IMG/VR virus record: IMGVR_UViG_3300020810_001156
Coordinates: 124,001 to 188,000 of that record
DNA: 64,000 nt
Direction: 5' to 3' (one strand)
Shown here: piece by piece, positions 1 to 64,000 of the stretch
How positions within the stretch are numbered: position 1 is the first letter of the stretch
How the letters are laid out: each line of letters begins with the position of its first letter
Translations under genes and position numbers: made by a program
Notes under the pieces: model-generated
What the model was told of the DNA's origin: nothing
Databases searched by the model: none
The model's input: only the letters and a program-made list of their open reading frames with translations

Positions 1-1
1 A

Positions 2-1297
2 GCATCTACCGAAGTATCCGCATCGTTTGACTTGTTGAGAAAGAACAAACCATTTATCGCTGAAGAAACAATTCAGTATGTATCTTCTTCTTGGAGTGGT
101 GTTTACTATGATGAAGCTAAATGTAGAAGAGATACTGGATTCATAGTAGATGCAGCAGCAACCGATTTATTGTATGGTGGTAACGAAAGAAGTGTTATCG
201 CTGGTAATTACTACTTCAAATACCCATCATCGGCAACTGAAAGAGGTGTACCTTCGGTGGTATCTCAATTAGACCCAACAACTACTGGTATCAAATATGC
301 TAGTGGATTGGCTCAAAATGTGATTCAAAATATTGAATGGAACGAACCATCAGCATCGGTATTAGTTGCGGCTGATTTATTGGTGAATAACAAAACATTT
401 ATTCAAAAAGAAACTATCGCATTTTTATCTTCATCTTGGAGTGAGTTCGCTTACAATGATGTAAGTTGTAGTAGAGATTTGGGTTACATCATAGATGCGG
501 TTAGAACTGATTTGGTATATGGTGGTAACGAAAGAAGTATCCAAGCGGCTACATTCTATTACTATATTCCTTCAGTAGCAATTACTGAACAAAAACCCCA
601 AACAATCGATGGTATTGATTTCGCAAAAGGAATGGCTGAAAAAGTTATTAAGCAAGACCAATTAACATTCGCTAGTTTGAATAGAAGAAATGGTTACAAT
701 GAATTAAGAGCAGCGAAGAAATATTTACAATCATCGGCAATTTCATATACTGAAGCAGCATTCCCAGGTTTTGAATATAACGAAGAAAAATGTTATAGAG
801 ATACTGGATTTATTTTAGATGCTATTTCAACTGATTTACTATATGGTGGTAATGAGAGAAGTATTGAAGCTGCAAAATCTTACTACAATGGTGTTTATGG
901 TGATGCTAGTGTAGTGATAAACGAACAAAAGAAAGAAACGGCAGAAACAAATAGATATTTAAGAACTTTATTCCAAAAAGTTGCTAGAAATGCACCATTG
1001 GAATTATTTGGTTCACTAATTATTACTACTGGACATGATTTCTCATATGCTGGTTCTGGTGTAACTTATAAAGCATTACCTCCTAACCAAGGTGGTAATG
1101 GAGTTCCAGACCCAGATAAAGAAATTGTTGAATTGGGTGGAGGTAGAGTATTCTTCACTGCGGGTAACGAACTTGGTGACTTTAAGATTGGTACGGGACT
1201 TGTAATTAATCAGGCAACTGGTACATTACAGGGTAGAACATTCTCTCGTTCATTATTCTCATTAGTTACACCATTCTCTCTCGCTCTGGAAGGGTAA
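2..1297 (+). CDS. 5'-truncated virion structural protein with ~110-aa helical repeats (CxRDxG...D..YGGNERS)
   Basis: Frame is open from position 2, upstream of the called TTG at 32. Three copies of K/SCxRD(T/L)G(F/Y)I.DA..TDL.YGGNERS. C-terminus GHDFSY.GSG...GDFKIG resembles large T4-like virion proteins. Confidence 0.7.
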   Translation, partial: ASTEVSASFDLLRKNKPFIAEETIQYVSSSWSGVYYDEAKCRRDTGFIVDAAATDLLYGGNERSVIAGNYYFKYPSSATERGVPSVVSQLDPTTTGIKYASGLAQNVIQNIEWNEPSASVLVAADLLVNNKTFIQKETIAFLSSSWSEFAYNDVSCSRDLGYIIDAVRTDLVYGGNERSIQAATFYYYIPSVAITEQKPQTIDGIDFAKGMAEKVIKQDQLTFASLNRRNGYNELRAAKKYLQSSAISYTEAAFPGFEYNEEKCYRDTGFILDAISTDLLYGGNERSIEAAKSYYNGVYGDASVVINEQKKETAETNRYLRTLFQKVARNAPLELFGSLIITTGHDFSYAGSGVTYKALPPNQGGNGVPDPDKEIVELGGGRVFFTAGNELGDFKIGTGLVINQATGTLQGRTFSRSLFSLVTPFSLALEG

Positions 1298-1311
1298 TAA
1301 ATTAAAGTTGA

Positions 1312-1320
1312 ATATTTATA
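1312..1320 (+). promoter_or_regulatory. putative late promoter ATATTTATA (representative copy)
   Basis: Same or one-off motif at 17377, 29702, 30348, 32736, 33339, 34360, 43160, 45311, 47076 and 51910, each intergenic and upstream of a gene. Confidence 0.6.
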
Positions 1321-1339
1321 TAAGATAAAGTGAAAAAAC

Positions 1340-2203
1340 ATGGCAGATGAATTAATTCCATTAAACGCATTTAAATCAGTAGTTGCAACTTTGACTGGTG
1401 AGGAAGACCAGGTGTATAAAGCACCTACTGGTGTTTCTACTATTATATTATCGGCTCAAATTACAAACAATGGTACACAAACCCAAGAAGTTGTAATTAA
1501 GTTAGCACCAAACAGAATTTTACCAGTTCCACAAGTTGCTGGAATTGCAAATTCAGGAAGTTTCTTCTCATCATCAGCATTAATAGTTGAAAATAAAAAT
1601 TTCCTTAAAAAAGAAGTAGCTGCTTACACTAGATTCAATAATAATCTTCAAGAAATTCCATTTGGATTTTCATCATCAAGATATGAAGAATATGTTGAAA
1701 CCGCTGTAAACGCTGTAACATTTGATATAATTAATAGTGGTAGTACAATTAGAACCAATAAAGCGGCACTATCTTTTTATGATAAAGATGGTGTATTATT
1801 GATTCCATCAAATCAAATTACAGCATCAATAAATGCAATATCGTACACAAATACACTTGCTCAGAAAATTATTCTAAATGAATCAGTAACGGGTTCTGAT
1901 GATGTAGATAGATTATATCAATCAAGCGTAACACAATCAATTAATACTAATTTAATAGCTGAAAGTGGTTCATCAAATATTATAAGAGAACTATTTACTG
2001 TAATATCTGGAGCAATTCAAGACCCAGTAACGGAAACACAAACTCCAGTAGAGTTTGTAACTAATTTTCCGATACCAACAGGTGATTCATTTTCCCCTGT
2101 TGTGGCTGGTAAATTAGTATTGGAGGAAGATTATGGACTGGTTTTTTCTGGTTCTACTGATTTAAGTGTGGTTCTATCTATATTAGAAACCGCTAATGAA
2201 TAA
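1340..2203 (+). CDS. virion adaptor protein: beta-sandwich split by a degenerate helical repeat
   Basis: N- and C-termini resemble ORF 17738..18070. The middle (LIVENKNFLKKEVAAY...NAVTFDI) is a degenerate copy of the upstream repeat. Confidence 0.6.
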   Translation: MADELIPLNAFKSVVATLTGEEDQVYKAPTGVSTIILSAQITNNGTQTQEVVIKLAPNRILPVPQVAGIANSGSFFSSSALIVENKNFLKKEVAAYTRFNNNLQEIPFGFSSSRYEEYVETAVNAVTFDIINSGSTIRTNKAALSFYDKDGVLLIPSNQITASINAISYTNTLAQKIILNESVTGSDDVDRLYQSSVTQSINTNLIAESGSSNIIRELFTVISGAIQDPVTETQTPVEFVTNFPIPTGDSFSPVVAGKLVLEEDYGLVFSGSTDLSVVLSILETANE

Positions 2204-2218
2204 AAATAAGAGTTGTAA

Positions 2219-5200
2219 ATGGGTCAATTACTAAGTGGTAAAGTAAAAGTAACTCGTCCGCAGGACGTATCGCTGGATAGGTATCAGTATTTATCCCTTT
2301 CAGAAGCCGAGCCTAATTTGGGGGTTCCTGAAAGTGGTAGTATTAGTTCTGGTTCTTTTGCATTAGTTGCATCGGATGATGCTGGTAATAGACTATTTGT
2401 TACTAAAATTCAATTAGAAGAGTTTAGTGGTTCATTTAGTGGTTCATTTCAAGGTGATGGTTCACAATTAACAAATTTACCCTTAGTAGAAGATGCTAGT
2501 AGATTAATATCAGGTTCTGCATCGGCATCAATTTCTCCACAAACTGGATTCTTAGTTAACACATCTGGTTCATTTGATGGTGGATTGACTGTTGATGGTA
2601 ATGGTAGATTTACTGGTGATTTAGTTGTTGATAATAAAATTGTAGCAAGAGAAATTTTAGTTGAATTTATTTCTTCATCTATATTTTTCTCATCTGGTTC
2701 AAATAAATTTGGTGATGAACTAACCGATAGACAAGAATTTACAGGTTCGGTTGAAATAACTGGTTCACTAACTACCGATGGTGTTGTTGAAATACCATTT
2801 GATAGCGCGGGATTCTTTAGTGGTAGTGGTGAGGGATTAACTAACATTCCTCGTTCAGCACTTACAGAAGATGCATTAGTAACCAATAAAATTACTTCAG
2901 GTTCAGTAACCGCTTCGGTTGACCCACAAAGAGGATTTATATTAGAAGATACTGAAGGTGATGTTAAAGCAGAATTTAGTGGTTCTGTATTTGTAAGTAG
3001 TTCAGTATCTGCATCTATCTTTAGTGGTAGTGGTGCTGGATTATTTGATATACCTCGTTCTGCTCTTACTGAAGATGCATTAGTAACAAATAAAATAACA
3101 AGTGGTAGTGTAACCGCATCTGTTTCACCCGATGAAGGATTTAAAGTAGAATCATTAGAAAGTGGTTCTCAGATAACTGGTTCAATTAAAGTTAGTGGTA
3201 GTATAACCTTAGCAGATGGTGAATCTTATTCTGGTAGTGGTGCTAATTTATTCGATATTCCATTATCTGCATTATCAACAGAAACATTAATAGCAACATC
3301 TTTAGAAAGTGGTAGTGTAACCGCATCGGTTTCACCCGATGAAGGATTTAAAGTAGAATCATTAGAAAGTGGTTCTCAAATCACGGGTTCAATTAGAATT
3401 AGTGGTAGTATTACATTATCCGATGGAGAAACATATTCTGGTAGTGGTGCTGATTTATTTGATATACCTCGTTCTGCTCTTACTGAAGATGCATTAGTAA
3501 CAAATCAAATTACATCTGGTTCTGTAACCGCATCTGTTTCACCTCAAGGATTCTTTAAAGTGGAATCAACTGGTTCGGTAAAAACTGAATTAAGTGGTTC
3601 ACTTTTTGTAAGTGGTGGTATTTCTGGTTCGTTCTTTTCTGGTAGTGGTGCTGGTTTATTTGATATTCCATTATCTGCATTAGCTGAAGAGGTTGTAGCT
3701 GCAACAAAAATACAAGATGGTAATGTAACAGCCTCAGTTGATGAACAAAATGGTTTTATAGTAATATCTGAAGCAAGTGGTTCACAATTTACAGGTTCTT
3801 TATTTGTAAGTGGTGGAGTTACATTAGAAGATGGAATATACACTGGTGATGGTAGTGGATTATTTAATATTCCGATATCTAACTTAGCTGGTGATTCACC
3901 AAGAATTGCTAGTGGTTCAGCAACAGCATCAGTTGACCCAGAGGATGGTTTTAAATTCTTTGGAGCAGATAGAGCAGAATTTAGTTCTTCATTATTTGTA
4001 TCTGAATCAATTGAAGCAAAGGAAATTAGTGGTTCGTTTAGTGGTAGTGGTGCTAACTTATTCGATATTCCAGAATCAGCACTTTCTTTTGAAATAAGTA
4101 AAATTACTTCTGGTTCAGTAACCGCATCCGTTGATGCTGAAGATGGTTTTGTTGTAACTTCAATCGCTAGTGGTTCAACATTCTTTGGAGAGGTTAGAGT
4201 AGAAAGCGGTTCATCATATAGTGGTAGTGGTGCTAAACTATTTGATATTCCAGTAGCTGCTATTGTAGATTTAGATACTTCATTAATATTTAGTGGTTCA
4301 ATTACCGCATCTACAAACCCAGAAGATGGATTTGTAGTAACTTCGATAGAAAGTGGTTCAACATTCTTCGGTGATGTAAAACTATCTTCAGGTTCAGTAT
4401 TTAGTGGTAGTGGTAGGGATTTATTTGATATACCAAGAAGTGCACTAACAGAAGATGCATTACTTTCATCATTTATAGCTAGTGGTTCGGTAACGGCATC
4501 AGTATCCCCAGTATTTGGATTTAGATTAGAAGGTACTAATAGAGCAGAATTTAGTTCTTCGGTGTTTGTAGAAAGTGGAGTTTCTGCATCGGTATTTAGT
4601 GGTAGTGGTGCTGGGTTAACTGATATACCGGAATCAGCTTTAGCATTTGATATTAATAAAATTAGTAGTGGTTCTGCAACTGCATCAATTTCACCAAATG
4701 AAGGATTTGTAGTTAATACATTCTCAAAATTTGAATTCCCAGTATCAGCATCTATGTTTAGTGGTAGTGGTGCTGGATTATTTGATATTCCACAATCAGC
4801 ATTAACTGAAGAAGCATTTAGAATTGCAAGTGGTTCAGCAACTGCATCCGTTTCTCCAAACTTAGGATTTGTAGTTAATACATCTTCATTATTTGAGCAA
4901 GATGTTAGAATAGATAGTGATTTGGTTGTAACGGGTAGAATTACAACAAACGAATTATATACAAACTTTATTTCATCATCGATTGTTTATTCATCTGGTT
5001 CAAATATATTTGGTGATTCAGCTGAAGATAAACAAACATTAATTGGTGAAACTGAGATTGTTGGTAATGTAACCGCAAGTGGAATTATAAGTTCATCATT
5101 TGAAGGTGATGGTAGTAGATTATTCAATATACCATTAAACGCATTATCAGAAGAAGCATTTAGAATTGCTAGTGGTTCAGTATCGGCTTCATTATTATAC

Positions 5201-8200
5201 AAATCAGGTTCAGATGAACCAAGTCTTTTTAGAGTAGAAGATACAACTAGAAAAGAAATACGAACTGAATTAAGTGGTTCTCTTGGAGTAAGTGGTAGTT
5301 TATCCGCATCTATGTTTAGTGGTAGTGGTGAAGGTTTATTTGATATTCCTCGTTCAGCATTAGCACCAGATGCATTATTATCAAATTTAATAGCAACTGG
5401 TTCAATTACTGCTTCTCTTAATCCAAATGGTGGAATGAATGTAAATACATTCACAACAATCACTGGTGGATTATTTGTAAAAGCAGAACAAACTCCAGGT
5501 CAAGCTGAAGTATCACTTATAGAATTGGGTGATACTACTAGAATTAGTGGGTCATTATTTATTTCAGAATCAGTAACCGCATCACTATTTCAGGGTGATG
5601 GTAGTGGTTTATTTAATATTCCGGCCGCACAACTTTCTGGTGATTCACCAAGAATAGCATCTGGTTCGGCAACCGCATCGATTTCACCTAACTTAGGATT
5701 CCAAGTAAATGTACCAGCAACATTTGATAGTAGTATTTCTGCATCAACTACGATATTTGCTAAAGATGTTGAAGTTACTGATGATGTAACCGCTGATAGA
5801 TTCATTGGTAATGAAGTTAGTGGCGCATTTAGTGGTAGTGGTAGAGATTTATTTGATATTCCTCGTTCAGCATTAACTGAAGATGCATTACTTACAAATA
5901 ATATTACAAGTGGTTCTATTACTGCATCGGTGATAGTAGTACCGCCTGAATCTGGTAGTAACATATTTAGAGTAGAAGATTCTACTGGAACTACCAAATC
6001 AGAATTTAGTGGTTCTGTATTTGTTTCAGAATCAATTACTTCTAAATTTTTCATTGGTGATGGTTCTCAATTAACAAATGTACAAGCTGAAGAATCTCCT
6101 GTAATTGCTAGTGGTTCTGCTACGGCATCGGTTGAAAGTGGAGAGTTCTTTATCGTAAATGCTGGTAGTGGTTCTCAATTTACAAGTAGTATTGATATAA
6201 CTGGTTCTGTAGTAATTTCAAATGATTTAACTGCTAGTAAGATTAATGTAGATGAGTTAGATGCTACGATTATCACTTCAGAAGAATTTACTGGTTCATT
6301 TTCTGGTTCATTTGCTGGTGATGGTTCACAACTTAATAATATTCCATTTACATCTCTTAGTGGGGATGCACCTAGAATCGGTAGTGGTTCGGTAACCGCA
6401 TCAACTGACCCAGATAGAGGATTTGTTGTAGAATCTTTAGATAGTGGTTCATTATTCACTGGTTCACTTTTCGTAAGTGGAAATGTTCAAATAAACGATG
6501 GTATTTTTAAAGGTGATGGTGCTGGATTATTTAATATTCCTCAATCGGCATTAGCAGAAGATTCTCCAAGAATTGCTAGTGGTTCTGTAACTGCGTCTGT
6601 ATCACCTAATTTAGGATTTGTAGTTAATACTTCTGGTTCGATTCAAGGTGATTTAACAATTGATAATGATTTATATGTAAGTGGGGCTATAAATGCTAGA
6701 GAGTTAAATGTAACATTTATAGATTCGGTTGTAATTACATCTTCTGGTTCAAATACATTTGGAAATAGTTTAGATAATAGACAAGAATTTACAGGTTCAG
6801 TATTTGTAACTAATTCATTAGATGTAGATGGTGTTATAACTGGTGATGGTAGTGGTTTATTCAACATTCCACAATCGGCACTTACTGAAGAAGCATTTAG
6901 AATTGCTAGTGGTAGCGTTTCTGCTTCAGTAACACCTGAAAGAGGATTCTTTGTAGAATCTACTGAAAGTGGTTCTGAATTTACGGGTTCAGTTAAAATT
7001 AGTGGAAGTTTAGATGTAAATGAAGGATTTAAAGTTGGTACTGATATTACTGCAAGTGAAGGTACGGTATCGGCATCATTCTTTGTGGGTGATGGTTCTC
7101 AATTAACCAACTTACCTGCGGCTGAGTTCGCTGAGGAAGCTAAGAGAATAGCTAGTGGTTCTGCTACTGCATCCATTTCACCCAACTTAGGGTTTGTAGT
7201 CAATACAACAACTAACTTAGAGGATGATGTAAGAATAACAGGTAGTTTCATAGTATCATCATCAAACGGATTTGTTGATACTGGTTCAATAAATACAACA
7301 TTTAATGTTATCAATGAGGGTTCATCCGCATATAGATTTAGTGGTGGTGTAGTTGGTGATAACCCAACAATTACAATTGTAAGAGGATTAACTTATACAT
7401 TCAATGTAAATGCACCTTCACATCCATTCTATATAAAAACTCAAAATTCCGATGGAACTGAATTTGAATATAGTGGTAGTGTAATAACAAATAATGGTAC
7501 TGAAAATGGTACTATAACTTGGATAGTTTCTGGTTCCGCTCCAAATACACTTTATTATAATTGTGAAAATCACCTTGCAATGGCTGGTGAATTCAATATA
7601 GTTGATGAAATACCACTATACGGACAAATTGATTTAATTGGTGATACTGAGGTAGTTGGTAATCTAAATATAACAGGTAGTACATTTGTAACTGGTAATT
7701 TAGATGTATCCAACACTATAACAGCTAATGAGGTAAGTGCTAGTAAATTCTTAGGAGACTTTAGTGGTTCATTTAGTGGAAGTGGTAGAGATTTATTTAA
7801 TATTCCACTTTCAGCACTTGCTGAGGATGTACTTCCTCGTTCATTTATCGCAAGTGGTTCAGTAACCGCATCGGTTTCACCAAATAATGGATTTGAAGTA
7901 AACTCATCAGCATCAATTGAAGGTAACTTAAAAGTTATTGGTGATACTTTCGTAACTGGTGGATTGGTGATTTCATCATCAATTACTGAAGTAGAGGCTG
8001 TATCTCAATCATTCTATATAACATTTAACGCTGATAGTTCATCATACTTGGTGGATAGTGTAGAAGAACCAACTTTAACGCTGGTAAGAGGTATTGAATA
8101 CACATTCAATGTAAATACACCAAATTACAACTTCTACTTAAAAACAAACAATACAACTGGTAGTGGTGATTTATTCTCAACTGGTGTAACCAATAATGGT

Positions 8201-11200
8201 GAGGATAGTGGTTCAATCGTATTTACAGTTCCTCAATCAGCTCCTGGTACACTTTACTATATTTCTGAAGAATCTTCTTCATTAAGTGGTAGTATTAGAG
8301 TTGCTGATAATCTTAATATAAATGAAAGAATTGCATTTGAAGGTAAGACTGAAGTTAGTGGTAATTTAGATGTATCACAAACTATTATCGCAAATGATGG
8401 TTCTATAACAAACGATTTAATTGTTGGTGATACAACAACTACTGAAAAATTAGTAGCAAATCATATCACAGCATCTTCAATTACCGCATCTTATTTAGAT
8501 TTCATTAATTTTGATAATGGAATTCAGAGTGTAGCTGGTAGATTGAAGTGGAACGAAACCGATGGTACTCTTGATTTAGGAATGAAGGGCAATGAAGCTA
8601 CACTTCAATTAGGACAAGAATTATATTATCCGCCTGTTGTAAACAAAGATGGTAATAATCTAATCAATGGTACTTTAGTAATGGTTGACCCAGCTCAACC
8701 AGCACAAGGTAATAGAATTAGAGTAATAAAATCAGTAACCGATGGAACTTACGCTGAGGATTTATTAGTTGGTATTCTTACCGAACCTATCGATAATAAT
8801 CAAGAAGGATTTGTAACTTGGTTTGGATATGTAAGAGGAGTTCAGATAAACGCATTAGAATCGGGTTCTTTAAAAGATAGTGGTTCAGTTTGGGCAGAGG
8901 GTGATATTCTTTATGGAGACCCTCAAAGACCAGGTGGTTTAACAAATGTTCAACCTGAAGCTCCAAACTTAAAATCATCTATCGCTGTAGTTACTGCTAA
9001 GAATGGTAACAATGTAACATTATTGGTAAGACCTCATTTGGGAGACCACTTATATGATTTACATGATGTACAAATTACTACATCTGATGCTATATTGGTT
9101 GATAGTGGTTCAATTAAATCCGATGATGGTGATTTATTAGTTTGGAATAGTGGTTCTCAAAGATGGGAAAATACAAGAGAAAATTTAGAACTTAGTGGTT
9201 CATTCTCTGGTTCATTTGCTGGTGATGGTTCTCAATTAACCAACATTTCATTAGCAAACTTATCATTTGATGTAAATAGATTAGTAACCGGTTCAGTAAC
9301 GGCATCGGTATCTAACGATGGTAAATTTGTAGTAGAATCTACTGGTTCTGTTAGAACCGAACTTAGTGGTTCGTTATTTGTTTCTGAATCAATAGAAATT
9401 GGTGGTATCTATACTGGTGATGGTTCCGGTCTTACAAATATCTCACTTGCTAACTTAGCATTTGATGTAGCACAAATCGTAACTGGTTCGGTAACTGCAT
9501 CTACAAATGAAGATGGTAGATTCATTGTTGAGGACCCGTTTGGTGGAGTTAAATCTGAGTTTAGTGGTTCGGTTGAAATATCGCAATCCCTAAATGTAGG
9601 TGGTGTAATTAGTGGTGATGGTAGTGGTTTAACAAATATTTCAATCGCTAACTTAGCATTTGATGCTGATAGAATTGCTACGGGTTCTGTAACTGCATCT
9701 ATTGATGAAAGTGGGTTCTTTAGAGTATTCTCTACATCATCTGTAAAATCAGAATTTAGTGGTTCGGTATTTATATCAGAATCAATATCAGCATCTCTAT
9801 TTGTAGGTGATGGTGGTGGATTATTTAACATTCCAGCGGAAGCACTTCAAGACTTAGAATTGGATAGAATCAAATCTGGTTCTGGTGAAGCTGTGATTGA
9901 CCCAAATCAATTAACTGTAAATGTTCCATTATCGGCATCTCTATTCAGAGGTGATGGTGGTGGATTATTCAATATCCCAGCGGAATCGTTGACAGATTTA
10001 GAATTAGATTTAATTACTTCTGGTTCAACATTCGCACAAGTAAGTGATAACAACGGATTTGTAGTATTTGCACCTGAGAGTGGTTCACAATTAACTGGTT
10101 CATTATTCGTAAGTGGGGCAATCTCACTAATTAGTGGTTCATCATTTAGTGGTAGTGGTAGAAATCTATTTGATATTCCAGCGGATGCAATCTTTGATTT
10201 AGACCAAACTAGAATTACTTCTGGTTCGGTAACGGCATCTGTATCACCTGTTCAAGGTTTCGTAGTAAACACTTCGGCATCTATTGAGGGTGATTTGACA
10301 GTTCAAAATGATATTACAGTAAACGATATTACTGCAAACGATATTACCGCAAGTGTATTTAGAGGTGGTTTACTTTCTGGTTCATTTGAGGGAGCATATA
10401 GAGGTGAGGGTGATGCTGAAGATAGAGAAATTCTAATATTTGATGCGGCATCAAACAAATTTGTACCTGTACCTGAATCTACTCCAACTACAACCGAACC
10501 ATTCTCAAATGCTACTGAAGTAACTATTGTTCATAACTTTGATGTAGCATATCCAATAGTACAGGTTTATGAAACTGGTTCAAATGGAATGATTATTCCT
10601 TTAGCTATTGAATCTATTGATAATAATACTGTTAAAGTTAAGTTTAGTGGATTAACAAGTGGACAAATCGTTGTTGGTAGTGGTGGTTCTAAAATTAGTG
10701 GAGCAATAAGTGGTGATAATGTAATAGGAACAGTTAGTTCAGCATCATATGCTATATTCGCTGAAACTGCTGGAACTGCATCTTCGGTAGCTGGATTAGA
10801 TTCAGCATCATTAGCAGCACTACAAGATTTAGAAAACTTTGTAAGAAACGAACAAACGGCATCAATGACCGTTCTTTCTTCTTCATTCGCAATTACAGCA
10901 TCTTACGCTGAAAATGCTGAAGTTAGTGTTGATTTAAGTGAATACATACAAAATAGCCAAACCTCTTCAATGAGTGTGGCTACATCATCATATTCATTAT
11001 TTGCAGTAACCGCTTCATACGCATTAAATGCTGGTGCTGGTGGTGGTGGAACTGATTTATACATATTTGAAACTGGTTCAGTAGTAAATGGATTAGTAGG
11101 AAATATGAACTTTACTGGTTCTGGTGTTAGTGTAACACCTTCTGGTTCAGATGGAGTATTGGTAGAAGTATTAAGTAACTCTACTGGTGATGGATTCCCA

Positions 11201-14200
11201 TTCTCAGGAAAAGCTGAATTAAGTGGTAGTTTAAATGTAACTGGAAGTTTAGTTGTAACTGGTAGTGTATTCTTAGATTTAGAAACTGGTAGTTCCAATG
11301 ATTTAGTAATCTATGATACAACTAATAAAAAATTACAAACTAAGAGTATAGCTGAAGTAGCTGGTACTTCTGGTACAACAGGTACTGCTGGTACATCTGG
11401 TACTGCTGGAACAACTGGTTCATCAGGTACAACTGGTTCTTCTGGTACATCTGGTATAGATGGTACTTCTGGAACATCAGGTACTGATGGAACTTCAGGT
11501 AGTTCTGGTACAACTGGTTCTTCTGGTACAACTGGTTCAGCGGGGACATCTGGTTCTTCTGGAACCTCAGGTTCAGATGGTACTTCTGGTTCTTCTGGAA
11601 CTTCGGGTTCATCTGGTTCAAGTGGAAGTAGTGGTACTACTGGTAGTAGTGGTACAACTGGTTCAGCGGGGACATCTGGTTCTTCTGGAACTTCTGGGAC
11701 AAGTGGAAGTAGTGGTACTTCTGGTTCAACTGGTACTGCTGGAACATCGGGTACTTCTGGGACAAGTGGAAGTAGTGGTTCAAGTGGAACATCTGGTATC
11801 GAAGGTGGTGGAATGTTTGTGGTTAGAAGTAATGGGTTTGTATATAATATAGATGGTACTTCTGGAGATTTCCCAACCCTAACAGTGGTAAGAGGGGAAT
11901 TATTCTACTTTGATGTAAGTAATGTAAGTTCATCGCATCCATTCGCATTGAGATTGGCAGATGGTAATACATCAGCAGTTCCGGGTACTACAAACAATGA
12001 CCCAACAAACGGAAATCATAGTACAAATGTATTAATAAAATATAGAGTACCTGAAAATGCACCTGATAGTATAGTTTATCAATGTGCTATTCATTCATCA
12101 ATGATTGGTACTATTGAGATAGTAGATAAAAATGGTTCTTCTGGTACATCGGCAACTTCTGGTACTTCTGGAACAAGCGGAACATCAGGAACATCAGGTA
12201 CTTCTGGTACTGATGGTTCGACCGGGTCTGCTGGTACATCTGGTACTGCTGGAACAACTGGTTCATCAGGTACAACTGGTTCATTTGGTACATCGGGTAG
12301 TAGTGGAACACGTGGTACATCGGGAACATCTGGTACTGATGGTTCTACTGGTTCAGCGGGTTCTACTGGTTCAGCTGGTTCATCGGGTACAACTGGTTCA
12401 ACAGGTACTTCGGGCTCTTCTGGTTCAAGTGGTACTTCTGGAACTTCAGGTACCGATGGTTCAACTGGTAGTGGGGGTACATCTGGTTCTTCTGGTTCAG
12501 CTGGAACTTCTGGAACAAGTGGTACATCCGGCTCAGCTGGTACATCAGGTACTTCTGGTTCTGCTGGTACATCGGGTAGTAGTGGAAGTAGTGGTTCAAC
12601 TGGTTCAAGTGGTACAACTGGTTCAGAGGGAACTTCAGGTTCTTCGGGTACATCTGGAACTTCTGGTTCATCGGGCTCAAGTGGAAGTAGTGGAAGTAGT
12701 GGTTCGACAGGTTCGGCTGGTACAAGTGGTATAGGTACTGATGGAACTTCGGGTTCTTCTGGTACAAATGGAACATCAGGTAGTAGTGGTACATCTTCAA
12801 CTTCTGGAACTTCGGGTTCAACGGGTTCAAGTGGTACAACTGGTTCTGAAGGAACAAGTGGAACTTCGGGCACATCAGGCACTGCTGGTACTTCTGGTTC
12901 TTCTTCAACTTCTGGTACAAGCGGAAGTAGTGGAACTTCAGCAACTTCTGGAACAAGCGGTACAAGTGGTACAAGTGGAACATCTGGTAGTGATGGTTCG
13001 ACAGGTTCTGCTGGTTCTGCTGGTTCATCGGGTTCATCTGGAACAAGCGGTAGTAGTGGTACAAGTGGGGCACAAGGTACAAGCGGTTCTGCTGGTACAA
13101 GTGGTTCAAGTGGTACATCTGGTGAGCAAGGAACTTCGGGTTCAGCTGGTACGTCTGGTTCTACTGGTTCAGCTGGTACAACAGGTTCTGCTGGTAGTAC
13201 TGGTTCAGCTGGTACTTCTGGAACAAGTGGTACTTCTGGTTCTGATGGTACATCTGGAACGAGTGGCTTAGATGGAACTGCTGGTACAAGTGGTAGTAGT
13301 GGAACTTCAGGTTCAACTGGTTCTGCTGGTACATCTGGAACTTCAGGAACAAATGGAACATCAGGTACTTCTGGTACTGATGGTACATCGGGAACTTCTG
13401 GAACAACAGGTTCAGCTGGTTCATCGGGTACATCAGGTTCATCTGGTGAGAGTGGAAGTAGTGGAACATCTGGTACTGATGGAAGTAGTGGAACTTCCGG
13501 CTCCGATGGAACATCGGGTACAACCGGAACTGCGGGTACGTCTGGTAGTGGAGGAACAACAGGTTCAGCTGGAACTTCTGGAACAAGCGCAACTTCAGGA
13601 ACTTCTGGAACAAGTGGTACATCTGGCTCATCAGGTTCAGCTGGTTCAGCTGGTTCAACTGGAACTGCTGGTAGTGGAGGTACATCAGGTACATCAGCTG
13701 AAGGTAGTAGTGGAACAAGTGGTACAACTGGAACTGGCGGAACAAGTGGTACAACAGGTAGTGGAGGAACTTCTGGAACTTCGGGTTCAGCAGGTTCAAC
13801 TGGAACGGGTGGTACATCAGGTACATCAGCTGAGGGGACTTCAGGTTCAGCGGGTACATCTGGTACAAATGGAACAAGTGGAACTTCAGGTACGGATGGA
13901 ACTTCTGGTTCAACTGGAACTGCTGGTAGTGGTGGTTCTTCTGGTACATCAGCTGAAGGAAGTAGTGGTACATCTGGAACATCTGGAATCAATGGAACAA
14001 GTGGTAGTGCTGGTACATCAGGTTCTTCATCAACTTCTGGAACATCTGGAACGAGTGGTTTAGATGGAACATTCTTTGGTAGTAGTGGAACAAGTGGTAC
14101 GGGCGGTTCAGCTGGTACATCAGGAGCTGGTACTGATGGTTCAGCGGGTACATCAGGTTCTTCTGGAACGAGTGGTTTAGATGGTACTTTCTTTGGTAGT

Positions 14201-15991
14201 AGTGGAACAAGCGGAACTTCAGCAACATCTGGCTCATCTGGTTCATCAGGAACATCTGGTTTAACTGGAACTTCTGGTAGTACAGGTTCATCGGGTACAT
14301 CAGCTGAAGGTACTTCAGGTTCTTCTGGTACAAGTGGTGCTGGGACATCTGGAACATCTGGAATCAATGGAACAAGCGGTTCAACTGGAACTGCTGGTAC
14401 TTCTGGATTAGATGGTACTTTCTTTGGTAGTAGTGGAACAACAGGTACTGGGGGTACTTCTGGTACTTCTGGAGCTGGTACTTCTGGTACTTCTGGTTTT
14501 GATGGTATAAATGGTACAGCTGGCACAAGCGGTGTTGATGGTACATTTTTTGGTACTAGTGGTACAACTGGTACATCAGGTTCTTCTGGTTCGACTGGTA
14601 CATCAGGTACAAGTGGTTTAGGTTCATCGGGTACTTCTGGTTTAGATGGCACTTTCTTCGGTTCAGCAGGTACTTCTGGTACATCTGGTGCTGGTACAAG
14701 CGGAAGTAGTGGTACAACTGGTACTTCGGGTTCTTCTGGTTTAGATGGAACTAACTTTGGTTCAGCTGGTACATCAGGTACTTCTGGTTCAACTGGAACT
14801 TCAGGTTCGGCTGGTACTTCTGGTTCGACTGGTACATCAGGTACAAGTGGTTTAGATGGAACTAACTTTGGTTCATCAGGTACTTCTGGTGTAACTGGTA
14901 CTTCTGGAACAACAGGTACTGATGGTTCATCTGGAACTTCTGGTTCTTCTGGTTTAGATGGTACAAATTTTGGTTCGGCAGGTTCATCAGGTACTTCTGG
15001 TATAACTGGTTCTTCAGGAACATCTGGTTCTGGTACTTCGGGTACTTCTGGATTGGGTACTAATGGTACATCAGGTACATCAGCTGAAGGTAGTAGTGGT
15101 TCTTCGGGTACATCAGGAGCTGGTACAGATGGTTCTGCTGGTAGTACTGGTTCAGCTGGTACTTCTGGAACAAGTGGTACTTCTGGTTTAAATGGAACAT
15201 TCTTCGGAAGTAGTGGTACATCGGCAACTTCTGGAACAACAGGTACTGATGGTTCATCTGGAACTGCTGGTTCTTCTGGTACAAGTGGATTAAATGGAAC
15301 ATTCTTCGGAAGTAGTGGTTCATCGGGTACAACTGGAACTGGTGGTACTTCGGGTGTAAGTGGTTCAGATGGAACATCTGGACTTGGTAGCAGTGGTACA
15401 TCGGGTACTTCTGCGATAGGTTCATCTGGAACTGGTGGTACATCGGGTACTTCTGGAGTTGATGCAACCGGAACCGCTGGTACATCGGGTACTTCTGGAG
15501 CTGGTACTTCTGGTACTTCTGGATTACTTGAGTTAAATGGTGTAACACCAAATGGTGTAATTACCTATAATGGTACTGGAAATGAAGCAACTGTTGAGAG
15601 TAATCTTATTTATGATGGAGTTACATTAGAAGTACCACAAATATCAGGTTCAGTTTATATTGAATCAAAAATCTTTATTGAACTTTATAAAGATTTAGGA
15701 GCTGGTGCCAATGTAACAATCGATTTAGAACAAGGAAATAACTTCGAATATGAAGTAAATAATAACTGTACATTTACATTCTCAAACCCACCAGGAAATC
15801 CAAAAGCATTTGGATTCACATTGGTGATAGAAAATGGTGGAGCATTTACAGTAAGTTGGCCAACTGGAGTATTGTGGGCAAATGGTAACGCACCAACGCT
15901 AACAACATCTGGTAAAGATATCTTAGTATTCTATACTTATGATACGGGAACAACTTATTATGGTTTCCTAAGTGCAGCAAATATGAGTTAA
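2219..15991 (+). CDS. giant fibre protein (4590 aa): ~70-aa SGS repeats, 3 cupredoxin-like domains, Gly-X-Y tract, C-terminal tail-fibre domain
   Basis: Many copies of FSGSG.GLFDIP.SAL...I.SGSVTASV.P..GF; HPF...Y.C..H..M.G motifs; GTS/GSS triplets; C-terminal FTFSNPP...VSWP..V.W..G.APTLT..G.DILVF. Confidence 0.85.
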   Translation: MGQLLSGKVKVTRPQDVSLDRYQYLSLSEAEPNLGVPESGSISSGSFALVASDDAGNRLFVTKIQLEEFSGSFSGSFQGDGSQLTNLPLVEDASRLISGSASASISPQTGFLVNTSGSFDGGLTVDGNGRFTGDLVVDNKIVAREILVEFISSSIFFSSGSNKFGDELTDRQEFTGSVEITGSLTTDGVVEIPFDSAGFFSGSGEGLTNIPRSALTEDALVTNKITSGSVTASVDPQRGFILEDTEGDVKAEFSGSVFVSSSVSASIFSGSGAGLFDIPRSALTEDALVTNKITSGSVTASVSPDEGFKVESLESGSQITGSIKVSGSITLADGESYSGSGANLFDIPLSALSTETLIATSLESGSVTASVSPDEGFKVESLESGSQITGSIRISGSITLSDGETYSGSGADLFDIPRSALTEDALVTNQITSGSVTASVSPQGFFKVESTGSVKTELSGSLFVSGGISGSFFSGSGAGLFDIPLSALAEEVVAATKIQDGNVTASVDEQNGFIVISEASGSQFTGSLFVSGGVTLEDGIYTGDGSGLFNIPISNLAGDSPRIASGSATASVDPEDGFKFFGADRAEFSSSLFVSESIEAKEISGSFSGSGANLFDIPESALSFEISKITSGSVTASVDAEDGFVVTSIASGSTFFGEVRVESGSSYSGSGAKLFDIPVAAIVDLDTSLIFSGSITASTNPEDGFVVTSIESGSTFFGDVKLSSGSVFSGSGRDLFDIPRSALTEDALLSSFIASGSVTASVSPVFGFRLEGTNRAEFSSSVFVESGVSASVFSGSGAGLTDIPESALAFDINKISSGSATASISPNEGFVVNTFSKFEFPVSASMFSGSGAGLFDIPQSALTEEAFRIASGSATASVSPNLGFVVNTSSLFEQDVRIDSDLVVTGRITTNELYTNFISSSIVYSSGSNIFGDSAEDKQTLIGETEIVGNVTASGIISSSFEGDGSRLFNIPLNALSEEAFRIASGSVSASLLYKSGSDEPSLFRVEDTTRKEIRTELSGSLGVSGSLSASMFSGSGEGLFDIPRSALAPDALLSNLIATGSITASLNPNGGMNVNTFTTITGGLFVKAEQTPGQAEVSLIELGDTTRISGSLFISESVTASLFQGDGSGLFNIPAAQLSGDSPRIASGSATASISPNLGFQVNVPATFDSSISASTTIFAKDVEVTDDVTADRFIGNEVSGAFSGSGRDLFDIPRSALTEDALLTNNITSGSITASVIVVPPESGSNIFRVEDSTGTTKSEFSGSVFVSESITSKFFIGDGSQLTNVQAEESPVIASGSATASVESGEFFIVNAGSGSQFTSSIDITGSVVISNDLTASKINVDELDATIITSEEFTGSFSGSFAGDGSQLNNIPFTSLSGDAPRIGSGSVTASTDPDRGFVVESLDSGSLFTGSLFVSGNVQINDGIFKGDGAGLFNIPQSALAEDSPRIASGSVTASVSPNLGFVVNTSGSIQGDLTIDNDLYVSGAINARELNVTFIDSVVITSSGSNTFGNSLDNRQEFTGSVFVTNSLDVDGVITGDGSGLFNIPQSALTEEAFRIASGSVSASVTPERGFFVESTESGSEFTGSVKISGSLDVNEGFKVGTDITASEGTVSASFFVGDGSQLTNLPAAEFAEEAKRIASGSATASISPNLGFVVNTTTNLEDDVRITGSFIVSSSNGFVDTGSINTTFNVINEGSSAYRFSGGVVGDNPTITIVRGLTYTFNVNAPSHPFYIKTQNSDGTEFEYSGSVITNNGTENGTITWIVSGSAPNTLYYNCENHLAMAGEFNIVDEIPLYGQIDLIGDTEVVGNLNITGSTFVTGNLDVSNTITANEVSASKFLGDFSGSFSGSGRDLFNIPLSALAEDVLPRSFIASGSVTASVSPNNGFEVNSSASIEGNLKVIGDTFVTGGLVISSSITEVEAVSQSFYITFNADSSSYLVDSVEEPTLTLVRGIEYTFNVNTPNYNFYLKTNNTTGSGDLFSTGVTNNGEDSGSIVFTVPQSAPGTLYYISEESSSLSGSIRVADNLNINERIAFEGKTEVSGNLDVSQTIIANDGSITNDLIVGDTTTTEKLVANHITASSITASYLDFINFDNGIQSVAGRLKWNETDGTLDLGMKGNEATLQLGQELYYPPVVNKDGNNLINGTLVMVDPAQPAQGNRIRVIKSVTDGTYAEDLLVGILTEPIDNNQEGFVTWFGYVRGVQINALESGSLKDSGSVWAEGDILYGDPQRPGGLTNVQPEAPNLKSSIAVVTAKNGNNVTLLVRPHLGDHLYDLHDVQITTSDAILVDSGSIKSDDGDLLVWNSGSQRWENTRENLELSGSFSGSFAGDGSQLTNISLANLSFDVNRLVTGSVTASVSNDGKFVVESTGSVRTELSGSLFVSESIEIGGIYTGDGSGLTNISLANLAFDVAQIVTGSVTASTNEDGRFIVEDPFGGVKSEFSGSVEISQSLNVGGVISGDGSGLTNISIANLAFDADRIATGSVTASIDESGFFRVFSTSSVKSEFSGSVFISESISASLFVGDGGGLFNIPAEALQDLELDRIKSGSGEAVIDPNQLTVNVPLSASLFRGDGGGLFNIPAESLTDLELDLITSGSTFAQVSDNNGFVVFAPESGSQLTGSLFVSGAISLISGSSFSGSGRNLFDIPADAIFDLDQTRITSGSVTASVSPVQGFVVNTSASIEGDLTVQNDITVNDITANDITASVFRGGLLSGSFEGAYRGEGDAEDREILIFDAASNKFVPVPESTPTTTEPFSNATEVTIVHNFDVAYPIVQVYETGSNGMIIPLAIESIDNNTVKVKFSGLTSGQIVVGSGGSKISGAISGDNVIGTVSSASYAIFAETAGTASSVAGLDSASLAALQDLENFVRNEQTASMTVLSSSFAITASYAENAEVSVDLSEYIQNSQTSSMSVATSSYSLFAVTASYALNAGAGGGGTDLYIFETGSVVNGLVGNMNFTGSGVSVTPSGSDGVLVEVLSNSTGDGFPFSGKAELSGSLNVTGSLVVTGSVFLDLETGSSNDLVIYDTTNKKLQTKSIAEVAGTSGTTGTAGTSGTAGTTGSSGTTGSSGTSGIDGTSGTSGTDGTSGSSGTTGSSGTTGSAGTSGSSGTSGSDGTSGSSGTSGSSGSSGSSGTTGSSGTTGSAGTSGSSGTSGTSGSSGTSGSTGTAGTSGTSGTSGSSGSSGTSGIEGGGMFVVRSNGFVYNIDGTSGDFPTLTVVRGELFYFDVSNVSSSHPFALRLADGNTSAVPGTTNNDPTNGNHSTNVLIKYRVPENAPDSIVYQCAIHSSMIGTIEIVDKNGSSGTSATSGTSGTSGTSGTSGTSGTDGSTGSAGTSGTAGTTGSSGTTGSFGTSGSSGTRGTSGTSGTDGSTGSAGSTGSAGSSGTTGSTGTSGSSGSSGTSGTSGTDGSTGSGGTSGSSGSAGTSGTSGTSGSAGTSGTSGSAGTSGSSGSSGSTGSSGTTGSEGTSGSSGTSGTSGSSGSSGSSGSSGSTGSAGTSGIGTDGTSGSSGTNGTSGSSGTSSTSGTSGSTGSSGTTGSEGTSGTSGTSGTAGTSGSSSTSGTSGSSGTSATSGTSGTSGTSGTSGSDGSTGSAGSAGSSGSSGTSGSSGTSGAQGTSGSAGTSGSSGTSGEQGTSGSAGTSGSTGSAGTTGSAGSTGSAGTSGTSGTSGSDGTSGTSGLDGTAGTSGSSGTSGSTGSAGTSGTSGTNGTSGTSGTDGTSGTSGTTGSAGSSGTSGSSGESGSSGTSGTDGSSGTSGSDGTSGTTGTAGTSGSGGTTGSAGTSGTSATSGTSGTSGTSGSSGSAGSAGSTGTAGSGGTSGTSAEGSSGTSGTTGTGGTSGTTGSGGTSGTSGSAGSTGTGGTSGTSAEGTSGSAGTSGTNGTSGTSGTDGTSGSTGTAGSGGSSGTSAEGSSGTSGTSGINGTSGSAGTSGSSSTSGTSGTSGLDGTFFGSSGTSGTGGSAGTSGAGTDGSAGTSGSSGTSGLDGTFFGSSGTSGTSATSGSSGSSGTSGLTGTSGSTGSSGTSAEGTSGSSGTSGAGTSGTSGINGTSGSTGTAGTSGLDGTFFGSSGTTGTGGTSGTSGAGTSGTSGFDGINGTAGTSGVDGTFFGTSGTTGTSGSSGSTGTSGTSGLGSSGTSGLDGTFFGSAGTSGTSGAGTSGSSGTTGTSGSSGLDGTNFGSAGTSGTSGSTGTSGSAGTSGSTGTSGTSGLDGTNFGSSGTSGVTGTSGTTGTDGSSGTSGSSGLDGTNFGSAGSSGTSGITGSSGTSGSGTSGTSGLGTNGTSGTSAEGSSGSSGTSGAGTDGSAGSTGSAGTSGTSGTSGLNGTFFGSSGTSATSGTTGTDGSSGTAGSSGTSGLNGTFFGSSGSSGTTGTGGTSGVSGSDGTSGLGSSGTSGTSAIGSSGTGGTSGTSGVDATGTAGTSGTSGAGTSGTSGLLELNGVTPNGVITYNGTGNEATVESNLIYDGVTLEVPQISGSVYIESKIFIELYKDLGAGANVTIDLEQGNNFEYEVNNNCTFTFSNPPGNPKAFGFTLVIENGGAFTVSWPTGVLWANGNAPTLTTSGKDILVFYTYDTGTTYYGFLSAANMS
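11363..15520 (+). repeat. Gly-X-Y (GTS/GSS/GSA/GTT) coding repeat, interrupted by a globular domain at ~11810-12130
   Basis: 9-nt periodic GGN-(A/T)CN-(TCN/AGY) pattern, visible in the translation. Confidence 0.95.
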
Positions 15992-16007
15992 CAAATAGTT
16001 ATATAAA

Positions 16008-16889
16008 ATGGGAATAGCAAGAAGATTAACAAGTGTAACAGGAGGAGAATTGGAATCATTTATTTTTAGAATAGTAACAACTTCGGCAAATCAAACATAT
16101 GAATTGCCTATCGCCGATTATGGGAGTAATACACCTAATTTTACAGTAAATTGGGATGATGGTACTGATAATGTAATACAATCTTCATCTGATGTGAATA
16201 AATTACATACTTTTAGTTCAGCCGGTACTTATGATATTGAATTAAATGGAACTGTACCTTCTTTTAAGGTAGATAACAATTCCTTATATAGAAGTTTATA
16301 TACAGCGGTTATTTCTTGGGGTCAATGCTCATTTAGAACTATAAACTTTCATGGTTGTAATAATTTAACATCATTACCAACTACTGATTTTGAAGGATTA
16401 AGTACTATATTTAATTTGGATAACTTTTTAAGAAGTAGTGGTATAACAACACTACCAACTGGTTTATTAGATTATATGGTAAATGTAACATCTTTGGTAG
16501 ATAGTTTTTCGTTTATGCAAATATCATCAATTCCAAGTGGATTTTTTGATAGTTGTACTCAAATAACATCATTCAACTCCACATTTAACCAATGTTTTAG
16601 TTTAAGTGCTATTCCATCTGGGTTATTTGATAATAATACAAATGTAACCAACTTTTCATCAACATTTAAAAGTTGTACATCAATTGGTTCAATCCCAACG
16701 GGATTATTCGATAATTGCACATCAGTTACAACATTTTTCTCAGTATTTAGAATGCCAACAACTTCTAATTCATTAGTTGGAAATGCTCCAGAACTTTGGA
16801 CTAGAAATCCAGTTCCGTTGGGATTATATGCATTTAGAAATGCAACGGGATTAAGTAATTACGCATCAATACCAGCAAATTGGAAATAA
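16008..16889 (+). CDS. BspA/LRR_5-type leucine-rich-repeat protein, putative fibre-tip adhesin
   Basis: Repeats IPSGLFDNNTNVTNFSSTFKSCTSI; PKD-like N-terminus (VNWDDG...HTFSSAGTYDI); lies directly after the fibre gene. Confidence 0.7.
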   Translation: MGIARRLTSVTGGELESFIFRIVTTSANQTYELPIADYGSNTPNFTVNWDDGTDNVIQSSSDVNKLHTFSSAGTYDIELNGTVPSFKVDNNSLYRSLYTAVISWGQCSFRTINFHGCNNLTSLPTTDFEGLSTIFNLDNFLRSSGITTLPTGLLDYMVNVTSLVDSFSFMQISSIPSGFFDSCTQITSFNSTFNQCFSLSAIPSGLFDNNTNVTNFSSTFKSCTSIGSIPTGLFDNCTSVTTFFSVFRMPTTSNSLVGNAPELWTRNPVPLGLYAFRNATGLSNYASIPANWK

Positions 16890-16901
16890 AAATATAAAGT
16901 T

Positions 16902-17360
16902 ATGTATATAAAAGTAAGCGGTTCAGAAATAACATATCCATACACCTTAGATAATTTAAGGAATGATAATACTAATGTTAGTTTTCCAAAAAACTTAACA
17001 AATGATATATTGGCATCTTTTCACACATATCCAATAATATATGTGGCTGTTGATATTGATTCCGATTATGAAAAAAATTATGTTGAAGGTACTCCAATTC
17101 AAAGCGGTTCTGTTTATGTTCAGAATTGGATAACTTCTTCGGCATCTGTTGAAGAAATTGCACAAAGAAAAGAAGAAAAGTGGACAGAAATTAGAGAAAT
17201 ACGAAATAATTTATTAAGTGAATGTGATTGGACACAAATGAATGATACTCCAATTAGTGGTTCTAAATTAACTGAATGGCAAACATACAGACAATCATTA
17301 AGAGATATTACATCCCAATCAAATCCATTTGAAATAACTTGGCCCACTAAGCCGGAGTAG
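16902..17360 (+). CDS. tail fibre assembly chaperone-like protein
   Basis: C-terminal W..IR..RN.LL.ECDWTQ..D...WQTYRQSLRDI...WPTKP signature. Confidence 0.8.
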   Translation: MYIKVSGSEITYPYTLDNLRNDNTNVSFPKNLTNDILASFHTYPIIYVAVDIDSDYEKNYVEGTPIQSGSVYVQNWITSSASVEEIAQRKEEKWTEIREIRNNLLSECDWTQMNDTPISGSKLTEWQTYRQSLRDITSQSNPFEITWPTKPE

Positions 17361-17408
17361 TAAACAAAAATTAGTTATATTTATACCTATAACCAATGGA
17401 TTAGATAA

Positions 17409-17726
17409 ATGAGAATAGATTCACCCATTTTTTCAGGTTCGATTGAACAATCGTTATCAGCATACGCTGATTTAAGTGGTTCGTTTACTGGTTCCTTTAC
17501 TGGTTCCTTTACTGGAGATATATCGGTAACTGAAGCAGAGTTTGATAGATTGATTGTAAACGATACAATTACAATTGGTGAAGAAAATACAAGTGGTACG
17601 TCTGTAATTGTTTCTCAATCCATTCAAGTTAGTGGTTCTGTTAACATTGGACCTGATGATTCGTTCAATGTTGATGGAGTAAATGTTTTAGATTCAGCAA
17701 TCGCTTTTGCAATTGCTTTGGGATAA
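17409..17726 (+). CDS. small virion connector protein
   Basis: SGSFTGSFTGSFTG repeat; C-terminal AIAFAIALG typical of small phage fibre connectors. Confidence 0.55.
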   Translation: MRIDSPIFSGSIEQSLSAYADLSGSFTGSFTGSFTGDISVTEAEFDRLIVNDTITIGEENTSGTSVIVSQSIQVSGSVNIGPDDSFNVDGVNVLDSAIAFAIALG

Positions 17727-17737
17727 AGGAATAAAAT

Positions 17738-18070
17738 ATGGCAAATACATTTAAAAATAGTATTAAAGGACCCGCTGGAACAGGCGGTTTATCAGTTTAT
17801 ACCTGTCCTGCTGCAACTTCGGCAACTGTGATTGGTGTAAATGTGGCAAATATAGTATCACAAAATATTAATGTAGATGTTCAGATAACTGATAACTCTG
17901 CATCGGTAACTAAATATTTATTAAAAGGTGCTGTAATTCCACAAGGTTCTTCAACAATATTGGTTGGTGGGGAGCAAAAAGTAGTATTAGAAGCAAACGA
18001 TTCAATAACTGTAACATCTTCGGTGAATTCATCGGCAGATGTTGTAGTATCAGTATTAGAAATTACATAA
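17738..18070 (+). CDS. small virion adaptor protein (~110 aa beta-sandwich)
   Basis: MANTFK...VYT.P...KVVLE.ND...DVVVSVLEIT family; precedes the giant fibre. Confidence 0.65.
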   Translation: MANTFKNSIKGPAGTGGLSVYTCPAATSATVIGVNVANIVSQNINVDVQITDNSASVTKYLLKGAVIPQGSSTILVGGEQKVVLEANDSITVTSSVNSSADVVVSVLEIT

Positions 18071-18081
18071 AGTAATAATGT

Positions 18082-21000
18082 ATGAGCTATAAAGGTATAG
18101 ACCCAAATGGTATAAATCAGATTTCACAATCCTTAGTTTCACTTTATGTGAATGGGGAAAGGCAAATTGATATATCTACTGAAAATGTTGATATAATCAA
18201 TGACCTTAATGTTCAAGGTAGTGTATCTGCATCCATATTTAGTGGTAGTGGTGAGGAATTATTTAACATACCACCAACGGCTCTTACAACCGATGCTCAA
18301 AATCAAATATTTAGTGGTTCCGCAACAGCATCAATTTCACCTAATAAGGGATTTAAAGTAAATGTAGATACATCTATTAGTGGTGCATTAAATGTATCCG
18401 AATCTTTAACTGTTGGTGGAGTAATTAGTGGTGATGGTAGTGGAATTACAAATATTAATGCGGATTCCATTGGTGATATTGATAAATTAAAATCAGGTTC
18501 AGCTGAAGCTGTGATTTCACCAAATTTAGGATTTGAAATTAATGTAGATACTGAAATAAGTGGTACATTAGATATTAGTGGTTCGTTAAGAACAGATGAT
18601 ACTTTAAAAGTAGATAAATCTGCGGATATTGGTACTGATTTAGATGTTGGTAACAATGTAACAATAGGAAATGATTTAACGGTAGCAGGTAAAATTACTT
18701 CTACCGAACTTCATACAACATACTTATCATCTTCAGTAGTTTATGCTACTGGTTCAAACAAATTTGGTGATGGTGCTTCTGATAAGCAAGAGTTCACTGG
18801 TTCGGTTGGTATAAAGGGTGATTTAAGTGTTGATGGTAATATAGATTTTAGTGGAAACTTAACTGCAGATGATTTACCAACAGGTACTTCTTCTGAAGTT
18901 GTAGTTTTCGATACAACAACAGGTACATTCCAAAGAAAGTTTAACGCATCATCTTCTGGTACATCAGGTACCTCTGGTTCATCAGGTTCATCTGGTTCTG
19001 GTGGTACATCTGGTTCTGGTGGTACTTCGGGAACTTCGGGTTCTGGTGGTTCTTCTGGAACAAGCGGAAGTGGTGGTTCATCTGGAACATCTGGTTCTGG
19101 TGGTTCAAGTGGTACAAGCGGAAGTGGAGGTTCTTCTGGTACATCTGGTAGTGGAGGAACATCTGGTAGTGGAGGTTCATCTGGAACATCTGGTTCTGGT
19201 GGAACAAGTGGAACTTCTGGAAGTGGAGGTAGTTCAGGTACATCCGGCTCTGGTGGCTCAAGCGGTACATCAGGTAGTGGTGGTTCATCTGGAACAACTG
19301 GTTCATCAGGTACATCTGGTAGTGGTGGAACAAGTGGAGAAGATGGTACAAGTGGTACGGGAGGTTCTTCTGGTACAGGAGGTTCTTCTGGTACGGGAGG
19401 TTCAGCTGGTACATCGGGTAGTGCTGGTACTTCAGCAACTGCTGGAACGGCTGGTACATCGGGTTCAAGTGGTTCGAGTGGTACAACTGGTTCTGCTGGT
19501 ACATCAGGTTCTGGTGGAACAAGTGGTACATCAGGTAGTGGTGGTTCATCAGGAACTTCAGCATCTTCTGGTACGGGTGGTACATCGGGTAGTGGAGGAA
19601 CAAGTGGAACTTCTGGAAGTGGAGGTTCATCTGGAACAAGTGGTAGTGCAGGTTCAACGGGTTCAGCTGGTTCAAGTGGAACTGGTGGTTCTTCTGGTAG
19701 TGGTGGAAGTTCTGGGACAGCAGGAAGTGGAGGTTCGTCTGGAACAAGTGGTTCTGGTGGTACTTCTGGTACAACAGGTTCATCTGGGACAGGAGGTTCA
19801 GCAGGTACATCTGGAAGTGGGGGAACATCCGGCTCTGGTGGAACAAGTGGTAGTGGAGGTTCATCTGGAACATCAGGTAGTGGTGGTTCGAGTGGTATAA
19901 CTGGAGCAGGTGGTTCAGCTGGTACAAGTGGTAGTGGAGGAACTTCAGGTTCTTCGGGTACATCTGGTGATGATGGTACAAGTGGTAGTGGGGGAACATC
20001 TGGTTCGGGTGGTTCGTCTGGTACTTCAGCATCTTCTGGTACTGGTGGTACAGCTGGTACTTCTGGTAGTGGTGGTTCATCTGGTACAAGCGGTTCGGGT
20101 GGTACATCAGGTACTTCTGCAACCTCTGGTAGTGGTGGTTCTGCTGGTACTTCTGGCAGTGGTGGTTCTTCTGGAACATCTGGTAGTGGTGGTTCATCTG
20201 GTACAAGTGGTGAACAAGGAACTTCAGGTAGTGATGGTACATCTGGTAGTGGAGGAACATCTGGTAGTGGTGGAACTTCGGGCTCTGGTGGTTCAAGTGG
20301 TACAAGCGGTTCGGGTGGTACATCTGCAACTGCTGGTAGTGGGGGTACTTCTGGTAGCGGAGGTAGTTCGGGTACATCTGGTAGTGGAGGTTCTTCGGGA
20401 ACTGCTGGTAGCGGAGGTAGTTCGGGTACATCTGGTAGTGGAGGTTCTTCGGGAACTGCTGGTAGTGGAGGAACTTCGGGTTCTGGGGGTTCATCTGGAA
20501 CAAGCGGAAGTGGAGGAACTTCAGGTTCTGCTGGTTCTTCTGGAACACTTTCTCTAACTGGCAATACTGATAATGGTGTAATTACACTTAATGGTTCAGC
20601 ACCAAATGCAACTGTTGAATCAAATCTTACTTTTGATGGTACAACTCTTAATGTACAAGGTAACTTAACAGTAACAGGTACAACAACAACTGTTAATACT
20701 GAAACCATTAATTTAGCAGATAATATTATACTTCTTAACTCAAATGAGACTGGTACTCCTTCACAAAATGCTGGTATTGAGATTGAAAGAGGAACTGCTT
20801 CTAACAAACAATTTATTTGGAACGAATCTTCTGATAGATGGGTAGCCGATTCAAACTTACAAACTTCTGGTAATTTATATTCAACAGGTGGACAATTATT
20901 CTTAAATGAAACTGCTGGTGCAATAACCAAAATTACTAATGAAAATAATCTATCAATTTATTCAGACCACTTAGTAAACTTCTTAGAGAGTGATGCGAGT

Positions 21001-24000
21001 AGTACTAAAGCAGTATTTGGATTAAATGGTGGTAACTTTAGTTTTAATACGGGAACATTAAATACATCATATACGATGTATGTAAATGGTACATTCTTTG
21101 CAAATACAGTAAATACTGGACAAGGGAATACTGAGGTTTATTTAATGAACCAAAATGTTCGTACAACTGATACTCCTAAATTTGCTAACTTACAATTATC
21201 ATCAAACAATACACCTACAATTTACTTTAATGGTACATCTGATGGTGGTGATGGTGCAAGTTCTGATATGGCTATCCAAGCTACACCAGAAGGTTTAAAC
21301 TTTATTGAGCCGGAGCAAAGTAATAGAATTCAGTTCCAAATTTTAGATGATACAGGTGTAAATGCACCATATGGTTATCAATTAAATGGTACAACTGTAA
21401 TTGATACATCTCGTAACTTAGTAAACATTGGTACAATTAATACTGGACAGGGTGCAACTGAGGTTTATTTAATGAACCAAAATGTTAGAAGTTCAGATTC
21501 ACCCACATTTAACAGATTAACTTTATCACAAGCAACTGGAACGGCTCCTTTGACCGTTTCATCTACAACATTAGTATCAAACCTTAATGCTGATTTATTG
21601 GATGGACAACATGGTTCTTACTACGCTATATATGACCACATTCGTTCATTAGGAACAAGAGCATTTACTAATGGTTCAAATCCAAATATAACAACTGCTC
21701 AAGTAATTTCCGAAATGGAAAGTGATGGGGCATTTGATTCATATACTTCGGTATTCAAAACTTCTTGGAGTTATGCTGGAAATTACAACTTAACTGATGC
21801 TGGTAGGTTTACCGAAACGGCAGGTTCTTCTTGGATAACTTGGACTGATAACTCATCAGATTCTACAAGAGGTAATATTACAGCATTAGCAATTGCACCA
21901 AATACAGGTGGTTCTGCTGGTAGAGTATTCATTTACAACGACCAAGGTAGTAGTTATGCACCCGGTTGGAGAGAAGTTTGGACTTCACTTTCTGATGGTG
22001 CTGGTTCTGGATTGGATGCTGACCTTTGGGATGGGTATCAATTCTCAGATTATTTAAACCAAGCGGTAAAAACAAATAGTACTCCAACATTTAGTGGTGT
22101 TTATACTTCTAACATTGGTATCAATGATAGTGGATTTGATGTTTACATTAACTTTAGTGATGCTAATCCAACATTCAGAGGACAAGGACATGGTGGGCAG
22201 TTTACCTTCTATGGTGATAAAGACCAAAACGCTTCGATTCTTTACTTAGGTTCGATTGATGCAGCTAAAATCGTAGATGCTGGTGTAGCAATGTATGCAC
22301 CAATTTACTATGATTCGAATGATGATAATTATTATGTAAATCCTGCAGGAACTTCGAACTTAAATGGATTGACTGTTAATGGTGAAATCAATGGTTCTAT
22401 TGATGCAGCAACAAGATTATCATCAAATACTGGTACTGAATCAGATAGTTTCCAATATTGGAACACAATCAATAACTCAACTCTTAATCCTGATACCAAT
22501 TGGTGGTATGGGATGAGATTAGGACACGGAAACGCATCAACTTATTATAGTGCAACACTAGCAATCAGTTTCTTCTCAGATGATATGAGATTTAGAAGAT
22601 TGCAAGCTGGGACATATCAAACTTGGAGAACAATCGGACACGATGGAAATATTCCATATGCGTTCAGAATGAATCAAGATGTTCGTACAACCGATTCACC
22701 AACATTTGCTGGGTTAAACTTAGGAAATGGTAATTTAAATACTGTTGAAAACATTTATTTAGATAATGCTATTATTAGTCAAGGTGATACTAATACTTAC
22801 ATCCAATTCCACGCTGGAGACCAATTTAGAGTTGTAACTGGTGGTTCGGAACGGTTAGAAGTAAACAATAGTACTACTACATTAGCTACTAACCTACAAA
22901 TCAATAGTCATGCTATTGATATGGATTTAAATAATGTAGCTGATAACGCTATTTCTCTTAGAGAAGTTCGGAATAGTACATGGCCATTTGTCTTTGTAAC
23001 GAATGGTGTTGGTAACGATAACTCATCTGGATTCTGGGTAGGTAGTAATGGTTACCCTGATATGAGATTGAGAAGAAATGATGGTACGGTAAGAGCATTA
23101 ATCTCATCTTGGGAAAGAAGTTATGTAAGTAATGGATTCAGTATATCAGGTGGTACACTTGATATGAACAACAATGATATAGTTGGTGTAGACCAAATCA
23201 TTCATGAAGGTGATTCCGATACTTACATTCAATTCCATGCATCCAACGAATGGAGAGTTGTAACTGGCGGTGGCGAAAGATTAGAAGTAAATAATACAAA
23301 TACAACAATTCAAAATAACTTAATTGTTAATGGTAATGTTACCTATAATGGTGGGGTTAATTTGGGTGATGATTACACTATTGGTAAGTTTACTTATGTT
23401 TCAATTGGTGATTTAGGTGCTAGTGGAACGCAAGCTCGTACATTTGAAATTGCTAGATTAGCAATGGATTACAACGATTGGAACGATGCTGGTACATTCG
23501 AAGTAGAATTACATGAAGATTACTATGGTAGAGGTGATAGAAAAACTTATACTGTTTGGTGGGGATACTATAATGCTTGGCAAGTATATCTAACCGATAG
23601 TAGAGTTTGGGCTGATAATAGAATGCAGGTGAGAATCGGTTCACCAGTAACTATTAGTGGTGATATCAGATATGTTCCTGTTTATGTAGATGTTAGATAC
23701 TACGGACAGGTTGATGTAATGATTAAAACCAATAAGACAGTACAATATACCGATAATACTCCATCAGGCGGACAAGCTTACATTAACAAATCACCTGGCG
23801 CAACTAATATCTCAGATTTCACACCGGATTCTGAAGTATTCCCAACCGCAAATAGTGGACAGATTGCAGTACCGAGAGTTAGATTCACATCTACTTCGGT
23901 TGGTGCTTGGAATGTATTTAACTATGGTGGTGCAGTAGGTAGTGGTAATTTCCAAGATTGGACAAACTCTGCTGGTGAGATGAATTATATTCAGGTCAAT

Positions 24001-27000
24001 AACTTGGCCTCTGGATTCTCAAATCATCCAACTGGTGTGTACACTTATGGTGGTGTTCTTAGTTTGAGAGGTGCAAATCATTCATTCCAATTATACGCAG
24101 CACATACTGGTGATTTAGCATACAAAACTCAATGGAATAACGATAACTATTCTGGTTGGAGAAGAATTTTAGATTCTACAAACTATCCATACGCTGCAAA
24201 TATGAACCAATATGTTCGTACAACGGATAGTGTAACATTTAACGAAATTTATAACAATGGTTGGTTTAGAAACAACCAAAGTGGTGAAGGTTTATATAAC
24301 CAAGCAACTGGAGCACATTGGGTTTCAGATGCAGATGCATCTTGGACTGCTAGAGATTCAGCATCTTCTATAAGAATTAGAATGAAAACTAATGGAAGTT
24401 CCGAAAGAGGTTCTTTCTACGCAAATAGTTCTAATCAAATTGGTATTTTAGATGCTGGTGGAAGTTGGGCAATCAGACACCAAAATGATTATGGTACTCA
24501 GTTCTATACCGATGGTACAACTGAAGAATTTAGAATTGGTAGAGATACTGTAAGTGGTAACTATGGTACTGTCCAAACTCGGACTACTAGAGGTGGTTGG
24601 GGTGGATACTCAATCAATGGTGGTTGGGTGTTTATGCACGACCATTCAAATGCAGCTGGTATCTACAACGATTACGAAAATGAGTGGGCTATCTTAATGT
24701 ATAGAAACTCATATGTTCGATTACATTTTAATGGTGCTGGTAAATTAGAAACTACCAATACGGGTATTAGTGTAACTGGTAATGTTGTTGGTACGGGTAC
24801 ATTAGATATGGATTCAAAATACCACATCTTAGGTGTATCAAACAATTGGGATGCAGTTGGACAATATGCACAAACAAACCTACACTTCCAAGGACATCAA
24901 ATGTTCTGGATTGGAGCGGGTAATGGTACTTGGTTTACTGGAACGGCTAACCAAAAATCACAAGCATCTGGTTTAGCAGCTGATGCGAATTACGCACATG
25001 ACCTTTTAATTACAACTATGTATTCTGATGCTAGTTATGATAGGGGTATTACTTTTGCGGTATCAAATAACAATGATGAGAATAGTGGTTGGAGATTAGG
25101 TAAATGGCATAGTGGTGATGCACGGGATGCATCGAAATTAGTAGTTGATGGTGGTTTATTTGTTAAAGGTGGTTACACCGATGAATACGATTACTACGCA
25201 AATGATTACTCATCATATTATTCAGCTCCAGCTGGACAACCGCATTGGGGTGGAGATAGTGGATACTTTAATAGACCTTCTGCAACATTCTCAACTGCAA
25301 TTCAAATTCAAAGTGGTAATGGTGGTACAAATTCACGTCATCCACAAATTCAATTCCACCAATATGGTTATGGTGGACCTGTAATCGAATATGATGGGCC
25401 AGAAGATATACTTAAATTTAGAGGAAATAGTAGTAGATTAGATTGGGTACAGTTTGATACTTCTGGTGTAAGTGATGGTTTAAGAATTAACTATGACCAG
25501 ATTTACTCTTATAATAGACCACTTCACTTAAACCACTCAGCAAATCAAAACATTTATATGGTTTGTGCTAGTGGCGGTAATGTGGGTATTGGGCATGATA
25601 CTGCTTCACAACGATTAGATGTAAATGGTTCGGTTATTATCCGTACTGATTTATATATGGATAATGGTAGAATCTACGATGTAGAGGATATCTTCTTAAA
25701 TGACCGGATTTACCACGATTCAGATACCAATACTTACATCCAATTCCATGCAAATGACCAATGGAGAGTTGTAACTGGTGGTGGTGAAAGATTAGAAGTA
25801 AACAATGGTACAACTACTGTACAAAACAACTTATATGTAAATGGTAACCGAAACCGAATAGGTAATGGTAACGATGATAGAACTCACATCAACGATATGT
25901 TATATGTGGGTGCTACTGATAGTGGTGATTCTCACTTATACTTTGGTGAGGGTGGTTATCATGCTATTTCATATGGTGCACATTGGTATTGGGATAGTGG
26001 ATACACTTTCTCTTGGTATATGAGAAACAACAACTCAGATACCTTAATGATGAGATACATTACCAATAACAATGGATATGTTTATTGGTATCGTCATTTC
26101 CATATGAACAACTATGATATCAACTATGTAAACCAATTACACTTTAACGCTGGTGTTAGATTCTATGATGATTCTAATAACAATTACCTAAATTTCCAAG
26201 CCGATGATACAAACGGACCAACTGGTATTCGATTCAGAGATGGAAATGGTACACAATATGGATATGTGTATGGTGATGGTGATGGTGCAAACTTCGGTTT
26301 ATTAAATCGGGATGGACAATGGGCAGTTAGAACAACTAATGTACAAACATCAATGTATTACGATGGTGCTGAGAAAATCTACACTCGTTCAGATGGTGTT
26401 TATGTAAATGGAAATATTTTTGCATCAAGATTCTATGATACCAATACATCTTACTACTTAGACCCTGCTTCTACTTCTTACTTAAATGATGTTAGAGTAA
26501 ACATTCTTTATGATAGAGGAGCAACTGGATATTATTGGCATGGTGGTTCTACTTCTCGTATGTACGCAGCTGAATTCATCAATAGAGTTGTAATTGGTGG
26601 TAGATTTGACTACAACGCATATAACTCAGTAGGTTCTACGAGATTACATTTTGGTGGTGGTAACTCAGATGCAAATGCTAACTACTATATTGGTACAAAT
26701 TTAGAAAACTATGGTGGTAACTACACTAAGTTAGATTTAAGATGGCATACTGGTATCCGTATGGGTGCACAACCTGGTTATGGTGGTATCAGAATGTACA
26801 ACAATGAAGATTTATCAACAATGTTATTCTCAGTTGGTAGAAGTTCTCAAGACGTTGAAGTTACTTACAACCTAAGAGTTGGTGGACAGAAAGCAATTAA
26901 CTCTCGTAACCATCATGTTGGTTCATTTACTAACTTAGCAACCGCTGAAGATTGGGCAGTAAGTTCAACTGGTAATGGTGCAGCTGCATTGGGTGGAACA

Positions 27001-29682
27001 TTCTCAAACAATGGAGCATCCAATGAAAACTCAATCATACAAGATTATGACCCTTGGGGTAGACCGGCTATTGTTTGGAGAGCATTAAATAATGATGCTG
27101 GTTCGAACTCCGATGGTGGTTGGAACAAAACTGTATCAAACTTAGATGGTAACAAATCATATATGTGGGTAACATATGTGAAGCGTGTTGGTTCAAATAC
27201 ATCTGGTACATTCTATTTAGGTTGTAGTGGTGGAGAAACACTTAATATGAGTGGTTCAGCTAATGGTAACCCATATTTTACGGCATTTGGAATTAGTGGA
27301 TTACCACAAGATGTTTGGTGTTTAGTAGTTGGTATAGTACATGCAAACAATCACCCATCTACTAGTAGTAGTGGAAAAGGTGGTGTTTGGAGATTGGATA
27401 CTGGTGAAAAAATTCGGGGTTGTACTGATTATAAAATGAGGTACACTGGTACGAGAAACCAAACTCATAGAACTTATTTATATTATTCAACAAATCCTGC
27501 TGCACAATTAAAATGGTGGGGACCTGGTGTATATGAAATTAATGGTAACGAACCATCTATTGAAACATTAACTGGTAATAGAGCAAATGATGGTAATGGT
27601 TTAACATTTAATAACGCATCTCAAATTATAATGCCCGCATATGGTGGAGGTACGGTAAGATTTAGAACCAACACACATTGGGATAGTAGAACTGGTATTG
27701 ACTTTATCGGAACGGGTACTGATGAATTCAGAATGAGTTCGGATAGTGGTAACTTGAATTTGAGAGTGGATGGTTGGATGTACAACTATGATGTAACTTA
27801 CTCTCCTCGTTACTATGACCAAAACAGTACATCATATTACGCAGACCCTGCTTCTACATCGTACTTCAACGATATGAGGGCAAATATCTACTATGATAGA
27901 GATAATACCTCATATTACGCTAACCCTGGTCAAACATCGTACTTCAACGATATTAGAACTAATATCATTTACGATAGAGAGAATACTGCATACTACTTCG
28001 GTAGTGGACAGGGTGATGCTCGTATGAATACTGCTAGAGCGTGGAACTTCTACGCTGATGATTGGTTCAGAAACTATAATCAATATGAAGGTTTATACAA
28101 CCAAGCAACTGCTAACCATTGGTATGCAGATGGTACATATTGGAGTATTGGTGAAAGTGATAACGCTAAAGGTATTAGAATTAGAGATGGACACCAAGGT
28201 ACTATTAGAGGTTATTTCTACGCAGAAGATAACAATACTATTGGTATCTTAGATTCTGATGGAAACTGGGCAGTAAGAGTAGTTAGAGATTCGTATGTAG
28301 AACTTAGAGACAATAATGAAGTTACCTTCAGAGCTGGGCAAGGTGGTGTAGATGGAAACTATGGTACTGTTCAAACTCATGGTGGAGGTAAAGGTGGTTG
28401 GGAAGGATACTCAATCAATGGTAGATATGTATTCATGTCTGCTGATTCTTCTGGTGCTGGTATCTTCAACGATATTGATAACGAGTGGATGGCTTATTTC
28501 AATAGAAATGGTAGTACCGAACTAATGTGGAATGGTGCTAGACAAATGAATACCGATTCTTATGGTATCTATGTAAGAGACCAAGTAAGAGCACAAGTTT
28601 ACTATGACCACGATACTGGATACTATGGTAACTTTAATTCTACTTCTAGATTTAATGCAACCGTAACCAATACTTCATACTTTGGTTCAGATACAAATAA
28701 GGGTAGAGCACAGGGTTATGGGACTTATTCATCGTCTATGCATAAAATTGCATATATGTCCTTTGACTGGAACGCTCAATACGATTACTACTACTATCAC
28801 GGATTAGCATCTACTGATATCAATGGTAACTTTAGTGATTCAATGTCATTAAACTCATTTAATGATGTTAATATTAGATTAGATAGTAACAATAATAATA
28901 CTAACTCTTATCTAAGAATACATGATAATGGTGCTGGTAATTCTATGAACGTAGCATATATTGGACGGGAAAATGGAAATGCAATAGCATACTTCTACAA
29001 TAGAGTATATGGTGCTATCTACTATGATAGAAATGATGGTAATTACTATGTAGACCCGAATGGGACATCTCAACTGAATCGGATTGATATCAATTCGCAA
29101 ATTAGGCATAGAGGTGATACCAATACATATATGCAGTTCCATGCATCTGACCAATGGAGAGTTGTAACTGGTGGTTCGGAAAGATTAGAGGTAAACAACT
29201 CACAAATCTACGCTACTCGAGTATTTAGATGTACGCAAGATATTATAGCATACTACTCAGATGAAAGATTAAAAGATAAGAAAGGTAAAATTGGAAATGC
29301 ACTTTCTAAGATTCTTTCATTAGATGGTTTCTACTACGAAACTAATGATTTAGCAAAAAAAGTTGGATTTACCGAAGAAGGATTACAAGTAGGTTTATCA
29401 GCACAACAGGTTAGAGATGTTGTACCTGAGGTTGTTCACTTAGCACCATTTGATTCCGATTACGATGAAAATGGAAATCTATATTCTAAATCTGGTGAAG
29501 ATTACTTAACAATAAAATACGATAGATTAATTCCTTTAGTAATTGAAGGTATTAAAGACCAGCATAAGATTGTAAGTTGGAACAACACCAAAATGAAAGA
29601 ATTAGAAGGTATTATTGAAAAACAACAATCTGAAATTGAAGAATTAAAAAAATTAGTAAAACAATTAATTAATAAAGGTTAA
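18082..29682 (+). CDS. giant tail fibre (3866 aa) with Gly-X-Y tract and C-terminal peptidase S74 intramolecular chaperone
   Basis: C-terminal YSDERLK...GLSAQQV..VVPEVV...YDRLIPLVIEGIK plus coiled coil; repeated NQ.VRTTD.P.F and DT.TYIQFHA.DQWRVVTGG.ERLEVNN modules. Confidence 0.9.
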   Translation: MSYKGIDPNGINQISQSLVSLYVNGERQIDISTENVDIINDLNVQGSVSASIFSGSGEELFNIPPTALTTDAQNQIFSGSATASISPNKGFKVNVDTSISGALNVSESLTVGGVISGDGSGITNINADSIGDIDKLKSGSAEAVISPNLGFEINVDTEISGTLDISGSLRTDDTLKVDKSADIGTDLDVGNNVTIGNDLTVAGKITSTELHTTYLSSSVVYATGSNKFGDGASDKQEFTGSVGIKGDLSVDGNIDFSGNLTADDLPTGTSSEVVVFDTTTGTFQRKFNASSSGTSGTSGSSGSSGSGGTSGSGGTSGTSGSGGSSGTSGSGGSSGTSGSGGSSGTSGSGGSSGTSGSGGTSGSGGSSGTSGSGGTSGTSGSGGSSGTSGSGGSSGTSGSGGSSGTTGSSGTSGSGGTSGEDGTSGTGGSSGTGGSSGTGGSAGTSGSAGTSATAGTAGTSGSSGSSGTTGSAGTSGSGGTSGTSGSGGSSGTSASSGTGGTSGSGGTSGTSGSGGSSGTSGSAGSTGSAGSSGTGGSSGSGGSSGTAGSGGSSGTSGSGGTSGTTGSSGTGGSAGTSGSGGTSGSGGTSGSGGSSGTSGSGGSSGITGAGGSAGTSGSGGTSGSSGTSGDDGTSGSGGTSGSGGSSGTSASSGTGGTAGTSGSGGSSGTSGSGGTSGTSATSGSGGSAGTSGSGGSSGTSGSGGSSGTSGEQGTSGSDGTSGSGGTSGSGGTSGSGGSSGTSGSGGTSATAGSGGTSGSGGSSGTSGSGGSSGTAGSGGSSGTSGSGGSSGTAGSGGTSGSGGSSGTSGSGGTSGSAGSSGTLSLTGNTDNGVITLNGSAPNATVESNLTFDGTTLNVQGNLTVTGTTTTVNTETINLADNIILLNSNETGTPSQNAGIEIERGTASNKQFIWNESSDRWVADSNLQTSGNLYSTGGQLFLNETAGAITKITNENNLSIYSDHLVNFLESDASSTKAVFGLNGGNFSFNTGTLNTSYTMYVNGTFFANTVNTGQGNTEVYLMNQNVRTTDTPKFANLQLSSNNTPTIYFNGTSDGGDGASSDMAIQATPEGLNFIEPEQSNRIQFQILDDTGVNAPYGYQLNGTTVIDTSRNLVNIGTINTGQGATEVYLMNQNVRSSDSPTFNRLTLSQATGTAPLTVSSTTLVSNLNADLLDGQHGSYYAIYDHIRSLGTRAFTNGSNPNITTAQVISEMESDGAFDSYTSVFKTSWSYAGNYNLTDAGRFTETAGSSWITWTDNSSDSTRGNITALAIAPNTGGSAGRVFIYNDQGSSYAPGWREVWTSLSDGAGSGLDADLWDGYQFSDYLNQAVKTNSTPTFSGVYTSNIGINDSGFDVYINFSDANPTFRGQGHGGQFTFYGDKDQNASILYLGSIDAAKIVDAGVAMYAPIYYDSNDDNYYVNPAGTSNLNGLTVNGEINGSIDAATRLSSNTGTESDSFQYWNTINNSTLNPDTNWWYGMRLGHGNASTYYSATLAISFFSDDMRFRRLQAGTYQTWRTIGHDGNIPYAFRMNQDVRTTDSPTFAGLNLGNGNLNTVENIYLDNAIISQGDTNTYIQFHAGDQFRVVTGGSERLEVNNSTTTLATNLQINSHAIDMDLNNVADNAISLREVRNSTWPFVFVTNGVGNDNSSGFWVGSNGYPDMRLRRNDGTVRALISSWERSYVSNGFSISGGTLDMNNNDIVGVDQIIHEGDSDTYIQFHASNEWRVVTGGGERLEVNNTNTTIQNNLIVNGNVTYNGGVNLGDDYTIGKFTYVSIGDLGASGTQARTFEIARLAMDYNDWNDAGTFEVELHEDYYGRGDRKTYTVWWGYYNAWQVYLTDSRVWADNRMQVRIGSPVTISGDIRYVPVYVDVRYYGQVDVMIKTNKTVQYTDNTPSGGQAYINKSPGATNISDFTPDSEVFPTANSGQIAVPRVRFTSTSVGAWNVFNYGGAVGSGNFQDWTNSAGEMNYIQVNNLASGFSNHPTGVYTYGGVLSLRGANHSFQLYAAHTGDLAYKTQWNNDNYSGWRRILDSTNYPYAANMNQYVRTTDSVTFNEIYNNGWFRNNQSGEGLYNQATGAHWVSDADASWTARDSASSIRIRMKTNGSSERGSFYANSSNQIGILDAGGSWAIRHQNDYGTQFYTDGTTEEFRIGRDTVSGNYGTVQTRTTRGGWGGYSINGGWVFMHDHSNAAGIYNDYENEWAILMYRNSYVRLHFNGAGKLETTNTGISVTGNVVGTGTLDMDSKYHILGVSNNWDAVGQYAQTNLHFQGHQMFWIGAGNGTWFTGTANQKSQASGLAADANYAHDLLITTMYSDASYDRGITFAVSNNNDENSGWRLGKWHSGDARDASKLVVDGGLFVKGGYTDEYDYYANDYSSYYSAPAGQPHWGGDSGYFNRPSATFSTAIQIQSGNGGTNSRHPQIQFHQYGYGGPVIEYDGPEDILKFRGNSSRLDWVQFDTSGVSDGLRINYDQIYSYNRPLHLNHSANQNIYMVCASGGNVGIGHDTASQRLDVNGSVIIRTDLYMDNGRIYDVEDIFLNDRIYHDSDTNTYIQFHANDQWRVVTGGGERLEVNNGTTTVQNNLYVNGNRNRIGNGNDDRTHINDMLYVGATDSGDSHLYFGEGGYHAISYGAHWYWDSGYTFSWYMRNNNSDTLMMRYITNNNGYVYWYRHFHMNNYDINYVNQLHFNAGVRFYDDSNNNYLNFQADDTNGPTGIRFRDGNGTQYGYVYGDGDGANFGLLNRDGQWAVRTTNVQTSMYYDGAEKIYTRSDGVYVNGNIFASRFYDTNTSYYLDPASTSYLNDVRVNILYDRGATGYYWHGGSTSRMYAAEFINRVVIGGRFDYNAYNSVGSTRLHFGGGNSDANANYYIGTNLENYGGNYTKLDLRWHTGIRMGAQPGYGGIRMYNNEDLSTMLFSVGRSSQDVEVTYNLRVGGQKAINSRNHHVGSFTNLATAEDWAVSSTGNGAAALGGTFSNNGASNENSIIQDYDPWGRPAIVWRALNNDAGSNSDGGWNKTVSNLDGNKSYMWVTYVKRVGSNTSGTFYLGCSGGETLNMSGSANGNPYFTAFGISGLPQDVWCLVVGIVHANNHPSTSSSGKGGVWRLDTGEKIRGCTDYKMRYTGTRNQTHRTYLYYSTNPAAQLKWWGPGVYEINGNEPSIETLTGNRANDGNGLTFNNASQIIMPAYGGGTVRFRTNTHWDSRTGIDFIGTGTDEFRMSSDSGNLNLRVDGWMYNYDVTYSPRYYDQNSTSYYADPASTSYFNDMRANIYYDRDNTSYYANPGQTSYFNDIRTNIIYDRENTAYYFGSGQGDARMNTARAWNFYADDWFRNYNQYEGLYNQATANHWYADGTYWSIGESDNAKGIRIRDGHQGTIRGYFYAEDNNTIGILDSDGNWAVRVVRDSYVELRDNNEVTFRAGQGGVDGNYGTVQTHGGGKGGWEGYSINGRYVFMSADSSGAGIFNDIDNEWMAYFNRNGSTELMWNGARQMNTDSYGIYVRDQVRAQVYYDHDTGYYGNFNSTSRFNATVTNTSYFGSDTNKGRAQGYGTYSSSMHKIAYMSFDWNAQYDYYYYHGLASTDINGNFSDSMSLNSFNDVNIRLDSNNNNTNSYLRIHDNGAGNSMNVAYIGRENGNAIAYFYNRVYGAIYYDRNDGNYYVDPNGTSQLNRIDINSQIRHRGDTNTYMQFHASDQWRVVTGGSERLEVNNSQIYATRVFRCTQDIIAYYSDERLKDKKGKIGNALSKILSLDGFYYETNDLAKKVGFTEEGLQVGLSAQQVRDVVPEVVHLAPFDSDYDENGNLYSKSGEDYLTIKYDRLIPLVIEGIKDQHKIVSWNNTKMKELEGIIEKQQSEIEELKKLVKQLINKG
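18950..20545 (+). repeat. Gly-X-Y (GTS/GSG/GSS) coding repeat, ~530 aa
   Basis: Continuous triplet periodicity in the translation. Confidence 0.95.
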
Positions 29683-29732
29683 TCTTTTTACTAATATAGT
29701 TATATTTATAAACATAAAGTAAAAAAAACAAA

Positions 29733-30254
29733 ATGGCTTTAGAAATACAAAAACAAATAGGTACAAGTAGAGGTATCACTTCTGAAGGATATGTAAGAAT
29801 AGAATCTTTTGAATTTAGAAAATCAAATGGTACATTAAGAGTATATCCCACATTATATCTAAATGAAGGAGCTGCTTCTAGTGCTTCTAGAGATTTATTT
29901 GATGAACATTCACCTGCTATGTTAGTTGAAGAATGGGAAGCAAAGAGTTATGAGGTAAAAGAGGTGTATAGTTTTCATTTAACAGAATCTCAAGTTAGAA
30001 GTAGAGAATTTTTAAGAGTAGAAACTGTATCTTCATCTGTAGAACAAATGGTTCCAGACCCAGAAGACCCTGAGAATATGATTACTCAATCTTCTTGGAC
30101 ATACGATACTGTAAATGTTAGTGGTAGTGAAGAATATACAGCAGATGTAATCACAACTAATGCATTAACCGGCTCATCTATTTATGATTTTGCATATCCA
30201 TTATTAAAAACAGAACTAAAAGAAGTTTTTGGTGATGTTATTGTGAATGTGTAG
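29733..30254 (+). CDS. hypothetical fibre-associated protein
   Basis: Full ORF with ATATTTATA motif upstream; follows the fibre gene. Confidence 0.55.
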   Translation: MALEIQKQIGTSRGITSEGYVRIESFEFRKSNGTLRVYPTLYLNEGAASSASRDLFDEHSPAMLVEEWEAKSYEVKEVYSFHLTESQVRSREFLRVETVSSSVEQMVPDPEDPENMITQSSWTYDTVNVSGSEEYTADVITTNALTGSSIYDFAYPLLKTELKEVFGDVIVNV

Positions 30255-30405
30255 TTAAAATCTTAAATTCATAATAACCTATGTACAATTTAAGTTTGAT
30301 TGTATGTGGTTAATAGAAATGAAATTTATCTTTTGGAGATTTTCGTTATATTTATATGTGTATTTGATTTATTTATCAAAATAAACTTATTGGAGAAATA
30401 AAATT

Positions 30406-32715
30406 ATGGCAGAAAGAATAGTATCACCTGGAGTATTTACGAGAGAAAATGACCTTTCGTTCTTAGCGCAGGGAGTAGGAGAAATCGGAGCAGCGTTTGT
30501 AGGACCTTTTAAACAAGGACCAGCGTTTGTTCCAACGATTGTAAGAACACAATCAGAATTTGAAGATAAGTTCGGAACACCTGATGGAACTTATTATACA
30601 GAGTACGCAGTACAAAACTATCTTAGAGAAGCTGGAACAGCAACAGTTGTTAGAGTTTTGGGTAAAACTGGCGCTGATGCTGGTTATTCTCAAGTAACAC
30701 CTGTTGGTTTAGTAGCTAGTGGTTCTGATGGTAGTCAAACACTTATTGCAACATTACATAATACTGTAAATGGTGATGACGAAGTAGGATTTGGTCCTTT
30801 TACTGTATCCCCATCATTAACTACATCTGGTTCATTTGTGGTAAGTGGTAGTGGATTAAGTAACATATCATCTTCACTATTATCATCAGCTGGTAATGAT
30901 GTAACTGATGTATTTGGTTCTGACCCATTAGGTTCTAAAGAAGCTTATGTGTATTCTTACTTTAAAAATGCAGTAAATAGTATTAACTTAGAAGTTGCTA
31001 ATGGTGAGGCAGTTACTGCTGAAGTACTTCCAACTCAAAACTTTACTTATGAAGCAAGTTGGGCATCTACACCATTTGTTAAATCACAACTAATCTCAGG
31101 TGTAAGAAGTGATTTATTTAAATTCCATACATTAGGATATGGAACAAATGAAAACTCCAGATTCAAAATTTCAATCTCCAATGTGAAAGCTGCCGGTGAA
31201 GATGGAGGTACTGATTATTCAGTATTCACAGTAATTATTCGTTCATTCTCTGATACGGATAAAAGACCTGTTGTATTAGAAACATTTAGTAATGTAAACT
31301 TAGACCCAGCATCACCAAACTTTATCGCTAGAAGAATCGGTGATAGATATTTAACTATCGATTCAAATGGTAAGATTACTGAAAATGGTGATTGGGTAAA
31401 CAATTCAAAATATATTAGAGTACAAGTAGCAGCTCAGGGTTCATATCCTGTATCTGCTGCACCATTCGGACATGGAGCATACTCTAACCCAATTAAAGCA
31501 ACCGATGAAACTATCGTTCCAGCAGTTGTTTACCAAACCGGTTCAGTAGTAAATACTGCTGGTAACCCAACATATTTTGCTGGTTTCGATTTCGAAACAG
31601 TTGGTGTAAAATATGATAACAACAATTATATCAAACCTTTACCTGAAAGTGTAGGAGTTGGTTCGAATGTTGATTTCGGATTCGATTCTCAACTTTCTTA
31701 TGTAATGAGTGGTTCTGATTCATCTGATATGGTGAAGAGACAATTTTCAATTGCATTCCAAGGTGGATTTGATGGACAATCACCTGCAACTAATATCAAC
31801 TTAGGTTCTGATATGAGTGCTGGTAATTCGCAAGGACTTGATTTATCATCAACTACGGCTGGTGGTTACCTATCATACTCTAAAGGTTTGAACGCAATTT
31901 CAAACGCTGATGAGTGGGATATCAATATGTTAGTAACTCCTGGTGTTGTAAGAACATTACACCCAGCAGTTGTTAGTAAGGCAATTGATGTTGTTGAAGC
32001 TAGAGCAGATGCATTTTACATCGCTGATTTCGCTGATGCTAGTTCAACAATTTCTGATGTAACAACTCAGGCAAACGCAGTAGATTCTAACTATGTTGGA
32101 ACTTACTATCCTTGGGTTAAGACAGTAGATACAAACACTAATAAATTAGTAAGTGTTCCACCTTCAGTATTATTACCTGCTGTGTACGCAGCAAATGACG
32201 CTATCGCAGCTGAATGGTTCGCACCTGCTGGTTTAAATAGAGGTGGTATCATAGGAGCAGCATCAGTATTGAATAGATTAACTCATTCTGAAAGAGATAC
32301 TTTATATGAAAACAAAGTAAACCCAATCGCAGCATTCCCTGGACAAGGTATTGTGGCATTCGGACAGAAAACATTGCAAGATAGAGCATCAGCATTAGAT
32401 AGAATCAATGTTAGAAGATTATTAATCAATGTTAAGAAATTTGTAGCATCTACATCTCGATTCTTAGTATTCGAACAAAATACGGCATCGACTAGAGGTA
32501 GATTTATCAACACTGTACAACCTTACTTAGAAGGTATCCAACAAAGACAAGGACTGTACGCATTTAAAGTAGTTATGGATGAGACTAACAACACACCTGA
32601 TGTGGTTGATAGAAACATTTTAGCTGGACAGATATTCCTACAACCTGCTAAGACCGCTGAATTCATTGTAATTGATTTCAACATCTTACCAACGGGAGCA
32701 TCGTTCTCAGCATAA
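30406..32715 (+). CDS. contractile tail sheath protein (gp18-like)
   Basis: MAERIVSPGVFTREND start; WFAPAGLNRG; LYENKVNPI; FGQKTLQ...ALDRINVRRL; KTAEFI.IDF. Confidence 0.97.
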   Translation: MAERIVSPGVFTRENDLSFLAQGVGEIGAAFVGPFKQGPAFVPTIVRTQSEFEDKFGTPDGTYYTEYAVQNYLREAGTATVVRVLGKTGADAGYSQVTPVGLVASGSDGSQTLIATLHNTVNGDDEVGFGPFTVSPSLTTSGSFVVSGSGLSNISSSLLSSAGNDVTDVFGSDPLGSKEAYVYSYFKNAVNSINLEVANGEAVTAEVLPTQNFTYEASWASTPFVKSQLISGVRSDLFKFHTLGYGTNENSRFKISISNVKAAGEDGGTDYSVFTVIIRSFSDTDKRPVVLETFSNVNLDPASPNFIARRIGDRYLTIDSNGKITENGDWVNNSKYIRVQVAAQGSYPVSAAPFGHGAYSNPIKATDETIVPAVVYQTGSVVNTAGNPTYFAGFDFETVGVKYDNNNYIKPLPESVGVGSNVDFGFDSQLSYVMSGSDSSDMVKRQFSIAFQGGFDGQSPATNINLGSDMSAGNSQGLDLSSTTAGGYLSYSKGLNAISNADEWDINMLVTPGVVRTLHPAVVSKAIDVVEARADAFYIADFADASSTISDVTTQANAVDSNYVGTYYPWVKTVDTNTNKLVSVPPSVLLPAVYAANDAIAAEWFAPAGLNRGGIIGAASVLNRLTHSERDTLYENKVNPIAAFPGQGIVAFGQKTLQDRASALDRINVRRLLINVKKFVASTSRFLVFEQNTASTRGRFINTVQPYLEGIQQRQGLYAFKVVMDETNNTPDVVDRNILAGQIFLQPAKTAEFIVIDFNILPTGASFSA

Positions 32716-32766
32716 AACAAAAAAATGAATAACTAATATTTATTAGTATAAAAGGGAAATAAAAAA

Positions 32767-33255
32767 ATGGCAGAAGTATTAGAATTTAACGAAATGTTCT
32801 TCACCAACTTCGAACCGAAGATGAAGAATCGCTATATTATGGAGATTGATGGTATTCAATCATACTTAATTAAAACAGCAGCGAGACCATCTATCAATTT
32901 CGAAACTGTGAAGTTAGACCACATTAACACTTATAGAAAATTACAAGGTAAGGGTGAGTGGCAAGATATCACAATCACATTATATGACCCAATCGTTCCA
33001 AGTGGAGCACAACAAGTGATGGAATGGGTGAGATTAGGATATGAATCTTTAACTGGTAGAAAAGGATACGCAGATTTCTACAAAAAAGATATCGATTTCT
33101 ATATGTTAGGACCTGTTGGTGATAAAATTGAACAATGGAAACTAAAAGGTGCATTCATTCAAGCAGCTAATTTCAATGATTTAGATTTCTCATCTAATGA
33201 CCCTGCCGATATTGAATTAACGCTTTCGTATGATTACGCAATATTAGAATTTTAA
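32767..33255 (+). CDS. tail tube protein (gp19-like)
   Basis: Follows the sheath; 162 aa with EPK..NRY, W.DITITLYD, W.LKGAFI, LTLSYDYA. Confidence 0.92.
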   Translation: MAEVLEFNEMFFTNFEPKMKNRYIMEIDGIQSYLIKTAARPSINFETVKLDHINTYRKLQGKGEWQDITITLYDPIVPSGAQQVMEWVRLGYESLTGRKGYADFYKKDIDFYMLGPVGDKIEQWKLKGAFIQAANFNDLDFSSNDPADIELTLSYDYAILEF

Positions 33256-33286
33256 GATATTATCCACTACTATCTATAAATTGAAG

Positions 33287-33313
33287 AAGGTTCTCTTAGT
33301 GAGAACCTTTTTT
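33287..33313 (+). terminator. Rho-independent terminator after tail tube gene
   Basis: AAGGTTCTC-TTAGT-GAGAACCTT perfect stem followed by a T run. Confidence 0.85.
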
Positions 33314-33371
33314 CGTTTTACAACTTTTTTATTTTGATATACTTATATATACAAACAAATAAAGGTTAATT

Positions 33372-34145
33372 ATGAGCGAAAATAAATTTGATTTCCCAAC
33401 TGAGGTAGTGGATTTACCATCAAAGGGATTAGTTTATCCAGAAGGACATCCTTTAAGAAAAGGAAACATTGAGATTAAATATATGACAGCAAGAGAAGAA
33501 GATATTCTTGCATCACAATCTCTAATTAAAAAGGGGGTAGTTTTAGATAAACTATTTGAATCAGTAGTAGTAGAGCCAGATGTTGATATCAATGATATCT
33601 TTATTGGTGATAAAAACGCTATTCTTTTAGCAACCAGAGTAATGGGTTATGGTGCTGATTATAAAGTAGAAGTAACTGACCCATCTACATTAGAACCACA
33701 AACAGTAACTATTGATTTATCTAAAGTAAAAACCAAAGATTTTGATGAAAAAATCTTAAATGGTGATAATTTGTATAAATTTACTTTACCTAAAAGTGGA
33801 ACTGAATTAGAATTTAAACTTCTTACACATGGTGATGAAATTGAAATCACAAAAGAAAATCAAGCATTGGTTAGATTGTACAAAGGTAAAGGTGATACTT
33901 CATTCGATGTAACTACTCGTTTGAAATATATGATTCAATCGGTAGATGGTAATCAAGATAGAGGATATATTACTAAGTGGGTTCAAAATTCATTCTTAGC
34001 ATTAGATACAAAAGCATTCAGAAAATTTGTTAGAGAGTTAAGTCCTGATATGGATTTAACATTCAACTTTGTTTCAGAGTTGACGGGTGAAGAGGAGGCA
34101 CTCGATATCCCGTTTGGGGTATCGTTTTTTTACCCTTCCGAATGA
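33372..34145 (+). CDS. baseplate hub assembly / tail chaperone (gp26-like)
   Basis: LPSKG..YP, KYMTAREEDIL, GDKNAILLA.R..GYG motifs; lies between tube and tape measure. Confidence 0.8.
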   Translation: MSENKFDFPTEVVDLPSKGLVYPEGHPLRKGNIEIKYMTAREEDILASQSLIKKGVVLDKLFESVVVEPDVDINDIFIGDKNAILLATRVMGYGADYKVEVTDPSTLEPQTVTIDLSKVKTKDFDEKILNGDNLYKFTLPKSGTELEFKLLTHGDEIEITKENQALVRLYKGKGDTSFDVTTRLKYMIQSVDGNQDRGYITKWVQNSFLALDTKAFRKFVRELSPDMDLTFNFVSELTGEEEALDIPFGVSFFYPSE

Positions 34146-34338
34146 TTATAGTATCCAACTTCATAACCAAATTTGGGAGTTGGTTAACTTTGGTAATGGA
34201 TTTACTTGGAGAGATGTTTACTTCATGCCAATCCAATGGAGAAAGTTTTACTTTAAGAAATTGGTCGATTTAAAAAAGAAGGAAGCAGACGAATACAAAA
34301 AAGCAGAACGTAAATCAAAAGTAAGGGTTAGGAAATAA
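34087..34338 (+). CDS. gp51-like chaperone C-terminal part, probably expressed by +1 frameshift from the upstream gene
   Basis: QIWELV..G.GFTW.DVY.MPI.WRKFY pattern; overlaps the upstream ORF at a T7 run; only a GTG start buried in the upstream CDS. Confidence 0.7.
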   Translation: MKRRHSISRLGYRFFTLPNDYSIQLHNQIWELVNFGNGFTWRDVYFMPIQWRKFYFKKLVDLKKKEADEYKKAERKSKVRVRK

Positions 34339-34354
34339 TCCTTACTTTTTTTTT
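34321..34354 (+). terminator. Rho-independent terminator
   Basis: GTAAGGGTTA-GGAAA-TAATCCTTAC stem (one G-U pair) plus T9. Confidence 0.85.
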
Positions 34355-34396
34355 ATCCAATATTTATAGATGTATAAAACTATAAAGAGATTACCT

Positions 34397-34606
34397 ATGT
34401 CAAAAGAAAAAACAAACGAAGGATTATTTGGGGCAGCCAAAAAATTCTCTGATGCATTTTTTGATGGTTTGAAAACTAATGCAGTTAATAAAGCATTAAA
34501 ACAAGCCGAAAAGAACAAAAAAGTTCCATCTCCTATTATTAAAAAAATGAAACAAATCGATAAACTAGCTAAAGAGCTAGAAGATGATTTAAAGTACTAT
34601 TCATAA
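34397..34606 (+). CDS. small basic hypothetical protein (start probably 34397, MSKEK)
   Basis: ATATTTATA at 34360-34368 abuts the ATG at 34370, which favours the next ATG. Confidence 0.5.
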   Translation: MSKEKTNEGLFGAAKKFSDAFFDGLKTNAVNKALKQAEKNKKVPSPIIKKMKQIDKLAKELEDDLKYYS

Positions 34607-34618
34607 TAATATCTCAGT

Positions 34619-37225
34619 ATGGCTAGCAGAGACGAATTACAAATTTTACAACAACTAAGAAGAGAGTCAAAAGCTTATCTTGATGAACTTTTAGCGGGTA
34701 AAACTGCTGAAGGGCGCATTGATGCAAAAAAACTTCCGGAATATAAAGCCCAGCTAGCAAAATTAAAAGAGATAAATGAACAAATAAAAGAAATACAAGC
34801 CAATCACAAAATTGTAGTAGATAGTTTAATTCAACAAGAATCAAAACTAAAAGGATTAACTGGTATTCAAGCATCTTTAGTTAATTTAGATAGAGATAGG
34901 TTAAAAATACAACAAGGTCTTAAAGGGCCTACGCAAGATGCGATAAATTCAATTGCATCATTGAATCAGGATTTGTTATCAATGTCAGCTGAAGATTCTG
35001 TTGCACGAGAACTTCAAGAAAAATCTATAAATGAACAAATTGCAGCTTTAAGGAAAAAAGGAACTGTTAGTGAAGAGATTCTAAATAATTTAGAACAACA
35101 AAGAGATGTTGCCCTCAAAATGTCTGGATTGACTGAAAAACAGAAAAAATTCTTAAATAAACAATTAGAAGTATATGATGGTATAAAAGATACCATTGGT
35201 GGAATATTAGAAACTGCATCATTACTTACATCAACTGTTGGTGGAGTATTAGGTAGTGCTTTAATTGGTGCTGGTGTTGCTGGTAAAAAATTATTGAAAA
35301 CTTCATATGAATTGGGTGGTTCTCTAACTTCTACCTCTAATATAGCAACCACATTATTTGGGACAGTGTTCCCAGACGCAGTTGGTGTTACTAAATCTCT
35401 TTCAAAAGAATTTGGTGGATTAAGTGATGTATCATTAAAAACACAATTCAGAACTAACGTAATAGCTAAGAACTTAGGTATTAGTGCTGGTGAAGCGGCA
35501 TCTTTAACAGGTTCGTTTGCTCGTTTAAATGATGGTTCTGCCGAAACTGCACAAAACTTAATTCAACAAACCCAGAATTTAGCACAACAAAATGGATTAG
35601 TTCCTGCCGATGTAATGGCTGATGTAGCCGCATCTGCTGAAGAGTTTGCACTCTATGGTAAGGCTGGTGGTACGAATATAGCTGAAGCTGCTGTTGCTGC
35701 TGGTAAGTTAGGTGTTAGTATGAAAACCCTTAGTGGTATCACCGATAACCTATTAGATTTTGAATCATCGATAAACGCCGAATTAGAATTAGGTGCAATG
35801 TTAGGTAAGAATATCAACTTAGATAGAGCCAGAGCATTAGCATACGAAGGAGATATAGGTGGTTCAGTAAGAGAAACACTTTCCGCATTGGGTGGTATTG
35901 AGGAATTCAATAAAATGGATTATTTCCAAAAGAAACAAACCGCAGCACTATTAGGCGTATCGGTGGAAGAATTCCAAAAGATGGCTGATAATGCTGATAA
36001 ATTGGATAAAAACGGCCAGATAACCTTATCTACTTATGATAAATTAACAAACACTGCTAAAGCATTTGGTTCGCAAATTTTGAGTGGTGTACAAGGTTTA
36101 GGTAGTGTGGCAGTTGCTGCTGGGCAGATGGGATTCAATTTAAAGGATGGTTTAAAATCCATGAAAGGAATGGGTGGGTTAACCGGAAAACTTAAAGGAT
36201 TATTGGGTAAAGATGCATTATCAAAAGCAAGAAAGAACTTATCAGATAAACAAATAGCAGCTGGATTTGGGGGTAAGAAAGCCAAAGATATGTTAGCAGC
36301 TAAAACACCAAAAGTACCAGAAACTTCAGTTAGTGATAATTTAAATAAAACCGCAGGTAGTAAAGGACCTAAAGCTAGTAATTTACTAAAAGGTGCTGCT
36401 GCTATCCTTATTCTAGCAGCTGCATTATTCGTTGCTGCTAAAGCATTCCAAGAATTCGGTTCAGTAACATGGCCTGCTGTTGGGATGGGATTAGCTAGTT
36501 TAGTTGGTTTAGCTGCAATTGCTTATGTGTTAGGAAAAGCTCAAGGTGAAATGATTAAGGGTGCAATTGCTGTGGCTATTTTAGGAGCTGCACTTATTCC
36601 ATTCGCATTCTCAATGAGTTTAATTGCTGGATTGGATATTGGTTCAGTAATGGCAGCAGCGGCAGGATTGGTAGTATTCTCAGCAGCTGTGTTCGGACTT
36701 GGTGCATTAATGATGACTGGTGTAGGGGCATTTATATTTGGTGCTGGATTAGCTGCATTAGCTGGATTGGGTGTATCTATGATGGTATTGGGTGCTGGTT
36801 TATTAGTTGCAGCAGCTGGATTCCAAGCAATTGGAGGTTCGATGGGAAGTGTGGTATCACTTATATCTCAAGTTAAAGATGTTTTAGGTGGTATGTTCCA
36901 ATATATCGCACCTATTGCCGCATTAGCATTGGCATTGGTTGGATTAGCTGGTGCATTAACACTGGTTGGTGTAGCTGGTATTGCTGCTCTACCAGGTCTG
37001 ATGGCAGTTGCTGCTGTTGGAACAATCGCAATGGGAGTTGGTTCTCTATTAGGATTTGGTGGAGATGAAGGTGGAGGTTCTGATTCTGATTTAATAACTG
37101 AAATTAGAGGATTGAGAGAAGATTTAAACAATGGTAAAGTTGCAGTTTACTTAGATGGGCAGAAAGTAACTGCTGGAGTTTCAAGAGTAGTAAGTAGAGT
37201 GGGAAGTAATTCTTACGCAACATAA
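34619..37225 (+). CDS. tape measure protein
   Basis: Ala/Gly-rich helical protein; NLLDFESSI.AELE...INLDRAR; long hydrophobic C-terminal segments; ends VYLDGQKV. Confidence 0.88.
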   Translation: MASRDELQILQQLRRESKAYLDELLAGKTAEGRIDAKKLPEYKAQLAKLKEINEQIKEIQANHKIVVDSLIQQESKLKGLTGIQASLVNLDRDRLKIQQGLKGPTQDAINSIASLNQDLLSMSAEDSVARELQEKSINEQIAALRKKGTVSEEILNNLEQQRDVALKMSGLTEKQKKFLNKQLEVYDGIKDTIGGILETASLLTSTVGGVLGSALIGAGVAGKKLLKTSYELGGSLTSTSNIATTLFGTVFPDAVGVTKSLSKEFGGLSDVSLKTQFRTNVIAKNLGISAGEAASLTGSFARLNDGSAETAQNLIQQTQNLAQQNGLVPADVMADVAASAEEFALYGKAGGTNIAEAAVAAGKLGVSMKTLSGITDNLLDFESSINAELELGAMLGKNINLDRARALAYEGDIGGSVRETLSALGGIEEFNKMDYFQKKQTAALLGVSVEEFQKMADNADKLDKNGQITLSTYDKLTNTAKAFGSQILSGVQGLGSVAVAAGQMGFNLKDGLKSMKGMGGLTGKLKGLLGKDALSKARKNLSDKQIAAGFGGKKAKDMLAAKTPKVPETSVSDNLNKTAGSKGPKASNLLKGAAAILILAAALFVAAKAFQEFGSVTWPAVGMGLASLVGLAAIAYVLGKAQGEMIKGAIAVAILGAALIPFAFSMSLIAGLDIGSVMAAAAGLVVFSAAVFGLGALMMTGVGAFIFGAGLAALAGLGVSMMVLGAGLLVAAAGFQAIGGSMGSVVSLISQVKDVLGGMFQYIAPIAALALALVGLAGALTLVGVAGIAALPGLMAVAAVGTIAMGVGSLLGFGGDEGGGSDSDLITEIRGLREDLNNGKVAVYLDGQKVTAGVSRVVSRVGSNSYAT

Positions 37226-37231
37226 TATATT

Positions 37232-38965
37232 ATGCCAACATTAGAAGAATTATTTAAAAGTAAACAATTACCCTCTCAGGGCGGAAAAACTGCTGAGGAA
37301 GCTTATGCTATTAGAGATAGTAAGGATATACGAATATCTTCATCAAATCCATTAGTGAATGTAACTGGTATGTTATTGGCTAGGGGTGCTAGAAAGTTGT
37401 TAGGAATTAGAACTGATGAATCTTTAGTAGAACAAGAAGTAACTGGTTTAAGAGTTATTAGATTTGGTTCGATACCTATGATATATGGTTCGGATACACC
37501 AAGAATAACTTTAAGAACAACCGATTCGATTTCAAAAATGAAAGCAGAGACATCTGGAGAAATAACAGGTGCTACTGGTTTAATGGCTAAGATAGGAAGT
37601 GCGGCATCAAGTGTAAAAAGTGCATTAGGATTACCAACCAAAGCAATTCCAACATTTGTAGTAAATGGATTGGAAAGTGAAAGAATTGGTGAAACTCAAA
37701 AAAGAATGAGCCAATTACAAAAGATTTTAAAATCAGCAGAAGGAACAGCTGCAGGAAAACTTTTAGGATTTATTGGTGAAAATGCTGGAGGTGGTACACC
37801 AGATGCTATTGGTAGAAATTTAGTGGGTGGTGCTATAAGTGCTGGTAAGCAAGAATTAGGTAAAAAACTATTTGGAAGTAGAGGTGGTAGTTCTTTGGGA
37901 TTAGCAACGGGTAGAATACCAAGTGGAATTACACCAACCCCATCTAACGAATTTCCAACTTTATATACTGATAAAAGTTTAAGAAATTGGGGTAAATTTG
38001 GATTTAATTATGGTTCGTTAGAACCAACTACTGGTGCTCAAAGATTAAAAGAAGATAAAAAGGGAAATAGGTATAGTAAAACTATCATCAAAGAAGGTAA
38101 TGATAAAAATGATTTATCTTATAAACAAGAAGTTGAAAATGTACCAACTATTAAATTTAGTGCTGAACCTGAAAGAGCAAGTAAATTTTCAAATGTAACT
38201 AAAAACCCAAATTATAAAGATGTATCTACGGAAAACTTCTTAGAAACAAAAAGAGGAATGTACACCATTAGTGATAAAGTAAATATGAGTGGTGTGTATG
38301 CTGGTGAGGGTGATGATGAATTAGATGCATTAGATTTCGTAACTCTTAAATTTACTTCATTAGGTACAGTTAGTGGAGCATTACGTTCAGCAAATTTTAG
38401 AGCAACTATTAGTGGATTAACTGAAACCTTTTCTCCCTCTTGGAGTGGACAAAAATTTATTGGAAACCCATTTAGTTATTATACATACGATGGAATAGAA
38501 CGAAGTGTTTCTTTTAATTTTAAAACATATTCTTTAAACGCAGCAGAACATAAAAAGGCTTGGGATAAACTTAACTTTTTATCTGGATTAACTTATCCAG
38601 CTGATTATTATGGAAACTCCGCTATAAAATCACCACTTATAATGTTTACATTGGGTGATATGTATAATAAAAAGGCAGGTTTTATAGAATCTCTTTCATA
38701 TACTATTGATGATACTACACCTTGGCAAGTGATGAGTGAGGAAAATACTCATTTAAATAATACAGCTCAAATTACAAGTCAACTATTATATGGTAAACCA
38801 AACGGAATACCCCAAAACCCACAAAATAATGAAATAGATATGACTGGTTATAGATTACCTACAATTGTTGATGTGGCTATTACCATTAAATTTGTTGAAA
38901 ATAGAAAAGAAACTGGTACTGAAGATGGTAATAGAAAACTTTATACATTTACATCACAAACATAA
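37232..38965 (+). CDS. baseplate tube initiator (gp48/gp54-like)
   Basis: C-terminal tube-fold region FRATISGLTETFSPSW...YTYDGIERSVSFNF...PLIMFTLGD; follows the tape measure. Confidence 0.7.
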   Translation: MPTLEELFKSKQLPSQGGKTAEEAYAIRDSKDIRISSSNPLVNVTGMLLARGARKLLGIRTDESLVEQEVTGLRVIRFGSIPMIYGSDTPRITLRTTDSISKMKAETSGEITGATGLMAKIGSAASSVKSALGLPTKAIPTFVVNGLESERIGETQKRMSQLQKILKSAEGTAAGKLLGFIGENAGGGTPDAIGRNLVGGAISAGKQELGKKLFGSRGGSSLGLATGRIPSGITPTPSNEFPTLYTDKSLRNWGKFGFNYGSLEPTTGAQRLKEDKKGNRYSKTIIKEGNDKNDLSYKQEVENVPTIKFSAEPERASKFSNVTKNPNYKDVSTENFLETKRGMYTISDKVNMSGVYAGEGDDELDALDFVTLKFTSLGTVSGALRSANFRATISGLTETFSPSWSGQKFIGNPFSYYTYDGIERSVSFNFKTYSLNAAEHKKAWDKLNFLSGLTYPADYYGNSAIKSPLIMFTLGDMYNKKAGFIESLSYTIDDTTPWQVMSEENTHLNNTAQITSQLLYGKPNGIPQNPQNNEIDMTGYRLPTIVDVAITIKFVENRKETGTEDGNRKLYTFTSQT

Positions 38966-38971
38966 TAAACT

Positions 38972-39262
38972 ATGGCAAGTAGATATCAAAATAACGAAGT
39001 TAAAAAAATAGGAGATGGTAGAATAGTATATCGTTCTAAAATATATCCTCAAATACCATTGAGAGATGATGATATTATAGTAGCATCTGAGACTGGTGAT
39101 AGATTGGATACAATTGCTTATCACTATTATGGTGATGCATCCCTTTGGTGGATTATCGCAGCTGCCAATAACATTCACAATGCACCATTTGGTTTAAAAG
39201 ATGGTACGATTTTAAGAATACCACAAAACTTTATAGAGATAAACAATCAATTTAAAAAATAA
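38972..39262 (+). CDS. LysM-like baseplate protein (gp53/gpX-like)
   Basis: GDRLDTIAYHYYGDASLWWIIAAAN...G..LRIP. Confidence 0.88.
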   Translation: MASRYQNNEVKKIGDGRIVYRSKIYPQIPLRDDDIIVASETGDRLDTIAYHYYGDASLWWIIAAANNIHNAPFGLKDGTILRIPQNFIEINNQFKK

Positions 39263-39267
39263 GTTAT

Positions 39268-41484
39268 ATGTCATTTCCGAATTTCTCAAATATTCAGGAT
39301 TTTGTTAGAAGTACTTTATTAAAAAGAGTAGGCAATACTGAATTATTATCAAAACTAAATCCATTTGTAAGATTGGTTTCTGGTGGTGGGGGTGGATTAG
39401 TTTTAGATTCAAATCCAGATAATAATTTGTTTAGAGCAGCTGGTAGAACATATGGTTCATCTACACAAGCTGGTAGAATAGGTACAACTTGGGGTGGTGC
39501 TGATATAAATCCCTCTGCTGGACAAGGTTATAGACCTTCTCCAATTGTAACCTCATTAGAAGTGGATGAGGGTTCTGGTAATTTGAGTAGAAAAGCAAGT
39601 TTTTCTATAACTTGTTTTACTAAAGAACAAATGGAAGTGTTAACTAGATACTTTTTAGAACCTGGTATGAGTGTGTTTATAGAATGGGGCTGGAATACAT
39701 CAAATGGTGTTAGTGGATTAACACCATTAAATGCATCTGCAATATCTAAATTTCAAAATTCATCAAATACTAATAATGTAAGGAGTAATACTGGTGGTGA
39801 ATATGATAATTACTTGGGATTTTCAACTGGTGGTGGTGTTTCTTTAGATGGTGATAAATGGACAATAAATGTAAATTGTACAGGATATACGGAATTACCA
39901 ACATATTTACTTACTACCGAAACCGGTGAACAAAAACTAAACGAATCAAAAAAATTAACATCAGCTGAACCATTTGGTTTAAATTTTATTGATTCTAAAA
40001 ATAGTAGTTTGGGTGATGAACGTTTTATGAAAATGTTTAATGAATTACCACAAACAAGACAAACTTTAGCAGTAAAGGGATTACGAAGTAAGTTTGCAGC
40101 AGATGATACTTATTTAATAAATTTTGATGATGAGGTTATTGAAGAATTAAATGATGAATCTGATGGATTTACTATTCCTGGTCTTGGTTGGGAAGTTACA
40201 CAAGGAAAAATGACAATTGATGGAAAAAAAGTCAAATTTCCAACGGGTACAAAAATAACTGGAGATGAAAGATTTATACGATTTGATGGTATGATGGATA
40301 TCATATATGAAATTGGTATTTCTGGTTATACTTTACCTGATGGTACTGAAATAACTTTTGAAATTGATTATAAAGATACTGCATGTTTAGCGTTTGAAAA
40401 AATATATAGTACTGACCCATCTAAATTATTTATACCAAATCCACAATCACCTAAATTTAATTTAGCTGCTATTAGTGCTGATAAAGGATTACCATCAATT
40501 GAAGAAATTAGAAATGCCGGTACAGTAAACAATTCACCACTTAATAAAATTAAATTTCCAAACCCAAACAATTATTCATTTACACCTTCGGATGGAGGAA
40601 AGGTAGTGACCAAAGACCCTAATCAATGGGGATACTTAAAAGATTTGTATGTTAACTTTGATTTTTTTAAAGGTATATTAGATACTAAACAATTTTATCT
40701 AAAAGATGCTCTTTATCAAATTTTAAATGGAATATCATCAGCTGTAAATGGTATGTGGGATTTTCAAATACAAGAATCAGAAGTAACATCTGGCAAGAAA
40801 AAAGTAAACAAATTAAAAATATTTGAAATGAATCTTATATCGAATGGAAAACAAACTCCTGCATATACATTTGAAATGATAGGAGCAGATTCGGTATTTA
40901 TTGATGCTAGTTTAGATTTGGATATTAGTGGTGCTAAAATGAATCAAGTTATAGGTTCAAAATTAGGAGCAGATTTAAATGGTGATTCTAAAAAAGTATC
41001 ATTATTTTCTAAAGGGAATGTACTTAATGACCAATTAGGTGTAAAATTAAAAAGAAAAAATACAAACAAAAACGACCCTAAGACTCAAACTGAGCAAGAT
41101 AAAAAAGATATAGCAGAAGCTAATTTAAATATTATGTTAGGTAAAGCTCGTTTTTATCCAAAGGTTGAAATAAATGATAAATCTAGTATGAGTCAAGACC
41201 TTTATGATTTGTGTTATTTGGGGGCTTATAAAGATGCTGGTATATTTACCGCACTAAAAACAGGAAATGATGAAGATGCTTCATCCGCAACTCCTTTAAT
41301 GCCAATTAACTTCACTTTTAAGGTTCATGGTGTTAGTGGTATAAGAAGAGGTGATATGTTTAAAGTAAATGGAGTACCATCTGTATATAATGATGGATTT
41401 TTTCAAGTATTAAGTGTTAAACATAGTATTGAGGGTATGATGTGGACAACCGAAGTAAGTGGTGGATATAGAAATAATAAATAA
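39268..41484 (+). CDS. baseplate hub protein (gp27/gpD-like)
   Basis: Follows the LysM gene; FLEPG.SVFIEWGW; C-terminal G.SGI..GD.F......FQV..VKH.I....WTT. Confidence 0.7.
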   Translation: MSFPNFSNIQDFVRSTLLKRVGNTELLSKLNPFVRLVSGGGGGLVLDSNPDNNLFRAAGRTYGSSTQAGRIGTTWGGADINPSAGQGYRPSPIVTSLEVDEGSGNLSRKASFSITCFTKEQMEVLTRYFLEPGMSVFIEWGWNTSNGVSGLTPLNASAISKFQNSSNTNNVRSNTGGEYDNYLGFSTGGGVSLDGDKWTINVNCTGYTELPTYLLTTETGEQKLNESKKLTSAEPFGLNFIDSKNSSLGDERFMKMFNELPQTRQTLAVKGLRSKFAADDTYLINFDDEVIEELNDESDGFTIPGLGWEVTQGKMTIDGKKVKFPTGTKITGDERFIRFDGMMDIIYEIGISGYTLPDGTEITFEIDYKDTACLAFEKIYSTDPSKLFIPNPQSPKFNLAAISADKGLPSIEEIRNAGTVNNSPLNKIKFPNPNNYSFTPSDGGKVVTKDPNQWGYLKDLYVNFDFFKGILDTKQFYLKDALYQILNGISSAVNGMWDFQIQESEVTSGKKKVNKLKIFEMNLISNGKQTPAYTFEMIGADSVFIDASLDLDISGAKMNQVIGSKLGADLNGDSKKVSLFSKGNVLNDQLGVKLKRKNTNKNDPKTQTEQDKKDIAEANLNIMLGKARFYPKVEINDKSSMSQDLYDLCYLGAYKDAGIFTALKTGNDEDASSATPLMPINFTFKVHGVSGIRRGDMFKVNGVPSVYNDGFFQVLSVKHSIEGMMWTTEVSGGYRNNK

Positions 41485-41486
41485 TT

Positions 41487-41840
41487 ATGAATATAGATAG
41501 ATATAAGGAAATAGCTCATTTGGGTTCTGAGTTTAATCAGACAAACATAGTAGCATATATACCTAAACCAATTGATATTGATTATAATCGAGGATATATT
41601 ACTAGATACTTTATTCAAAAATCAAATGACCCATCTTCCGTAATATACGAAATTAGAAAAAAATCTACCTCTAAGTTTTCTACTAATTCATTTTATAATG
41701 TAGTTTCATTAGATTGGAGAATTAAAGGAAGTCCATCCGAAGTAAAGAAATCAAATTCGGCATCTGTAAGAATAGCATCTCAATCAATGAGAAATATTCA
41801 ACTATATCTTCCCAACCTTTTACAATTTCATAAGAAATAA
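41487..41840 (+). CDS. conserved baseplate-associated hypothetical protein
   Basis: P...DY.RG.I.RYF...L.W.I.G motif; end of tail module. Confidence 0.55.
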   Translation: MNIDRYKEIAHLGSEFNQTNIVAYIPKPIDIDYNRGYITRYFIQKSNDPSSVIYEIRKKSTSKFSTNSFYNVVSLDWRIKGSPSEVKKSNSASVRIASQSMRNIQLYLPNLLQFHKK

Positions 41841-41872
41841 TTTGGATAATTAAAATATTTTTCTTATATTTG
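41841..41872 (+). promoter_or_regulatory. Bacteroidota-type -33/-7 promoter
   Basis: TTTG-N20-TATATTTG, ending 4 nt before ATG 41877. Confidence 0.8.
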
Positions 41873-41876
41873 TTGG

Positions 41877-43160
41877 ATGATTGTAGTAGAGTCTAACAAA
41901 GAGAAGGAAGAATTTATCAAAAGATGGGAATCTGAACCATCTATTGTAGTTCCCATATGGTGTGATTTAGAAAAACACCCGATGAACAATGAACTTGCGT
42001 TTTTGTTCGTTATGATTGGAAAATCCACCTTTATCCTCATATATAATCATATTGATGGGAAATCCCATCATTTAGACCTTTCCAAATCTACACAACCAAA
42101 ATGGGTGTGGAATAAAAAGGGCTTATTACAAAGTGGTACAAATATACAAAATATTTTTGATATATCCAATTATTACTTCTTTGAAAAGAATCAAACTATA
42201 CCCGATGAGGTACAAAATCAACCATTTATATCACATTATACCCGAATGGGTATAAGAGATGGTTTGGGAAAGATAGCACCTTTGATGAAGTGGGGAGAGT
42301 ACTTAAAATCATTTGTTGATAATATAAGTAGTACTATTCCTCCTCCCGATTTATCTCCTAAAAGTTGGATTGATGACACGATGATTCCTCTTTTATCTCA
42401 GATTGAACGATATGGTGTTCGGGTCGATGGGAGAAAATTTTTTGATAGATATCCACAAGCCACTAAACATTTAAACAACAATATCGTATATACCGAATAT
42501 AACCCATATACCATTACATCCCGTCCTTCCAACCGATTTGGGGGAATCAACTTCTCTGCTTTAAATAAAAAGGATGGTACGAGAGAAGTGTTTATTCCCA
42601 AAGATGGGCACATATTCCTACAAATGGATTATGATGCCTATCACCCCCGAATCATCGGTAAGTTGATTGATTACGATTTACCCAATACTTCCGTTCACCA
42701 ATGGTTAGCGGACCAATATGGAGTTCCATACGATGAATCTAAGGGAATCACATTCCAACTCCTTTATGGTGGGATACCCGAAGAGTTCGACTCTATTCCT
42801 TATTATAAGAAGGTTAGAGAGTACATCGATGTAATGTGGAGTAAGGCATCGGAAATGGGTTATGTATCGACTTACAACCGAAATATACCTCTCTCATCGA
42901 TAGAAGATTCAAATCCTCAAAAAGTATTCAACTATTTATTACAAGCAACTGAAACTGAGTTGAATATGAAAACAATCCAAAAAGTGTTGGAGTTTATTCA
43001 ACAAACCGATATTGAGTTGACCTTATATACTTATGATTCATTCTTATTCTCTTATCCATTAGATACTCCTAAAGAACACGCTCTAAAATTGAAACAAATA
43101 GTAGAGAGTAATGGTTTCCCTATAAAAGCTAGTTGGGGAACGGATTACTCAAAACTTTAA
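41877..43160 (+). CDS. reduced family-A polymerase-like protein
   Basis: TSRPSN, motif A DYDAYHPR, motif B KGITFQLLYG, NYLLQATE, motif C YTYDSFLF; only 427 aa. Confidence 0.8.
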   Translation: MIVVESNKEKEEFIKRWESEPSIVVPIWCDLEKHPMNNELAFLFVMIGKSTFILIYNHIDGKSHHLDLSKSTQPKWVWNKKGLLQSGTNIQNIFDISNYYFFEKNQTIPDEVQNQPFISHYTRMGIRDGLGKIAPLMKWGEYLKSFVDNISSTIPPPDLSPKSWIDDTMIPLLSQIERYGVRVDGRKFFDRYPQATKHLNNNIVYTEYNPYTITSRPSNRFGGINFSALNKKDGTREVFIPKDGHIFLQMDYDAYHPRIIGKLIDYDLPNTSVHQWLADQYGVPYDESKGITFQLLYGGIPEEFDSIPYYKKVREYIDVMWSKASEMGYVSTYNRNIPLSSIEDSNPQKVFNYLLQATETELNMKTIQKVLEFIQQTDIELTLYTYDSFLFSYPLDTPKEHALKLKQIVESNGFPIKASWGTDYSKL

Positions 43161-43188
43161 TATTTATATGATATAGGAAGATTTAAGT

Positions 43189-45285
43189 ATGAATTACTTT
43201 AAAGAATTTATAAACGATTTATTAACGGAAGTTTCGTATAGAACGGAAGGAGGTATTGTAGACCTGAAAAAATCAGAACACCTTACTATCTTATCTGAAG
43301 TATTGGATGAGTTGGGATTATCGGAAATTAAAGGTGAATTATTCCAAACCCTTTTTGAAGCCGAAACAAAATCTGATGAAGATAAAAAATACAAAGGTAT
43401 TGGTGGACAACCACCTGCTTATGTAAAATCTGGAGATTACCAAAAATGGCAATCAAATCCAGACGGATTTACAGGTCCTAAATTTAGCAAAACTGAAACT
43501 GGTAAGTATGTTCAGATTGGTAATGGTGAAGATGGAGAAGGTGGTGAAGAATCAAAATCAAAAATCTTTCAACAAAATTATGATGCACCCGATATAGATA
43601 AAGAAGAAGATAAACCAACCGAAGAAAATAAATTAGATAAAATTTCAGAAGAAAATACAAAAACTCAAAGTGATTTCATTCAAAATGGATTCAAAGCTGG
43701 AGCAGCTCCAGGTAATGCTGGTTCTATGTATAATGAAATTATGAGTTGTAAAGTTTCTGAATTCTTTTTAAATAATCCAAATGCAACTGAAGAACAAGCA
43801 TATAATCACTTAGTCCAATTAGAAGCTGGTGGTGAGTTAGCTCAACAAAATAATAAATCAAAAAATAGACCAGGTAGAATTACTTCTAATGATACAAAAG
43901 AATATGAGGGTAGTGGTGATTCAAATGAGTTGATTTCAAAAAGATTAATAGCAGTTCGTTCAGCTAAAAGAAAAGCTAAAAAAGTTGAAATAGCAAATGA
44001 ACGATTGGGATGGGAGAATACCAAAACTTTAAACTTCTTTGGTGATACTAAAGGATTAAAAGCAATGGGTGGTGTTGTAGAAAATTCTAATGGTATTGTT
44101 GACCAACGAGGAAATCCAATATCAAAAGAGGAAGCATTGGAATTGATTGCTACATCTGGTGGTGGAGAAAATCCATCTGATACTGGAACTGTAATTGTTA
44201 ACAATAGTAATGGTGTAGTTACTTTGTTATTCCATTCTGATAAAGATTCAACCGCTGCATTGATTGCACAGTCTACATTTGGGGCAGAAATAGAGCAAGG
44301 TGAAAAAAGTATAGACAAATTAGTATCAGATAAAAAACTAACACCAGAGCAAGCAAAAACTATAAAAACAACTAGAAGTGCATATGGTAGAAGAGTTGAA
44401 GAAACTGAAAACAAATTGAATGATGTAACATCAACTCCTGCTAAATTCTTAAAAGAGGGTATTGGGAATACAATCCAATCATCACAAGCGGTAAATCTCC
44501 TAAAGAACGCATCGGCTGGAGCAGACCCAGAGAAATATTGGAAATCTCAAGTTCAAAAAAGATTCTCAAATCCAAATTTATTGTTACCACCAAAAGATGG
44601 TGAACCAAGAAAAAGAGTATCTGATTACTTACCTGAAGGTGTAACCGAACCAAATGATGAACAAATGGTGGAAGCTTATATCAATTGGTGTTCGGATGAG
44701 AGTTGGGGTAAATCTGAAGAATCACTTCCAAAGAACGACCAAAAGTTAATTAATGATTTAAACACTAACTTTGGTGGACCGGATGTATTACAAGAAATTG
44801 ATAAAATCAGAAGAGAAACTATTGAAATTCAAGAACAAATGATTGATGAGTTAGATACTCAACATCAAATTGAAATTGATGGTAAATCAATCGGATTGGG
44901 TACTTATATAGAAGCTCAAAATATTTGGGAAAAAGGACACTTTACCGCAATCAACGCCGATAACGGTGTATTTAAGTATGATGGTATGTTTGAGGTAAAT
45001 AATGGTGGTGTACCAATCGGACCAGAGGAGTTAAAAGGTTGTGCAAATATTGAAGATGAGAATGATTTCATCTCTCACTTTGAAGTGGGAACTGCTGAAG
45101 AAGTTGAAGGAAAGAGTGGTGGTGTAACTGGTTCTAAAAAGTTAGTTTACGCTATTTCTAAAAAAGGTAAACGAATTCCAATTATGGAAAAAAGACAGCG
45201 TTCTAAGAATGGTATTTTGGGAAGATTGAACTCTGTATATGGTTGGAGTAGGGAAATGCAACAATGCTTTGATTCAAAGGGATAA
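43189..45285 (+). CDS. large hypothetical protein, possibly internal virion protein
   Basis: Late-type motif upstream; N-terminal L-x-E-rich segment followed by an acidic linker. Confidence 0.5.
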   Translation: MNYFKEFINDLLTEVSYRTEGGIVDLKKSEHLTILSEVLDELGLSEIKGELFQTLFEAETKSDEDKKYKGIGGQPPAYVKSGDYQKWQSNPDGFTGPKFSKTETGKYVQIGNGEDGEGGEESKSKIFQQNYDAPDIDKEEDKPTEENKLDKISEENTKTQSDFIQNGFKAGAAPGNAGSMYNEIMSCKVSEFFLNNPNATEEQAYNHLVQLEAGGELAQQNNKSKNRPGRITSNDTKEYEGSGDSNELISKRLIAVRSAKRKAKKVEIANERLGWENTKTLNFFGDTKGLKAMGGVVENSNGIVDQRGNPISKEEALELIATSGGGENPSDTGTVIVNNSNGVVTLLFHSDKDSTAALIAQSTFGAEIEQGEKSIDKLVSDKKLTPEQAKTIKTTRSAYGRRVEETENKLNDVTSTPAKFLKEGIGNTIQSSQAVNLLKNASAGADPEKYWKSQVQKRFSNPNLLLPPKDGEPRKRVSDYLPEGVTEPNDEQMVEAYINWCSDESWGKSEESLPKNDQKLINDLNTNFGGPDVLQEIDKIRRETIEIQEQMIDELDTQHQIEIDGKSIGLGTYIEAQNIWEKGHFTAINADNGVFKYDGMFEVNNGGVPIGPEELKGCANIEDENDFISHFEVGTAEEVEGKSGGVTGSKKLVYAISKKGKRIPIMEKRQRSKNGILGRLNSVYGWSREMQQCFDSKG

Positions 45286-45347
45286 TAATTACCCCCAAAA
45301 AAATAATCTGATATTTATAGGTGATTGATTAATAGAGAAAAAAATAT

Positions 45348-45749
45348 ATGAAAACACAATTATTGTGTACATTTACTTCAAAGGATGGGTTACAAAAGAC
45401 TCTGCAAGATATCAGAGAAACTTATGTGATAGTGTATAACTATATCTATATTTTACAGAATAAATCAAACTTAGATGAACTTTACGTTACCTATAATATT
45501 AATACGGAGTTCAAACCACCACAACCTTTAGAAGATACAATACTAATACACAGAAAAAAAGAATCAAATACTCTATACACCATCAACGCACTAAATCAAT
45601 TAGTGAGAGAAGAAAATGGTGGGGTATTGGATAAGACATTCGTAATAGATTGGCAAAAATTTAGAAATTCAATAATACTTACAAATACTGAGGGTACGAA
45701 ACGTATTCAGACTCGTATCTTTGAGGTTATAGAATTTAATCAAAACTAA
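45348..45749 (+). CDS. conserved hypothetical protein
   Basis: Full ORF (MKTQLLCTFT...HRKKESNTLYTINALN) with ATATTTATA upstream. Confidence 0.6.
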   Translation: MKTQLLCTFTSKDGLQKTLQDIRETYVIVYNYIYILQNKSNLDELYVTYNINTEFKPPQPLEDTILIHRKKESNTLYTINALNQLVREENGGVLDKTFVIDWQKFRNSIILTNTEGTKRIQTRIFEVIEFNQN

Positions 45750-45759
45750 AATAAAAAAT

Positions 45760-46671
45760 ATGCTATTAAAAGTAGGTTCAAGAGGTGAAGATGTAAAAGC
45801 AGTTCAAGAATTCTTAGGTCTTGGTGCTGATGGAATCTTCGGAAAAGGTACGGAACAAGCCGTAAAAGATTTTCAATCCTTAAATGGATTAACTGCCGAT
45901 GGTTTAGTTGGAAAAGGAACTTGGGCAGCAATGGGATTAAACGATACTGATGCAACTGGACAAGAAGAATCAGATGCACCAGATATCTATTCAAAGAATA
46001 AAGTAACTAAGGGTGATTTAGAGTATGTAGAATACTTTATGCCCGAAGATGAGTACAAACATGGACCTGTAAACTACGAATATCTTTTCTTACACCACAC
46101 CGCTGGATGGCATAATCCTTATAAGTGTGTTGAGTATTGGGATATGGATAATGGTACTATTGCAACTGAATGGGTAATGGGTGGACCATCGGTAAAAGGA
46201 AACGATGATAAATACGATGGTGAATTACTACAATGTTTCCCAGAAGGTAACTACGCATGGCACTTAGGTAAAAATGGTTCACAACATATGCACGTGCATT
46301 CAGTAGGTATTGAAATTTGTAACTTTGGATATGTAGTAGATGGAAAAACTTATGCTGGTACTCAAGTAGCAGATTCACAAATTGTAACTCTAAAAGAAGA
46401 ATTTAGAGGACACAAAACTTGGCATAGATATTCTGATAAACAAATCGAACAATTAGAAAAGTGGATGAAGTTTATTGGAGAAAGGGATGGAATTGATATC
46501 AGAGCTGGATTACCTGCTTTAATCAAAGAAAAAGGTGCAGCTGCATTTGAGTTCAATGAAGATGCTTACTATGGTAAAGTAAAAGGTGTGTGGACTCACA
46601 CTAATACTCGTAAAGATAAATTTGATTTGTTCCCACAACAAGAGTTGTTGGATATGTTAGTATCTTTGTAA
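45760..46671 (+). CDS. endolysin: peptidoglycan-binding domain + N-acetylmuramoyl-L-alanine amidase
   Basis: L..GSRGEDVK..Q..LG...DG.FG..T..AVK.FQ...GL.ADG.VG; amidase motifs LHHTAG, SVGIEI, WTH...RKDKFD. Confidence 0.9.
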   Translation: MLLKVGSRGEDVKAVQEFLGLGADGIFGKGTEQAVKDFQSLNGLTADGLVGKGTWAAMGLNDTDATGQEESDAPDIYSKNKVTKGDLEYVEYFMPEDEYKHGPVNYEYLFLHHTAGWHNPYKCVEYWDMDNGTIATEWVMGGPSVKGNDDKYDGELLQCFPEGNYAWHLGKNGSQHMHVHSVGIEICNFGYVVDGKTYAGTQVADSQIVTLKEEFRGHKTWHRYSDKQIEQLEKWMKFIGERDGIDIRAGLPALIKEKGAAAFEFNEDAYYGKVKGVWTHTNTRKDKFDLFPQQELLDMLVSL

Positions 46672-46672
46672 A

Positions 46673-46906
46673 ATGGCAAGTATAGTATATAGATTGGTAA
46701 ACACTGGTTTAGCTGGTGAACCAGAACACATAGCACTTCAATCATTGGATAACCGATTAATGTTAGAAATATCTGATATTGATAAGGTTATGGAGGATGG
46801 ACTCAGAGAATGGGATTCTGCTTTAGACTATGATAGAATGTTAAAAACTCCTAATCATCGGTTTAATATACACACCATTAATGGTGAAATTATACTAGAG
46901 CTATAA
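46673..46906 (+). CDS. hypothetical protein
   Basis: 77-aa ORF directly after the endolysin. Confidence 0.5.
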   Translation: MASIVYRLVNTGLAGEPEHIALQSLDNRLMLEISDIDKVMEDGLREWDSALDYDRMLKTPNHRFNIHTINGEIILEL

Positions 46907-46921
46907 AAAAATCAAAATAAA

Positions 46922-47032
46922 TTTGGTAATCTCAAAATAATTCCTTATATTTGTATCAACAAATGAGGAAAATTAACATTTCAAAAAAAATTAAAAAAGA
47001 TTTGGAATTGTTAAAAACTTTTCGTATATTTG
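46922..47032 (+). promoter_or_regulatory. two tandem Bacteroidota-type promoters upstream of SSB
   Basis: TTTG-N20-TATATTTG at 46922-46953 and 47001-47032. Confidence 0.8.
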
Positions 47033-47149
47033 TATAAATATATCTTCAAAATTCCACTTAAAACCAGGTATTTTGATATTTATATAAGGTGTAGGAAAGA
47101 CACCATAATAAAACCAATAAAACAATTAAAACTTTAAAATTTAAAAATT

Positions 47150-47974
47150 ATGGCACTAGATTTAAGCGCAATCAGAGGTAGACTGAACAAACTACAAAAC
47201 ACTTCAAACAGAACATCAAATCTGTGGAAACCCACACCGGGTAAACATCAAGTCAGAATCGTTCCTTACAAATTTTCTCCTGAAAATCCTTTCATTGAAC
47301 TATTCTTCCATTACAACATCAACAACAAAACGTACTTGTCTCCAAGTTCATTTGGTAGACCAGACCCAATCGTTGAGTTTGCTGAAAAGTTGAAAAGAAT
47401 GGGTGATAAAGAAGATTGGAAAGCAGCGAAGAAAATGGAGCCAAAATTAAGAACTTTTGTACCTGTACTCGTAAGAGGAGAGGAATCAGAAGGTGTTAAG
47501 TTTTGGGGATTCGGCAAAACTGTTTATCAGGAAATCTTAGGTTACATTGCTGACCCAGACTATGGTGATATTACTGACCCTAATAATGGTAGAGATATTA
47601 CTATTGAGTATGTATCAGCTGAAGATGCAGGAACTTCTTATCCTGTAACTACTATCCGTGTTAAACCAAATGTAACTCCATTGGCAGAGGGTGATACTAA
47701 CATCCAAAACTTTATGGAATCTCAAAGTAACATTACTGATATCTATTCAGAGTTATCTTATGATGAATTAAAATCAGTATTAGAAGGTTGGTTAAATCCA
47801 ACTGCTGAAGAAGGTGAAGAGAGTGTTTCTCAACAAACTCTATCAACTCCATCAGCACCTAAAACTGAAGCTACTACGGCACCAGCTGCAGCACCTTCAA
47901 ATGAGGTAACTACTGAAGAGAAAAAGAAAATGGATGATGTTGCATCAGCATTTGATGATTTATTTAACGGATAA
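47150..47974 (+). CDS. single-stranded DNA-binding protein (gp32-like)
   Basis: LWKP..G...VRIVP, GVKFWGFGKTVY, YGDITDP..GRD; acidic tail AFDDLF. Confidence 0.9.
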   Translation: MALDLSAIRGRLNKLQNTSNRTSNLWKPTPGKHQVRIVPYKFSPENPFIELFFHYNINNKTYLSPSSFGRPDPIVEFAEKLKRMGDKEDWKAAKKMEPKLRTFVPVLVRGEESEGVKFWGFGKTVYQEILGYIADPDYGDITDPNNGRDITIEYVSAEDAGTSYPVTTIRVKPNVTPLAEGDTNIQNFMESQSNITDIYSELSYDELKSVLEGWLNPTAEEGEESVSQQTLSTPSAPKTEATTAPAAAPSNEVTTEEKKKMDDVASAFDDLFNG

Positions 47975-47984
47975 TTTACACTAA

Positions 47985-49103
47985 ATGGCAAAAAAAGAAA
48001 TGGACTTAGCGGCGGAACTAGCTTCCGAGCTAAACAAAACAAACAAAGACCAGAAGGTTGCCTTCTTCTTAGGAGAGGATGATGCACCCACAAATGTGGA
48101 TGGATGGATATCAACTGGCTGTGCTATGTTAGATGTTGCCATTTCGAATCGCCCTTATGGTGGACTTCCTGTTGGTAGAATTACCGAAGTAACTGGTTTA
48201 GAACAAAGTGGAAAATCATTAGTATCTGCACACCTCCTTGCTGAAACACAAAGGCAAGGTGGTGTTGCGGTTCTAATTGATACTGAAACTGCGGTAAGTA
48301 GAGAATTCTTAGAAGCAATTGGTGTAGATGTAGCAAAACTACTTTATGTATCAGCTGATTCAGTAGAACAAATTTTCGAATTTACTGAAACAATCATTGA
48401 AAAGGTAAGAACCACACAAAAGGATAAGTTAGTAACAATCGTAGTAGATTCAGTTGCTGCAGCTTCAACTAAGAATGAGTTGGCAGCTGATTATGGTAAA
48501 GATGGATACGCTACTGATAAAGCTATTATTATCTCAAAGGCGATGAGAAAAATTACCAATTTAATTGGTAGGCAAAAAATCACCTTAGTATTCACTAATC
48601 AATTAAGACAGAAAATGAACGCTATGTTTGGTGACCCGTGGACTACTTCTGGAGGAAAAGCTCTTGCATTCCATGCATCAGTTAGACTTCGTTTGAAGAA
48701 TATGGGACAAATCAAACAAAAAGTCAATGGGCAAGATAAAACCATTGGTATGAAAGTTAGATGTCAGGTTATCAAAAACCGAATGGGACCACCACTTCGA
48801 GCAGCTGATTTCGAAATATTCTTTGATAGAGGAATCGATAACTTCGGTTCTTGGTTAGGAGTAATGAAGGAAAATAAGTTGGTGAAGCAGGCTGGTGCAT
48901 GGTACACTTACATTGATACGGAAACTGGAGAGGAAATTAAATTCCAATCCAAAGATTTCATTGATTTGATGGAAGAAAGAGAAGATGTTAAAGAACAAAT
49001 CTACAAAAAGATTTGCGAAGCAACTATCTTACAATACAAATCAGATTCTAAAGATATCGAAGCACATGAGTTAGATACTGAGGGAGCTGAGGTGGTAGAA
49101 TAA
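47985..49103 (+). CDS. recA: RecA/UvsX-like recombinase
   Basis: GGLPVGRITE.TGLEQSGKS Walker A; IVVDSVAA; FTNQLR; TTSGGKALAFHASVRL; KNRMGPP. Confidence 0.93.
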   Translation: MAKKEMDLAAELASELNKTNKDQKVAFFLGEDDAPTNVDGWISTGCAMLDVAISNRPYGGLPVGRITEVTGLEQSGKSLVSAHLLAETQRQGGVAVLIDTETAVSREFLEAIGVDVAKLLYVSADSVEQIFEFTETIIEKVRTTQKDKLVTIVVDSVAAASTKNELAADYGKDGYATDKAIIISKAMRKITNLIGRQKITLVFTNQLRQKMNAMFGDPWTTSGGKALAFHASVRLRLKNMGQIKQKVNGQDKTIGMKVRCQVIKNRMGPPLRAADFEIFFDRGIDNFGSWLGVMKENKLVKQAGAWYTYIDTETGEEIKFQSKDFIDLMEEREDVKEQIYKKICEATILQYKSDSKDIEAHELDTEGAEVVE

Positions 49104-49119
49104 AAAGTAATAATAAGTT

Positions 49120-49365
49120 ATGAGTAAATTAAAAGAAATGTTACAAGCATCTGCGAAAGCAGATAGAGCTAAAGCACTCCTTACTTTGGAGTTGTTGGAG
49201 AACAAAGCAGTGGGTATTGGAGACCACTCAACTGAGGATTTTTATAAAAACGCAGAAGAGGCATTATCCAAACTATGTGATGCAGAAGATAGATTACAAA
49301 CTATCGATAATTATTTCGGTGAAGGTATTCACAATTATTTTTCTGATTCAACAACAACTACATAA
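49120..49365 (+). CDS. hypothetical protein
   Basis: 81 aa, VGIGDH motif; coupled to the next gene by a TAATG overlap. Confidence 0.6.
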   Translation: MSKLKEMLQASAKADRAKALLTLELLENKAVGIGDHSTEDFYKNAEEALSKLCDAEDRLQTIDNYFGEGIHNYFSDSTTTT

Positions 49366-50411
49366 TGAAAGACCTCTATAAAAACATTCTAAACGAAGTT
49401 GAGCAGGAACGAGAAACGAATCACCTTCGTGAGAGAAATAGTAGAGTTCTGATTATTGATGGACTAAACACCTTCATCCGAAGTTGGACAACCAACCCCA
49501 CAATGAATGAGGATGGTGACCATACGGGTGGGGTGATTGGCTCCCTCAAATCTATTGGATACCAAATTAGAGAATTTAATCCAACCCGATGTATCGTAAC
49601 CTTTGATGGTAAAGATGGTTCTCAATCCAGAAAGAAAATCCACGAAGGATATAAAGCTGGTAGAGAAAAGAACCGATTTAGAGTAAACCGTCAATATCAA
49701 GGTATGATGGATGAGGAAGAGGAAAGATTATCTATGAAACAACAATTCATTTGGTTAAATGATATTTTAGATTATCTACCTGTTCAGACTATGATTTATG
49801 ATGGAATTGAAGCAGATGATACAATAGCATATCTAACTAAACACAATGAATCGGATTTAGGTAATGAAGTTGTTATTGTTTCAACTGATAAAGATTTTCT
49901 TCAGTTAGTTTCTGATAAAGTAAAAGTATTTTCACCTACTAAAAAGAAATTATACGATAGACAGATGGTGTTTGATGAGTATGGAATTTGGCCTGAGAAT
50001 CTTTTATTATATAGAACATTGGATGGTGATAAATCAGATAACATACCAGGCATCAAAGGATGTGGTATTAAAACTCTTTTAAAGAGGTTTCCTGAACTTT
50101 CTGAGGATAGATTGATAACACATGAGGAGTTCTTCCAATTGTGTGAAGATAAGCAAGGTAAAATCAAATTATATGATGATATCTTAAAAGCAAAAGACCA
50201 ACTTCTTATGAATAAGAGGTTAATGGAGTTAGATGAACCCCATATCCCAACAAATCAGAAGTTAAAAATCTTAGATAGATTTAATGAAGATGATGTTGAA
50301 TTTAAGAAATTAGATTTTCTTAGAGTTGGACAAAAATACAAAATTCTCCAAAATTGGAGAGATATAAATGATTGGTTACATTCAACCTTTCAAAATATTA
50401 TTACAAAATAA
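49365..50411 (+). CDS. 5'-3' exonuclease / RNase H (FEN-like)
   Basis: IIDGLN, FDG, YKAGR, EADD, STDKDFLQL, GDKSDNIPGIKG.G.KT. Confidence 0.93.
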   Translation: MKDLYKNILNEVEQERETNHLRERNSRVLIIDGLNTFIRSWTTNPTMNEDGDHTGGVIGSLKSIGYQIREFNPTRCIVTFDGKDGSQSRKKIHEGYKAGREKNRFRVNRQYQGMMDEEEERLSMKQQFIWLNDILDYLPVQTMIYDGIEADDTIAYLTKHNESDLGNEVVIVSTDKDFLQLVSDKVKVFSPTKKKLYDRQMVFDEYGIWPENLLLYRTLDGDKSDNIPGIKGCGIKTLLKRFPELSEDRLITHEEFFQLCEDKQGKIKLYDDILKAKDQLLMNKRLMELDEPHIPTNQKLKILDRFNEDDVEFKKLDFLRVGQKYKILQNWRDINDWLHSTFQNIITK

Positions 50412-50412
50412 T

Positions 50413-50443
50413 TTTGATATATCACAAATTTTTCTTATATTTG
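50413..50443 (+). promoter_or_regulatory. Bacteroidota-type promoter upstream of helicase
   Basis: TTTG-N19-TATATTTG. Confidence 0.7.
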
Positions 50444-50468
50444 TGAAATCAAATTAGGTTATAGGTAA

Positions 50469-51827
50469 ATGCAAAATATAGATACTCTTTCAAAATACGG
50501 ACAATCCTTTCAAACGAAGGTACTTTCTTCTTTGATTACGGATGTTCGTTTATTGGATACTCTTAGTGAGATTATACATCCAAAGTTTTTTGAAGCTGAG
50601 GCTAATAAATGGATAGCAGAGGAGATTGTTTCATATTACGATGAATTTAAGAAATCTCCAACATTAGACGTTTTTAAATCCGAAGTTTCGAAGTTAGATG
50701 ATAGAGGGTTTCAGAAAAGTGTAGTAGAGCAATTAAAATTAGTTTTTACCAAAGTTGGTGATTCTGATTTGGATTATGTAAAGAAAGAGTTTTCTTCATT
50801 TTGCATCAACCAAAACCTAAAACAAGCTATTGTTAGTTCAGTTGATTTACTAAAAGCTGGTAACTATGATAGAATCAAAGATTTAGTAGATAAAGCAATG
50901 AAGGTAGGAGTGGATTCAGATATGGGACACGATTACCTTTTAGATTTTGAAGAAAGAACTAACGAAGTTGATAGAAGTACAGTTCCAACTGGTTGGGATT
51001 GTATTAATGAATTGATGGATGGTGGTTTGGGACCTGGCGAATTAGGAGTAGCAGTAGCACCTTCTGGTGTTGGTAAAACTTGGGTACTATGTGCAATCGG
51101 AGCAGCAGCTGTTAAGAGAGGATTAAATGTAGTACATTACTCTTTGGAATTATCAGAACATTATGTGGGACAGAGATACGATACTGTATTTACACAAATC
51201 CCATCAGCAGATGTGAAAGATAAGAAAGAAGAAGTAAAAGAGAAAATCAATAGATTGAGTGGAAAACTTCTTATTAAGTATTTCCCACCAAAAGGTATAT
51301 CTGCTAAAAAATTAGAATCCCATATTGAGAAGATGACAGCAGCAGGAAATAAACCTGATTTGATAATTATTGATTATGCTGATTTGTTATTATCTCACAC
51401 TAATAAATCCGATTCAACCTATGGTGAGCAAGGTGGTGTTTACATTGAGTTGAGAGGTATTAGTGGTGAATTGGGTATTCCTATTTGGACAGCATCCCAA
51501 ACCAATCGTTCAGCAATTGATTCTGAAGTTATTGAAGCGGATAAGGTAGCAGATTCCTACGCTAAGGTAATGAACGCTGATTTCATTATGAGTATCAGTA
51601 GAAAGAGTAAGGATAAATTGAACAATACTGCAAGATTCCATATTATGAAAAACCGATTTGGACCCGATGGAATTACTTTCCCATCTAAGATGGATACCAA
51701 TACTGGATTCATTGAGGTTTATGATGGCAATTCATCAGATGGAATTATTACACAAAAAGAATCTGCAAATGGAGAACAAATGGAGAAAAAGTTACTTCAT
51801 AAAAAGTATGTTGAAAACTTTGGGTAA
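50469..51827 (+). CDS. replicative DnaB/gp41-like helicase
   Basis: GGLGPGEL...APSGVGKT, YSLEL, IIDYADL, WTASQ.NR, KNRFG. Confidence 0.93.
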   Translation: MQNIDTLSKYGQSFQTKVLSSLITDVRLLDTLSEIIHPKFFEAEANKWIAEEIVSYYDEFKKSPTLDVFKSEVSKLDDRGFQKSVVEQLKLVFTKVGDSDLDYVKKEFSSFCINQNLKQAIVSSVDLLKAGNYDRIKDLVDKAMKVGVDSDMGHDYLLDFEERTNEVDRSTVPTGWDCINELMDGGLGPGELGVAVAPSGVGKTWVLCAIGAAAVKRGLNVVHYSLELSEHYVGQRYDTVFTQIPSADVKDKKEEVKEKINRLSGKLLIKYFPPKGISAKKLESHIEKMTAAGNKPDLIIIDYADLLLSHTNKSDSTYGEQGGVYIELRGISGELGIPIWTASQTNRSAIDSEVIEADKVADSYAKVMNADFIMSISRKSKDKLNNTARFHIMKNRFGPDGITFPSKMDTNTGFIEVYDGNSSDGIITQKESANGEQMEKKLLHKKYVENFG

Positions 51828-51921
51828 CTATCAAAATTTGTACAAAATATCAAAAAACAAAAAAGTAAGAAATTTAATATTGGAACTTAATTTTTTTTCA
51901 ATATATACAATAGTTATAATC

Positions 51922-51953
51922 ACCGAGCAGCAATCGAAGGTGTTCGGTTTTTT
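51922..51953 (+). terminator. hairpin + U-tract (terminator or attenuator)
   Basis: ACCGAGCA...TGTTCGGT stem followed by TTTTT. Confidence 0.55.
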
Positions 51954-51982
51954 AATTTAATTAATTTATAAATATATTATCT

Positions 51983-52153
51983 ATGGCAACATCACAAGAA
52001 TTATTCGAACAAATCAAAGAACTCTTCGTTGAGTTTGAAGAAAATCACACTGCAACTACTAAAGCAGGTAAATCAAGAGCTAGAAAGGCAATTGGTGAAA
52101 TTAAAAAATTAGTAACCGATTACAGAAAAGCTTCTGTTGAAGAAAATAAATAA
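51983..52153 (+). CDS. histone H1-like Hc1-family protein (56 aa; not in ORF track)
   Basis: Translated by hand: MATSQELFEQIKELFVEFEENHTATTKAGKSRARKAIGEIKKLVTDYRKASVEENK, matching the Hc1-like KA...RARK...E..KL...(Y/F)RK.S pattern. Confidence 0.8.
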   Translation: MATSQELFEQIKELFVEFEENHTATTKAGKSRARKAIGEIKKLVTDYRKASVEENK

Positions 52154-52158
52154 TCGTA

Positions 52159-52569
52159 ATGGATGTAATTGAGTATCTCCAACATTGTGTCAAAACCGAT
52201 ATAGCACCTTCTCCAATACATGGAATTGGTACATTCGCTTTAAGAGATATTGAAGTTGGTGAATCTCTTTTTGAAGTGTGGAAAGGTGATACTCGAATTT
52301 ATACCATTGAAAGGGATAAATTTGAGGAATTACCCCACTACACTAAAAAATTAATCTTAAAAGGGTATCTTAATAAACCCGAATACCCAGTTTATTGGTT
52401 TAGATTATTTAACGATTGTTATTGGAATTTGGCTAATCCAATAATGCATACAAACACAGCCGAAAAAAATGGTAACTTCGATTCAATCACTAAAAAAGTT
52501 ATCAAGCCAATCAAAGTTGGTGAAGAAATTTTAGGAACCTACAATTTAAACGATACAATATTAAAATGA
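52159..52569 (+). CDS. SET-domain protein (putative lysine methyltransferase)
   Basis: SPIHGIGTFALRDI..GE and I..GEEILGTY motifs; the NHS motif appears degenerate (HTNTA). Confidence 0.8.
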   Translation: MDVIEYLQHCVKTDIAPSPIHGIGTFALRDIEVGESLFEVWKGDTRIYTIERDKFEELPHYTKKLILKGYLNKPEYPVYWFRLFNDCYWNLANPIMHTNTAEKNGNFDSITKKVIKPIKVGEEILGTYNLNDTILK

Positions 52570-52877
52570 CATTTGATGAATTGATTGAAAACATCACCCA
52601 ATGGGCTGATGACAAGGGGATACTTGTTCCTGATAATGCTCCAAAACAATCTATGAAGATTATGGAGGAGTTAGGTGAAACAATGGGAGCAATCCTAAAA
52701 GGAAAAAAGACTGATGAAGTTATCGATGGTATCGGTGATATATTAGTTACAGTTATTATTTTAGCAAAACAATTAGGTTTAGAACCTACCGAATGTTTGG
52801 AATCAGCTTGGAATGAAATCAAAGATAGGAAGGGAAAGACCGTAAATGGTACATTTATCAAAGAAGAAGAACTATGA
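52566..52877 (+). CDS. MazG-like nucleotide pyrophosphohydrolase
   Basis: WADDKGI...Q.MK.MEELGE...DGIGDILVT...AWNEIKDRKG...NGTF.KE. Confidence 0.85.
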   Translation: MTFDELIENITQWADDKGILVPDNAPKQSMKIMEELGETMGAILKGKKTDEVIDGIGDILVTVIILAKQLGLEPTECLESAWNEIKDRKGKTVNGTFIKEEEL

Positions 52878-54154
52878 GTATATTTGTAGATACTACAGCG
52901 GAAGATGTTCACTTCGTAACTAAACGAGGTGGAGAAAAAGAGAGTTTTAAATTAGAAAAAATTCAAAATTCTATCCTAAAGGCAATGGAATCCATTGATA
53001 GGGTAGATGAGGAAGTAGCAGAAAAGGTTGCAAGAACTGTGGAAAGAAGTTTGTTTAAATACGAACACATCACTACTGTAACAGTAGATGAAATTGGTGA
53101 TGTTGTAGAAAACAAACTTATGGATGTTGGATTAAACAATGTAGCAAAAGAATACATTCTATATCGCTCAAAAAACAAACCAAACATCTTTAAGAAAAGA
53201 GTAAATCTTAAACCTTACGAATATCCACAATTAGTGGAGTATGTTGATGCTATTAGACACTCTTATTGGGTTCATACTGAGTTCAACTTCACATCAGATA
53301 TCCAAGACTTTAAAGTACATCTGAGTGAAAAGGAAAGAACCGCAGTAGAAAGAGCTATGTTAGCAATATCCCAAATTGAAATCGCTGTAAAAACCTTTTG
53401 GGGAGATATCTACAAAAAAATGCCAAAACCTGAGATTGGAAATGTTGGAGCAACTTTCGCTGAATCGGAAGTTAGACATGCTGATGCATATTCAAACCTA
53501 ATTCAGGTTTTAGGATTAAACAATGAGTTTGAAAACTTAATGGAAGTACCTGCGATTCGTAGAAGAATCAAATATTTAGAGAAATCTATTAGTGGAGCTC
53601 GTTCTATTGAAAATAGAGATTACTTTGAATCAGTAATACTTTTCTCTATGTTTATTGAGAATGTATCACTATTTTCACAATTCTTAGTGATGTTATCATT
53701 TAACAAACATAAGAATGTATTGAAAGGTATTAGTAACGCTGTTGAAGCAACATCAAAAGAAGAAAACATTCATGCTGAATTTGGATTTGATTTGGTTAAC
53801 ACAATCAAAGCTGAGAATCCTGATTGGTGGACTGATGATTTAGTTGAAGATATTATTGATGCAACTTTAGATGCATACGATGCTGAGGCTGAAATCGTAG
53901 ATTGGATGTTTGAAAAAGGAGATTTAGATTTCCTAACCAAAGAACAAACCTTAGAATTTATTAAAGATAGATTCAACAGGTCATTAAAATCAATTGGTAT
54001 CGATAGTGTTTTCAGTATTGATGAATCTTTATTAGAAACAACTGAGTGGTTTGATGATGAAATCCTTACCACAAAACATACCGATTTCTTTAACAAAAGA
54101 AGTATAAATTATAGTAAAAAACAAAAATCGATTACAGAAGACGATTTATTTTAA
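52874..54154 (+). CDS. nrdB: ribonucleotide reductase beta subunit with N-terminal ATP-cone
   Basis: VTKRGG...F..EKI...I.KA...VE..LM...VAKEYILYR ATP-cone; ferritin-like E..EVRH..Y...EE..H; DFF near C-terminus. Confidence 0.92.
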   Translation: MSIFVDTTAEDVHFVTKRGGEKESFKLEKIQNSILKAMESIDRVDEEVAEKVARTVERSLFKYEHITTVTVDEIGDVVENKLMDVGLNNVAKEYILYRSKNKPNIFKKRVNLKPYEYPQLVEYVDAIRHSYWVHTEFNFTSDIQDFKVHLSEKERTAVERAMLAISQIEIAVKTFWGDIYKKMPKPEIGNVGATFAESEVRHADAYSNLIQVLGLNNEFENLMEVPAIRRRIKYLEKSISGARSIENRDYFESVILFSMFIENVSLFSQFLVMLSFNKHKNVLKGISNAVEATSKEENIHAEFGFDLVNTIKAENPDWWTDDLVEDIIDATLDAYDAEAEIVDWMFEKGDLDFLTKEQTLEFIKDRFNRSLKSIGIDSVFSIDESLLETTEWFDDEILTTKHTDFFNKRSINYSKKQKSITEDDLF

Positions 54155-54166
54155 GAAGTTACAATT

Positions 54167-55873
54167 ATGAGCGATAGAAAATTATTTGATTGGATTAACG
54201 AAGAATCCGTTACCTTTTTAAGAAGGGGGTATTTAAGTGAAGGTGAAGAACCTTTAGATAGAATTAAAACAATTGCAAACCATGCAGAAAAACTATTAGA
54301 AATCGAAGGATTTGCTGATAAGTTTATTGATTATATGGGTAGAGGGTGGTATTCACTTTCATCACCTGTATGGGCAAACTTTGGTAAGAAAAGAGGTTTA
54401 CCAGTTTCTTGTTTTGGTTCTAATATTGGTGATAACATTGAATCAATTCTATATACTCAAGCTGAAGTTGGTGAAATGAGTAAAATGGGAGGCGGAACTT
54501 CTGGTTACTTTGGTAACATCAGAGGTAGAGGTGCTGAAATTACTGATAATGGACATGCACCTGGCGCTGTTCACTTTATGAATCTCTTTCAAAGTGTAGT
54601 AGATAATATTTCACAAGGTTCAACTCGTAGAGGTAGATTCTCACCATACTTACCAATCGAACATCCAGATATTATGGAGTTCTTAGAAATTGGAACTGAA
54701 GGTGCAACTATCCAAGACCTTACACATGCGGTAACTGTTTCTGATGAGTTTATGGAAGAAATGATTGCTGGTGATACTGAAAAAAGAGCTGCTTGGGCAA
54801 AAGTAATCCAACGAAGAGGTGAAATCGGATATCCATATATTATGTTCTCAGATACGATGAACAAAAATACTGTGGATGTTTATAAAGATAAAAACGCTAA
54901 AATCTATAACTCTAATCTATGTTCTGAAATCGCTCTTCATAACTCAGAGGAAGAATCATTTGTTTGTGTACTTTCATCTATGAATGTTCTACACTATGAT
55001 GAGTGGAAGGATACTGATGCAGTTGAAACGATGACTTACTTCTTAGATGCGGTTGTAACCGAATTCCTTACTAAGATTGAAGCTATTAGAGATAATGGTA
55101 CAATTGAAGGTAAAAGAGCATTCTTCTACTTAGAAAAAGCATACAACTTCGCTAAAAGACAAAGAGCATTAGGTTTAGGTGTTTTAGGATGGCACTCATT
55201 TATTCAATCAAAAGGATTACCATTTGATAGTAGAGATGCGGCAAGATTAAATGTTGAAGTATTTAAACTAATCAAAGAAAAATCATATAAAGCATCCGAA
55301 GAGATGGCTGAAAAATATGGTGAACCTGAATACCTCAAAGGATATGGTAGAAGAAATGTAACTTTGAACGCTATTGCACCTACCACATCTTCAGCATTTA
55401 TCTTAGGACAGGTATCACAATCAATTGAACCAATTTGGTCAAATTGTTATGTAAAAGATGTTGCTAAAATGAAAGTAACAATCAAAAACCCAATCTTAGA
55501 AAAATTACTTGAGGAGTTGGGTAAAAATGATAAAGAAACTTGGAATAGTATTAAACAAAATGATGGTTCGGTTCAGCATTTAGAGTTCTTAACTCCTATA
55601 CAAAAAGAGGTATTCAGAACTTTTGCTGAAATCAATCAATCTACTATTATTAACCAAGCAGCAATCAGACAGGATTACATTGACCAATCACAATCTTTGA
55701 ATCTAATGATTGCACCTGATATGCCAACTAAGGATGTAAACAAACTCCTTATTGATGCATGGAAGTTAGGAGTTAAAACACTTTACTACCAACACTCAAT
55801 GAATTCAGCACAAGCTTTCGCTAGAAAGAAACTTGGATTGAATGATTTACATTGTGTTGCTTGTGAGGGATAA
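54167..55873 (+). CDS. nrdA: ribonucleotide reductase alpha subunit (short, no ATP-cone)
   Basis: PVSCF, SNLCSEI, IAPTTSS, DQSQSLN, KTLYY, C-terminal CVACEG. Confidence 0.95.
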   Translation: MSDRKLFDWINEESVTFLRRGYLSEGEEPLDRIKTIANHAEKLLEIEGFADKFIDYMGRGWYSLSSPVWANFGKKRGLPVSCFGSNIGDNIESILYTQAEVGEMSKMGGGTSGYFGNIRGRGAEITDNGHAPGAVHFMNLFQSVVDNISQGSTRRGRFSPYLPIEHPDIMEFLEIGTEGATIQDLTHAVTVSDEFMEEMIAGDTEKRAAWAKVIQRRGEIGYPYIMFSDTMNKNTVDVYKDKNAKIYNSNLCSEIALHNSEEESFVCVLSSMNVLHYDEWKDTDAVETMTYFLDAVVTEFLTKIEAIRDNGTIEGKRAFFYLEKAYNFAKRQRALGLGVLGWHSFIQSKGLPFDSRDAARLNVEVFKLIKEKSYKASEEMAEKYGEPEYLKGYGRRNVTLNAIAPTTSSAFILGQVSQSIEPIWSNCYVKDVAKMKVTIKNPILEKLLEELGKNDKETWNSIKQNDGSVQHLEFLTPIQKEVFRTFAEINQSTIINQAAIRQDYIDQSQSLNLMIAPDMPTKDVNKLLIDAWKLGVKTLYYQHSMNSAQAFARKKLGLNDLHCVACEG

Positions 55874-55898
55874 TATTAAACATTAAATTATAAAAGCT

Positions 55899-56162
55899 AT
55901 GATAGAAATTAAAAAATTCGAAGCAGATTGGTGTGGTCCTTGTAGGATGTTAAAACCAACATTTGAAAAATTAGAAGAATCATTTGGAAATTCCGTAAAA
56001 TTTTCGTATATTAACGTGGATGAAAACCAAGATGAAGCAGCTAAGTATTCAGTTCGTTCAATTCCAACCGTTGTTATTGAAAAAAACGGAGAATTGGTAG
56101 AAAGATTTACAGGTGCACAATCGGAGTTAGCATATAAGAATGCGCTAAACGAAGTTTTATAA
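55899..56162 (+). CDS. thioredoxin
   Basis: WCGPC active site; SIPT cis-Pro loop. Confidence 0.93.
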   Translation: MIEIKKFEADWCGPCRMLKPTFEKLEESFGNSVKFSYINVDENQDEAAKYSVRSIPTVVIEKNGELVERFTGAQSELAYKNALNEVL

Positions 56163-56165
56163 GGA

Positions 56166-56369
56166 ATGCCAATACTAAGAGGACAGACTCATCCTTCTGC
56201 AAAATTAACGGATGAGCAGGTTATACAAATAAGAAGGTTATGGAAAATGGGACACCGAAATGTAAGAGTGATAGCTCGAAACAATAAGGTATCCCCAGCC
56301 AATATCATTAAGATTGTCAAAAATAAAACTTGGACACACCTAAATGAATTTTGGTCTGGTAGTTTATGA
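56166..56369 (+). CDS. small HTH DNA-binding protein
   Basis: G..HP.AKLT..QV..IR...IA....VS...I..I...KTW.H, resembling the HTH tail of HNH endonucleases but standalone. Confidence 0.7.
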   Translation: MPILRGQTHPSAKLTDEQVIQIRRLWKMGHRNVRVIARNNKVSPANIIKIVKNKTWTHLNEFWSGSL

Positions 56370-57133
56370 AAGAGGAGAAAACATATTGTGATACTTCTAA
56401 ACTTTCCATTCGTCTTATAACCAAATCGGTAGCGAAGGATATCATTGTTAACAACCATTATAGTGGATTGTGGACAAAGGTATCTTACGCAATTGGTTTA
56501 TTTACCTCTGATGTAGAAGAACATCCTTTTTTTGATAATGTAGAAGATAAACTAATTGGAGTAGCTTGTTATGGAGACCCAATTGGTAGAAGTGCTGGAC
56601 AATCAATATCCCCTTTATTGGAAAGAACTGAAGTATTAGAACTAACTCGATTATTCGTATTCGATGGATATGGTTCTAATATAGAGAGTTGGTTCTTAGG
56701 TCAAACTTTTGATTGGTTAAGAGAGAATGTACCACAAATAAAAGCACTTATTTCATATTCAGACCCTAAAGAAGGGCATTGTGGTACAATTTACCAAGCA
56801 ACTAATTGGTTGTATCAAGGTAACAAACTAAGATTCAATGATAGTTGGGATTTCAGATGGGAAGCAGGTGGTGATTGGCACCACGGAAGAACTTCTTATG
56901 TGAAATTTGGAACAAATGACCCCAAAGAAATACAAAAAATGATATCATCTACTTTTTGGATAAAGAAAAATCCAAGAAAACATAGATATGTGTACATTTT
57001 AGCCAAAGGTGGTGAAAGAAGGAAGTTGTTAAACAATATTAAACATCCAACCTTCCCCTATCCTAAAGAAAATGAACAATTTGTGGAAGAAATTCATAGA
57101 ATGGACCCGATAAATTTGGAAATTACAAAATAA
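56366..57133 (+). CDS. Mom-like GNAT DNA-modification enzyme (copy 1)
   Basis: I...HYS, LIGVA.YG.P, VLELTRL, N.ESWFL, LISYSDP..GH.GTIYQATNW.Y.G, KHRYVY. Confidence 0.82.
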   Translation: MKEEKTYCDTSKLSIRLITKSVAKDIIVNNHYSGLWTKVSYAIGLFTSDVEEHPFFDNVEDKLIGVACYGDPIGRSAGQSISPLLERTEVLELTRLFVFDGYGSNIESWFLGQTFDWLRENVPQIKALISYSDPKEGHCGTIYQATNWLYQGNKLRFNDSWDFRWEAGGDWHHGRTSYVKFGTNDPKEIQKMISSTFWIKKNPRKHRYVYILAKGGERRKLLNNIKHPTFPYPKENEQFVEEIHRMDPINLEITK

Positions 57134-57146
57134 TTTAGTATATTTG
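57115..57146 (+). promoter_or_regulatory. Bacteroidota-type promoter
   Basis: TTTG-N20-TATATTTG. Confidence 0.75.
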
Positions 57147-57163
57147 TAAAAATTAGTAGTATT

Positions 57164-57322
57164 ATGACTGAATCAGAAGAAATTGAAGAAATCTTAATGG
57201 AATCATCATCTTATGGATTAAGAATAGAAGTAATGAAAACTGCTTCTGAAATTATGGGAAGTAATCCCAAAATGAGAAAAGTAGATGCATACCAACAAGC
57301 TTTCAACGAATGGGTAAAGTAG
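57164..57322 (+). CDS. small hypothetical protein (52 aa; not in ORF track)
   Basis: MTESEEIEEILMESSSYGLRIEVMKTASEIMGSNPKMRKVDAYQQAFNEWVK; sits 17 nt after the promoter and overlaps the next start. Confidence 0.65.
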   Translation: MTESEEIEEILMESSSYGLRIEVMKTASEIMGSNPKMRKVDAYQQAFNEWVK

Positions 57323-58116
57323 AAGGAAAGAAATATTGTGATGCTAGTAAAGTAAGTATTGCACCAATAGCTAAATCTATCGCTAAAGATATGATTATCA
57401 AAAAGCATTACACTCATGCTTGGACTGCATGTAGGTACGCTTTAGGTATCTATCATCAAATGGATGAAAAAGATATCTTTGGTAATGATAAAAAGTTGGT
57501 AGGAGTAGCTGTATATGGATTCCCAGTAGGAGCAAAAGCATCCACCTCAGTTTGTGAGGGATTAACAAAAGATAACATCTTAGAACTTACTCGATTGTAT
57601 GTTGATGATGGGTATGGTTCAAACATTGAGAGTTGTGCATTAGGTAAAACCTTCCAATGGTTAAAGGATAACGATACCAACATCAAAGTTCTTCTATCTT
57701 ATGCTAATAATGGACAAGGGCACTTAGGTGGGATTTACAAAGCAACCAATTGGATTTATCAGGGATTGAATACTGATATCGCTCTGATGCCAAATTGGGG
57801 TATTTCACTATCTAATGACCCATACGATTGGATTCACTCTCGAACTGTATTCAACAATTGGGGAAGTGGTAACTTAGAACATCTCAAAAAAGAAATCGGA
57901 AAAGAGGGATATAAAGAATTTTGGAGAAGAGAAGAACCTCCAAAACATAGATACATTCAGATTCTTGCTCAAAATAAAAAAGAGAAAAAGGATTTGATGA
58001 AAAGGTTGAAGCATGAGATTCGACCTTATCCAAAAGAGTTGAATGATTATAATACTGAAGTAGTACATCATTTAACCTATCCACCAGAGGAAAGTAACGA
58101 AATAAATTTTTGGTAA
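57310..58116 (+). CDS. Mom-like GNAT DNA-modification enzyme (copy 2)
   Basis: KKHYTH, LVGVAVYG.P, ILELTRL, LLSYA...GH.GGIYKATNW.YQG, KHRYIQ; clear paralogue of 56366..57133. Confidence 0.82.
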   Translation: MGKVEGKKYCDASKVSIAPIAKSIAKDMIIKKHYTHAWTACRYALGIYHQMDEKDIFGNDKKLVGVAVYGFPVGAKASTSVCEGLTKDNILELTRLYVDDGYGSNIESCALGKTFQWLKDNDTNIKVLLSYANNGQGHLGGIYKATNWIYQGLNTDIALMPNWGISLSNDPYDWIHSRTVFNNWGSGNLEHLKKEIGKEGYKEFWRREEPPKHRYIQILAQNKKEKKDLMKRLKHEIRPYPKELNDYNTEVVHHLTYPPEESNEINFW

Positions 58117-58133
58117 AAAAAAGTGAAAAAATA

Positions 58134-58165
58134 TTTGGATAATTAAAAAATTATTCTTATATTAG
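58134..58165 (+). promoter_or_regulatory. Bacteroidota-type promoter (variant -7 element)
   Basis: TTTG-N20-TATATTAG; spacer nearly identical to the 63649 copy. Confidence 0.7.
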
Positions 58166-58222
58166 TATCATAAAATTGAGCGGGGATGTTCCCCAAATGT
58201 TAAAACCCTAAAACAATAAGTT

Positions 58223-59983
58223 ATGGATTTTCCAAAAGTTACTAAAAAACAATTTAAAGAATTGATATCAAATATTAGAGATACCTATTTGGATTGGTGT
58301 GTTCATAATAACGAAACACACTTTGATGGTTGTACCATTACATGGGGAGATTTAAAAATGTATCCCAAAAAATATCAAGGTGAATTGGAAGTTGGTGATA
58401 TACAAAACTCTCAATCAAATAGAGACCCATCTATATTAGATACATCTAAAAAATTACCTAAAAAATTATCTTACGCACTTCGTATTATGGGTGGTAATTC
58501 ATCTTTCAACTTCTTACCATTGGGTATGTTAGATGATACTATCGCTCTACAAGCAGAAGATAGAGGGCATGAGGGTACTATATTGTTCTTTCACTATGAA
58601 AAGTCTTGGTCAAAATCAATATGGAAAAAAGTACAAAGACAATTAGATTCTGAACTACCTGAAGATGATAGAACAGCTAGCACTAAATTGATTGCAGAAA
58701 ATTTAAGTAATAAATTAAAAGATAAAAAAATAACTGAATTATCTTTATCTGAGGTAATACCATCATCGGTATGTAAGAAGCAATCAAATACCAATATTCC
58801 GATTCAAATAAAAGTATATCCAAATCGTGCAATGCATCGTAGAGAAATATTGGGCATCAATAATAGTGAGGATTCTTGGACAACTCACCAAAAGGGAATG
58901 TTATCAGCGGAGATAAAATTAGATGATAAATATGGTGTTGGTAATGATTATATGGATACTATCTATTCACTGGTAGAGGGAGATGAACTATTTCAGGGTG
59001 AAAAAACTATGTTTAGCCGCCATAACAAAGTAGGGGATAAGATGGAACGATTTGAAGAAGAAATCATTATGTTATGGAATAGTTCTAGGAAAACTAGAAC
59101 AGGTGGTATTTTGGATATTTATCGTGGATTTGATTGTTCAGCTGAAAAGAGAAGAATAAAGCAGTATGAGGATTATGTAATAGCTACTAATAAAACTGAT
59201 GCTGAAAATGAAGCTAGTGTTGGTAAAGAATTTCTTAATTGGATATCTGAATGTGTAGATATTAATACATTTGAAAATAACATAGAGCAGGTTATTAATA
59301 AGCATAATGGTTCATCAACTACCAACATCAATGATTTATCTATGACTAAAGTGGATTCTGCACTAATGATAGCTCATTTGATTGATAATTATATAAAATT
59401 ATCATCATCCAATCCAACGAAGGAAACGGTATTAAATGTAACTGGTTATGTGTTACAAATGGCTTCTGATTTAATATTGGAATCAAAAGTACAAAACGCT
59501 TTAATTAAAGCTGGTACTGGTGCCAATGGGAGATATAACAAATTCTATTCAATATTGGAAGAAGAGCTTAAAAAATTACCTTATGAAACTATTAGTGATG
59601 TAAAGAGTACTTTGATTTCTATGGCTAAACAATCATTAGATACCTCACTAAATCCAAATGGTGATATTTCTATGATTGACCGTAATAATGGTTCTAAATC
59701 TGAATTTAAAATAGTAACAATTAATATATCAAATGGTGTTGGGTTTGATAAAGGACATAAAAACTCTGGAAAAGATGGTAAAGATATTTCTAATTTCTTC
59801 CTACAATTTTCAGGTGATAATAGATTTCATTCAAACAAACGAAACTTTATTCCATCGGAATACTCTTTGGAATATCTAAACTCCATTAAACAATTTATGA
59901 ATACGCATGATTTAATGATGGATGATGATTGGCAAGAGGCATATCAAAACACTCGTAAATTTGTTAATAGTGTTTGGAAATAA
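58223..59983 (+). CDS. hypothetical protein with possible C-terminal HNH-like nuclease motif
   Basis: FDKGH...G.....NFFLQ...DNRFHSNK resembles HNH/DUF1524. Confidence 0.45.
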   Translation: MDFPKVTKKQFKELISNIRDTYLDWCVHNNETHFDGCTITWGDLKMYPKKYQGELEVGDIQNSQSNRDPSILDTSKKLPKKLSYALRIMGGNSSFNFLPLGMLDDTIALQAEDRGHEGTILFFHYEKSWSKSIWKKVQRQLDSELPEDDRTASTKLIAENLSNKLKDKKITELSLSEVIPSSVCKKQSNTNIPIQIKVYPNRAMHRREILGINNSEDSWTTHQKGMLSAEIKLDDKYGVGNDYMDTIYSLVEGDELFQGEKTMFSRHNKVGDKMERFEEEIIMLWNSSRKTRTGGILDIYRGFDCSAEKRRIKQYEDYVIATNKTDAENEASVGKEFLNWISECVDINTFENNIEQVINKHNGSSTTNINDLSMTKVDSALMIAHLIDNYIKLSSSNPTKETVLNVTGYVLQMASDLILESKVQNALIKAGTGANGRYNKFYSILEEELKKLPYETISDVKSTLISMAKQSLDTSLNPNGDISMIDRNNGSKSEFKIVTINISNGVGFDKGHKNSGKDGKDISNFFLQFSGDNRFHSNKRNFIPSEYSLEYLNSIKQFMNTHDLMMDDDWQEAYQNTRKFVNSVWK

Positions 59984-59995
59984 TTAAAATAAAAT

Positions 59996-61126
59996 ATGAG
60001 AGTATTAGTAATACCTAATTATACAAATTTTGGACAAGTAAAGGATATCAATAGGGATTCGTTCCTATTGGTATTCAAGTCCTTTTTAGATAACACACAA
60101 ATTGGAAAGGAGTGGGAGTGGGTCTTACCATATCCAGGTGGTGGAATGCACAATCATCCAGGTATTATAAACACTTTCGAATATCCGAATGTAACGATGT
60201 TACAAATGGACCCGATAGATTGTTTTCCAGCTAAGATGAGGGTTGATTATCCTCACAAATTTTTTGAGAAGGTTATTGAGAAATATGAAGGAAAATTTAA
60301 TCTCGTTTGGAGCCATTTACCTGAGTGGACAAATTTATTTAAGATATCAAGAATCTACAATAAATTACAACCTATAATTGGCTACTGCCATTGGAGCGAA
60401 ATACCCGAAAATGGTGCTAGAACGGAAAACTCATTTTGGACAAACATTAGAGGTATTTTACAAATGGAAGTTTGTGGTGTAAACTCTGAATATCAAAAAA
60501 GTGTTATTCTTAAAAACGCAGCTTTAGATTTCCAACCACATATTGTTGAAAAGTTGGATAAGATTATTCAACCTTGGTATTTAGGATGTGATACAGCTAC
60601 TCCTTCAAATGGATATGATGATAAAACAATCGTATTCAATCATAGAGAAGGTGTTTATACTGGTTCTAAATGGTTCTTTGAAACTATGGATGAGTTGTGG
60701 AAAGAAAGGCAGGATTTCAAAGTTTATACTACTTTGAAAGAAATGGGTAAACCTTATACAAAGTATATTGGAGCAGCTGATAGAAAAGTGTACCTAAGTC
60801 AATTATCAAAAGCACATTTTGGTGTTGGTACTTTCCAAGGTTATTCAGCTTGGAGTATGAGTACAACTGATGGATTTTCAGTAGGTGTACCATATTTACT
60901 ACCAAATGGTTTTTGTTATCCTGAAATGGTAGGTGATGATTATCCACTTCTTTATAATGGTAAGAAAGAATTTAAAGAAATGGTAATAAAGTTATTAGAT
61001 GGTGATATTCCAAGACCTGATGTAACTCACCTTGCTCAATCTCTCCTATGGGAATCACAAATTGAGAAATATTGGAATGTTGAGAAAAATTTTATTGGTA
61101 ACCTAAGAAAAGAATTTAACGATTAA
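59996..61126 (+). CDS. GT-B fold glycosyltransferase
   Basis: MRVLVI start; IVFNHR; WSMSTTDG..VGVPYLLP...YPEM donor-binding region. Confidence 0.8.
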   Translation: MRVLVIPNYTNFGQVKDINRDSFLLVFKSFLDNTQIGKEWEWVLPYPGGGMHNHPGIINTFEYPNVTMLQMDPIDCFPAKMRVDYPHKFFEKVIEKYEGKFNLVWSHLPEWTNLFKISRIYNKLQPIIGYCHWSEIPENGARTENSFWTNIRGILQMEVCGVNSEYQKSVILKNAALDFQPHIVEKLDKIIQPWYLGCDTATPSNGYDDKTIVFNHREGVYTGSKWFFETMDELWKERQDFKVYTTLKEMGKPYTKYIGAADRKVYLSQLSKAHFGVGTFQGYSAWSMSTTDGFSVGVPYLLPNGFCYPEMVGDDYPLLYNGKKEFKEMVIKLLDGDIPRPDVTHLAQSLLWESQIEKYWNVEKNFIGNLRKEFND

Positions 61127-63648
61127 TGTACCAAAACTGCTACTACCAAAGAGAAAAGAATCTCGTTCATATTTGGGATGATAAAAAAGGATACTTCAAT
61201 TTTCCTTATACTCGATACGCATACGAAAAGGCTGATAGAGGTGAGTTTACAACTCTTTATGGAGATAAAGTAACCAAAATCTACAAATTCACAAAAGATG
61301 ACCCAAATCTTTTCGAATCAGATGTACCTGAAACTACGAGAGTTTTGGTAGATACTTATACTGATTCGGATTTACCATCAGAAGGACACACTATTCTTAC
61401 TTATGATATTGAGTGTGAGATGGAGAGCGGTTTACCAAATCCAGAAGAAGCAGAGAATGAATTAACTTCAATCGCACTACATGATTCAGTAACCAATCAA
61501 TATTGGGTTTTGGTTATGGATAAAAGTGGTGATATGTTGGAAAGAAAAACTGATAAAGCAATTGTGATTCCATTTAAGCAGGAAGAACAAATGTTATTAA
61601 AGTTTTTAGAGTTATATGAGATGATTAATCCATCGATTGTAACTGGTTGGAATATTGATTACTTCGATACACCAATGTTATACAATCGTATCAAACGATT
61701 GTTGGGTAAAAGAGCCGCAAATCGCTTATCACCTATTGGTGAGTGTTTTTGGTCTCCTTATCGTAAAAGATTCTTTATGGCTGGTGTATCGTACTTAGAT
61801 TACTTAGCATTATACAAAAACTTCACATACTCGGAATTAGATTCTTATAGATTAGATTCCATTTCTATGAGAGAGTTGAATAGAAAAAAGATTGAATATG
61901 ATGGAAACTTAGACCAATTATTCAGAGATGATATTGAGAAGTTTATAGAGTATAACTTAGTGGATGTTGAACTTGTAGTAGAATTAGATAACAAACTTCA
62001 GTTCATTGATACCGCTCGAGGTATTTGTCACGCTGGGCATGTACCTTACGAAGATTTCGTTTATTCTTCAAAGTATTTGGAAGGAGCACTTTTATGTTAC
62101 CTAAAAAGAAAGGGTATTGTTGCACCTAACAAACCAGCTGATAGAAGAGAACGAATGGAAGCTCTTAAAGAGAATAAAGAAGAGAAGTTTATCGGAGCAT
62201 ATGTAAAAGCACCAATTGTTGGTAAATATGATTGGATATATGATTTGGATTTAACTTCCCTATATCCATCTATTATTATGACTATCAATATTTCACCTGA
62301 AACTAAGATGGGTAAAATTGAAGATTGGAGTGCTGAGGATTATGTTAAAGATAAAAGGGATAGTTGGGTTATCAATGGTGATACAATCACACAAGAAAAT
62401 CTAAAAAAGTTTTTTGAAAGAAGTAAGTTTTCAGTTGCATCAAATGGTGTTCTTTATAGAACGGATAAAGTGGGTTGTATTCCTGATATTTTGGACTTGT
62501 GGTTCTCTCAGAGGGTTGAGTTCAAAAACAAAATGAAAGAATATGGAAACAGTGGAGAAAAAGAAAAATACGAATGGTATAAGAAACGTCAGTTGGTTCA
62601 GAAAATTCTACTTAATTCTTTATATGGTGTGCTTGGCCTTCCTGCCTTTAGGTTCTATGATGTTGATAATGCTACCGCTGTTACCACAACGGGACAGACA
62701 GTTATTAAATCAACTGCGGATATGGCTAACATCAAATACAATAAGGAGCTTGGTACTCCTAATGCTGACTCTAATATATACATTGATACTGATTCTGTAT
62801 TTTTCTCAGCAGCTCCACTTTTAGACCATAGGATTCCAAATTGGAAAGATAATGAGCAAGATACTATTGCTGGATTCGTAAATGATATTGCAGGTGAAAT
62901 GCAAGATTATCTAAATGATTTTTATGATATTCTTGCTGAAAAAGTATTCAATGTAGATAAGGATAAACATCGATTTGAGATTAAGAAAGAATATGTTTCT
63001 AAATCAGGTATTTGGATTGCTAAGAAACGATATGCACAATGGATTATTTCCGATAATGGTGTACCTGTTGATAAGTTGGATGTAAAAGGATTAGATGTTG
63101 TTCGTTCATCATATCCAGCAGCATTTAGAAAGTTTATGAGTGAGGTTCTGATTGAAATCCTTAGAGGTGATACTGAAGAACAACTTACGAATAAAGTGTA
63201 TGATTTTAAAAAGAATCTACCAAATATGGATGTGGTGAAGATTGCAAAAGCTGGAGCTGTGAAAAACTTATCAAAGTATATGCCAAAGAAAAAGAATCAA
63301 ACAGCTATGTTCCAATTTCCATCTGGTTGTCCGGCGCATGTTAAAGCAGCAATTGCATATAATCAATTACTAAAACACTTTGGGGTGGAAAATCAATACG
63401 AACCCCTAAAGGATGGTGATAAGATTAAGTGGGTTTATCTAAAACAAAATCCATATGGGTTGGATGGTGTAGCTATGAATGGTTACAATGACCCACCTCA
63501 GATTATGGAACTGATTAACACTTATATCAATCACGATAAAATCTTCGAAAGAGAACTTCTAAAAAAATTAGAAGATTTCTACGGAGCATTAGATTGGGGA
63601 GAAGTTTTATCCTCAACAAAAACAGCTGAGAAATTTTTCTCATTTTAA
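61126..63648 (+). CDS. family B DNA polymerase (gp43-like)
   Basis: YDIE, TGWNIDYFD, YN..D exonuclease motifs; DLTSLYPSII, KILLNSLYG, YIDTDS, KKRY. Confidence 0.97.
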   Translation: MYQNCYYQREKNLVHIWDDKKGYFNFPYTRYAYEKADRGEFTTLYGDKVTKIYKFTKDDPNLFESDVPETTRVLVDTYTDSDLPSEGHTILTYDIECEMESGLPNPEEAENELTSIALHDSVTNQYWVLVMDKSGDMLERKTDKAIVIPFKQEEQMLLKFLELYEMINPSIVTGWNIDYFDTPMLYNRIKRLLGKRAANRLSPIGECFWSPYRKRFFMAGVSYLDYLALYKNFTYSELDSYRLDSISMRELNRKKIEYDGNLDQLFRDDIEKFIEYNLVDVELVVELDNKLQFIDTARGICHAGHVPYEDFVYSSKYLEGALLCYLKRKGIVAPNKPADRRERMEALKENKEEKFIGAYVKAPIVGKYDWIYDLDLTSLYPSIIMTINISPETKMGKIEDWSAEDYVKDKRDSWVINGDTITQENLKKFFERSKFSVASNGVLYRTDKVGCIPDILDLWFSQRVEFKNKMKEYGNSGEKEKYEWYKKRQLVQKILLNSLYGVLGLPAFRFYDVDNATAVTTTGQTVIKSTADMANIKYNKELGTPNADSNIYIDTDSVFFSAAPLLDHRIPNWKDNEQDTIAGFVNDIAGEMQDYLNDFYDILAEKVFNVDKDKHRFEIKKEYVSKSGIWIAKKRYAQWIISDNGVPVDKLDVKGLDVVRSSYPAAFRKFMSEVLIEILRGDTEEQLTNKVYDFKKNLPNMDVVKIAKAGAVKNLSKYMPKKKNQTAMFQFPSGCPAHVKAAIAYNQLLKHFGVENQYEPLKDGDKIKWVYLKQNPYGLDGVAMNGYNDPPQIMELINTYINHDKIFERELLKKLEDFYGALDWGEVLSSTKTAEKFFSF

Positions 63649-63680
63649 TTTGGATAATTAAAAAATTATTCGTATATTTG
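63649..63680 (+). promoter_or_regulatory. Bacteroidota-type promoter
   Basis: TTTG-N20-TATATTTG. Confidence 0.8.
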
Positions 63681-63712
63681 TAACACTTAAAAATAAATCT
63701 TAAAAGTAAATT

Positions 63713-64000
63713 ATGGAAAAAGTAAAATTCGATGGTTTCATCAATCGATACAATCTCGGTGGAGAGGTTGAATCAGTAATGGTAAAATCAGAAGGTTCTG
63801 ACCTTTCAGTTAGAATGATTTCTGATGACAAAACTCTTTTAGGGGATGTAACTTCAGCTAATACTGATTTCCCAAATGGGGAATTTGGTATTTATACTAC
63901 ATCTCAGTTGAAAGGGTTATTGAGTGTGTTAGATAACACTATTGAAGTAGAAGAAGTAACTGGAGCACTAAAGTTCTCTGATAAGGGAACAAAGATGCAG
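63713..64000 (+). CDS. sliding clamp (gp45-like), 3'-truncated; not in ORF track
   Basis: MEKVKFDGFINRYNLGGEVESV...FPNGEFGIYTTSQLKGLL; the EFGIY...L motif and position after PolB. Confidence 0.7.
   Translation, partial: MEKVKFDGFINRYNLGGEVESVMVKSEGSDLSVRMISDDKTLLGDVTSANTDFPNGEFGIYTTSQLKGLLSVLDNTIEVEEVTGALKFSDKGTKMQ

What the first reader, a model, noticed from the sequence alone, without database searches (positions are those of the whole stretch)
41841..43160. Second, minimal PolA-fold enzyme with steric-gate loss and an RNAP-like motif C
Seen: a full PolB exists at 61126, yet this 427-aa PolA-like protein is also present. Motif A reads DYDAYHPR against canonical DYSQIELR, so the Glu that excludes rNTPs (Klenow E710) aligns to His. 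Motif C reads TYDSF, closer to T7 RNAP IHDSF than to PolA VHDE. The motif B Arg is missing while K...F...YG is kept. The promoter -7 box ends 4 nt before the ATG, implying a near-leaderless early mRNA. Inference: it is not the replicase and may be a primase-like or RNA-synthesising enzyme, or a late-transcription factor. No primase or gp55 sigma appears in this window, though they may lie elsewhere in the genome.
Basis: partly seen in the sequence, partly recalled or inferred. Interest (0 to 1): 0.75.

Follow-up and report, generated by a model that had tools for sequence, protein, structure and literature searches.

The report
Compact accessory PolA (divPolA1) in phage
This gene encodes a stripped-down, Klenow-like DNA polymerase of the recently described "divPolA1" family, which large phages carry beside their main replicase; an invariant histidine replaces the glutamate that normally excludes ribonucleotides, and no one has yet tested what that does.

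Summary
Window 41877-43160 (+) encodes a 427-aa PolA-fold protein in a 252.6-kb salt-marsh phage that also has a T4-type PolB, sliding clamp and clamp loader.

Profile alignment to Klenow gives:
- D251=D705, H256=E710
- Y285=R754, K289=K758, F293=F762, Y297=Y766
- Y386-D387-S388 = H881-D882-E883

The His is present in 133 of 134 cluster representatives and in 80 of 80 IMG/VR loci.

The protein is not a new kind. It belongs to divPolA1 (Yutin et al. 2024, Virol J 21:200), defined by a truncated thumb, a degenerate 3'-5' exonuclease domain, a regular DNA polymerase elsewhere in the genome, and conserved replication genes downstream. That paper does not discuss the sugar-pocket changes.

"Not the replicase" is supported. 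"Primase-like, RNA-synthesising or late transcription factor" is not:
- A DnaG primase lies elsewhere in the genome.
- The model matches Klenow at Z 23.5 and T7 RNAP at only Z 10.7.
- The family profile matches E. coli Pol I but not T7 RNAP.
- The residues that read the minor groove of the primer-template duplex are invariant.
- The gene heads an SSB-RecA-FEN-DnaB module behind a host-type promoter.

Best reading: a distributive, non-proofreading, primer-dependent accessory DNA polymerase whose sugar selectivity may be altered. Biochemistry is needed.

The parts
41841..41872 (+). Bacteroidetes-type promoter-like element: TTTG, 20 nt, TATATTTG. It ends 4 nt before the ATG, which predicts a leaderless or near-leaderless transcript.
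   Evidence: Read directly from the sequence. The motif is enriched on the coding strand genome-wide: 26 against 10, with about 4-9 expected, and 17 of 26 lie within 60 nt of an ORF start. TSS not mapped. One RNA-library contig runs across the element, 41445-41886.
41877..43160 (+). divPolA1 gene: a 427-aa compact Klenow-like polymerase.
   Evidence: ORF. Pfam and PHROG matches. 4436 90%-identity clusters and 1007 50%-identity clusters of relatives. AF2 pLDDT 95.5. Klenow Z 23.5 and Bst large fragment Z 27.5. Homologous to Flavobacterium phage immuto gene 1, E 1.5e-46.
41877..42356 (+). N-terminal DEDD-exonuclease-like domain (residues 1 to about 160). The canonical DxE motif is not conserved in the family, but H34, H58, [DE]60 and D95 are.
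   Evidence: Model residues 1-180 match exonuclease ExnV1 (Z 12.4), RNase D (Z 11.5) and Rrp6. Column counts: D30 in 92 of 134, E32 in 14 of 134, H34 in 127, H58 in 127, acidic residue at 60 in 133, D95 in 130.
42429..42491 (+). Thumb remnant (about residues 185-205): two short helices where Klenow has about 75-95 residues.
   Evidence: The profile alignment jumps from Pol I 558 to 632. The model has only helices 185-191 and 193-198 here.
42627..42650 (+). Motif A, DYDAYHPR: catalytic D251, with H256 at the steric-gate position (Klenow E710).
   Evidence: for the register. H in 133 of 134 representatives and 80 of 80 loci.
42729..42770 (+). Motif B (O-helix), YDESKGITFQLLYG: Y285 in place of R754; K289, F293, Y297 and G298 kept.
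43026..43046 (+). Motif C, YTYDSFL: Y386 in place of H881, catalytic D387, S388 in place of E883.
45348..45749 (+). Conserved 133-aa protein of unknown fold, always found between divPolA1 and the SSB gene.
   Evidence: Present in 40 of 40 loci that have at least 7 kb downstream. 20 invariant columns. AF2 pLDDT 93. No PDB or named AFDB match.
47150..51827 (+). Conserved downstream module: gp32-like SSB (47150-47974), RecA/UvsX (47985-49103), 5'-3' exonuclease FEN (49365-50411), DnaB helicase (50469-51827).
   Evidence: PHROG and Pfam matches. Synteny in IMG/VR loci with at least 7 kb downstream: SSB 35 of 40, RecA 33, FEN 30, DnaB 27. Same order in immuto and Mel-JY01.
61126..63648 (+). Regular T4-type family B DNA polymerase, the probable replicase. 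A gp45-like clamp follows from 63713 and runs off the end of the window.
   Evidence: PHROG_262 E 5.7e-188 and Pfam PolB plus exonuclease domain. Clamp, phrog_223 E 7e-14. Clamp loader, phrog_168 E 2e-79, at genome 189639-190586.

Best explanation
The gene encodes a member of the divPolA1 family: a catalytically competent, primer- and template-dependent polymerase reduced to the Klenow core. It has no functional thumb tip and no canonical proofreading site.

It is not the genome replicase. That role belongs to the PolB, clamp and clamp-loader set 18 kb downstream. This enzyme works as a distributive accessory polymerase of the SSB, RecA/UvsX, FEN and DnaB module that it heads. Likely tasks are short-patch synthesis such as gap filling after primer removal together with the separately encoded FEN (a split Pol I arrangement), or extension of RNA primers or of RecA-made D-loop 3' ends.

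It is expressed with the replication genes from a host-sigma-type promoter.

Its nucleotide pocket is remodelled in a conserved way: I709 to Y/F, E710 to H, R754 to Y, H881 to Y and E883 to S/A/G. Its sugar or triphosphate handling therefore probably differs from Klenow's.

Shown: fold, motif mapping, conservation, synteny and co-occurrence with a regular DNA polymerase. Inferred: activity, low processivity, lack of proofreading, and the specific task.
For: Fold: AF2 pLDDT 95.5. Klenow Z 23.5 with 419 of 427 residues aligned, and all top matches are PolA DNA polymerases.

Catalytic and DNA-contact residues, in 134 diverse representatives:
- Invariant: D705, D882, K758, R668 and Q849 equivalents.
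- Nearly invariant: Y766 133, N845 130, F762 131, H734 117.

Thumb: Pol I residues about 559-631 have no counterpart.

Exonuclease: the DxE glutamate column is Glu in only 14 of 134.

Regular polymerase in the same genome:
- PolB, gp45-like clamp and clamp loader here.
- 9 of 9 divPolA1 records hold a second full-size DNA polymerase, either PolB or PolA.
- In immuto the second enzyme is a 778-aa PolA with the canonical gate Glu and intact exonuclease motifs.

Synteny: a conserved 133-aa protein, then SSB, RecA, FEN and DnaB, holds across 40 loci.

Affinity: the family profile is closest to bacterial Pol I, at 50 bits, against about 0 bits for T7 DNA polymerase.

Promoter: a host-type element of the same kind precedes this gene, DnaB, and the ORF after PolB (the gp45-like clamp).

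Literature: Yutin et al. 2024 reached the same general reading for divPolA1.
Against: - No member has been assayed, so activity, processivity and substrate are all inferred.
- An invariant His at the gate, a small residue at E883 and loss of R754 are not what a plain dNTP gap-filler needs. They point to some other specificity.
- H34, H58, [DE]60 and D95 are strongly conserved in the "dead" exonuclease domain. This hints at a function the explanation does not cover.
- Yutin et al. note that divPolA1, not the regular polymerase, has the stable replication-gene context.
- T4-type replisomes do not need an extra polymerase for Okazaki maturation.
Confidence: 0.6

Rival explanations
1. A ribonucleotide-using enzyme. 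The Glu-to-His and Glu883-to-Ser changes would open the pocket to a 2'-OH, so the protein would synthesise RNA: as a primase-like primer maker, a primer-dependent RNA extender, or a phage RNA polymerase.
For: - The gate Glu is absent in all 134 representatives, and position 883 is always S, A or G, as in the HDS of T7 RNAP.
- I709, whose mutation affects rNTP use in Taq and Klenow (my recollection), is Y or F.
- No gp55-type sigma, single-subunit RNAP or Rpb1-type RNAP was detected in the complete 252.6-kb genome.
- Yutin et al. raised an RNAP role for the sister group divPolA2.
Against: - DnaG primases are present in this genome and in immuto.
- T7 RNAP matches at Z 10.7 and mitochondrial RNAP at Z 11.0, against 20-23.5 for PolA DNA polymerases.
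- The profile has no detectable similarity to T7 RNAP.
- There is no N-terminal promoter-binding domain or specificity loop. The N-terminus is a DEDD-exonuclease fold.
- His is bulky and invariant, and its only variant is Phe, the steric-gate type of RT and Y-family polymerases. It could itself act as a gate.
- RNAPs keep the motif B Arg that is lost here.
- The minor-groove readers R668 and Q849 are invariant.
- The negative RNAP and sigma searches are weak. Two of the control searches matched nothing in any genome.
Confidence: 0.13
2. divPolA1 is the conserved core replicase of this phage group, made processive by partner proteins such as the 133-aa protein or the clamp. The swappable regular PolA, PolB or PolC would serve repair or another role.
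For: - divPolA1 has the stable replication-gene context, while the regular polymerase changes family between relatives.
- A strictly co-occurring 133-aa protein of unknown fold lies next to it.
Against: - A truncated thumb and no conserved proofreading site are poor fits for copying 160-480-kb genomes.
- Here the PolB sits directly beside its clamp and clamp loader, as in T4.
- No record was found with divPolA1 as the only polymerase.
Confidence: 0.1
3. A specialised polymerase for chemically modified DNA. It would copy across, or insert opposite, hypermodified bases that stall the main replicase.
For: - This genome carries two Mom-like DNA-modification genes and a MazG.
- Immuto carries a full 7-deazaguanine (DpdA/Que) pathway.
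- The active site is remodelled and the thumb is open.
Against: - Mom and DpdA modifications are made after replication, and they differ between the phages, while divPolA1 is the same.
- The changed residues line the sugar and triphosphate pocket, not the nascent base-pair pocket.
- No modification gene is in conserved synteny with divPolA1.
Confidence: 0.1
4. A catalytically inactive scaffold: a polymerase-fold protein kept only for protein or DNA binding in the replisome.
For: E710, E883 and R754, all important for Klenow catalysis, are replaced.
Against: Both metal-binding aspartates, K758, Y766, R668 and Q849 are invariant or nearly so across clusters that share only about 30% identity. 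Relics do not show that pattern.
Confidence: 0.05

Closest known systems
divPolA1 (Yutin, Tolstoy, Mutz, Wolf, Krupovic, Koonin 2024, Virol J 21:200; Flavobacterium phage vB_FspM_immuto gene 1 and 13 related genomes)
   Same: Homologous to the named member, E 1.5e-46. About 430 aa, palm residues kept, thumb truncated, exonuclease-like domain degenerate. A regular DNA polymerase lies elsewhere in the genome. Replication genes downstream are conserved.
   Different: - Host genome is 252.6 kb, against the 155-190 kb described. Relatives here reach 218 kb and 484 kb.
- The family is far larger than 14 genomes: at least 463 50%-identity clusters at E 1e-30 or better, and more than 574 IMG/VR contigs.
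- The paper does not mention the gate His, the E883 or R754 replacements, the conserved His/Asp set in the exonuclease-like domain, or the 133-aa neighbour.
[quoted passage not shown]
   Same: Same two-domain architecture and fold: Z 23.5-27.5 with 400-419 of 427 residues aligned. Same catalytic Asp pair, K758, F762, Y766, R668, N845, Q849 and H734. Best sequence match of the family profile. A separate FEN gene nearby mirrors the third domain of Pol I.
   Different: About 180 residues shorter, with the thumb tip and parts of the fingers deleted. E710 to H, I709 to Y/F, R754 to Y, H881 to Y, E883 to S. An extra invariant Glu (E359) three residues after the Q849 equivalent. Exonuclease DxE not conserved. 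Below the Pfam gathering score.
T7-type single-subunit RNA polymerases (T7, mitochondrial, N4 vRNAP)
   Same: Shared right-hand PolA-type palm and fingers. The motif C D-S-F string resembles T7 RNAP HDSF. No acidic residue at the gate.
   Different: Z only 7.6-11 over about 260-275 residues. No profile similarity. No promoter-recognition N-terminal domain. His rather than a small residue at the gate. Motif B Arg missing. Tyr rather than His before the catalytic Asp.
divPolA2 (same paper; barbaviruses)
   Same: A second, divergent PolA encoded beside a regular PolB, with no proofreading.
   Different: divPolA2 has an unrelated N-terminal globular domain, a variable gene neighbourhood, and RNAPs among its top structural hits. 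The protein here has an exonuclease-fold N-terminus, fixed synteny and DNA polymerase top hits.
Accessory bacterial PolA subfamilies APEX and CHEAP (Czernecki et al. 2023, NAR 51:4488)
   Same: Non-replicative PolAs with a "broken" thumb and a sealed or inactive exonuclease site, coexisting with a canonical polymerase.
   Different: Those are cellular, full-length, and described without a change at the steric-gate position. No sequence relationship was tested here.

Membership tests
divPolA1 (Yutin et al. 2024) | Sequence homology to the type members (Flavobacterium phage immuto gene 1) | tested here: met
   blastp 26.6% identity over 448 aa, E 1.5e-46. tblastn E 2e-40. Same motif A/B/C variants in immuto, Mel-JY01 and LR756508.
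divPolA1 (Yutin et al. 2024) | Palm domain with the main catalytic residues conserved | tested here: met
   D251 and D387 in 134 of 134, K289 in 134 of 134, Y297 in 133 of 134.
divPolA1 (Yutin et al. 2024) | Truncated thumb | tested here: met
   Pol I residues about 559-631 have no counterpart in the profile alignment. The model has two short helices at 185-198.
divPolA1 (Yutin et al. 2024) | 3'-5' exonuclease domain present but with its catalytic aspartates replaced | tested here: inconclusive
   The DEDD-exonuclease fold is confirmed, Z 12.4 to ExnV1. In the family the DxE Glu column is Glu in 14 of 134 and no YxxxD is conserved. This particular protein does read D30-L-E32 and has D95. No residue-level structural superposition was available.
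divPolA1 (Yutin et al. 2024) | Co-occurs with a regular family A, B or C DNA polymerase | tested here: met
   840-aa PolB at 61126-63648. 9 of 9 records have a second polymerase.
divPolA1 (Yutin et al. 2024) | Conserved replication genes downstream | tested here: met
   SSB, RecA, FEN and DnaB downstream here and in 27-35 of 40 loci.
Canonical family A DNA polymerase (Pfam PF00476; Pol I type) | Passes the curated family score | tested here: not met
   30.8 bits against a cut-off of 34.3. In the genome search 21.2 bits, not over the cut-off.
Canonical family A DNA polymerase (Pfam PF00476; Pol I type) | Motif A steric-gate Glu (Klenow E710), motif B Arg (R754) and motif C HDE | tested here: not met
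   His, Tyr and Y-D-S respectively.
Canonical family A DNA polymerase (Pfam PF00476; Pol I type) | Klenow-type fold with two catalytic Asp, K758, Y766, R668 and Q849 | tested here: met
   Z 23.5-27.5. Residues invariant or nearly so.
T7-like single-subunit RNA polymerase | Sequence or profile membership, and an N-terminal promoter-binding domain | tested here: not met
   No hmmsearch match with filters off. PF00940 not found, though that control matched nothing anywhere. The N-terminus is an exonuclease fold.
T7-like single-subunit RNA polymerase | rNTP-selective synthesis and de novo initiation | not testable with these tools
   Needs enzyme assays.
DNA primase (DnaG/TOPRIM or AEP) | TOPRIM or AEP catalytic fold | tested here: not met
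   The fold is PolA. The genome's DnaG-type primase is a different gene at genome 70346-71284, phrog_47 E 4.5e-48.

The most novel reading that the evidence does not exclude
divPolA1 enzymes are natural PolA-fold polymerases with relaxed or inverted sugar selectivity. The invariant His/Ser pocket would let them extend primers with ribonucleotides, or extend RNA primers as their dedicated substrate. That would make them a widespread living intermediate between Pol I-type DNA polymerases and T7-type RNA polymerases, and a fixed extra component of a large group of phage replisomes.
Probability: 0.12. Interest if true: 0.85.

Novelty: new member of a known kind. Interest (0 to 1): 0.42.

Why it matters
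The family is very common in environmental phages. It has thousands of sequence clusters, from salt-marsh, marine and freshwater samples, in genomes from about 130 to 480 kb. Its gene context stays fixed while the main replicase is swapped between polymerase families. Even so, no member has been assayed.

The glutamate at the steric gate is one of the most constant residues of family A DNA polymerases. A whole family with an invariant His there, plus matched changes at four other pocket residues, is a natural experiment in nucleotide selectivity.

Its small size (about 430 aa) makes it an easy target for enzymology and possibly for polymerase engineering. If it is only a gap-filler, it still shows that these phages keep a split, minimal Pol I beside a T4-type replisome.

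Tried and rejected
- Primase substitute: rejected. A DnaG-type primase is present in this genome and in immuto.
- Specific kinship with T7 RNAP: rejected. No profile match, and Z 10.7 against 23.5 for Klenow.
- divPolA1 as the only polymerase in Flavobacterium phage immuto: it looked so when PF00136 found nothing there. The annotation and PF00476 then showed a 778-aa regular PolA.
- Aligning the exonuclease-like domain to Klenow by sequence profile: failed. hhalign and HMMER cover only the polymerase domain, so the exonuclease catalytic residues could not be mapped one to one.
- Identifying the conserved 133-aa neighbour: no Pfam, PHROG, PDB-sequence, Foldseek-PDB, AFDB or ESM Atlas lead.
- Mapping the transcript start from public metatranscriptomes: only assembled contigs are held. 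They show the gene is present in RNA libraries and that one contig reads across the promoter, but they give no 5' ends.
- Search for a gp55-type sigma, T7-type RNAP or multisubunit RNAP in the genome: nothing found. A 12.7-bit Sigma70_r2 hit at genome 47105-47215 was not confirmed by Pfam or PHROG scans. These negatives are weak.
- Literature search for Glu-to-His steric-gate mutants (E710H, E615H, E658H, E480H, E2335H): no paper.
- E. coli-type promoter and terminator scan of 41300-43400: not enriched, and no terminator.
Full report
**1. What is in the sequence**

Window 41877-43160 (+) is an ORF of 427 aa. The preceding gene stops at 41840. The 36-nt spacer reads TTTG (41841-41844), 20 nt, TATATTTG (41865-41872), TTGG, ATG.

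The window is bases 124001-188000 of a 252,603-bp IMG/VR virus record. The record is 33% G+C, rated 100% complete by CheckV, and has 274 of 279 called ORFs on one strand.

The protein matches Pfam DNA_pol_A weakly (E 2e-7, 30.8 bits, cut-off 34.3). It also matches PHROG_17 "DNA polymerase" (E 1.3e-13).

It is a real, conserved gene. There are 4436 90%-identity clusters with E 0.001 or better. There are 1007 50%-identity clusters, 463 of them at E 1e-30 or better, nearly all 420-460 aa long. More than 574 IMG/VR contigs carry it.

**2.

A profile of the family aligned to Klenow by HMMER and by hhalign (probability 97.6%) gives one register:

| This protein | Klenow |
|---|---|
| R216 | R668 |
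| D251 | D705 |
| Y255 | I709 |
| H256 | E710 |
| R258 | R712 |
| H274 | H734 |
| Y285 | R754 |
| K289 | K758 |
| F293 | F762 |
| Y297 | Y766 |
| N352 | N845 |
| Q356 | Q849 |
| Y386 | H881 |
| D387 | D882 |
| S388 | E883 |

Counts in 134 cluster representatives of at least 380 aa:
- D251, D387, K289, R216, Q356, Y386 and E359: 134 of 134.
- H256: 133 of 134, the one exception being Phe.
- Y297: 133. F293: 131.
- Position 388: S 114, A 16, G 4, never acidic.
- Position 285: Y 103, I 13, R 5.
- Position 255: Y 84, F 46.

All 80 IMG/VR loci have His at the gate. So do Flavobacterium phage immuto gene 1, Microcystis phage Mel-JY01 and the 484-kb uncultured phage LR756508.

The Glu-to-His change is therefore not decay. 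It is a fixed, selected feature, and part of a coordinated remodelling of five residues that line the nucleotide and primer-terminus pocket.

The full PolB at 61126-63648 is confirmed (PHROG_262, E 5.7e-188).

**3. Structure**

AlphaFold2 with a 52-sequence alignment gives pLDDT 95.5 and pTM 0.93.

- Foldseek puts Klenow first, at E 3.7e-20 and TM 0.73-0.76 by query.
- VIA-align gives Z 27.5 to the Bst large fragment, with about 400 of 427 residues aligned.
- In the search that does not rely on Foldseek, Klenow scores Z 23.5, with 419 of 427 residues aligned at 3.3 Å.
- Every other family A DNA polymerase follows at Z 12-23.
- Single-subunit RNA polymerases come far lower and cover only about 260-275 residues: yeast mitochondrial RNAP 11.0, T7 RNAP 10.7, human mitochondrial RNAP 8.7, N4 mini-vRNAP 7.6.

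Residues 1-180 match DEDD exonucleases on their own: ExnV1 12.4, RNase D 11.5, also Rrp6 and WRN.

The profile alignment skips Pol I residues about 559-631. The model has only two short helices there, 185-191 and 193-198. So the thumb tip is gone.

In the exonuclease-like domain the DxE glutamate column is Glu in only 14 of 134 sequences, and no YxxxD is conserved. H34 (127), H58 (127), an acidic residue at 60 (133) and D95 (130) are strongly conserved. I could not test whether they cluster in space.

**4. Genomic setting**

Downstream lie:
- an unknown 698-aa protein;
- a 133-aa protein;
- an endolysin;
- a gp32-type SSB;
- RecA/UvsX;
- a 5'-3' exonuclease (FEN);
- DnaB;
- a SET-domain protein and MazG;
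- ribonucleotide reductase;
- two Mom-like proteins;
- two unknown proteins;
- PolB.

A gp45-like clamp (phrog_223, E 7e-14) and a clamp loader (phrog_168, E 2e-79) follow PolB, as in T4.

Elsewhere in the genome there is a DnaG-type primase at 70346-71284. It is 40% identical to the immuto primase and matches phrog_47 at E 4.5e-48. An SbcCD-like nuclease lies beside it.

Across 80 IMG/VR loci the order is conserved: divPolA1, the 133-aa protein, SSB, RecA, FEN, DnaB. Among the 40 loci with at least 7 kb downstream, the counts are 40, 35, 33, 30 and 27 for the five downstream genes. Mel-JY01 and immuto show the same order.

Of 9 larger records with the gene, 8 have an 838-857-aa PolB and 1 (immuto) has a 778-aa PolA. 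None has PolC, and none lacks a second polymerase.

The regular PolA of immuto keeps DYTSLE (the gate Glu), the motif B Arg and Lys, HDQ, and intact exonuclease motifs. The unusual pocket is therefore specific to the small enzyme.

**5. Promoter**

TTTG-N20-TAnnTTTG is the consensus I recall for Bacteroidetes primary-sigma promoters (-33 TTTG, -7 TAnnTTTG). That is my knowledge, not a tool result.

In this genome the pattern TTTG-N18-22-TAnnTTTG occurs 26 times on the coding strand and 10 on the other, against about 4-9 in Markov shuffles. Seventeen of the 26 lie within 60 nt upstream of an ORF start. These include the starts of DnaB and of the gene after PolB.

Only at this gene is the gap 4 nt. 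The N-terminus (M-x-I/V-I/V-E) is conserved across the family, so the start codon is right. A transcript from this promoter would be leaderless or nearly so.

This is unverified. The phage occurs in at least 13 salt-marsh DNA runs and 6 metatranscriptomes. RNA-library contigs cover the gene at 100% identity and one runs from 41445 to 41886. Contigs give no 5' ends and cannot exclude DNA carry-over.

**6. What it is**

The family was described in 2024 as divPolA1 (Yutin et al., Virol J 21:200; preprint "Jumping DNA polymerases in bacteriophages"). That description covers:
- 14 phages around Flavobacterium phage immuto, with genomes of 155-190 kb;
- a regular polymerase of family A, B or C in each genome;
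- conserved replication genes downstream;
- conserved palm residues, a truncated thumb and an inactivated exonuclease.

The window protein is homologous to the type member (E 1.5e-46). It meets five of the six features clearly. The exonuclease feature is inconclusive, because this particular protein reads D30-x-E32 and I had no residue-level superposition.

The paper contains no mention of the steric gate or of ribonucleotides. No later paper uses the family name. No paper on Glu-to-His gate mutants was found.

**7. How it most likely works**

The invariant metal ligands, the O-helix Lys, Phe and Tyr, and the minor-groove readers R668, N845 and Q849 argue for an active enzyme that binds a primer-template duplex as Pol I does.

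The missing thumb tip argues for distributive synthesis. The degenerate DxE argues against canonical proofreading.

The phage has a complete T4-type PolB holoenzyme. The small enzyme keeps its place at the head of the SSB, RecA, FEN and DnaB block even where the replicase family differs. The best-supported role is therefore an accessory polymerase of the lagging-strand or recombination machinery. Candidate tasks are short-gap filling together with the separate FEN (a split, minimal Pol I) or extension of RNA-primer or D-loop 3' ends (confidence 0.6).

The family profile is closest to bacterial Pol I rather than to phage PolAs. That fits a Pol I origin.

This reading does not explain the conserved His/Ser/Tyr pocket. 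The pocket suggests altered sugar or triphosphate handling.

**8. Rivals**

- An RNA-synthesising enzyme (0.13) is not excluded. No gp55 sigma or phage RNAP was detected, but these are weak negatives. This reading has no positive support, and the fold ranking, the profile result, the primase genes and the His itself argue against it. The His is bulky, with Phe as its only variant.
- True replicase (0.10), modified-DNA specialist (0.10) and inactive scaffold (0.05) are set out in the rival section.

**9. Verdict**

The object is a new member of a known but uncharacterised family, in a larger genome than those described.

The new points here are:
- the invariance of the gate His and the matched pocket changes;
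- the much larger size and spread of the family;
- the strictly linked 133-aa protein;
- the conserved His/Asp set in the exonuclease-like domain.

Interest is moderate, because the decisive step is simple biochemistry on a small protein.

Noticed in passing
window 45348-45749 (+): A 133-aa protein is present downstream of divPolA1 in 40 of 40 loci that have enough flank, and it is more conserved than divPolA1 itself (40-91% identity, 20 invariant columns including an HRKK stretch). The AF2 model is confident (pLDDT 93), but there is no Pfam, PHROG, PDB or named AFDB match. It may be a partner of the polymerase or of the replisome.
   Followed up: yes
window 41877-42356 (residues 1-160 of the target): The supposedly dead exonuclease-like domain keeps H34, H58, an acidic residue at 60, D95 and K81 in 116-133 of 134 representatives, while the canonical DxE Glu column varies. 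This could be a different metal site or an interaction surface. Spatial clustering could not be checked.
   Followed up: partly
window 56366-57133 and 57310-58116 (+): Two tandem Mom-like DNA-modification genes (Pfam Mom, E 1e-43 and 2e-45) suggest that the phage DNA carries a Mom-type adenine modification. The relative immuto instead carries a DpdA/Que 7-deazaguanine pathway.
   Followed up: no
window 2219-15991 and 18082-29682 (+); also genome 110811-125297 and 75880-84288: Giant ORFs of 4590, 3866, 4828 and 2802 aa lie in the structural half of the genome. They were not analysed.
   Followed up: no
window 41841-41872, 50413-50443, 57115-57146, 63649-63680: A repeated 31-32-nt promoter-like element of the form TTTGGATAATTAAAA...TATATTTG (Bacteroidetes -33/-7 type) points to a Bacteroidota host. 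Metatranscriptome contigs share just this element, joined to other flanks.
   Followed up: partly
window 52874-54154 (+): The ribonucleotide reductase small subunit carries an N-terminal ATP-cone (Pfam E 2.2e-19). That domain is normally found on the large subunit. A SET-domain protein (52159-52569) and a MazG (52566-52877) lie just upstream.
   Followed up: no
window 58223-59983 and 59996-61126 (+): Two ORFs of 586 and 376 aa directly upstream of PolB have no Pfam or PHROG match.
   Followed up: no
G000 whole genome; weak hit at genome 47105-47215: No gp55-type late sigma, T7-type RNAP or Rpb1-type RNAP was detected in the complete genome. A 12.7-bit Sigma70_r2 hit in a 239-aa ORF was not confirmed. 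How late genes are transcribed remains open.
   Followed up: partly
L105 (LR756508.1 240922-242259): A 484-kb uncultured "huge phage" encodes a divPolA1 homologue (30% identity, with DYDAFH and YDA motifs). This extends the family well beyond the published genome-size range.
   Followed up: partly

What the first reader, a model, noticed from the sequence alone, without database searches (positions are those of the whole stretch)
51983..52569. Histone-like Hc1 gene abutting a SET-domain methyltransferase: possible phage nucleoid writer-substrate pair
Seen: a 56-aa ORF missed by the track (51983-52153; KAGKSRARKAIGEIKKLVTDYRKAS) ends 5 nt before a SET-domain gene, and a late-type ATAGTTATA motif lies upstream at 51910. 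Established: Hc1-like proteins condense DNA in Chlamydia and have short Bacteroidota homologues, and a chlamydial SET protein has been reported to methylate Hc1. Inference: the phage encodes a DNA-condensing protein plus a lysine methyltransferase that switches its DNA binding, or modifies the host homologue, giving a minimal chromatin-like control system. Caveat: the SET NHS motif is degenerate (HTNTA).
Basis: partly seen in the sequence, partly recalled or inferred. Interest (0 to 1): 0.85.

Follow-up and report, generated by a model that had tools for sequence, protein, structure and literature searches.

The report
Phage Hc1-like gene beside SET gene
A large marine phage carries a small Hc1-family protein gene right next to a SET-fold methyltransferase-like gene, but comparison with about 100 related phage fragments shows the two genes come and go independently, so nothing indicates that they work as an enzyme-substrate pair.

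Summary
A 56-aa ORF (51983-52153) matches Pfam Hc1 well above threshold. Five bases later a 136-aa ORF (52159-52569) is a minimal SET-fold protein: the Pfam score is marginal, but the AlphaFold model has pLDDT 96 and its best structural matches are all SET domains. Both genes are under purifying selection. The ATAGTTATA site upstream belongs to a real intergenic motif class and is invariant in relatives.

The writer-substrate interpretation is not supported. In relatives the Hc1 gene is fixed between DnaB and the ribonucleotide reductase genes. SET lies right after Hc1 in about a third of loci, behind NrdB in a third, and is absent in a third. SET travels with MazG (overlapping stop/start), not with Hc1. 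Hc1 lysines are identical with or without SET. Fifteen more distant phage SET loci have no Hc1 nearby, and 26 loci from genome assemblies, mostly bacterial MAGs, have no homologue of this SET nearby.

The phage protein corresponds only to the conserved N-terminal (dimerisation) part of chlamydial Hc1 and lacks the lysine-rich DNA-binding tail. The chlamydial SET-Hc1 precedent is contested. The SET motif NHS is NTA here.

Verdict: two ordinary, separately inherited phage genes. Coupling is not excluded but unlikely.

The parts
51900..51921 (+). Conserved promoter-like block AATATATACAATAGTTATA plus the following N2-CAC. It contains the ATAGTTATA site at 51910-51918.
   Evidence: Invariant in 19 diverged relatives while the flanks vary. 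It belongs to the ATAKTTATA class: 14 copies against 5.2 expected, and all 11 + strand copies are intergenic. The class also precedes the tail sheath and fibre genes. Promoter function and timing are inferred.
51922..51954 (+). Stem-loop (8-bp stem, -12.5 kcal/mol) followed by a run of six T, lying between the motif and the Hc1 start codon.
   Evidence: z = -3.9 against shuffles. A hairpin sits at the same place in 11 of 12 relatives, with entirely different stem sequences. Either a 5'-UTR stabiliser or the terminator of the DnaB transcript; this is not resolved. No Rfam family matches.
51983..52153 (+). Hc1-family small protein gene (56 aa). The product is a two-helix hairpin with an acidic helix 1 and a basic helix 2.
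   Evidence: PF07432 at 37.7 bits. AF2 pLDDT 96.9 with helices 4-21 and 27-54. Charge -5 for residues 1-24 and +6 for 25-56, net +1. dN/dS 0.03-0.20. 803 relatives at E<=0.001 in the protein collection, the 120 listed being 78-96% identical, and 529 clusters at 50% identity.
52159..52569 (+). Minimal SET-fold protein gene (136 aa). Probably a protein lysine methyltransferase, with NHS changed to NTA.
   Evidence: PF00856 at 23.2 bits against a cut-off of 22.4. A profile of the family hits MLL SET domains in the PDB at E 0.005 over residues 15-129. AF2 pLDDT 95.9. Foldseek finds vSET, MLL1 and SETD8 and viral SET proteins. G22, G24, N99, E123 and Y128 are invariant; E122, Y70 and N106 nearly so. 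dN/dS 0.16-0.36.
52566..52877 (+). MazG-like nucleotide pyrophosphohydrolase gene. Its start overlaps the SET stop codon (ATGA).
   Evidence: PF12643 and PF03819; phrog_1992 and phrog_715. The SET-MazG junction is kept in both genomic positions of the cassette.
52874..55873 (+). Ribonucleotide reductase genes: NrdB with an N-terminal ATP-cone (52874-54154) and NrdA (54167-55873). They lie downstream in the same gene string.
   Evidence: PF00268 plus PF03477; PF02867. Hc1 directly precedes NrdB in relatives that lack SET or carry it behind NrdB.
50469..51827 (+). DnaB-like helicase gene, the conserved upstream neighbour of Hc1.
   Evidence: PF03796. It is the upstream neighbour of Hc1 in loci of this lineage that reach far enough upstream.

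Best explanation
These are two separately inherited phage genes that happen to be neighbours in one sub-lineage.

(1) The 56-aa gene is a core gene of an abundant marine phage lineage. It encodes a helical-hairpin protein of the short Hc1 family, the roughly 55-60-aa form also found in bacteria such as Marinimicrobia and Bacteroidota. It corresponds to the conserved N-terminal dimerisation part of chlamydial Hc1 and has no lysine-rich tail. It sits behind a conserved phage promoter-like block and a 5' stem-loop, at the head of the nucleotide-metabolism gene string. Inferred: it acts as a small dimeric protein that uses its basic second helix to bind nucleic acid or a partner protein, imitating or supplementing the host's own copy.

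(2) The 136-aa gene is an accessory, fast-evolving minimal SET-fold protein, probably translationally coupled to MazG. It probably methylates a lysine on a host or phage protein that is still unknown. Its NHS-to-NTA change leaves activity unproven.

Shown: the gene identities, the fold, the conservation and the synteny patterns. Inferred: promoter function, nucleic-acid binding, methyltransferase activity and the target.
For: Synteny in about 100 IMG/VR loci is RecA-FEN-DnaB-Hc1-[variable]-NrdB-NrdA. SET is adjacent to Hc1, or behind NrdB, or absent, and is always joined to MazG in the two main arrangements. L022 and L025 carry Hc1 at 96% and 93% identity and no SET. All Hc1 lysines (K27, 30, 35, 41, 42, 49, 56) are the same in 28 SET+ and 22 SET- loci. 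Fifteen more distant SET loci have no Hc1, MazG or RNR within 6 kb. Hc1 homologues in Flavobacterium phage immuto, a 634-kb uncultured phage and 26 bacterial MAG loci have no homologue of this SET nearby. SET is the least conserved gene of the block: in L036 it is 70% identical where DnaB is 98%. Small SET proteins are common in tailed-phage clusters of the ESM Atlas. The conserved N-terminus of Hc1 mediates dimerisation and the Lys-rich C-terminus binds DNA (PMC2848022). The phage protein ends at residue 56 with net charge +1, and the listed C-terminal extensions among the nearest 150 clusters are not lysine-rich.
Against: In the window and its closest relatives the two genes are 5-18 nt apart with no terminator between them, so they are probably co-transcribed. 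That is compatible with a functional link. In this lineage every SET homologue of at least 54% identity lies within about 1.2 kb of Hc1. That is expected from synteny alone, but it does not exclude coupling. The basic helix 2 offers seven invariant lysines as possible targets. SET-less relatives were seen only as fragments of about 12 kb, so a SET gene elsewhere in those genomes is not excluded.
Confidence: 0.6

Rival explanations
1. The SET protein methylates lysines of the phage Hc1-like protein, or of the host's homologue, and so changes its nucleic-acid binding. The pair would be a small writer-substrate system controlling compaction of phage or host DNA.
For: The genes are adjacent and probably co-transcribed in the window. 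The SET fold has an intact GxG motif, a conserved tyrosine and the E-E...Y motif. Helix 2 of Hc1 is rich in invariant lysines. From my own knowledge, not checked here: an archaeal SET (Go1-SET) methylates the chromatin protein MC1-alpha, and C. pneumoniae SET was reported to methylate Hc1 fragments, as cited in PMC2904774.
Against: Adjacency and co-occurrence are not conserved. There is no SET-associated difference in Hc1 sequence. The phage Hc1 lacks the DNA-binding tail. NUE did not methylate full-length Hc1. The His of the NHS motif is replaced.
Confidence: 0.12
2. The SET-fold protein is not an active methyltransferase. After losing the NHS histidine it serves as a binding module, for example one that sequesters a host protein or binds SAM or a lysine-containing peptide without turnover.
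For: In this family and its nearest outliers the motif is N-T/S, whereas more distant phage homologues keep N-H-S-x-x-P-N. SUV39H1-H324L, a change in this motif region, is described as a mutant with impaired methyltransferase activity (PMC2171490). The Pfam score is only marginal.
Against: The other catalytic-site features are invariant or nearly so under purifying selection: G22, G24, Y70, N99, N106, E122, E123 and Y128. A Thr or Ser hydroxyl could replace the lost contact. From my own knowledge, the contacts of this His with the cofactor are largely through the main chain.
Confidence: 0.2
3. The Hc1-like protein is a late, DNA-associated protein that helps to compact or package the phage genome, as suggested for 'moraphages'. 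It does this independently of SET.
For: Its promoter-like motif belongs to the class found upstream of the tail sheath and fibre genes. The neighbouring replication genes carry the other class, TATATTTGT. The protein is very strongly conserved. The same idea is voiced for PF07432 proteins of Bacteroidota jumbo phages (PMC12619734).
Against: The net charge is only +1 and there is no Lys-rich tail. The motif class also precedes an SSB-like gene, so 'late' is not established. The same transcript would carry RNR genes, which are usually early or middle genes (my own knowledge). There are no virion or expression data.
Confidence: 0.25

Closest known systems
Chlamydial histone H1-like protein Hc1 (HctA), Pfam PF07432
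   Same: There is significant sequence similarity over the whole 57-position Pfam model. The conserved motif is K-A-x-x-x-R-A-R-K-x-x-G-E-x-K-K-L, and the region is helical.
   Different: Chlamydial Hc1 has an additional lysine-rich C-terminal domain that binds DNA, while the conserved N-terminus mediates dimerisation (PMC2848022). The phage protein is 56 aa with net charge +1 and has no tail. It belongs to the short form that dominates the nearest 150 clusters.
PF07432 proteins reported in Bacteroidota jumbo phages ('moraphages', Perez-Hernandez et al. 2025, PMC12619734); unannotated homologues in Flavobacterium phage immuto and Lak phages; a homologue annotated 'histone H1' in Synechococcus phage S-SRM01
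   Same: All are phage-encoded short Hc1-family proteins. tblastn gives 62-64% identity to immuto and to the 634-kb phage LR745206. A role in compaction has been speculated but not tested.
   Different: The genomic context differs: after GroEL in immuto and after a RecA-like gene in LR745206. No homologue of this SET was found anywhere in the 50,697 phage records.
PBCV-1 vSET (A612L), a minimal viral SET-domain H3K27 methyltransferase
   Same: It is the best structural match in the PDB (3kma, E 4e-5). Its size is similar (119 against 136 aa). Both are SET cores without pre- or post-SET Zn modules. The GxG and E-E-I-x-x-x-Y motifs are shared.
   Different: Identity is about 19%. From my own knowledge, vSET keeps the canonical NHS motif and acts on eukaryotic histone H3. 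The phage protein has N-T-A and infects a bacterium that has no histone H3.
Chlamydial SET proteins (cpnSET / NUE) and the archaeal Go1-SET with MC1-alpha
   Same: These are prokaryotic SET enzymes proposed to methylate chromatin-type proteins of their own cell.
   Different: NUE is a secreted effector that methylates host histones and did not methylate full-length Hc1 (PMC2904774). No conserved genomic linkage between SET and Hc1 is seen here. The statement about Go1-SET rests on my own knowledge.

Membership tests
Hc1 family (PF07432) | Sequence match above the curated Pfam threshold over the full domain | tested here: met
   37.7 bits against a cut-off of 23.5, covering model positions 2-56 of 57. 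The precomputed PF07432 label is on nearly all close relatives.
Hc1 family (PF07432) | Lysine-rich C-terminal DNA-binding domain, as in chlamydial Hc1 | tested here: not met
   The protein ends at residue 56 with 8 K, 3 R, 9 E and 1 D, net +1. In Hc1 the C-terminus is the DNA-binding part (PMC2848022).
Hc1 family (PF07432) | DNA binding and nucleoid condensation | not testable with these tools
   Only a two-helix hairpin model is available. It has no significant structural neighbour and there is no solved relative.
Hc1 family (PF07432) | Late-stage expression | tested here: inconclusive
   The upstream motif is of the class found before the tail sheath and fibre genes. That class also precedes an SSB-like gene, and there are no expression data.
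SET-domain protein lysine methyltransferase (PF00856) | Sequence match above the curated Pfam threshold | tested here: met
   23.2 bits against 22.4, which is marginal. A family profile hits MLL1-4 SET domains at E 0.005-0.05 over residues 15-129.
SET-domain protein lysine methyltransferase (PF00856) | SET fold | tested here: met
   AF2 pLDDT 95.9 and pTM 0.87. All 50 listed Foldseek PDB hits are SET or PR domains with probability about 1.0, although TM-scores are only 0.33-0.45. The BFVD hits are viral SET proteins.
SET-domain protein lysine methyltransferase (PF00856) | GxG cofactor-binding motif near the N-terminus | tested here: met
   H21-G22-I-G24-T-F-A. G22 and G24 are invariant in 57 sequences and align with HGRGLF of MLL1.
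SET-domain protein lysine methyltransferase (PF00856) | N-H-S/C-x-x-P-N motif | tested here: not met
   Alignment to phage homologues that carry NHSxxPN gives N99-T100-A101...N106. Both Asn are kept (N99 invariant, N106 nearly so). The His is Thr in this family and Ser in the nearest outliers. HMMER's alternative alignment to MLL1 would place P94 at the His position. Under either alignment the His is absent.
SET-domain protein lysine methyltransferase (PF00856) | E-L-x-x-x-Y motif with the catalytic tyrosine | tested here: met
   G121-E122-E123-I-L-G-T-Y128. E123 and Y128 are invariant; G121 and E122 are at least 90% conserved. The motif aligns with GEELTYDY of MLL1.
SET-domain protein lysine methyltransferase (PF00856) | SAM binding and methyl transfer | not testable with these tools
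   No ligand modelling or assay is available.
Writer-substrate gene pair (SET enzyme plus its chromatin-protein target) | Conserved genomic linkage or co-occurrence of the two genes across relatives | tested here: not met
   SET is adjacent to Hc1 in about 16 loci, separated by NrdB in about 15, and absent in about 15. None of 15 more distant SET loci has Hc1 within 6 kb. None of 26 loci from genome assemblies, mostly bacterial MAGs, has a homologue of this SET within 4 kb of Hc1.
Writer-substrate gene pair (SET enzyme plus its chromatin-protein target) | Substrate features that track the presence of the enzyme | tested here: not met
   Seven lysines and the whole of helix 2 are identical in SET+ and SET- loci.
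Writer-substrate gene pair (SET enzyme plus its chromatin-protein target) | Physical interaction and methylation of the partner | not testable with these tools
No assay is possible.

The most novel reading that the evidence does not exclude
In this sub-lineage the phage SET protein, an NHS-to-NTA variant, does methylate the short Hc1-family protein, either the phage's copy or the nearly identical helix 2 of the host's copy. That would tune how the protein binds nucleic acid during infection. It would be the first protein-lysine-methylation control of a nucleoid-type protein encoded by a bacteriophage.
Probability: 0.1. Interest if true: 0.8.

Novelty: new member of a known kind. Interest (0 to 1): 0.35.

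Why it matters
If the pairing were functional, it would show chromatin-style post-translational control in a bacterial virus. The data here do not support that. What remains useful:
- The short Hc1-family protein is one of the best-conserved genes of a very abundant marine phage lineage. It is seen on hundreds of ocean metagenome contigs, has its own conserved control region, and has unknown function.
- Small SET-fold proteins are common in tailed phages, and I know of none with an identified substrate.
- This window offers a compact, easily expressed pair of proteins with which both questions, and the coupling hypothesis, can be tested cheaply.

Tried and rejected
- Megablast of the region against 50,697 phage records found no match.
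- tblastn of the SET protein against the same records found no match.
- PHROGs gave nothing meaningful for Hc1 or SET. NCBIfam and PADLOC gave nothing for either.
- An Hc1 profile against PDB sequences gave only chance hits. Foldseek with the Hc1 model gave only generic helical hairpins such as ribosomal protein chains, the LSD1 tower and ING4, all with E > 0.6. I rejected these as uninformative.
- An Rfam scan of 51700-52250 gave only sub-threshold chance hits.
- The sigma-70 promoter and terminator consensus scan found no more than shuffles do, and it missed the hairpin at 51922-51954 because of that hairpin's long loop.
- The T4-type late promoter TATAAATA occurs at 51967-51974 but is not enriched: 14 found against 10.5 expected. 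Most copies are simply the reverse strand of the ATATTTATA motif, so I rejected it as a separate signal.
- I looked among the best 150 representative clusters for long Hc1 relatives with Lys-rich tails. The longer ones fetched have non-lysine-rich, heterogeneous C-terminal sequence that looks like read-through. No chlamydial Hc1 sequence was obtained from a tool, so the N-terminal mapping rests on the Pfam model length, the literature and memory.
- Pedersen et al. 1996 (PMC177758) is not held.

Full report
**1. What is in the sequence**

- The window corresponds to positions 124001-188000 of the 252.6-kb viral contig IMGVR_UViG_3300020810_001156.
It matches Pfam PF07432 (Hc1) at 37.7 bits, gathering score 23.5, across positions 2-56 of the 57-position model.
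- Five bases after its stop codon, a 136-aa ORF (52159-52569) matches PF00856 (SET) at 23.2 bits. The cut-off is 22.4, so this is marginal.
- The SET stop codon overlaps the start of a MazG-like gene at 52566-52877 (ATGA).
- Next come NrdB with an N-terminal ATP-cone, NrdA and a thioredoxin. Upstream lie RecA, a 5'-3' exonuclease/FEN and a DnaB-like helicase.
- Both small genes are real. dN/dS against relatives is 0.03-0.20 for Hc1 and 0.16-0.36 for SET. The protein collection holds hundreds of relatives of Hc1 (803 at E<=0.001) and about 100 of SET.

**2. The upstream motif**

- ATAGTTATA is at 51910-51918. Counted with one mismatch allowed, it is no more frequent than chance: 44 found, 44.9 expected.
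- The class ATA[T/G]TTATA is enriched. There are 14 copies against 5.2 expected, and none of 100 shuffles reach 14.
- All eleven + strand copies lie in the roughly 4% of the window that is intergenic, upstream of + strand genes. These genes include the tail sheath and genes that follow or lie between two giant collagen-repeat fibre genes.
- A second intergenic motif, TATATTTGT, occurs 8 times against 2.7 expected. It resembles the -7 element TAnnTTTG of Bacteroidota promoters (my own knowledge). It precedes the DNA-polymerase-like, SSB, DnaB and Mom-like genes.
- Upstream of Hc1 the block TTTTT-N-AATATATAcaATAgTTATA-N2-CAC is invariant in 19 diverged relatives while the flanks vary.
- The block is followed by a hairpin at a fixed distance. 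Eleven of 12 relatives have it, with completely different stem sequences. In the window it spans 51922-51948 at -12.5 kcal/mol (z = -3.9) and is followed by six T.
- The hairpin is either a 5'-UTR stem-loop or the terminator of the DnaB transcript. The transcription start cannot be placed from sequence alone.

**3. The SET protein**

- A profile of 57 family members finds only SET-domain methyltransferases at the top of the PDB sequence search, for example MLL1-4 at E 0.005-0.05 over residues 15-129.
- The AlphaFold2 model is confident, with pLDDT 95.9.
- Its best Foldseek matches are PBCV-1 vSET, MLL1, SETD8, PRDM and EZH2. Probability is about 1.0 and E is 4e-5 to 3e-3, with modest TM-scores of 0.33-0.45. 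In the viral library the matches are SET proteins of giant viruses and of uncultured tailed phages.
- Invariant or nearly invariant residues include H21-G22-x-G24 (the GxG motif), Y70, N99, N106, E122-E123 and Y128 (the E-E-x-x-x-x-Y motif with the catalytic Tyr).
- Alignment with more distant phage homologues that carry a canonical NHSxxPN shows that this family has N99-T100-A101...N106. The motif histidine is Thr here, and Ser in the nearest outliers. HMMER's alignment to MLL1 shifts this region and would put P94 at the His position.
- A mutation in this motif region of SUV39H1 (H324L) is described as a mutant with impaired methyltransferase activity (PMC2171490). Activity here is therefore plausible but unproven.
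- The ESM Atlas shows that small SET-domain proteins of 129-147 aa form many clusters in tailed phages. A SET gene in a phage is not unusual in itself.

**4. The Hc1-like protein**

- It is predicted with high confidence (pLDDT 96.9) to be a two-helix hairpin, with helices at 4-21 and 27-54.
- The first half is acidic (-5) and the second basic (+6). Net charge is +1 and pI is 8.0.
- There is no solved relative and no significant structural neighbour.
[quoted passage not shown] The phage protein corresponds only to the conserved part and has no tail.
- An exhaustive profile search finds 529 clusters at 50% identity. Most of the best 150 are 55-65 aa. The longer ones I fetched carry non-lysine-rich, heterogeneous C-terminal sequence that looks like read-through.
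- Cellular 58-aa homologues at 51-65% identity, with an almost identical second helix, occur in Marinimicrobia and other MAGs.
- Phage copies were already noted in Bacteroidota jumbo 'moraphages' (PMC12619734). tblastn also finds them in Flavobacterium phage immuto, Lak phages, Synechococcus phage S-SRM01 and a 634-kb uncultured phage.
- 'Histone-like DNA condenser' is therefore an annotation carried over from the long chlamydial protein. It is not something the short form has been shown to do.

**5. Test of the coupling hypothesis**

- I fetched 80 loci by Hc1 similarity and 16 by SET similarity and located the window's eight proteins in each. The lineage shares the order RecA-FEN-DnaB-Hc1-[variable]-NrdB-NrdA. 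After removing duplicates:

| Arrangement downstream of Hc1 | Approximate number of loci |
|---|---|
| Hc1-SET-MazG-NrdB (SET adjacent) | 16 |
| Hc1-NrdB-SET(-MazG)-NrdA (SET separated by NrdB) | 15 |
| No SET between Hc1 and NrdA (Hc1-NrdB-NrdA or Hc1-NrdB-MazG-NrdA) | 15 |
| Hc1 in an unrelated context, no SET within 6 kb | 5-7 |

- L022 and L025 have Hc1 proteins 96% and 93% identical to the window's and no SET.
- The SET-MazG junction, with its overlapping stop and start, is kept in both positions. SET is therefore linked to MazG rather than to Hc1.
- SET is the least conserved gene of the block. In L036 the identities are RecA 98%, DnaB 98%, Hc1 82%, SET 70% and MazG 88%.
- All lysines and the whole of helix 2 of Hc1 are identical in 28 SET+ and 22 SET- loci.
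- A profile-based scan for more distant SET homologues gave 15 loci at 28-55% identity. None has an Hc1, MazG, RNR or DnaB homologue within 6 kb.
- None of the 26 loci from genome assemblies, mostly bacterial MAGs, that carry Hc1 has a homologue of this SET within 4 kb. No homologue of this SET exists anywhere in the 50,697 deposited phage records, including those that carry Hc1.
- The chlamydial precedent is also weaker than stated. C. trachomatis NUE did not methylate full-length Hc1. The authors contrast this with the earlier C. pneumoniae report, which used truncated Hc1 fragments (PMC2904774).

**6. Best explanation and rivals**

- The most likely reading (confidence about 0.6) is two independent genes.
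  - The first is a core, strongly conserved short Hc1-family hairpin protein. It has its own conserved control region and heads the nucleotide-metabolism gene string.
  - The second is an accessory, faster-evolving minimal SET-fold protein, probably translationally coupled to MazG, with an unknown host or phage target.
- Three rivals remain open:
  - A catalytically inactive SET module (about 0.2).
  - A late DNA-compaction role for the Hc1-like protein independent of SET (about 0.25; this overlaps with the best explanation).
- Not excluded: co-transcription in the window's clade, and a SET gene elsewhere in the genomes that I saw only as fragments of about 12 kb.

**7. Novelty and verdict**

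- Both gene kinds are already catalogued in phages, and their pairing is specific to one sub-lineage. I class the finding as a new member of known kinds, with a noteworthy NHS-to-NTA variant of the SET motif.
- Interest is moderate to low (0.35).

Noticed in passing
window intergenic regions, e.g. 41865, 46946, 47025, 50436, 57139, 63673 (TATATTTGT); 1312, 15995, 17377, 29696/29702, 30348, 34360, 43160, 45311, 47076, 51910 (ATAKTTATA): There are two distinct over-represented intergenic motif classes. A Bacteroidota-like -7 element lies upstream of replication-type genes. An ATA[T/G]TTATA element lies upstream of structural genes and of Hc1. This suggests two promoter classes and a host in the Bacteroidota/FCB group.
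   Followed up: partly
window 52874-54154: The ribonucleotide reductase small subunit carries an N-terminal ATP-cone (PF03477 at residues 14-102), while the large subunit is short at 568 aa. From my own knowledge, this arrangement is known from some Flavobacteriia.
   Followed up: no
window 56366-57133 and 57310-58116: Two tandem genes of the Mom protein family (PF25680, E 1e-43 and 2e-45) suggest that the phage hypermodifies its DNA.
   Followed up: no
window 2219-15991 and 18082-29682: Two giant ORFs of 4590 and 3866 aa. Both have collagen triple-helix repeats, and the second ends in a Peptidase_S74 intramolecular chaperone domain. They are probably very long fibres.
   Followed up: partly
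L100-L123 (genome-contig loci): Marinimicrobia (Neomarinimicrobiota) MAGs encode 58-aa Hc1-family proteins whose second helix is almost identical to the phage protein's (GSRARKAIGEIKKLVTDYRKASV). This may be a hint about the host or the gene's donor. The scan used a single peptide pattern, so other phyla may have been missed.
   Followed up: partly
loci, e.g. L009, L039 versus L036: The RNR genes downstream of Hc1 are only 32-39% identical between sub-lineages, while the flanking DnaB and Hc1 stay at 73-98%. A different RNR type appears to have been swapped into the same slot. In L036 identity drops sharply just after DnaB.
   Followed up: no
L083:3083-3256 and L083:6001-6168; L153:2653-3129 and L153:3036-3563: One viral contig carries two Hc1-family paralogues 3 kb apart (46% and 80% identical to the window's). 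Another carries two tandem SET genes.
   Followed up: no
L099 (MAG 'Candidatus Muiribacterium halophilum') and L002 (LR745206, 634 kb phage): In both, a RecA-like gene is followed directly by the Hc1-family gene. The MAG contig is probably a binned phage fragment related to the huge phage.
   Followed up: no
window 34146-34618 and 46672-47149: Two unusually long 'intergenic' stretches of 473 and 478 nt in an otherwise tightly packed genome. Each contains promoter-type motifs and possibly small unlisted ORFs.
   Followed up: no

What the first reader, a model, noticed from the sequence alone, without database searches (positions are those of the whole stretch)
56166..61126. Candidate DNA hypermodification locus: two Mom-like GNATs, possible nuclease and glycosyltransferase, joined to PolB
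Seen: between RNR/thioredoxin and PolB lie an HTH gene, Mom-like 1, a small ORF, Mom-like 2, a 586-aa HNH-like protein and a GT-B glycosyltransferase. Established: Mu Mom modifies adenine post-replicatively to resist restriction, and T-even phages glucosylate DNA with GT-B enzymes. Inference: this is a multi-step base modification (acyl plus sugar), possibly paired with a nuclease that discriminates self from non-self DNA.
Basis: partly seen in the sequence, partly recalled or inferred. Interest (0 to 1): 0.75.

Follow-up and report, generated by a model that had tools for sequence, protein, structure and literature searches.

The report
Phage Mom–glycosyltransferase island with swappable nuclease
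An uncultured salt-marsh jumbo phage carries, inside its DNA-replication genes, two adenine-modifying Mom enzymes and an orphan glycosyltransferase that flank a slot where related phages swap very different GmrSD-like nuclease genes, which points to an untested, possibly sugar-bearing adenine modification coupled to a restriction-like weapon.

Summary
Between thioredoxin and PolB lie a 67-aa ORF, Mom-like 1, a 52-aa ORF, Mom-like 2, a 586-aa ORF and a 376-aa ORF. Both Mom paralogs score far above Pfam's cut-off and keep Mu Mom's H58, Y59, R111, S124 and Y159. The 376-aa protein is a confident GT-B (GT4-like) fold with no sequence family. The 586-aa protein matches GmrSD_N (DUF262) plus HNH proteins by fold only. 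Every sequence test failed.

New findings: across 80 related viral contigs, Mom-A, Mom-B, GT, PolB, clamp and DruA are conserved. The gene between Mom-B and the GT is a hypervariable single-gene cassette. It falls into at least 18 clusters in three superfamilies, and two of these are GmrSD_N/HNH-like. The slot is sometimes empty and sometimes holds an extra PLOD-type GT-A. The closest relatives (GT 93–97% identical) carry unrelated cassettes.

The genome has a canonical ThyA and no Tet/JBP or TGT match, so a T-even-style sugar acceptor is unlikely.

The "acyl plus sugar plus nuclease" reading is partly supported. Momylation is well supported. DNA glycosylation and self/non-self nuclease action remain inferences. 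This is a new variant of a known kind.

The parts
55899..56162 (+). Thioredoxin; conserved left border of the island
   Evidence: PF00085 1.4e-21; precedes the island in most related loci
56166..56369 (+). 67-aa ORF (s67), possibly HTH-like; its stop overlaps the Mom-A start by 4 nt
   Evidence: Partial match to phrog_20467 (E 8e-6); 59-100% identical in the related loci where it was detected; no cysteines, so not a Com-type zinc finger
56366..57133 (+). Mom-A: Mom-family GNAT, predicted aminoacyl-tRNA-dependent adenine-N6 DNA transferase
   Evidence: PF25680 1e-43, phrog_1384 1.2e-49; Mu residues H58, Y59, R111, S124, D149, Y159 and W181 kept in 60 orthologs; R151 is K or N
57164..57322 (+). 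52-aa ORF (s52) overlapping the Mom-B start by 13 nt; unknown function
   Evidence: ORF list; detected in only part of the related loci, 46-100% identical; no family match
57310..58116 (+). Mom-B: second Mom-family GNAT, 44% identical to Mom-A; the Mom paralog that lies directly upstream of the slot and GT wherever the order could be read
   Evidence: PF25680 2.3e-45; H58, Y59, R111, S124 and Y159 invariant in 69 orthologs; D149 is N in a 20-locus clade that includes this genome; R151 is G, F or E
58135..58162 (+). 28-nt promoter-like element (TTGGAT-N17-TATATT) upstream of the slot gene
   Evidence: 3 copies in the window against 0 expected; 10 copies on the + strand genome-wide, each 8-167 nt upstream of an ORF; belongs to the conserved left flank in relatives
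58181..58195 (.). GC-rich hairpin (GGGGA-TGT-TCCCC) between the promoter-like element and the slot gene
   Evidence: Read from the sequence; picked up by the terminator scan on the minus strand; single copy in the window
58223..59983 (+). Slot cassette gene: 586-aa protein with a GmrSD_N (DUF262, ParB/Srx-like) type N-terminal region, a helical middle and an HNH-like C-terminal beta-beta-alpha block; predicted nuclease
   Evidence: AF2 pLDDT 85.7; fold matches; family-invariant motifs N66-R67, A111-H116 (AEDRGH), G511-H512, N524, D532-N533; nucleotide homology to close relatives is lost over about 58117-58228 and regained at 59967-59996; loose ends of co-occurring strains at 58213 and 58225
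59996..61126 (+). Orphan GT-B (GT4-like) glycosyltransferase; its stop overlaps the PolB start codon
   Evidence: AF2 pLDDT 89.3; Foldseek probability 1.0 to GT4 enzymes; 617 metagenomic relatives and 322 IMG/VR loci; no sequence family
61126..63648 (+). Family-B DNA polymerase (T4 gp43-like); right border of the island
   Evidence: PF00136 and PF03104, phrog_262 5.7e-188
63650..63677 (+). Second copy of the 28-nt promoter-like element that matches the pattern exactly, upstream of the sliding-clamp and DruA-like genes
   Evidence: the clamp is identified and the DruA-like gene (G000:188411-189628, outside the window) by PF14236 6.3e-22

Best explanation
This is an accessory DNA-modification and conflict island inserted into the T4-like replisome gene cluster of an uncultured 252.6-kb salt-marsh phage. 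Mom-A and Mom-B are subfunctionalised Mom-family GNATs. By analogy with Mu Mom, they take an aminoacyl group from a host charged tRNA and put it on N6 of adenine in double-stranded phage DNA after replication (inferred from family membership and conserved catalytic residues). The conserved GT-B that follows most likely adds a sugar to that modified base or to phage DNA in some other way. This step is inferred only from conserved linkage and from the optional second GT in relatives. Between Mom-B and the GT lies a cassette slot with its own promoter-like element. In this genome the slot holds a 586-aa GmrSD_N-like/HNH-like protein. I propose it is a restriction-like nuclease that tells the phage's own modified DNA from host or competitor-phage DNA. 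The cassette is exchanged between phage lineages and diversifies quickly, as expected for a gene in an arms race. It is not needed for the modification chemistry itself.
For: Mom identity: with the mechanism taken from PMC13219725. GT-B fold. Conserved order s67-MomA-MomB-[slot]-GT-PolB-clamp-DruA in 80 IMG/VR loci and further metagenome contigs, although PolB identity falls to 51-58%. Co-occurrence counts: Mom near the GT in 57/60 loci, DruA in 62/62. Joint absence of Mom, GT and DruA from Microcystis phage Mel-JY01, which shares the backbone. Slot hypervariability: 18 clusters in 3 superfamilies, 61 of 70 slots holding a large protein, 7 empty. Clean single-ORF replacement against relatives that are 80-89% identical at the nucleotide level. 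Alternative junctions in the same samples. Nuclease assignment: fold matches to GmrSD_N+HNH, BrxU and SspE. The commonest alternative cassette (superfamily 2) shows canonical QR..W, DGQHR and DH..N..N motifs and has GmrSD_N/HNH Atlas neighbours. Sugar link: in 9 of 80 loci a PLOD-type GT-A is inserted directly upstream of the GT-B inside the same variable region. Precedent: a GT4-type tRNA-queuosine mannosyltransferase ranks second among reviewed structures. Prior prediction of Mom coupled to endonucleases and of multiple Mom paralogs in jumbo phages: PMC7824862.
Against: No chemical data exist for this phage. No long-read runs were listed among the public runs that hold it. The 586-aa family has no sequence-level link to GmrSD_N or HNH: Pfam, PADLOC, NCBIfam, PDB sequence search, hhalign against superfamily 2 and a profile search of 1.84 billion proteins all failed. 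Structural scores are moderate (VIA Z 4.2-4.8, TM 0.46-0.58). The HNH-type His is replaced by Q, R or K in some superfamily-1 clusters. Mu's essential R151 is not conserved in either paralog, and Mom-B here has N at D149. A GT homolog lies in a glycan cluster without Mom, and this phage has a large glycan-biosynthesis cluster downstream, so the GT may not act on DNA. Much of the synteny is within one phage lineage and sits among core replisome genes, so part of it may be inherited order rather than functional coupling.
Confidence: 0.5

Rival explanations
1. Mom-A and Mom-B modify DNA, but the GT-B has nothing to do with DNA. It is one more member of the phage's large glycosylation repertoire, acting on a host envelope glycan, a virion protein or a small molecule, and it lies next to Mom and PolB only through inherited gene order.
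For: A 46%-identical GT homolog sits among sulfotransferase, GlcNAc-transferase and other GT genes with no Mom within 8 kb. This genome has GT4, GT2 (two), UDP-GlcNAc 2-epimerase, DegT, GNAT and sulfotransferase genes 5-15 kb downstream. The nearest structures are GT4 enzymes for small molecules, lipids and glycans, and T4 AGT/BGT are not among the top matches. No hydroxylated pyrimidine acceptor can be made. Jumbo-phage GT clusters have been interpreted as surface-polysaccharide modifiers (PMC7824862).
Against: The GT is separated from the glycan cluster by PolB, the clamp, DruA, the clamp loader and a nuclease. Its stop overlaps the PolB start. It stays next to Mom-B and the slot in 57/60 loci and near DruA in 62/62 while surrounding genes change. 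It is absent together with Mom and DruA from Mel-JY01, which keeps its own downstream GT genes.
Confidence: 0.3
2. The 586-aa gene is a selfish mobile endonuclease cassette, behaving like a freestanding homing endonuclease, that has colonised a hyperplastic intergenic site. It plays no part in modification or self/non-self discrimination.
For: Patchy presence, replacement by unrelated genes in relatives whose GT is 93-97% identical, and empty sites. Precise single-ORF boundaries. Its own promoter-like element and hairpin, reminiscent of the promoter-stem-loop cassettes of T4-type phages (the comparison is from my own knowledge). A genuine GIY-YIG/NUMOD3 homing endonuclease occupies the same region in L063 and L059.
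Against: 61 of 70 slots hold a large protein of 346-676 aa, and at least 59 of these belong to the two GmrSD_N/HNH-like superfamilies. That is much higher occupancy than sporadic homing genes usually show. The proteins carry a ParB/Srx-like NTPase-type domain rather than homing-endonuclease DNA-binding modules. In the 50% clade the 586-aa family has diverged in step with its flanks (58% against 51-58%), which suggests long-term retention.
Confidence: 0.15
3. The slot protein is not a nuclease. It is a ParB/DndB/DpdB-like NTPase accessory factor that loads or targets the Mom and GT enzymes on DNA, and its variability reflects different target-sequence preferences.
For: Only the N-terminal ParB/Srx-like motifs are universal in superfamily 1, and the HNH His is lost in some clusters. 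DndB-family clusters are among the fold matches. A large, mostly viral cluster fuses DruA to ParB_N, which shows a recurring pairing of ParB-type domains with DruA, a family that may be Mom-related.
Against: The slot is empty in 7 loci that keep Mom-A, Mom-B and the GT. The window's own subfamily keeps G511-H512, N524 and D532-N533 invariant across 18 sequences down to 37% identity. Superfamily 2 has a canonical HNH motif.
Confidence: 0.1
4. A T-even- or RB69-type system: the GT glycosylates 5-hydroxymethyl- or 5-hydroxy-pyrimidines that were incorporated during replication.
For: GT-B enzymes do this in T-even phages, and a phage GT of the arabinosyl-5hoC pathway (9ir0, phage HY126) is among the structural matches (PMC13326640).
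Against: The genome's single thymidylate-synthase homolog passes the ThyA equivalog cut-off and keeps L143, C146, D169 and N177, the residues that are changed in hmC, hmU and hoC synthases (criteria from PMC13326640). No ThyX, Tet/JBP or TGT match was found. The Tet/JBP search had no positive control, so its negative result is weaker.
Confidence: 0.03

Closest known systems
Bacteriophage Mu Mom (Gly-tRNA(Gly)-dependent adenine-N6 carbamoylmethylation; PMC13219725, PMC7261163)
   Same: Same Pfam family, well above the cut-off. H58, Y59, R111, S124, Y159 and W181 are conserved. Each Mom gene is preceded by a small ORF that overlaps its start, as com overlaps mom in Mu.
   Different: There are two (elsewhere three) divergent paralogs instead of one. 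Mu's essential R151 is K/N in Mom-A and G/F/E in Mom-B. Mu's dimer residue W48 is S, N, D or A. Mom-B has D149N in this clade. The small upstream ORFs have no cysteines, so they are not Com zinc fingers. The genes sit in the replication module of a lytic T4-like jumbo phage, not at the end of a transposable phage genome. They are linked to a GT.
Predicted momylation-restriction systems of jumbo phages (Iyer, Anantharaman, Krishnan, Burroughs and Aravind 2021, PMC7824862)
   Same: Multiple Mom paralogs in one jumbo phage, and Mom coupled to an endonuclease that is predicted to attack host or superinfecting-phage DNA.
   Different: There the nuclease is a restriction-endonuclease-fold domain fused to Mom. 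Here it is a separate GmrSD_N/HNH-like gene in an exchangeable cassette slot, and a conserved GT-B (with or without a GT-A) belongs to the island.
GmrSD-family Type IV restriction enzymes and relatives (GmrSD, BrxU 7p9k, SspE 6jiv; DUF262 plus DUF1524 or HNH)
   Same: The overall predicted architecture is the same: a ParB/Srx-like N-terminal domain, a helical middle and a C-terminal His-Me/HNH-like block. These enzymes discriminate DNA by its modification state, including glycosylated bases (established knowledge).
   Different: No sequence-level membership could be shown. The motifs are altered (NS..NR for QR..W, [KE]DRGH for DGQQR/DGQHR). The gene is encoded by a lytic phage next to its own modification genes. 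Its substrate preference is unknown.
T-even and RB69-type DNA glycosylation (hmC or hoC plus GT-B or other GTs; PMC13326640, PMC6024577)
   Same: A phage GT-B next to replication and nucleotide-metabolism genes, and a variable number of GTs between relatives.
   Different: There is no hydroxymethylase or hydroxylase homolog, and ThyA is canonical. Any DNA acceptor must arise after replication, presumably by Mom.
tRNA-queuosine alpha-mannosyltransferase (GT4-type GT-B acting on a hypermodified base)
   Same: A GT4-like GT-B fold that aligns over nearly the whole length (TM 0.67 on both sides). It shows that this fold can glycosylate a hypermodified base within a nucleic acid.
   Different: 13% identity. 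The match is no better than to many unrelated GT4 enzymes. Its substrate is RNA.
Hyperplastic regions and promoter-stem-loop (PeSL) cassettes of T4-type phages (from my own knowledge; not checked in a paper here)
   Same: A single-gene cassette between conserved genes, preceded by a repeated promoter-like element and a hairpin, and swapped among relatives.
   Different: No matching repeat was found at the right border of the cassette; the next copy is after PolB. The cargo is nearly always of one functional type rather than miscellaneous.

Membership tests
Mom family (PF25680) | Profile HMM score above the curated cut-off | tested here: met
   149.9 and 155.2 bits against a 27.1-bit cut-off; phrog_1384 at 1e-49 and 1e-46
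Mom family (PF25680) | Residues shown to matter in Mu Mom: H58, Y59, R111, S124, Y159 | tested here: met
   R111, S124 and Y159 are invariant, and H58/Y59 are invariant apart from one gapped Mom-A sequence, in 60 Mom-A, 69 Mom-B and 2 Mom-C sequences aligned to Mu Mom
Mom family (PF25680) | Mu D149 and the essential R151 | tested here: not met
   R151 is never Arg (K/N in Mom-A, G/F/E in Mom-B). D149 is kept in Mom-A but is N in the window's Mom-B and in 19 other loci. An invariant His stands at Mu position 154.
Mom family (PF25680) | HTH-like insertion (Mu residues about 175-209) required for activity | tested here: met
   The region aligns. W181, H183 and T186 are conserved in Mom-A and Mom-B. 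Mom-C has R at position 181.
Mom family (PF25680) | Uses Gly-tRNA(Gly) to make N6-carbamoylmethyl-adenine in dsDNA | not testable with these tools
   Needs biochemistry. The phage encodes no tRNA, so host tRNAs would be the donors.
GmrSD-family / DUF262-HNH nucleases | Sequence match to GmrSD_N (PF03235) and to HNH or DUF1524 models | tested here: not met
   No match in Pfam even at E<5, nor in PADLOC, NCBIfam or a six-frame PF03235 search of the genome. hhalign to the canonical superfamily 2 is not significant. Distant profile hits carry no such domains.
GmrSD-family / DUF262-HNH nucleases | Fold and domain order: ParB/Srx-like N-domain, helical middle, C-terminal beta-beta-alpha nuclease | tested here: met
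   AFDB clusters: DUF262, GmrSD_N, HNH and DGQHR proteins, probability about 1.0, E from 4e-5, spanning residues 31-582. ESM Atlas: GmrSD_N+HNH clusters, 360 residues aligned, TM 0.46/0.58. BrxU Z 4.8 and SspE Z 4.2. The scores are moderate.
GmrSD-family / DUF262-HNH nucleases | Catalytic motifs: QR..W and DGQQR/DGQHR in the N-domain; H...N...N/H in the nuclease | tested here: inconclusive
   The family has invariant N66-R67, A111-H116 (AEDRGH), G511-H512, N524 and D532-N533 in matching order. Their equivalence to the canonical motifs was not checked by superposition. The His is lost in some sister clusters.
GmrSD-family / DUF262-HNH nucleases | Modification-dependent DNA cleavage | not testable with these tools
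   Needs enzyme assays
GT-B glycosyltransferases (GT4-like) | Two Rossmann-like domains with the GT-B topology | tested here: met
   pLDDT 89.3, pTM 0.87. Foldseek probability 1.0 with TM up to 0.75 to MshA and other GT4 enzymes over the full length.
GT-B glycosyltransferases (GT4-like) | Sequence membership (Glycos_transf_1 or GT4 models; EX7E motif) | tested here: not met
   No Pfam, PHROG, NCBIfam or PDB sequence match. No obvious EX7E motif in the conserved C-terminal block C307-Y320 (by eye).
T-even / RB69-type glycosylated pyrimidine systems | A thymidylate-synthase homolog with N177D plus L143D/E (hmC) or D169N (hoC), or a Tet/JBP dioxygenase | tested here: not met
   The single homolog is a ThyA equivalog (334.9 bits against a 327-bit cut-off) with L143, C146, D169 and N177 kept. 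No Tet_JBP hit (search without a positive control).
Freestanding homing endonucleases of T4-type phages | Small GIY-YIG or HNH enzyme with NUMOD-type DNA-binding modules and sporadic distribution | tested here: not met
   586 aa with no NUMOD or GIY-YIG match. The slot holds a large protein in 61 of 70 loci. A true GIY-YIG/NUMOD3 gene occurs next to the slot protein in L063 and L059.

The most novel reading that the evidence does not exclude
The island makes a previously unknown DNA base: an amino-acid-derived N6-adenine adduct installed by Mom-A/Mom-B and then glycosylated by the GT-B, and extended by the optional GT-A in some relatives. One route would be N-glycosylation of the Asn-like carboxamide of N6-carbamoylmethyladenine. 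Another would be O-glycosylation of a hydroxyl, if one paralog uses Ser- or Thr-tRNA. The exchangeable GmrSD_N/HNH cassettes would then be phage-borne, modification-sensing nucleases matched to that mark and used against host DNA or rival phages.
Probability: 0.22. Interest if true: 0.9.

Novelty: new variant of a known kind. Interest (0 to 1): 0.66.

Why it matters
All known glycosylated phage DNA bases are pyrimidines whose hydroxyl handle is made at the nucleotide level by thymidylate-synthase homologs or by Tet-type oxidation. Mom was only recently shown to use charged tRNA to build an adenine hypermodification. This locus links subfunctionalised Mom paralogs to an orphan GT-B, and in some relatives to a second GT, in a genome that cannot make the usual sugar acceptors. 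That yields a concrete, cheap-to-test prediction of a sugar-bearing adenine derivative. Separately, the single-gene slot with at least 18 interchangeable GmrSD_N/HNH-like cassettes, flanked by genes up to 97% identical, is a natural library of divergent nucleases. These enzymes may read DNA modification states, which is of interest for phage-phage and phage-host conflict and as a possible source of modification-dependent enzymes. If the GT proves unrelated to DNA, what remains is a well-documented but less surprising case of Mom paralogs plus a hyperplastic nuclease slot.

Tried and rejected
1. Sequence annotation of the 586-aa and 376-aa proteins gave nothing. I tried Pfam, PHROGs, NCBIfam, PADLOC (including all 18 family members at E<5), a PDB profile search, and tblastn against 50,697 phage records.

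2. The sequence bridge from the 586-aa family to canonical GmrSD_N/HNH failed. hhalign of A2 and A6 against superfamily 2 was not significant; the only alignment put the H..N..N blocks in register at probability below 1%. A profile search of 1.84 billion representatives gave 142 clusters, and the distant ones had no informative Pfam domain.

3. DruA-Mom homology: BLASTP and hhalign were negative. Only Atlas leads remain: 12% of one DUF4338 cluster carries a Mom hit, and a phage GNAT-like family appears at rank 55. Literature searches for DruA returned only Druantia DruE/DruH work and a note that cyanophages encode DruA-like proteins.

4. The T-even/RB69-type acceptor is rejected: ThyA is canonical and there is no ThyX, Tet/JBP or TGT match.

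5. A phage-encoded donor tRNA is rejected: aragorn finds no tRNA genes.

6. Direct evidence of modification from reads was not possible. Only short-read salt-marsh metagenomes and metatranscriptomes, kept as contigs, hold the phage.

7. A cultured handle was not found. The closest Mom (Polaribacter phage P12002L, 44%) has no GT. The closest PolB (Microcystis phage Mel-JY01, 52%) lacks the whole island.

8. Com-like regulation is rejected for the 67-aa ORF, which has no cysteines.

Full report
**Context.** The window is bases 124001-188000 of a 252,603-bp IMG/VR virus record that CheckV rates as complete. It has about 34% G+C and nearly all genes lie on one strand. Public runs that hold it are salt-marsh metagenomes and metatranscriptomes. 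The region is a T4-like replication module. Upstream are a gp32-like SSB, RecA/UvsX, a flap endonuclease, a DnaB-like helicase, a SET-domain protein, MazG, RNR small and large subunits and thioredoxin. Downstream are PolB, a gp45-like sliding clamp, a DruA-family protein, the clamp loader and a PD-(D/E)XK nuclease. The closest cultured relative by PolB is Microcystis phage Mel-JY01, at 52% identity.

**Observation.**
- Both Mom-like proteins score about 150 bits against Pfam's Mom model, whose cut-off is 27.1 bits, and they are 44% identical to each other.
- The 376-aa protein has no sequence family. It folds with pLDDT 89.3 into a GT-B that matches MshA, BshA, PimB', SenB and a phage GT at Foldseek probability 1.0.
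- The 586-aa protein also has no sequence family. Its model (pLDDT 85.7) matches DUF262/GmrSD_N/HNH/DGQHR proteins in AFDB clusters over residues 31-582, with probability about 1.0 and E from 4e-5. It matches GmrSD_N+HNH clusters of the ESM Atlas with 360 residues aligned and TM 0.46/0.58. It matches BrxU and SspE more weakly in the PDB.
- Its 18-member family keeps N66-R67, A111-H116 (AEDRGH), G511-H512, N524 and D532-N533 invariant down to 37% identity.
- The 'HTH' label for the 67-aa ORF rests on a single partial PHROG match.
- Contigs from three metatranscriptome samples match all these genes exactly. DNA carry-over in those libraries cannot be excluded.

**Mom paralogs.** Silva et al. 2026 (PMC13219725) showed four things about Mu Mom:
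- It transfers glycine from Gly-tRNA(Gly) to N6 of adenine in dsDNA, and the adduct then rearranges on the base to N6-carbamoylmethyladenine.
- It acts as a dimer.
- R111, S124 and R151 are essential.
- H58, Y59, D149, Y159, W48 and W181 are important.

I aligned the real Mu Mom with the paralogs and then with 60 Mom-A, 69 Mom-B and 2 Mom-C sequences from related loci.
- H58, Y59, R111, S124 and Y159 are invariant, apart from one gapped Mom-A sequence at H58/Y59. W181 is kept in Mom-A and nearly always in Mom-B.
- R151 is never Arg. It is K or N in Mom-A and G, F or E in Mom-B.
- W48 is not kept.
- D149 is N in a 20-locus Mom-B clade that includes this genome.

These are systematic differences between two conserved orthologous groups, not decay. 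They suggest subfunctionalisation: a different sequence context, a different aminoacyl-tRNA, or a heterodimer. The phage encodes no tRNA. Each Mom start codon is overlapped by a small upstream ORF, which recalls com-mom in Mu. These small ORFs lack cysteines.

**Synteny.** Lookups of distant homologs on metagenome contigs and 80 IMG/VR loci found with the GT profile show the order s67-MomA-(s52)-MomB-[slot]-GT-PolB-clamp-DruA. In the clade whose GT is about 50% identical, the order is GT-DruA-PolB-clamp. Some relatives have a third, short Mom-C. Among loci with enough flank, a Mom gene lies within 5 kb upstream of the GT in 57 of 60. DruA lies within 6 kb downstream in 62 of 62, and PolB in 59 of 62. 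One exception has the Mom pair 13 kb away on the same contig. Mel-JY01 keeps the thioredoxin-PolB-clamp-clamp loader-PD-(D/E)XK-GT backbone, but Mom, DruA and the GT homolog are all absent. The three gene families therefore behave as one accessory set. Part of the conserved order must still reflect the core replisome cluster they sit in.

**The slot.** The gene between Mom-B and the GT is hypervariable.
- In the 70 loci where both flanks are present, the gap holds a superfamily-1 protein of 586-676 aa in 37 (the window's type). It holds a superfamily-2 protein of about 502-562 aa in 22, a 398-aa protein in 2, and only small ORFs in 2. It is empty (7-52 bp) in 7.
- At 60% identity there are 18 clusters.
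- Relatives whose GT is 93-97% identical and whose Mom-B is 92-94% identical carry 659-aa, 506-aa or 676-aa proteins with little or no detectable similarity to the window's protein. The best case is 31% over 186 residues; the other two give no BLAST hit. The window's family is found at 58% identity in the clade whose GT is only about 51% identical.
- Against close relatives, nucleotide homology of 80-89% ends at about 58117-58228 and resumes at 59967-59996. The swapped segment is therefore just the ORF.
- Metatranscriptome contigs from the same marsh break away at 58213 and 58225 into other sequence, as expected if strains with other cassettes co-occur.
- Superfamily 2 shows canonical QR..W, NIDGQHR and GDH..N..N motifs, and its Atlas neighbours are GmrSD_N+HNH.
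- Across superfamily 1 only the N-terminal motifs (NS..NR, [KE]DRG, N..N.W) are universal. The HNH-type His is kept in the window's subfamily but is Q, R or K in some clusters.
- I could not show sequence homology between superfamilies 1 and 2, nor between superfamily 1 and any Pfam family through distant relatives. The family is small but very diverse, with 142 clusters at 50% identity among 1.84 billion proteins.

**Regulation.** A 28-nt element (TTGGAT-N17-TATATT) lies 61 nt upstream of the slot gene and is followed by a GGGGATGTTCCCC hairpin. A second copy that matches the pattern exactly precedes the clamp-DruA genes. There are three copies in the window against zero expected, and ten on the coding strand genome-wide, each 8-167 nt upstream of an ORF. 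The element belongs to the conserved left flank in relatives. The cassette is thus plugged in behind a resident promoter-like site. This resembles the promoter-stem-loop cassettes of T4-type hyperplastic regions, a comparison I make from my own knowledge and did not check in a paper.

**Sugar.** The genome cannot make the usual sugar acceptors.
- Its only thymidylate-synthase homolog passes the ThyA equivalog cut-off. It keeps L143, C146, D169 and N177, the positions changed in hmC, hmU and hoC synthases according to PMC13326640.
- There is no ThyX, Tet/JBP or TGT match. The Tet/JBP search had no positive control.

Points in favour of a DNA-linked sugar step:
- The GT is tightly linked to Mom-B and DruA, as counted above.
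- In 9 of 80 loci a PLOD-type GT-A (PF25342, E down to 1e-29) with a ~100-aa partner is inserted directly upstream of the GT-B, inside the variable region. The variable region is therefore built from nucleases and glycosyltransferases.
- A GT4-type enzyme that glycosylates a hypermodified base, tRNA-queuosine mannosyltransferase, ranks second among reviewed structures.

Points against:
- A 46%-identical homolog lies in a glycan cluster with no Mom nearby.
- This phage has a large glycan-biosynthesis cluster 5-15 kb downstream.
- T4's DNA glucosyltransferases are not among the best matches.
- No literature links momylation with glycosylation.

As a chemical inference only, the carbamoylmethyl group of the Mom product is an Asn-like carboxamide. 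A Ser- or Thr-derived adduct would offer a hydroxyl.

**DruA.** The DruA-family protein (PF14236, 6.3e-22) lies between the clamp and the clamp loader and always accompanies the GT. Atlas data give leads that DruA is related to Mom-type GNATs and is often fused to ParB_N in viruses. Direct comparisons were negative, and no function is published in the papers I could search.

**Prior art and verdict.** Iyer et al. 2021 (PMC7824862) had already predicted multiple Mom paralogs in jumbo phages and Mom domains fused to restriction-type endonucleases aimed at host or superinfecting-phage DNA. New here are four things:
- the conserved Mom-A/Mom-B pair linked to an orphan GT-B and DruA inside a T4-like replisome cluster;
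- the absence of any pyrimidine-hydroxylation route;
- the optional second GT;
- the cassette slot filled with highly divergent GmrSD_N/HNH-like genes.

I rate momylation of phage DNA as likely (about 0.8). I put a restriction-like or conflict role for the slot protein at about 0.55 and DNA glycosylation by the GT at about 0.35-0.4. For the combined model as stated my confidence is 0.5. This is a new variant of a known kind, with a testable chance of revealing a new kind of DNA base.

Noticed in passing
G000:188411-189628 (L009:812-2029), just beyond the window's end: A DruA-family (Druantia type I, DUF4338) protein lies between the sliding-clamp and clamp-loader genes and accompanies the GT in 62 of 62 loci. 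Atlas neighbours include a large, mostly viral DruA+ParB_N fusion cluster and a DUF4338 cluster in which 12% of members also hit the Mom model.
   Followed up: partly
L017:7312-8001, L074:7256-8032, L036:7273-8001 and 6 other loci: A PLOD-type GT-A glycosyltransferase (PF25342) with a ~100-aa partner ORF is inserted directly upstream of the GT-B in 9 of 80 related loci, in two forms about 30% identical to each other. It is absent from this genome.
   Followed up: partly
L063:4625-5554 and L059:1075-1965: A genuine GIY-YIG/NUMOD3 homing endonuclease sits in the same variable region, beside the large slot protein.
   Followed up: no
window 41842-41869, 58135-58162, 63650-63677; 10 copies genome-wide: A 28-nt promoter-like element (TTGGATAATTAAAAAATTATTCNTATAT and variants) always lies 8-167 nt upstream of an ORF and defines a small putative regulon. 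That regulon includes the slot gene, the clamp-DruA pair and the gene at 41877.
   Followed up: partly
window 41877-43160: A 427-aa ORF has only a sub-threshold match to the C-terminal part of family-A DNA polymerase (30.8 bits against a 34.3-bit cut-off), in a phage that already has a PolB. It is preceded by the same promoter-like element.
   Followed up: no
window 52159-52569 and 52566-52877: A SET-domain protein (PF00856, 9.6e-5) and a MazG-like pyrophosphohydrolase lie between the DnaB-like helicase and the RNR genes.
   Followed up: no
window 52874-54154: The RNR small subunit carries an N-terminal ATP-cone domain (PF03477, 2.2e-19), which is usually found on the large subunit.
   Followed up: no
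G000:192536-203215 (L009:4937-15616): A large glycan-biosynthesis cluster lies downstream of the replisome genes. It includes a GT4 with a weak 'GT4-conflict' match, a further GT-like protein, two GT2 enzymes, a UDP-GlcNAc 2-epimerase, a GNAT, a DegT aminotransferase fragment and a sulfotransferase.
   Followed up: partly
whole genome G000: aragorn finds no tRNA or tmRNA gene in this 252.6-kb jumbo phage.
   Followed up: yes
window 12001-16000 and 18001-20000: G+C rises to 0.43-0.48 against about 0.33 elsewhere in the window. I did not examine this.
   Followed up: no
window 58213 and 58225: Metatranscriptome contigs from two runs match up to the slot gene's start codon and then continue into unrelated sequence. 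This suggests strains with other cassettes co-occur in the same marsh samples.
   Followed up: partly
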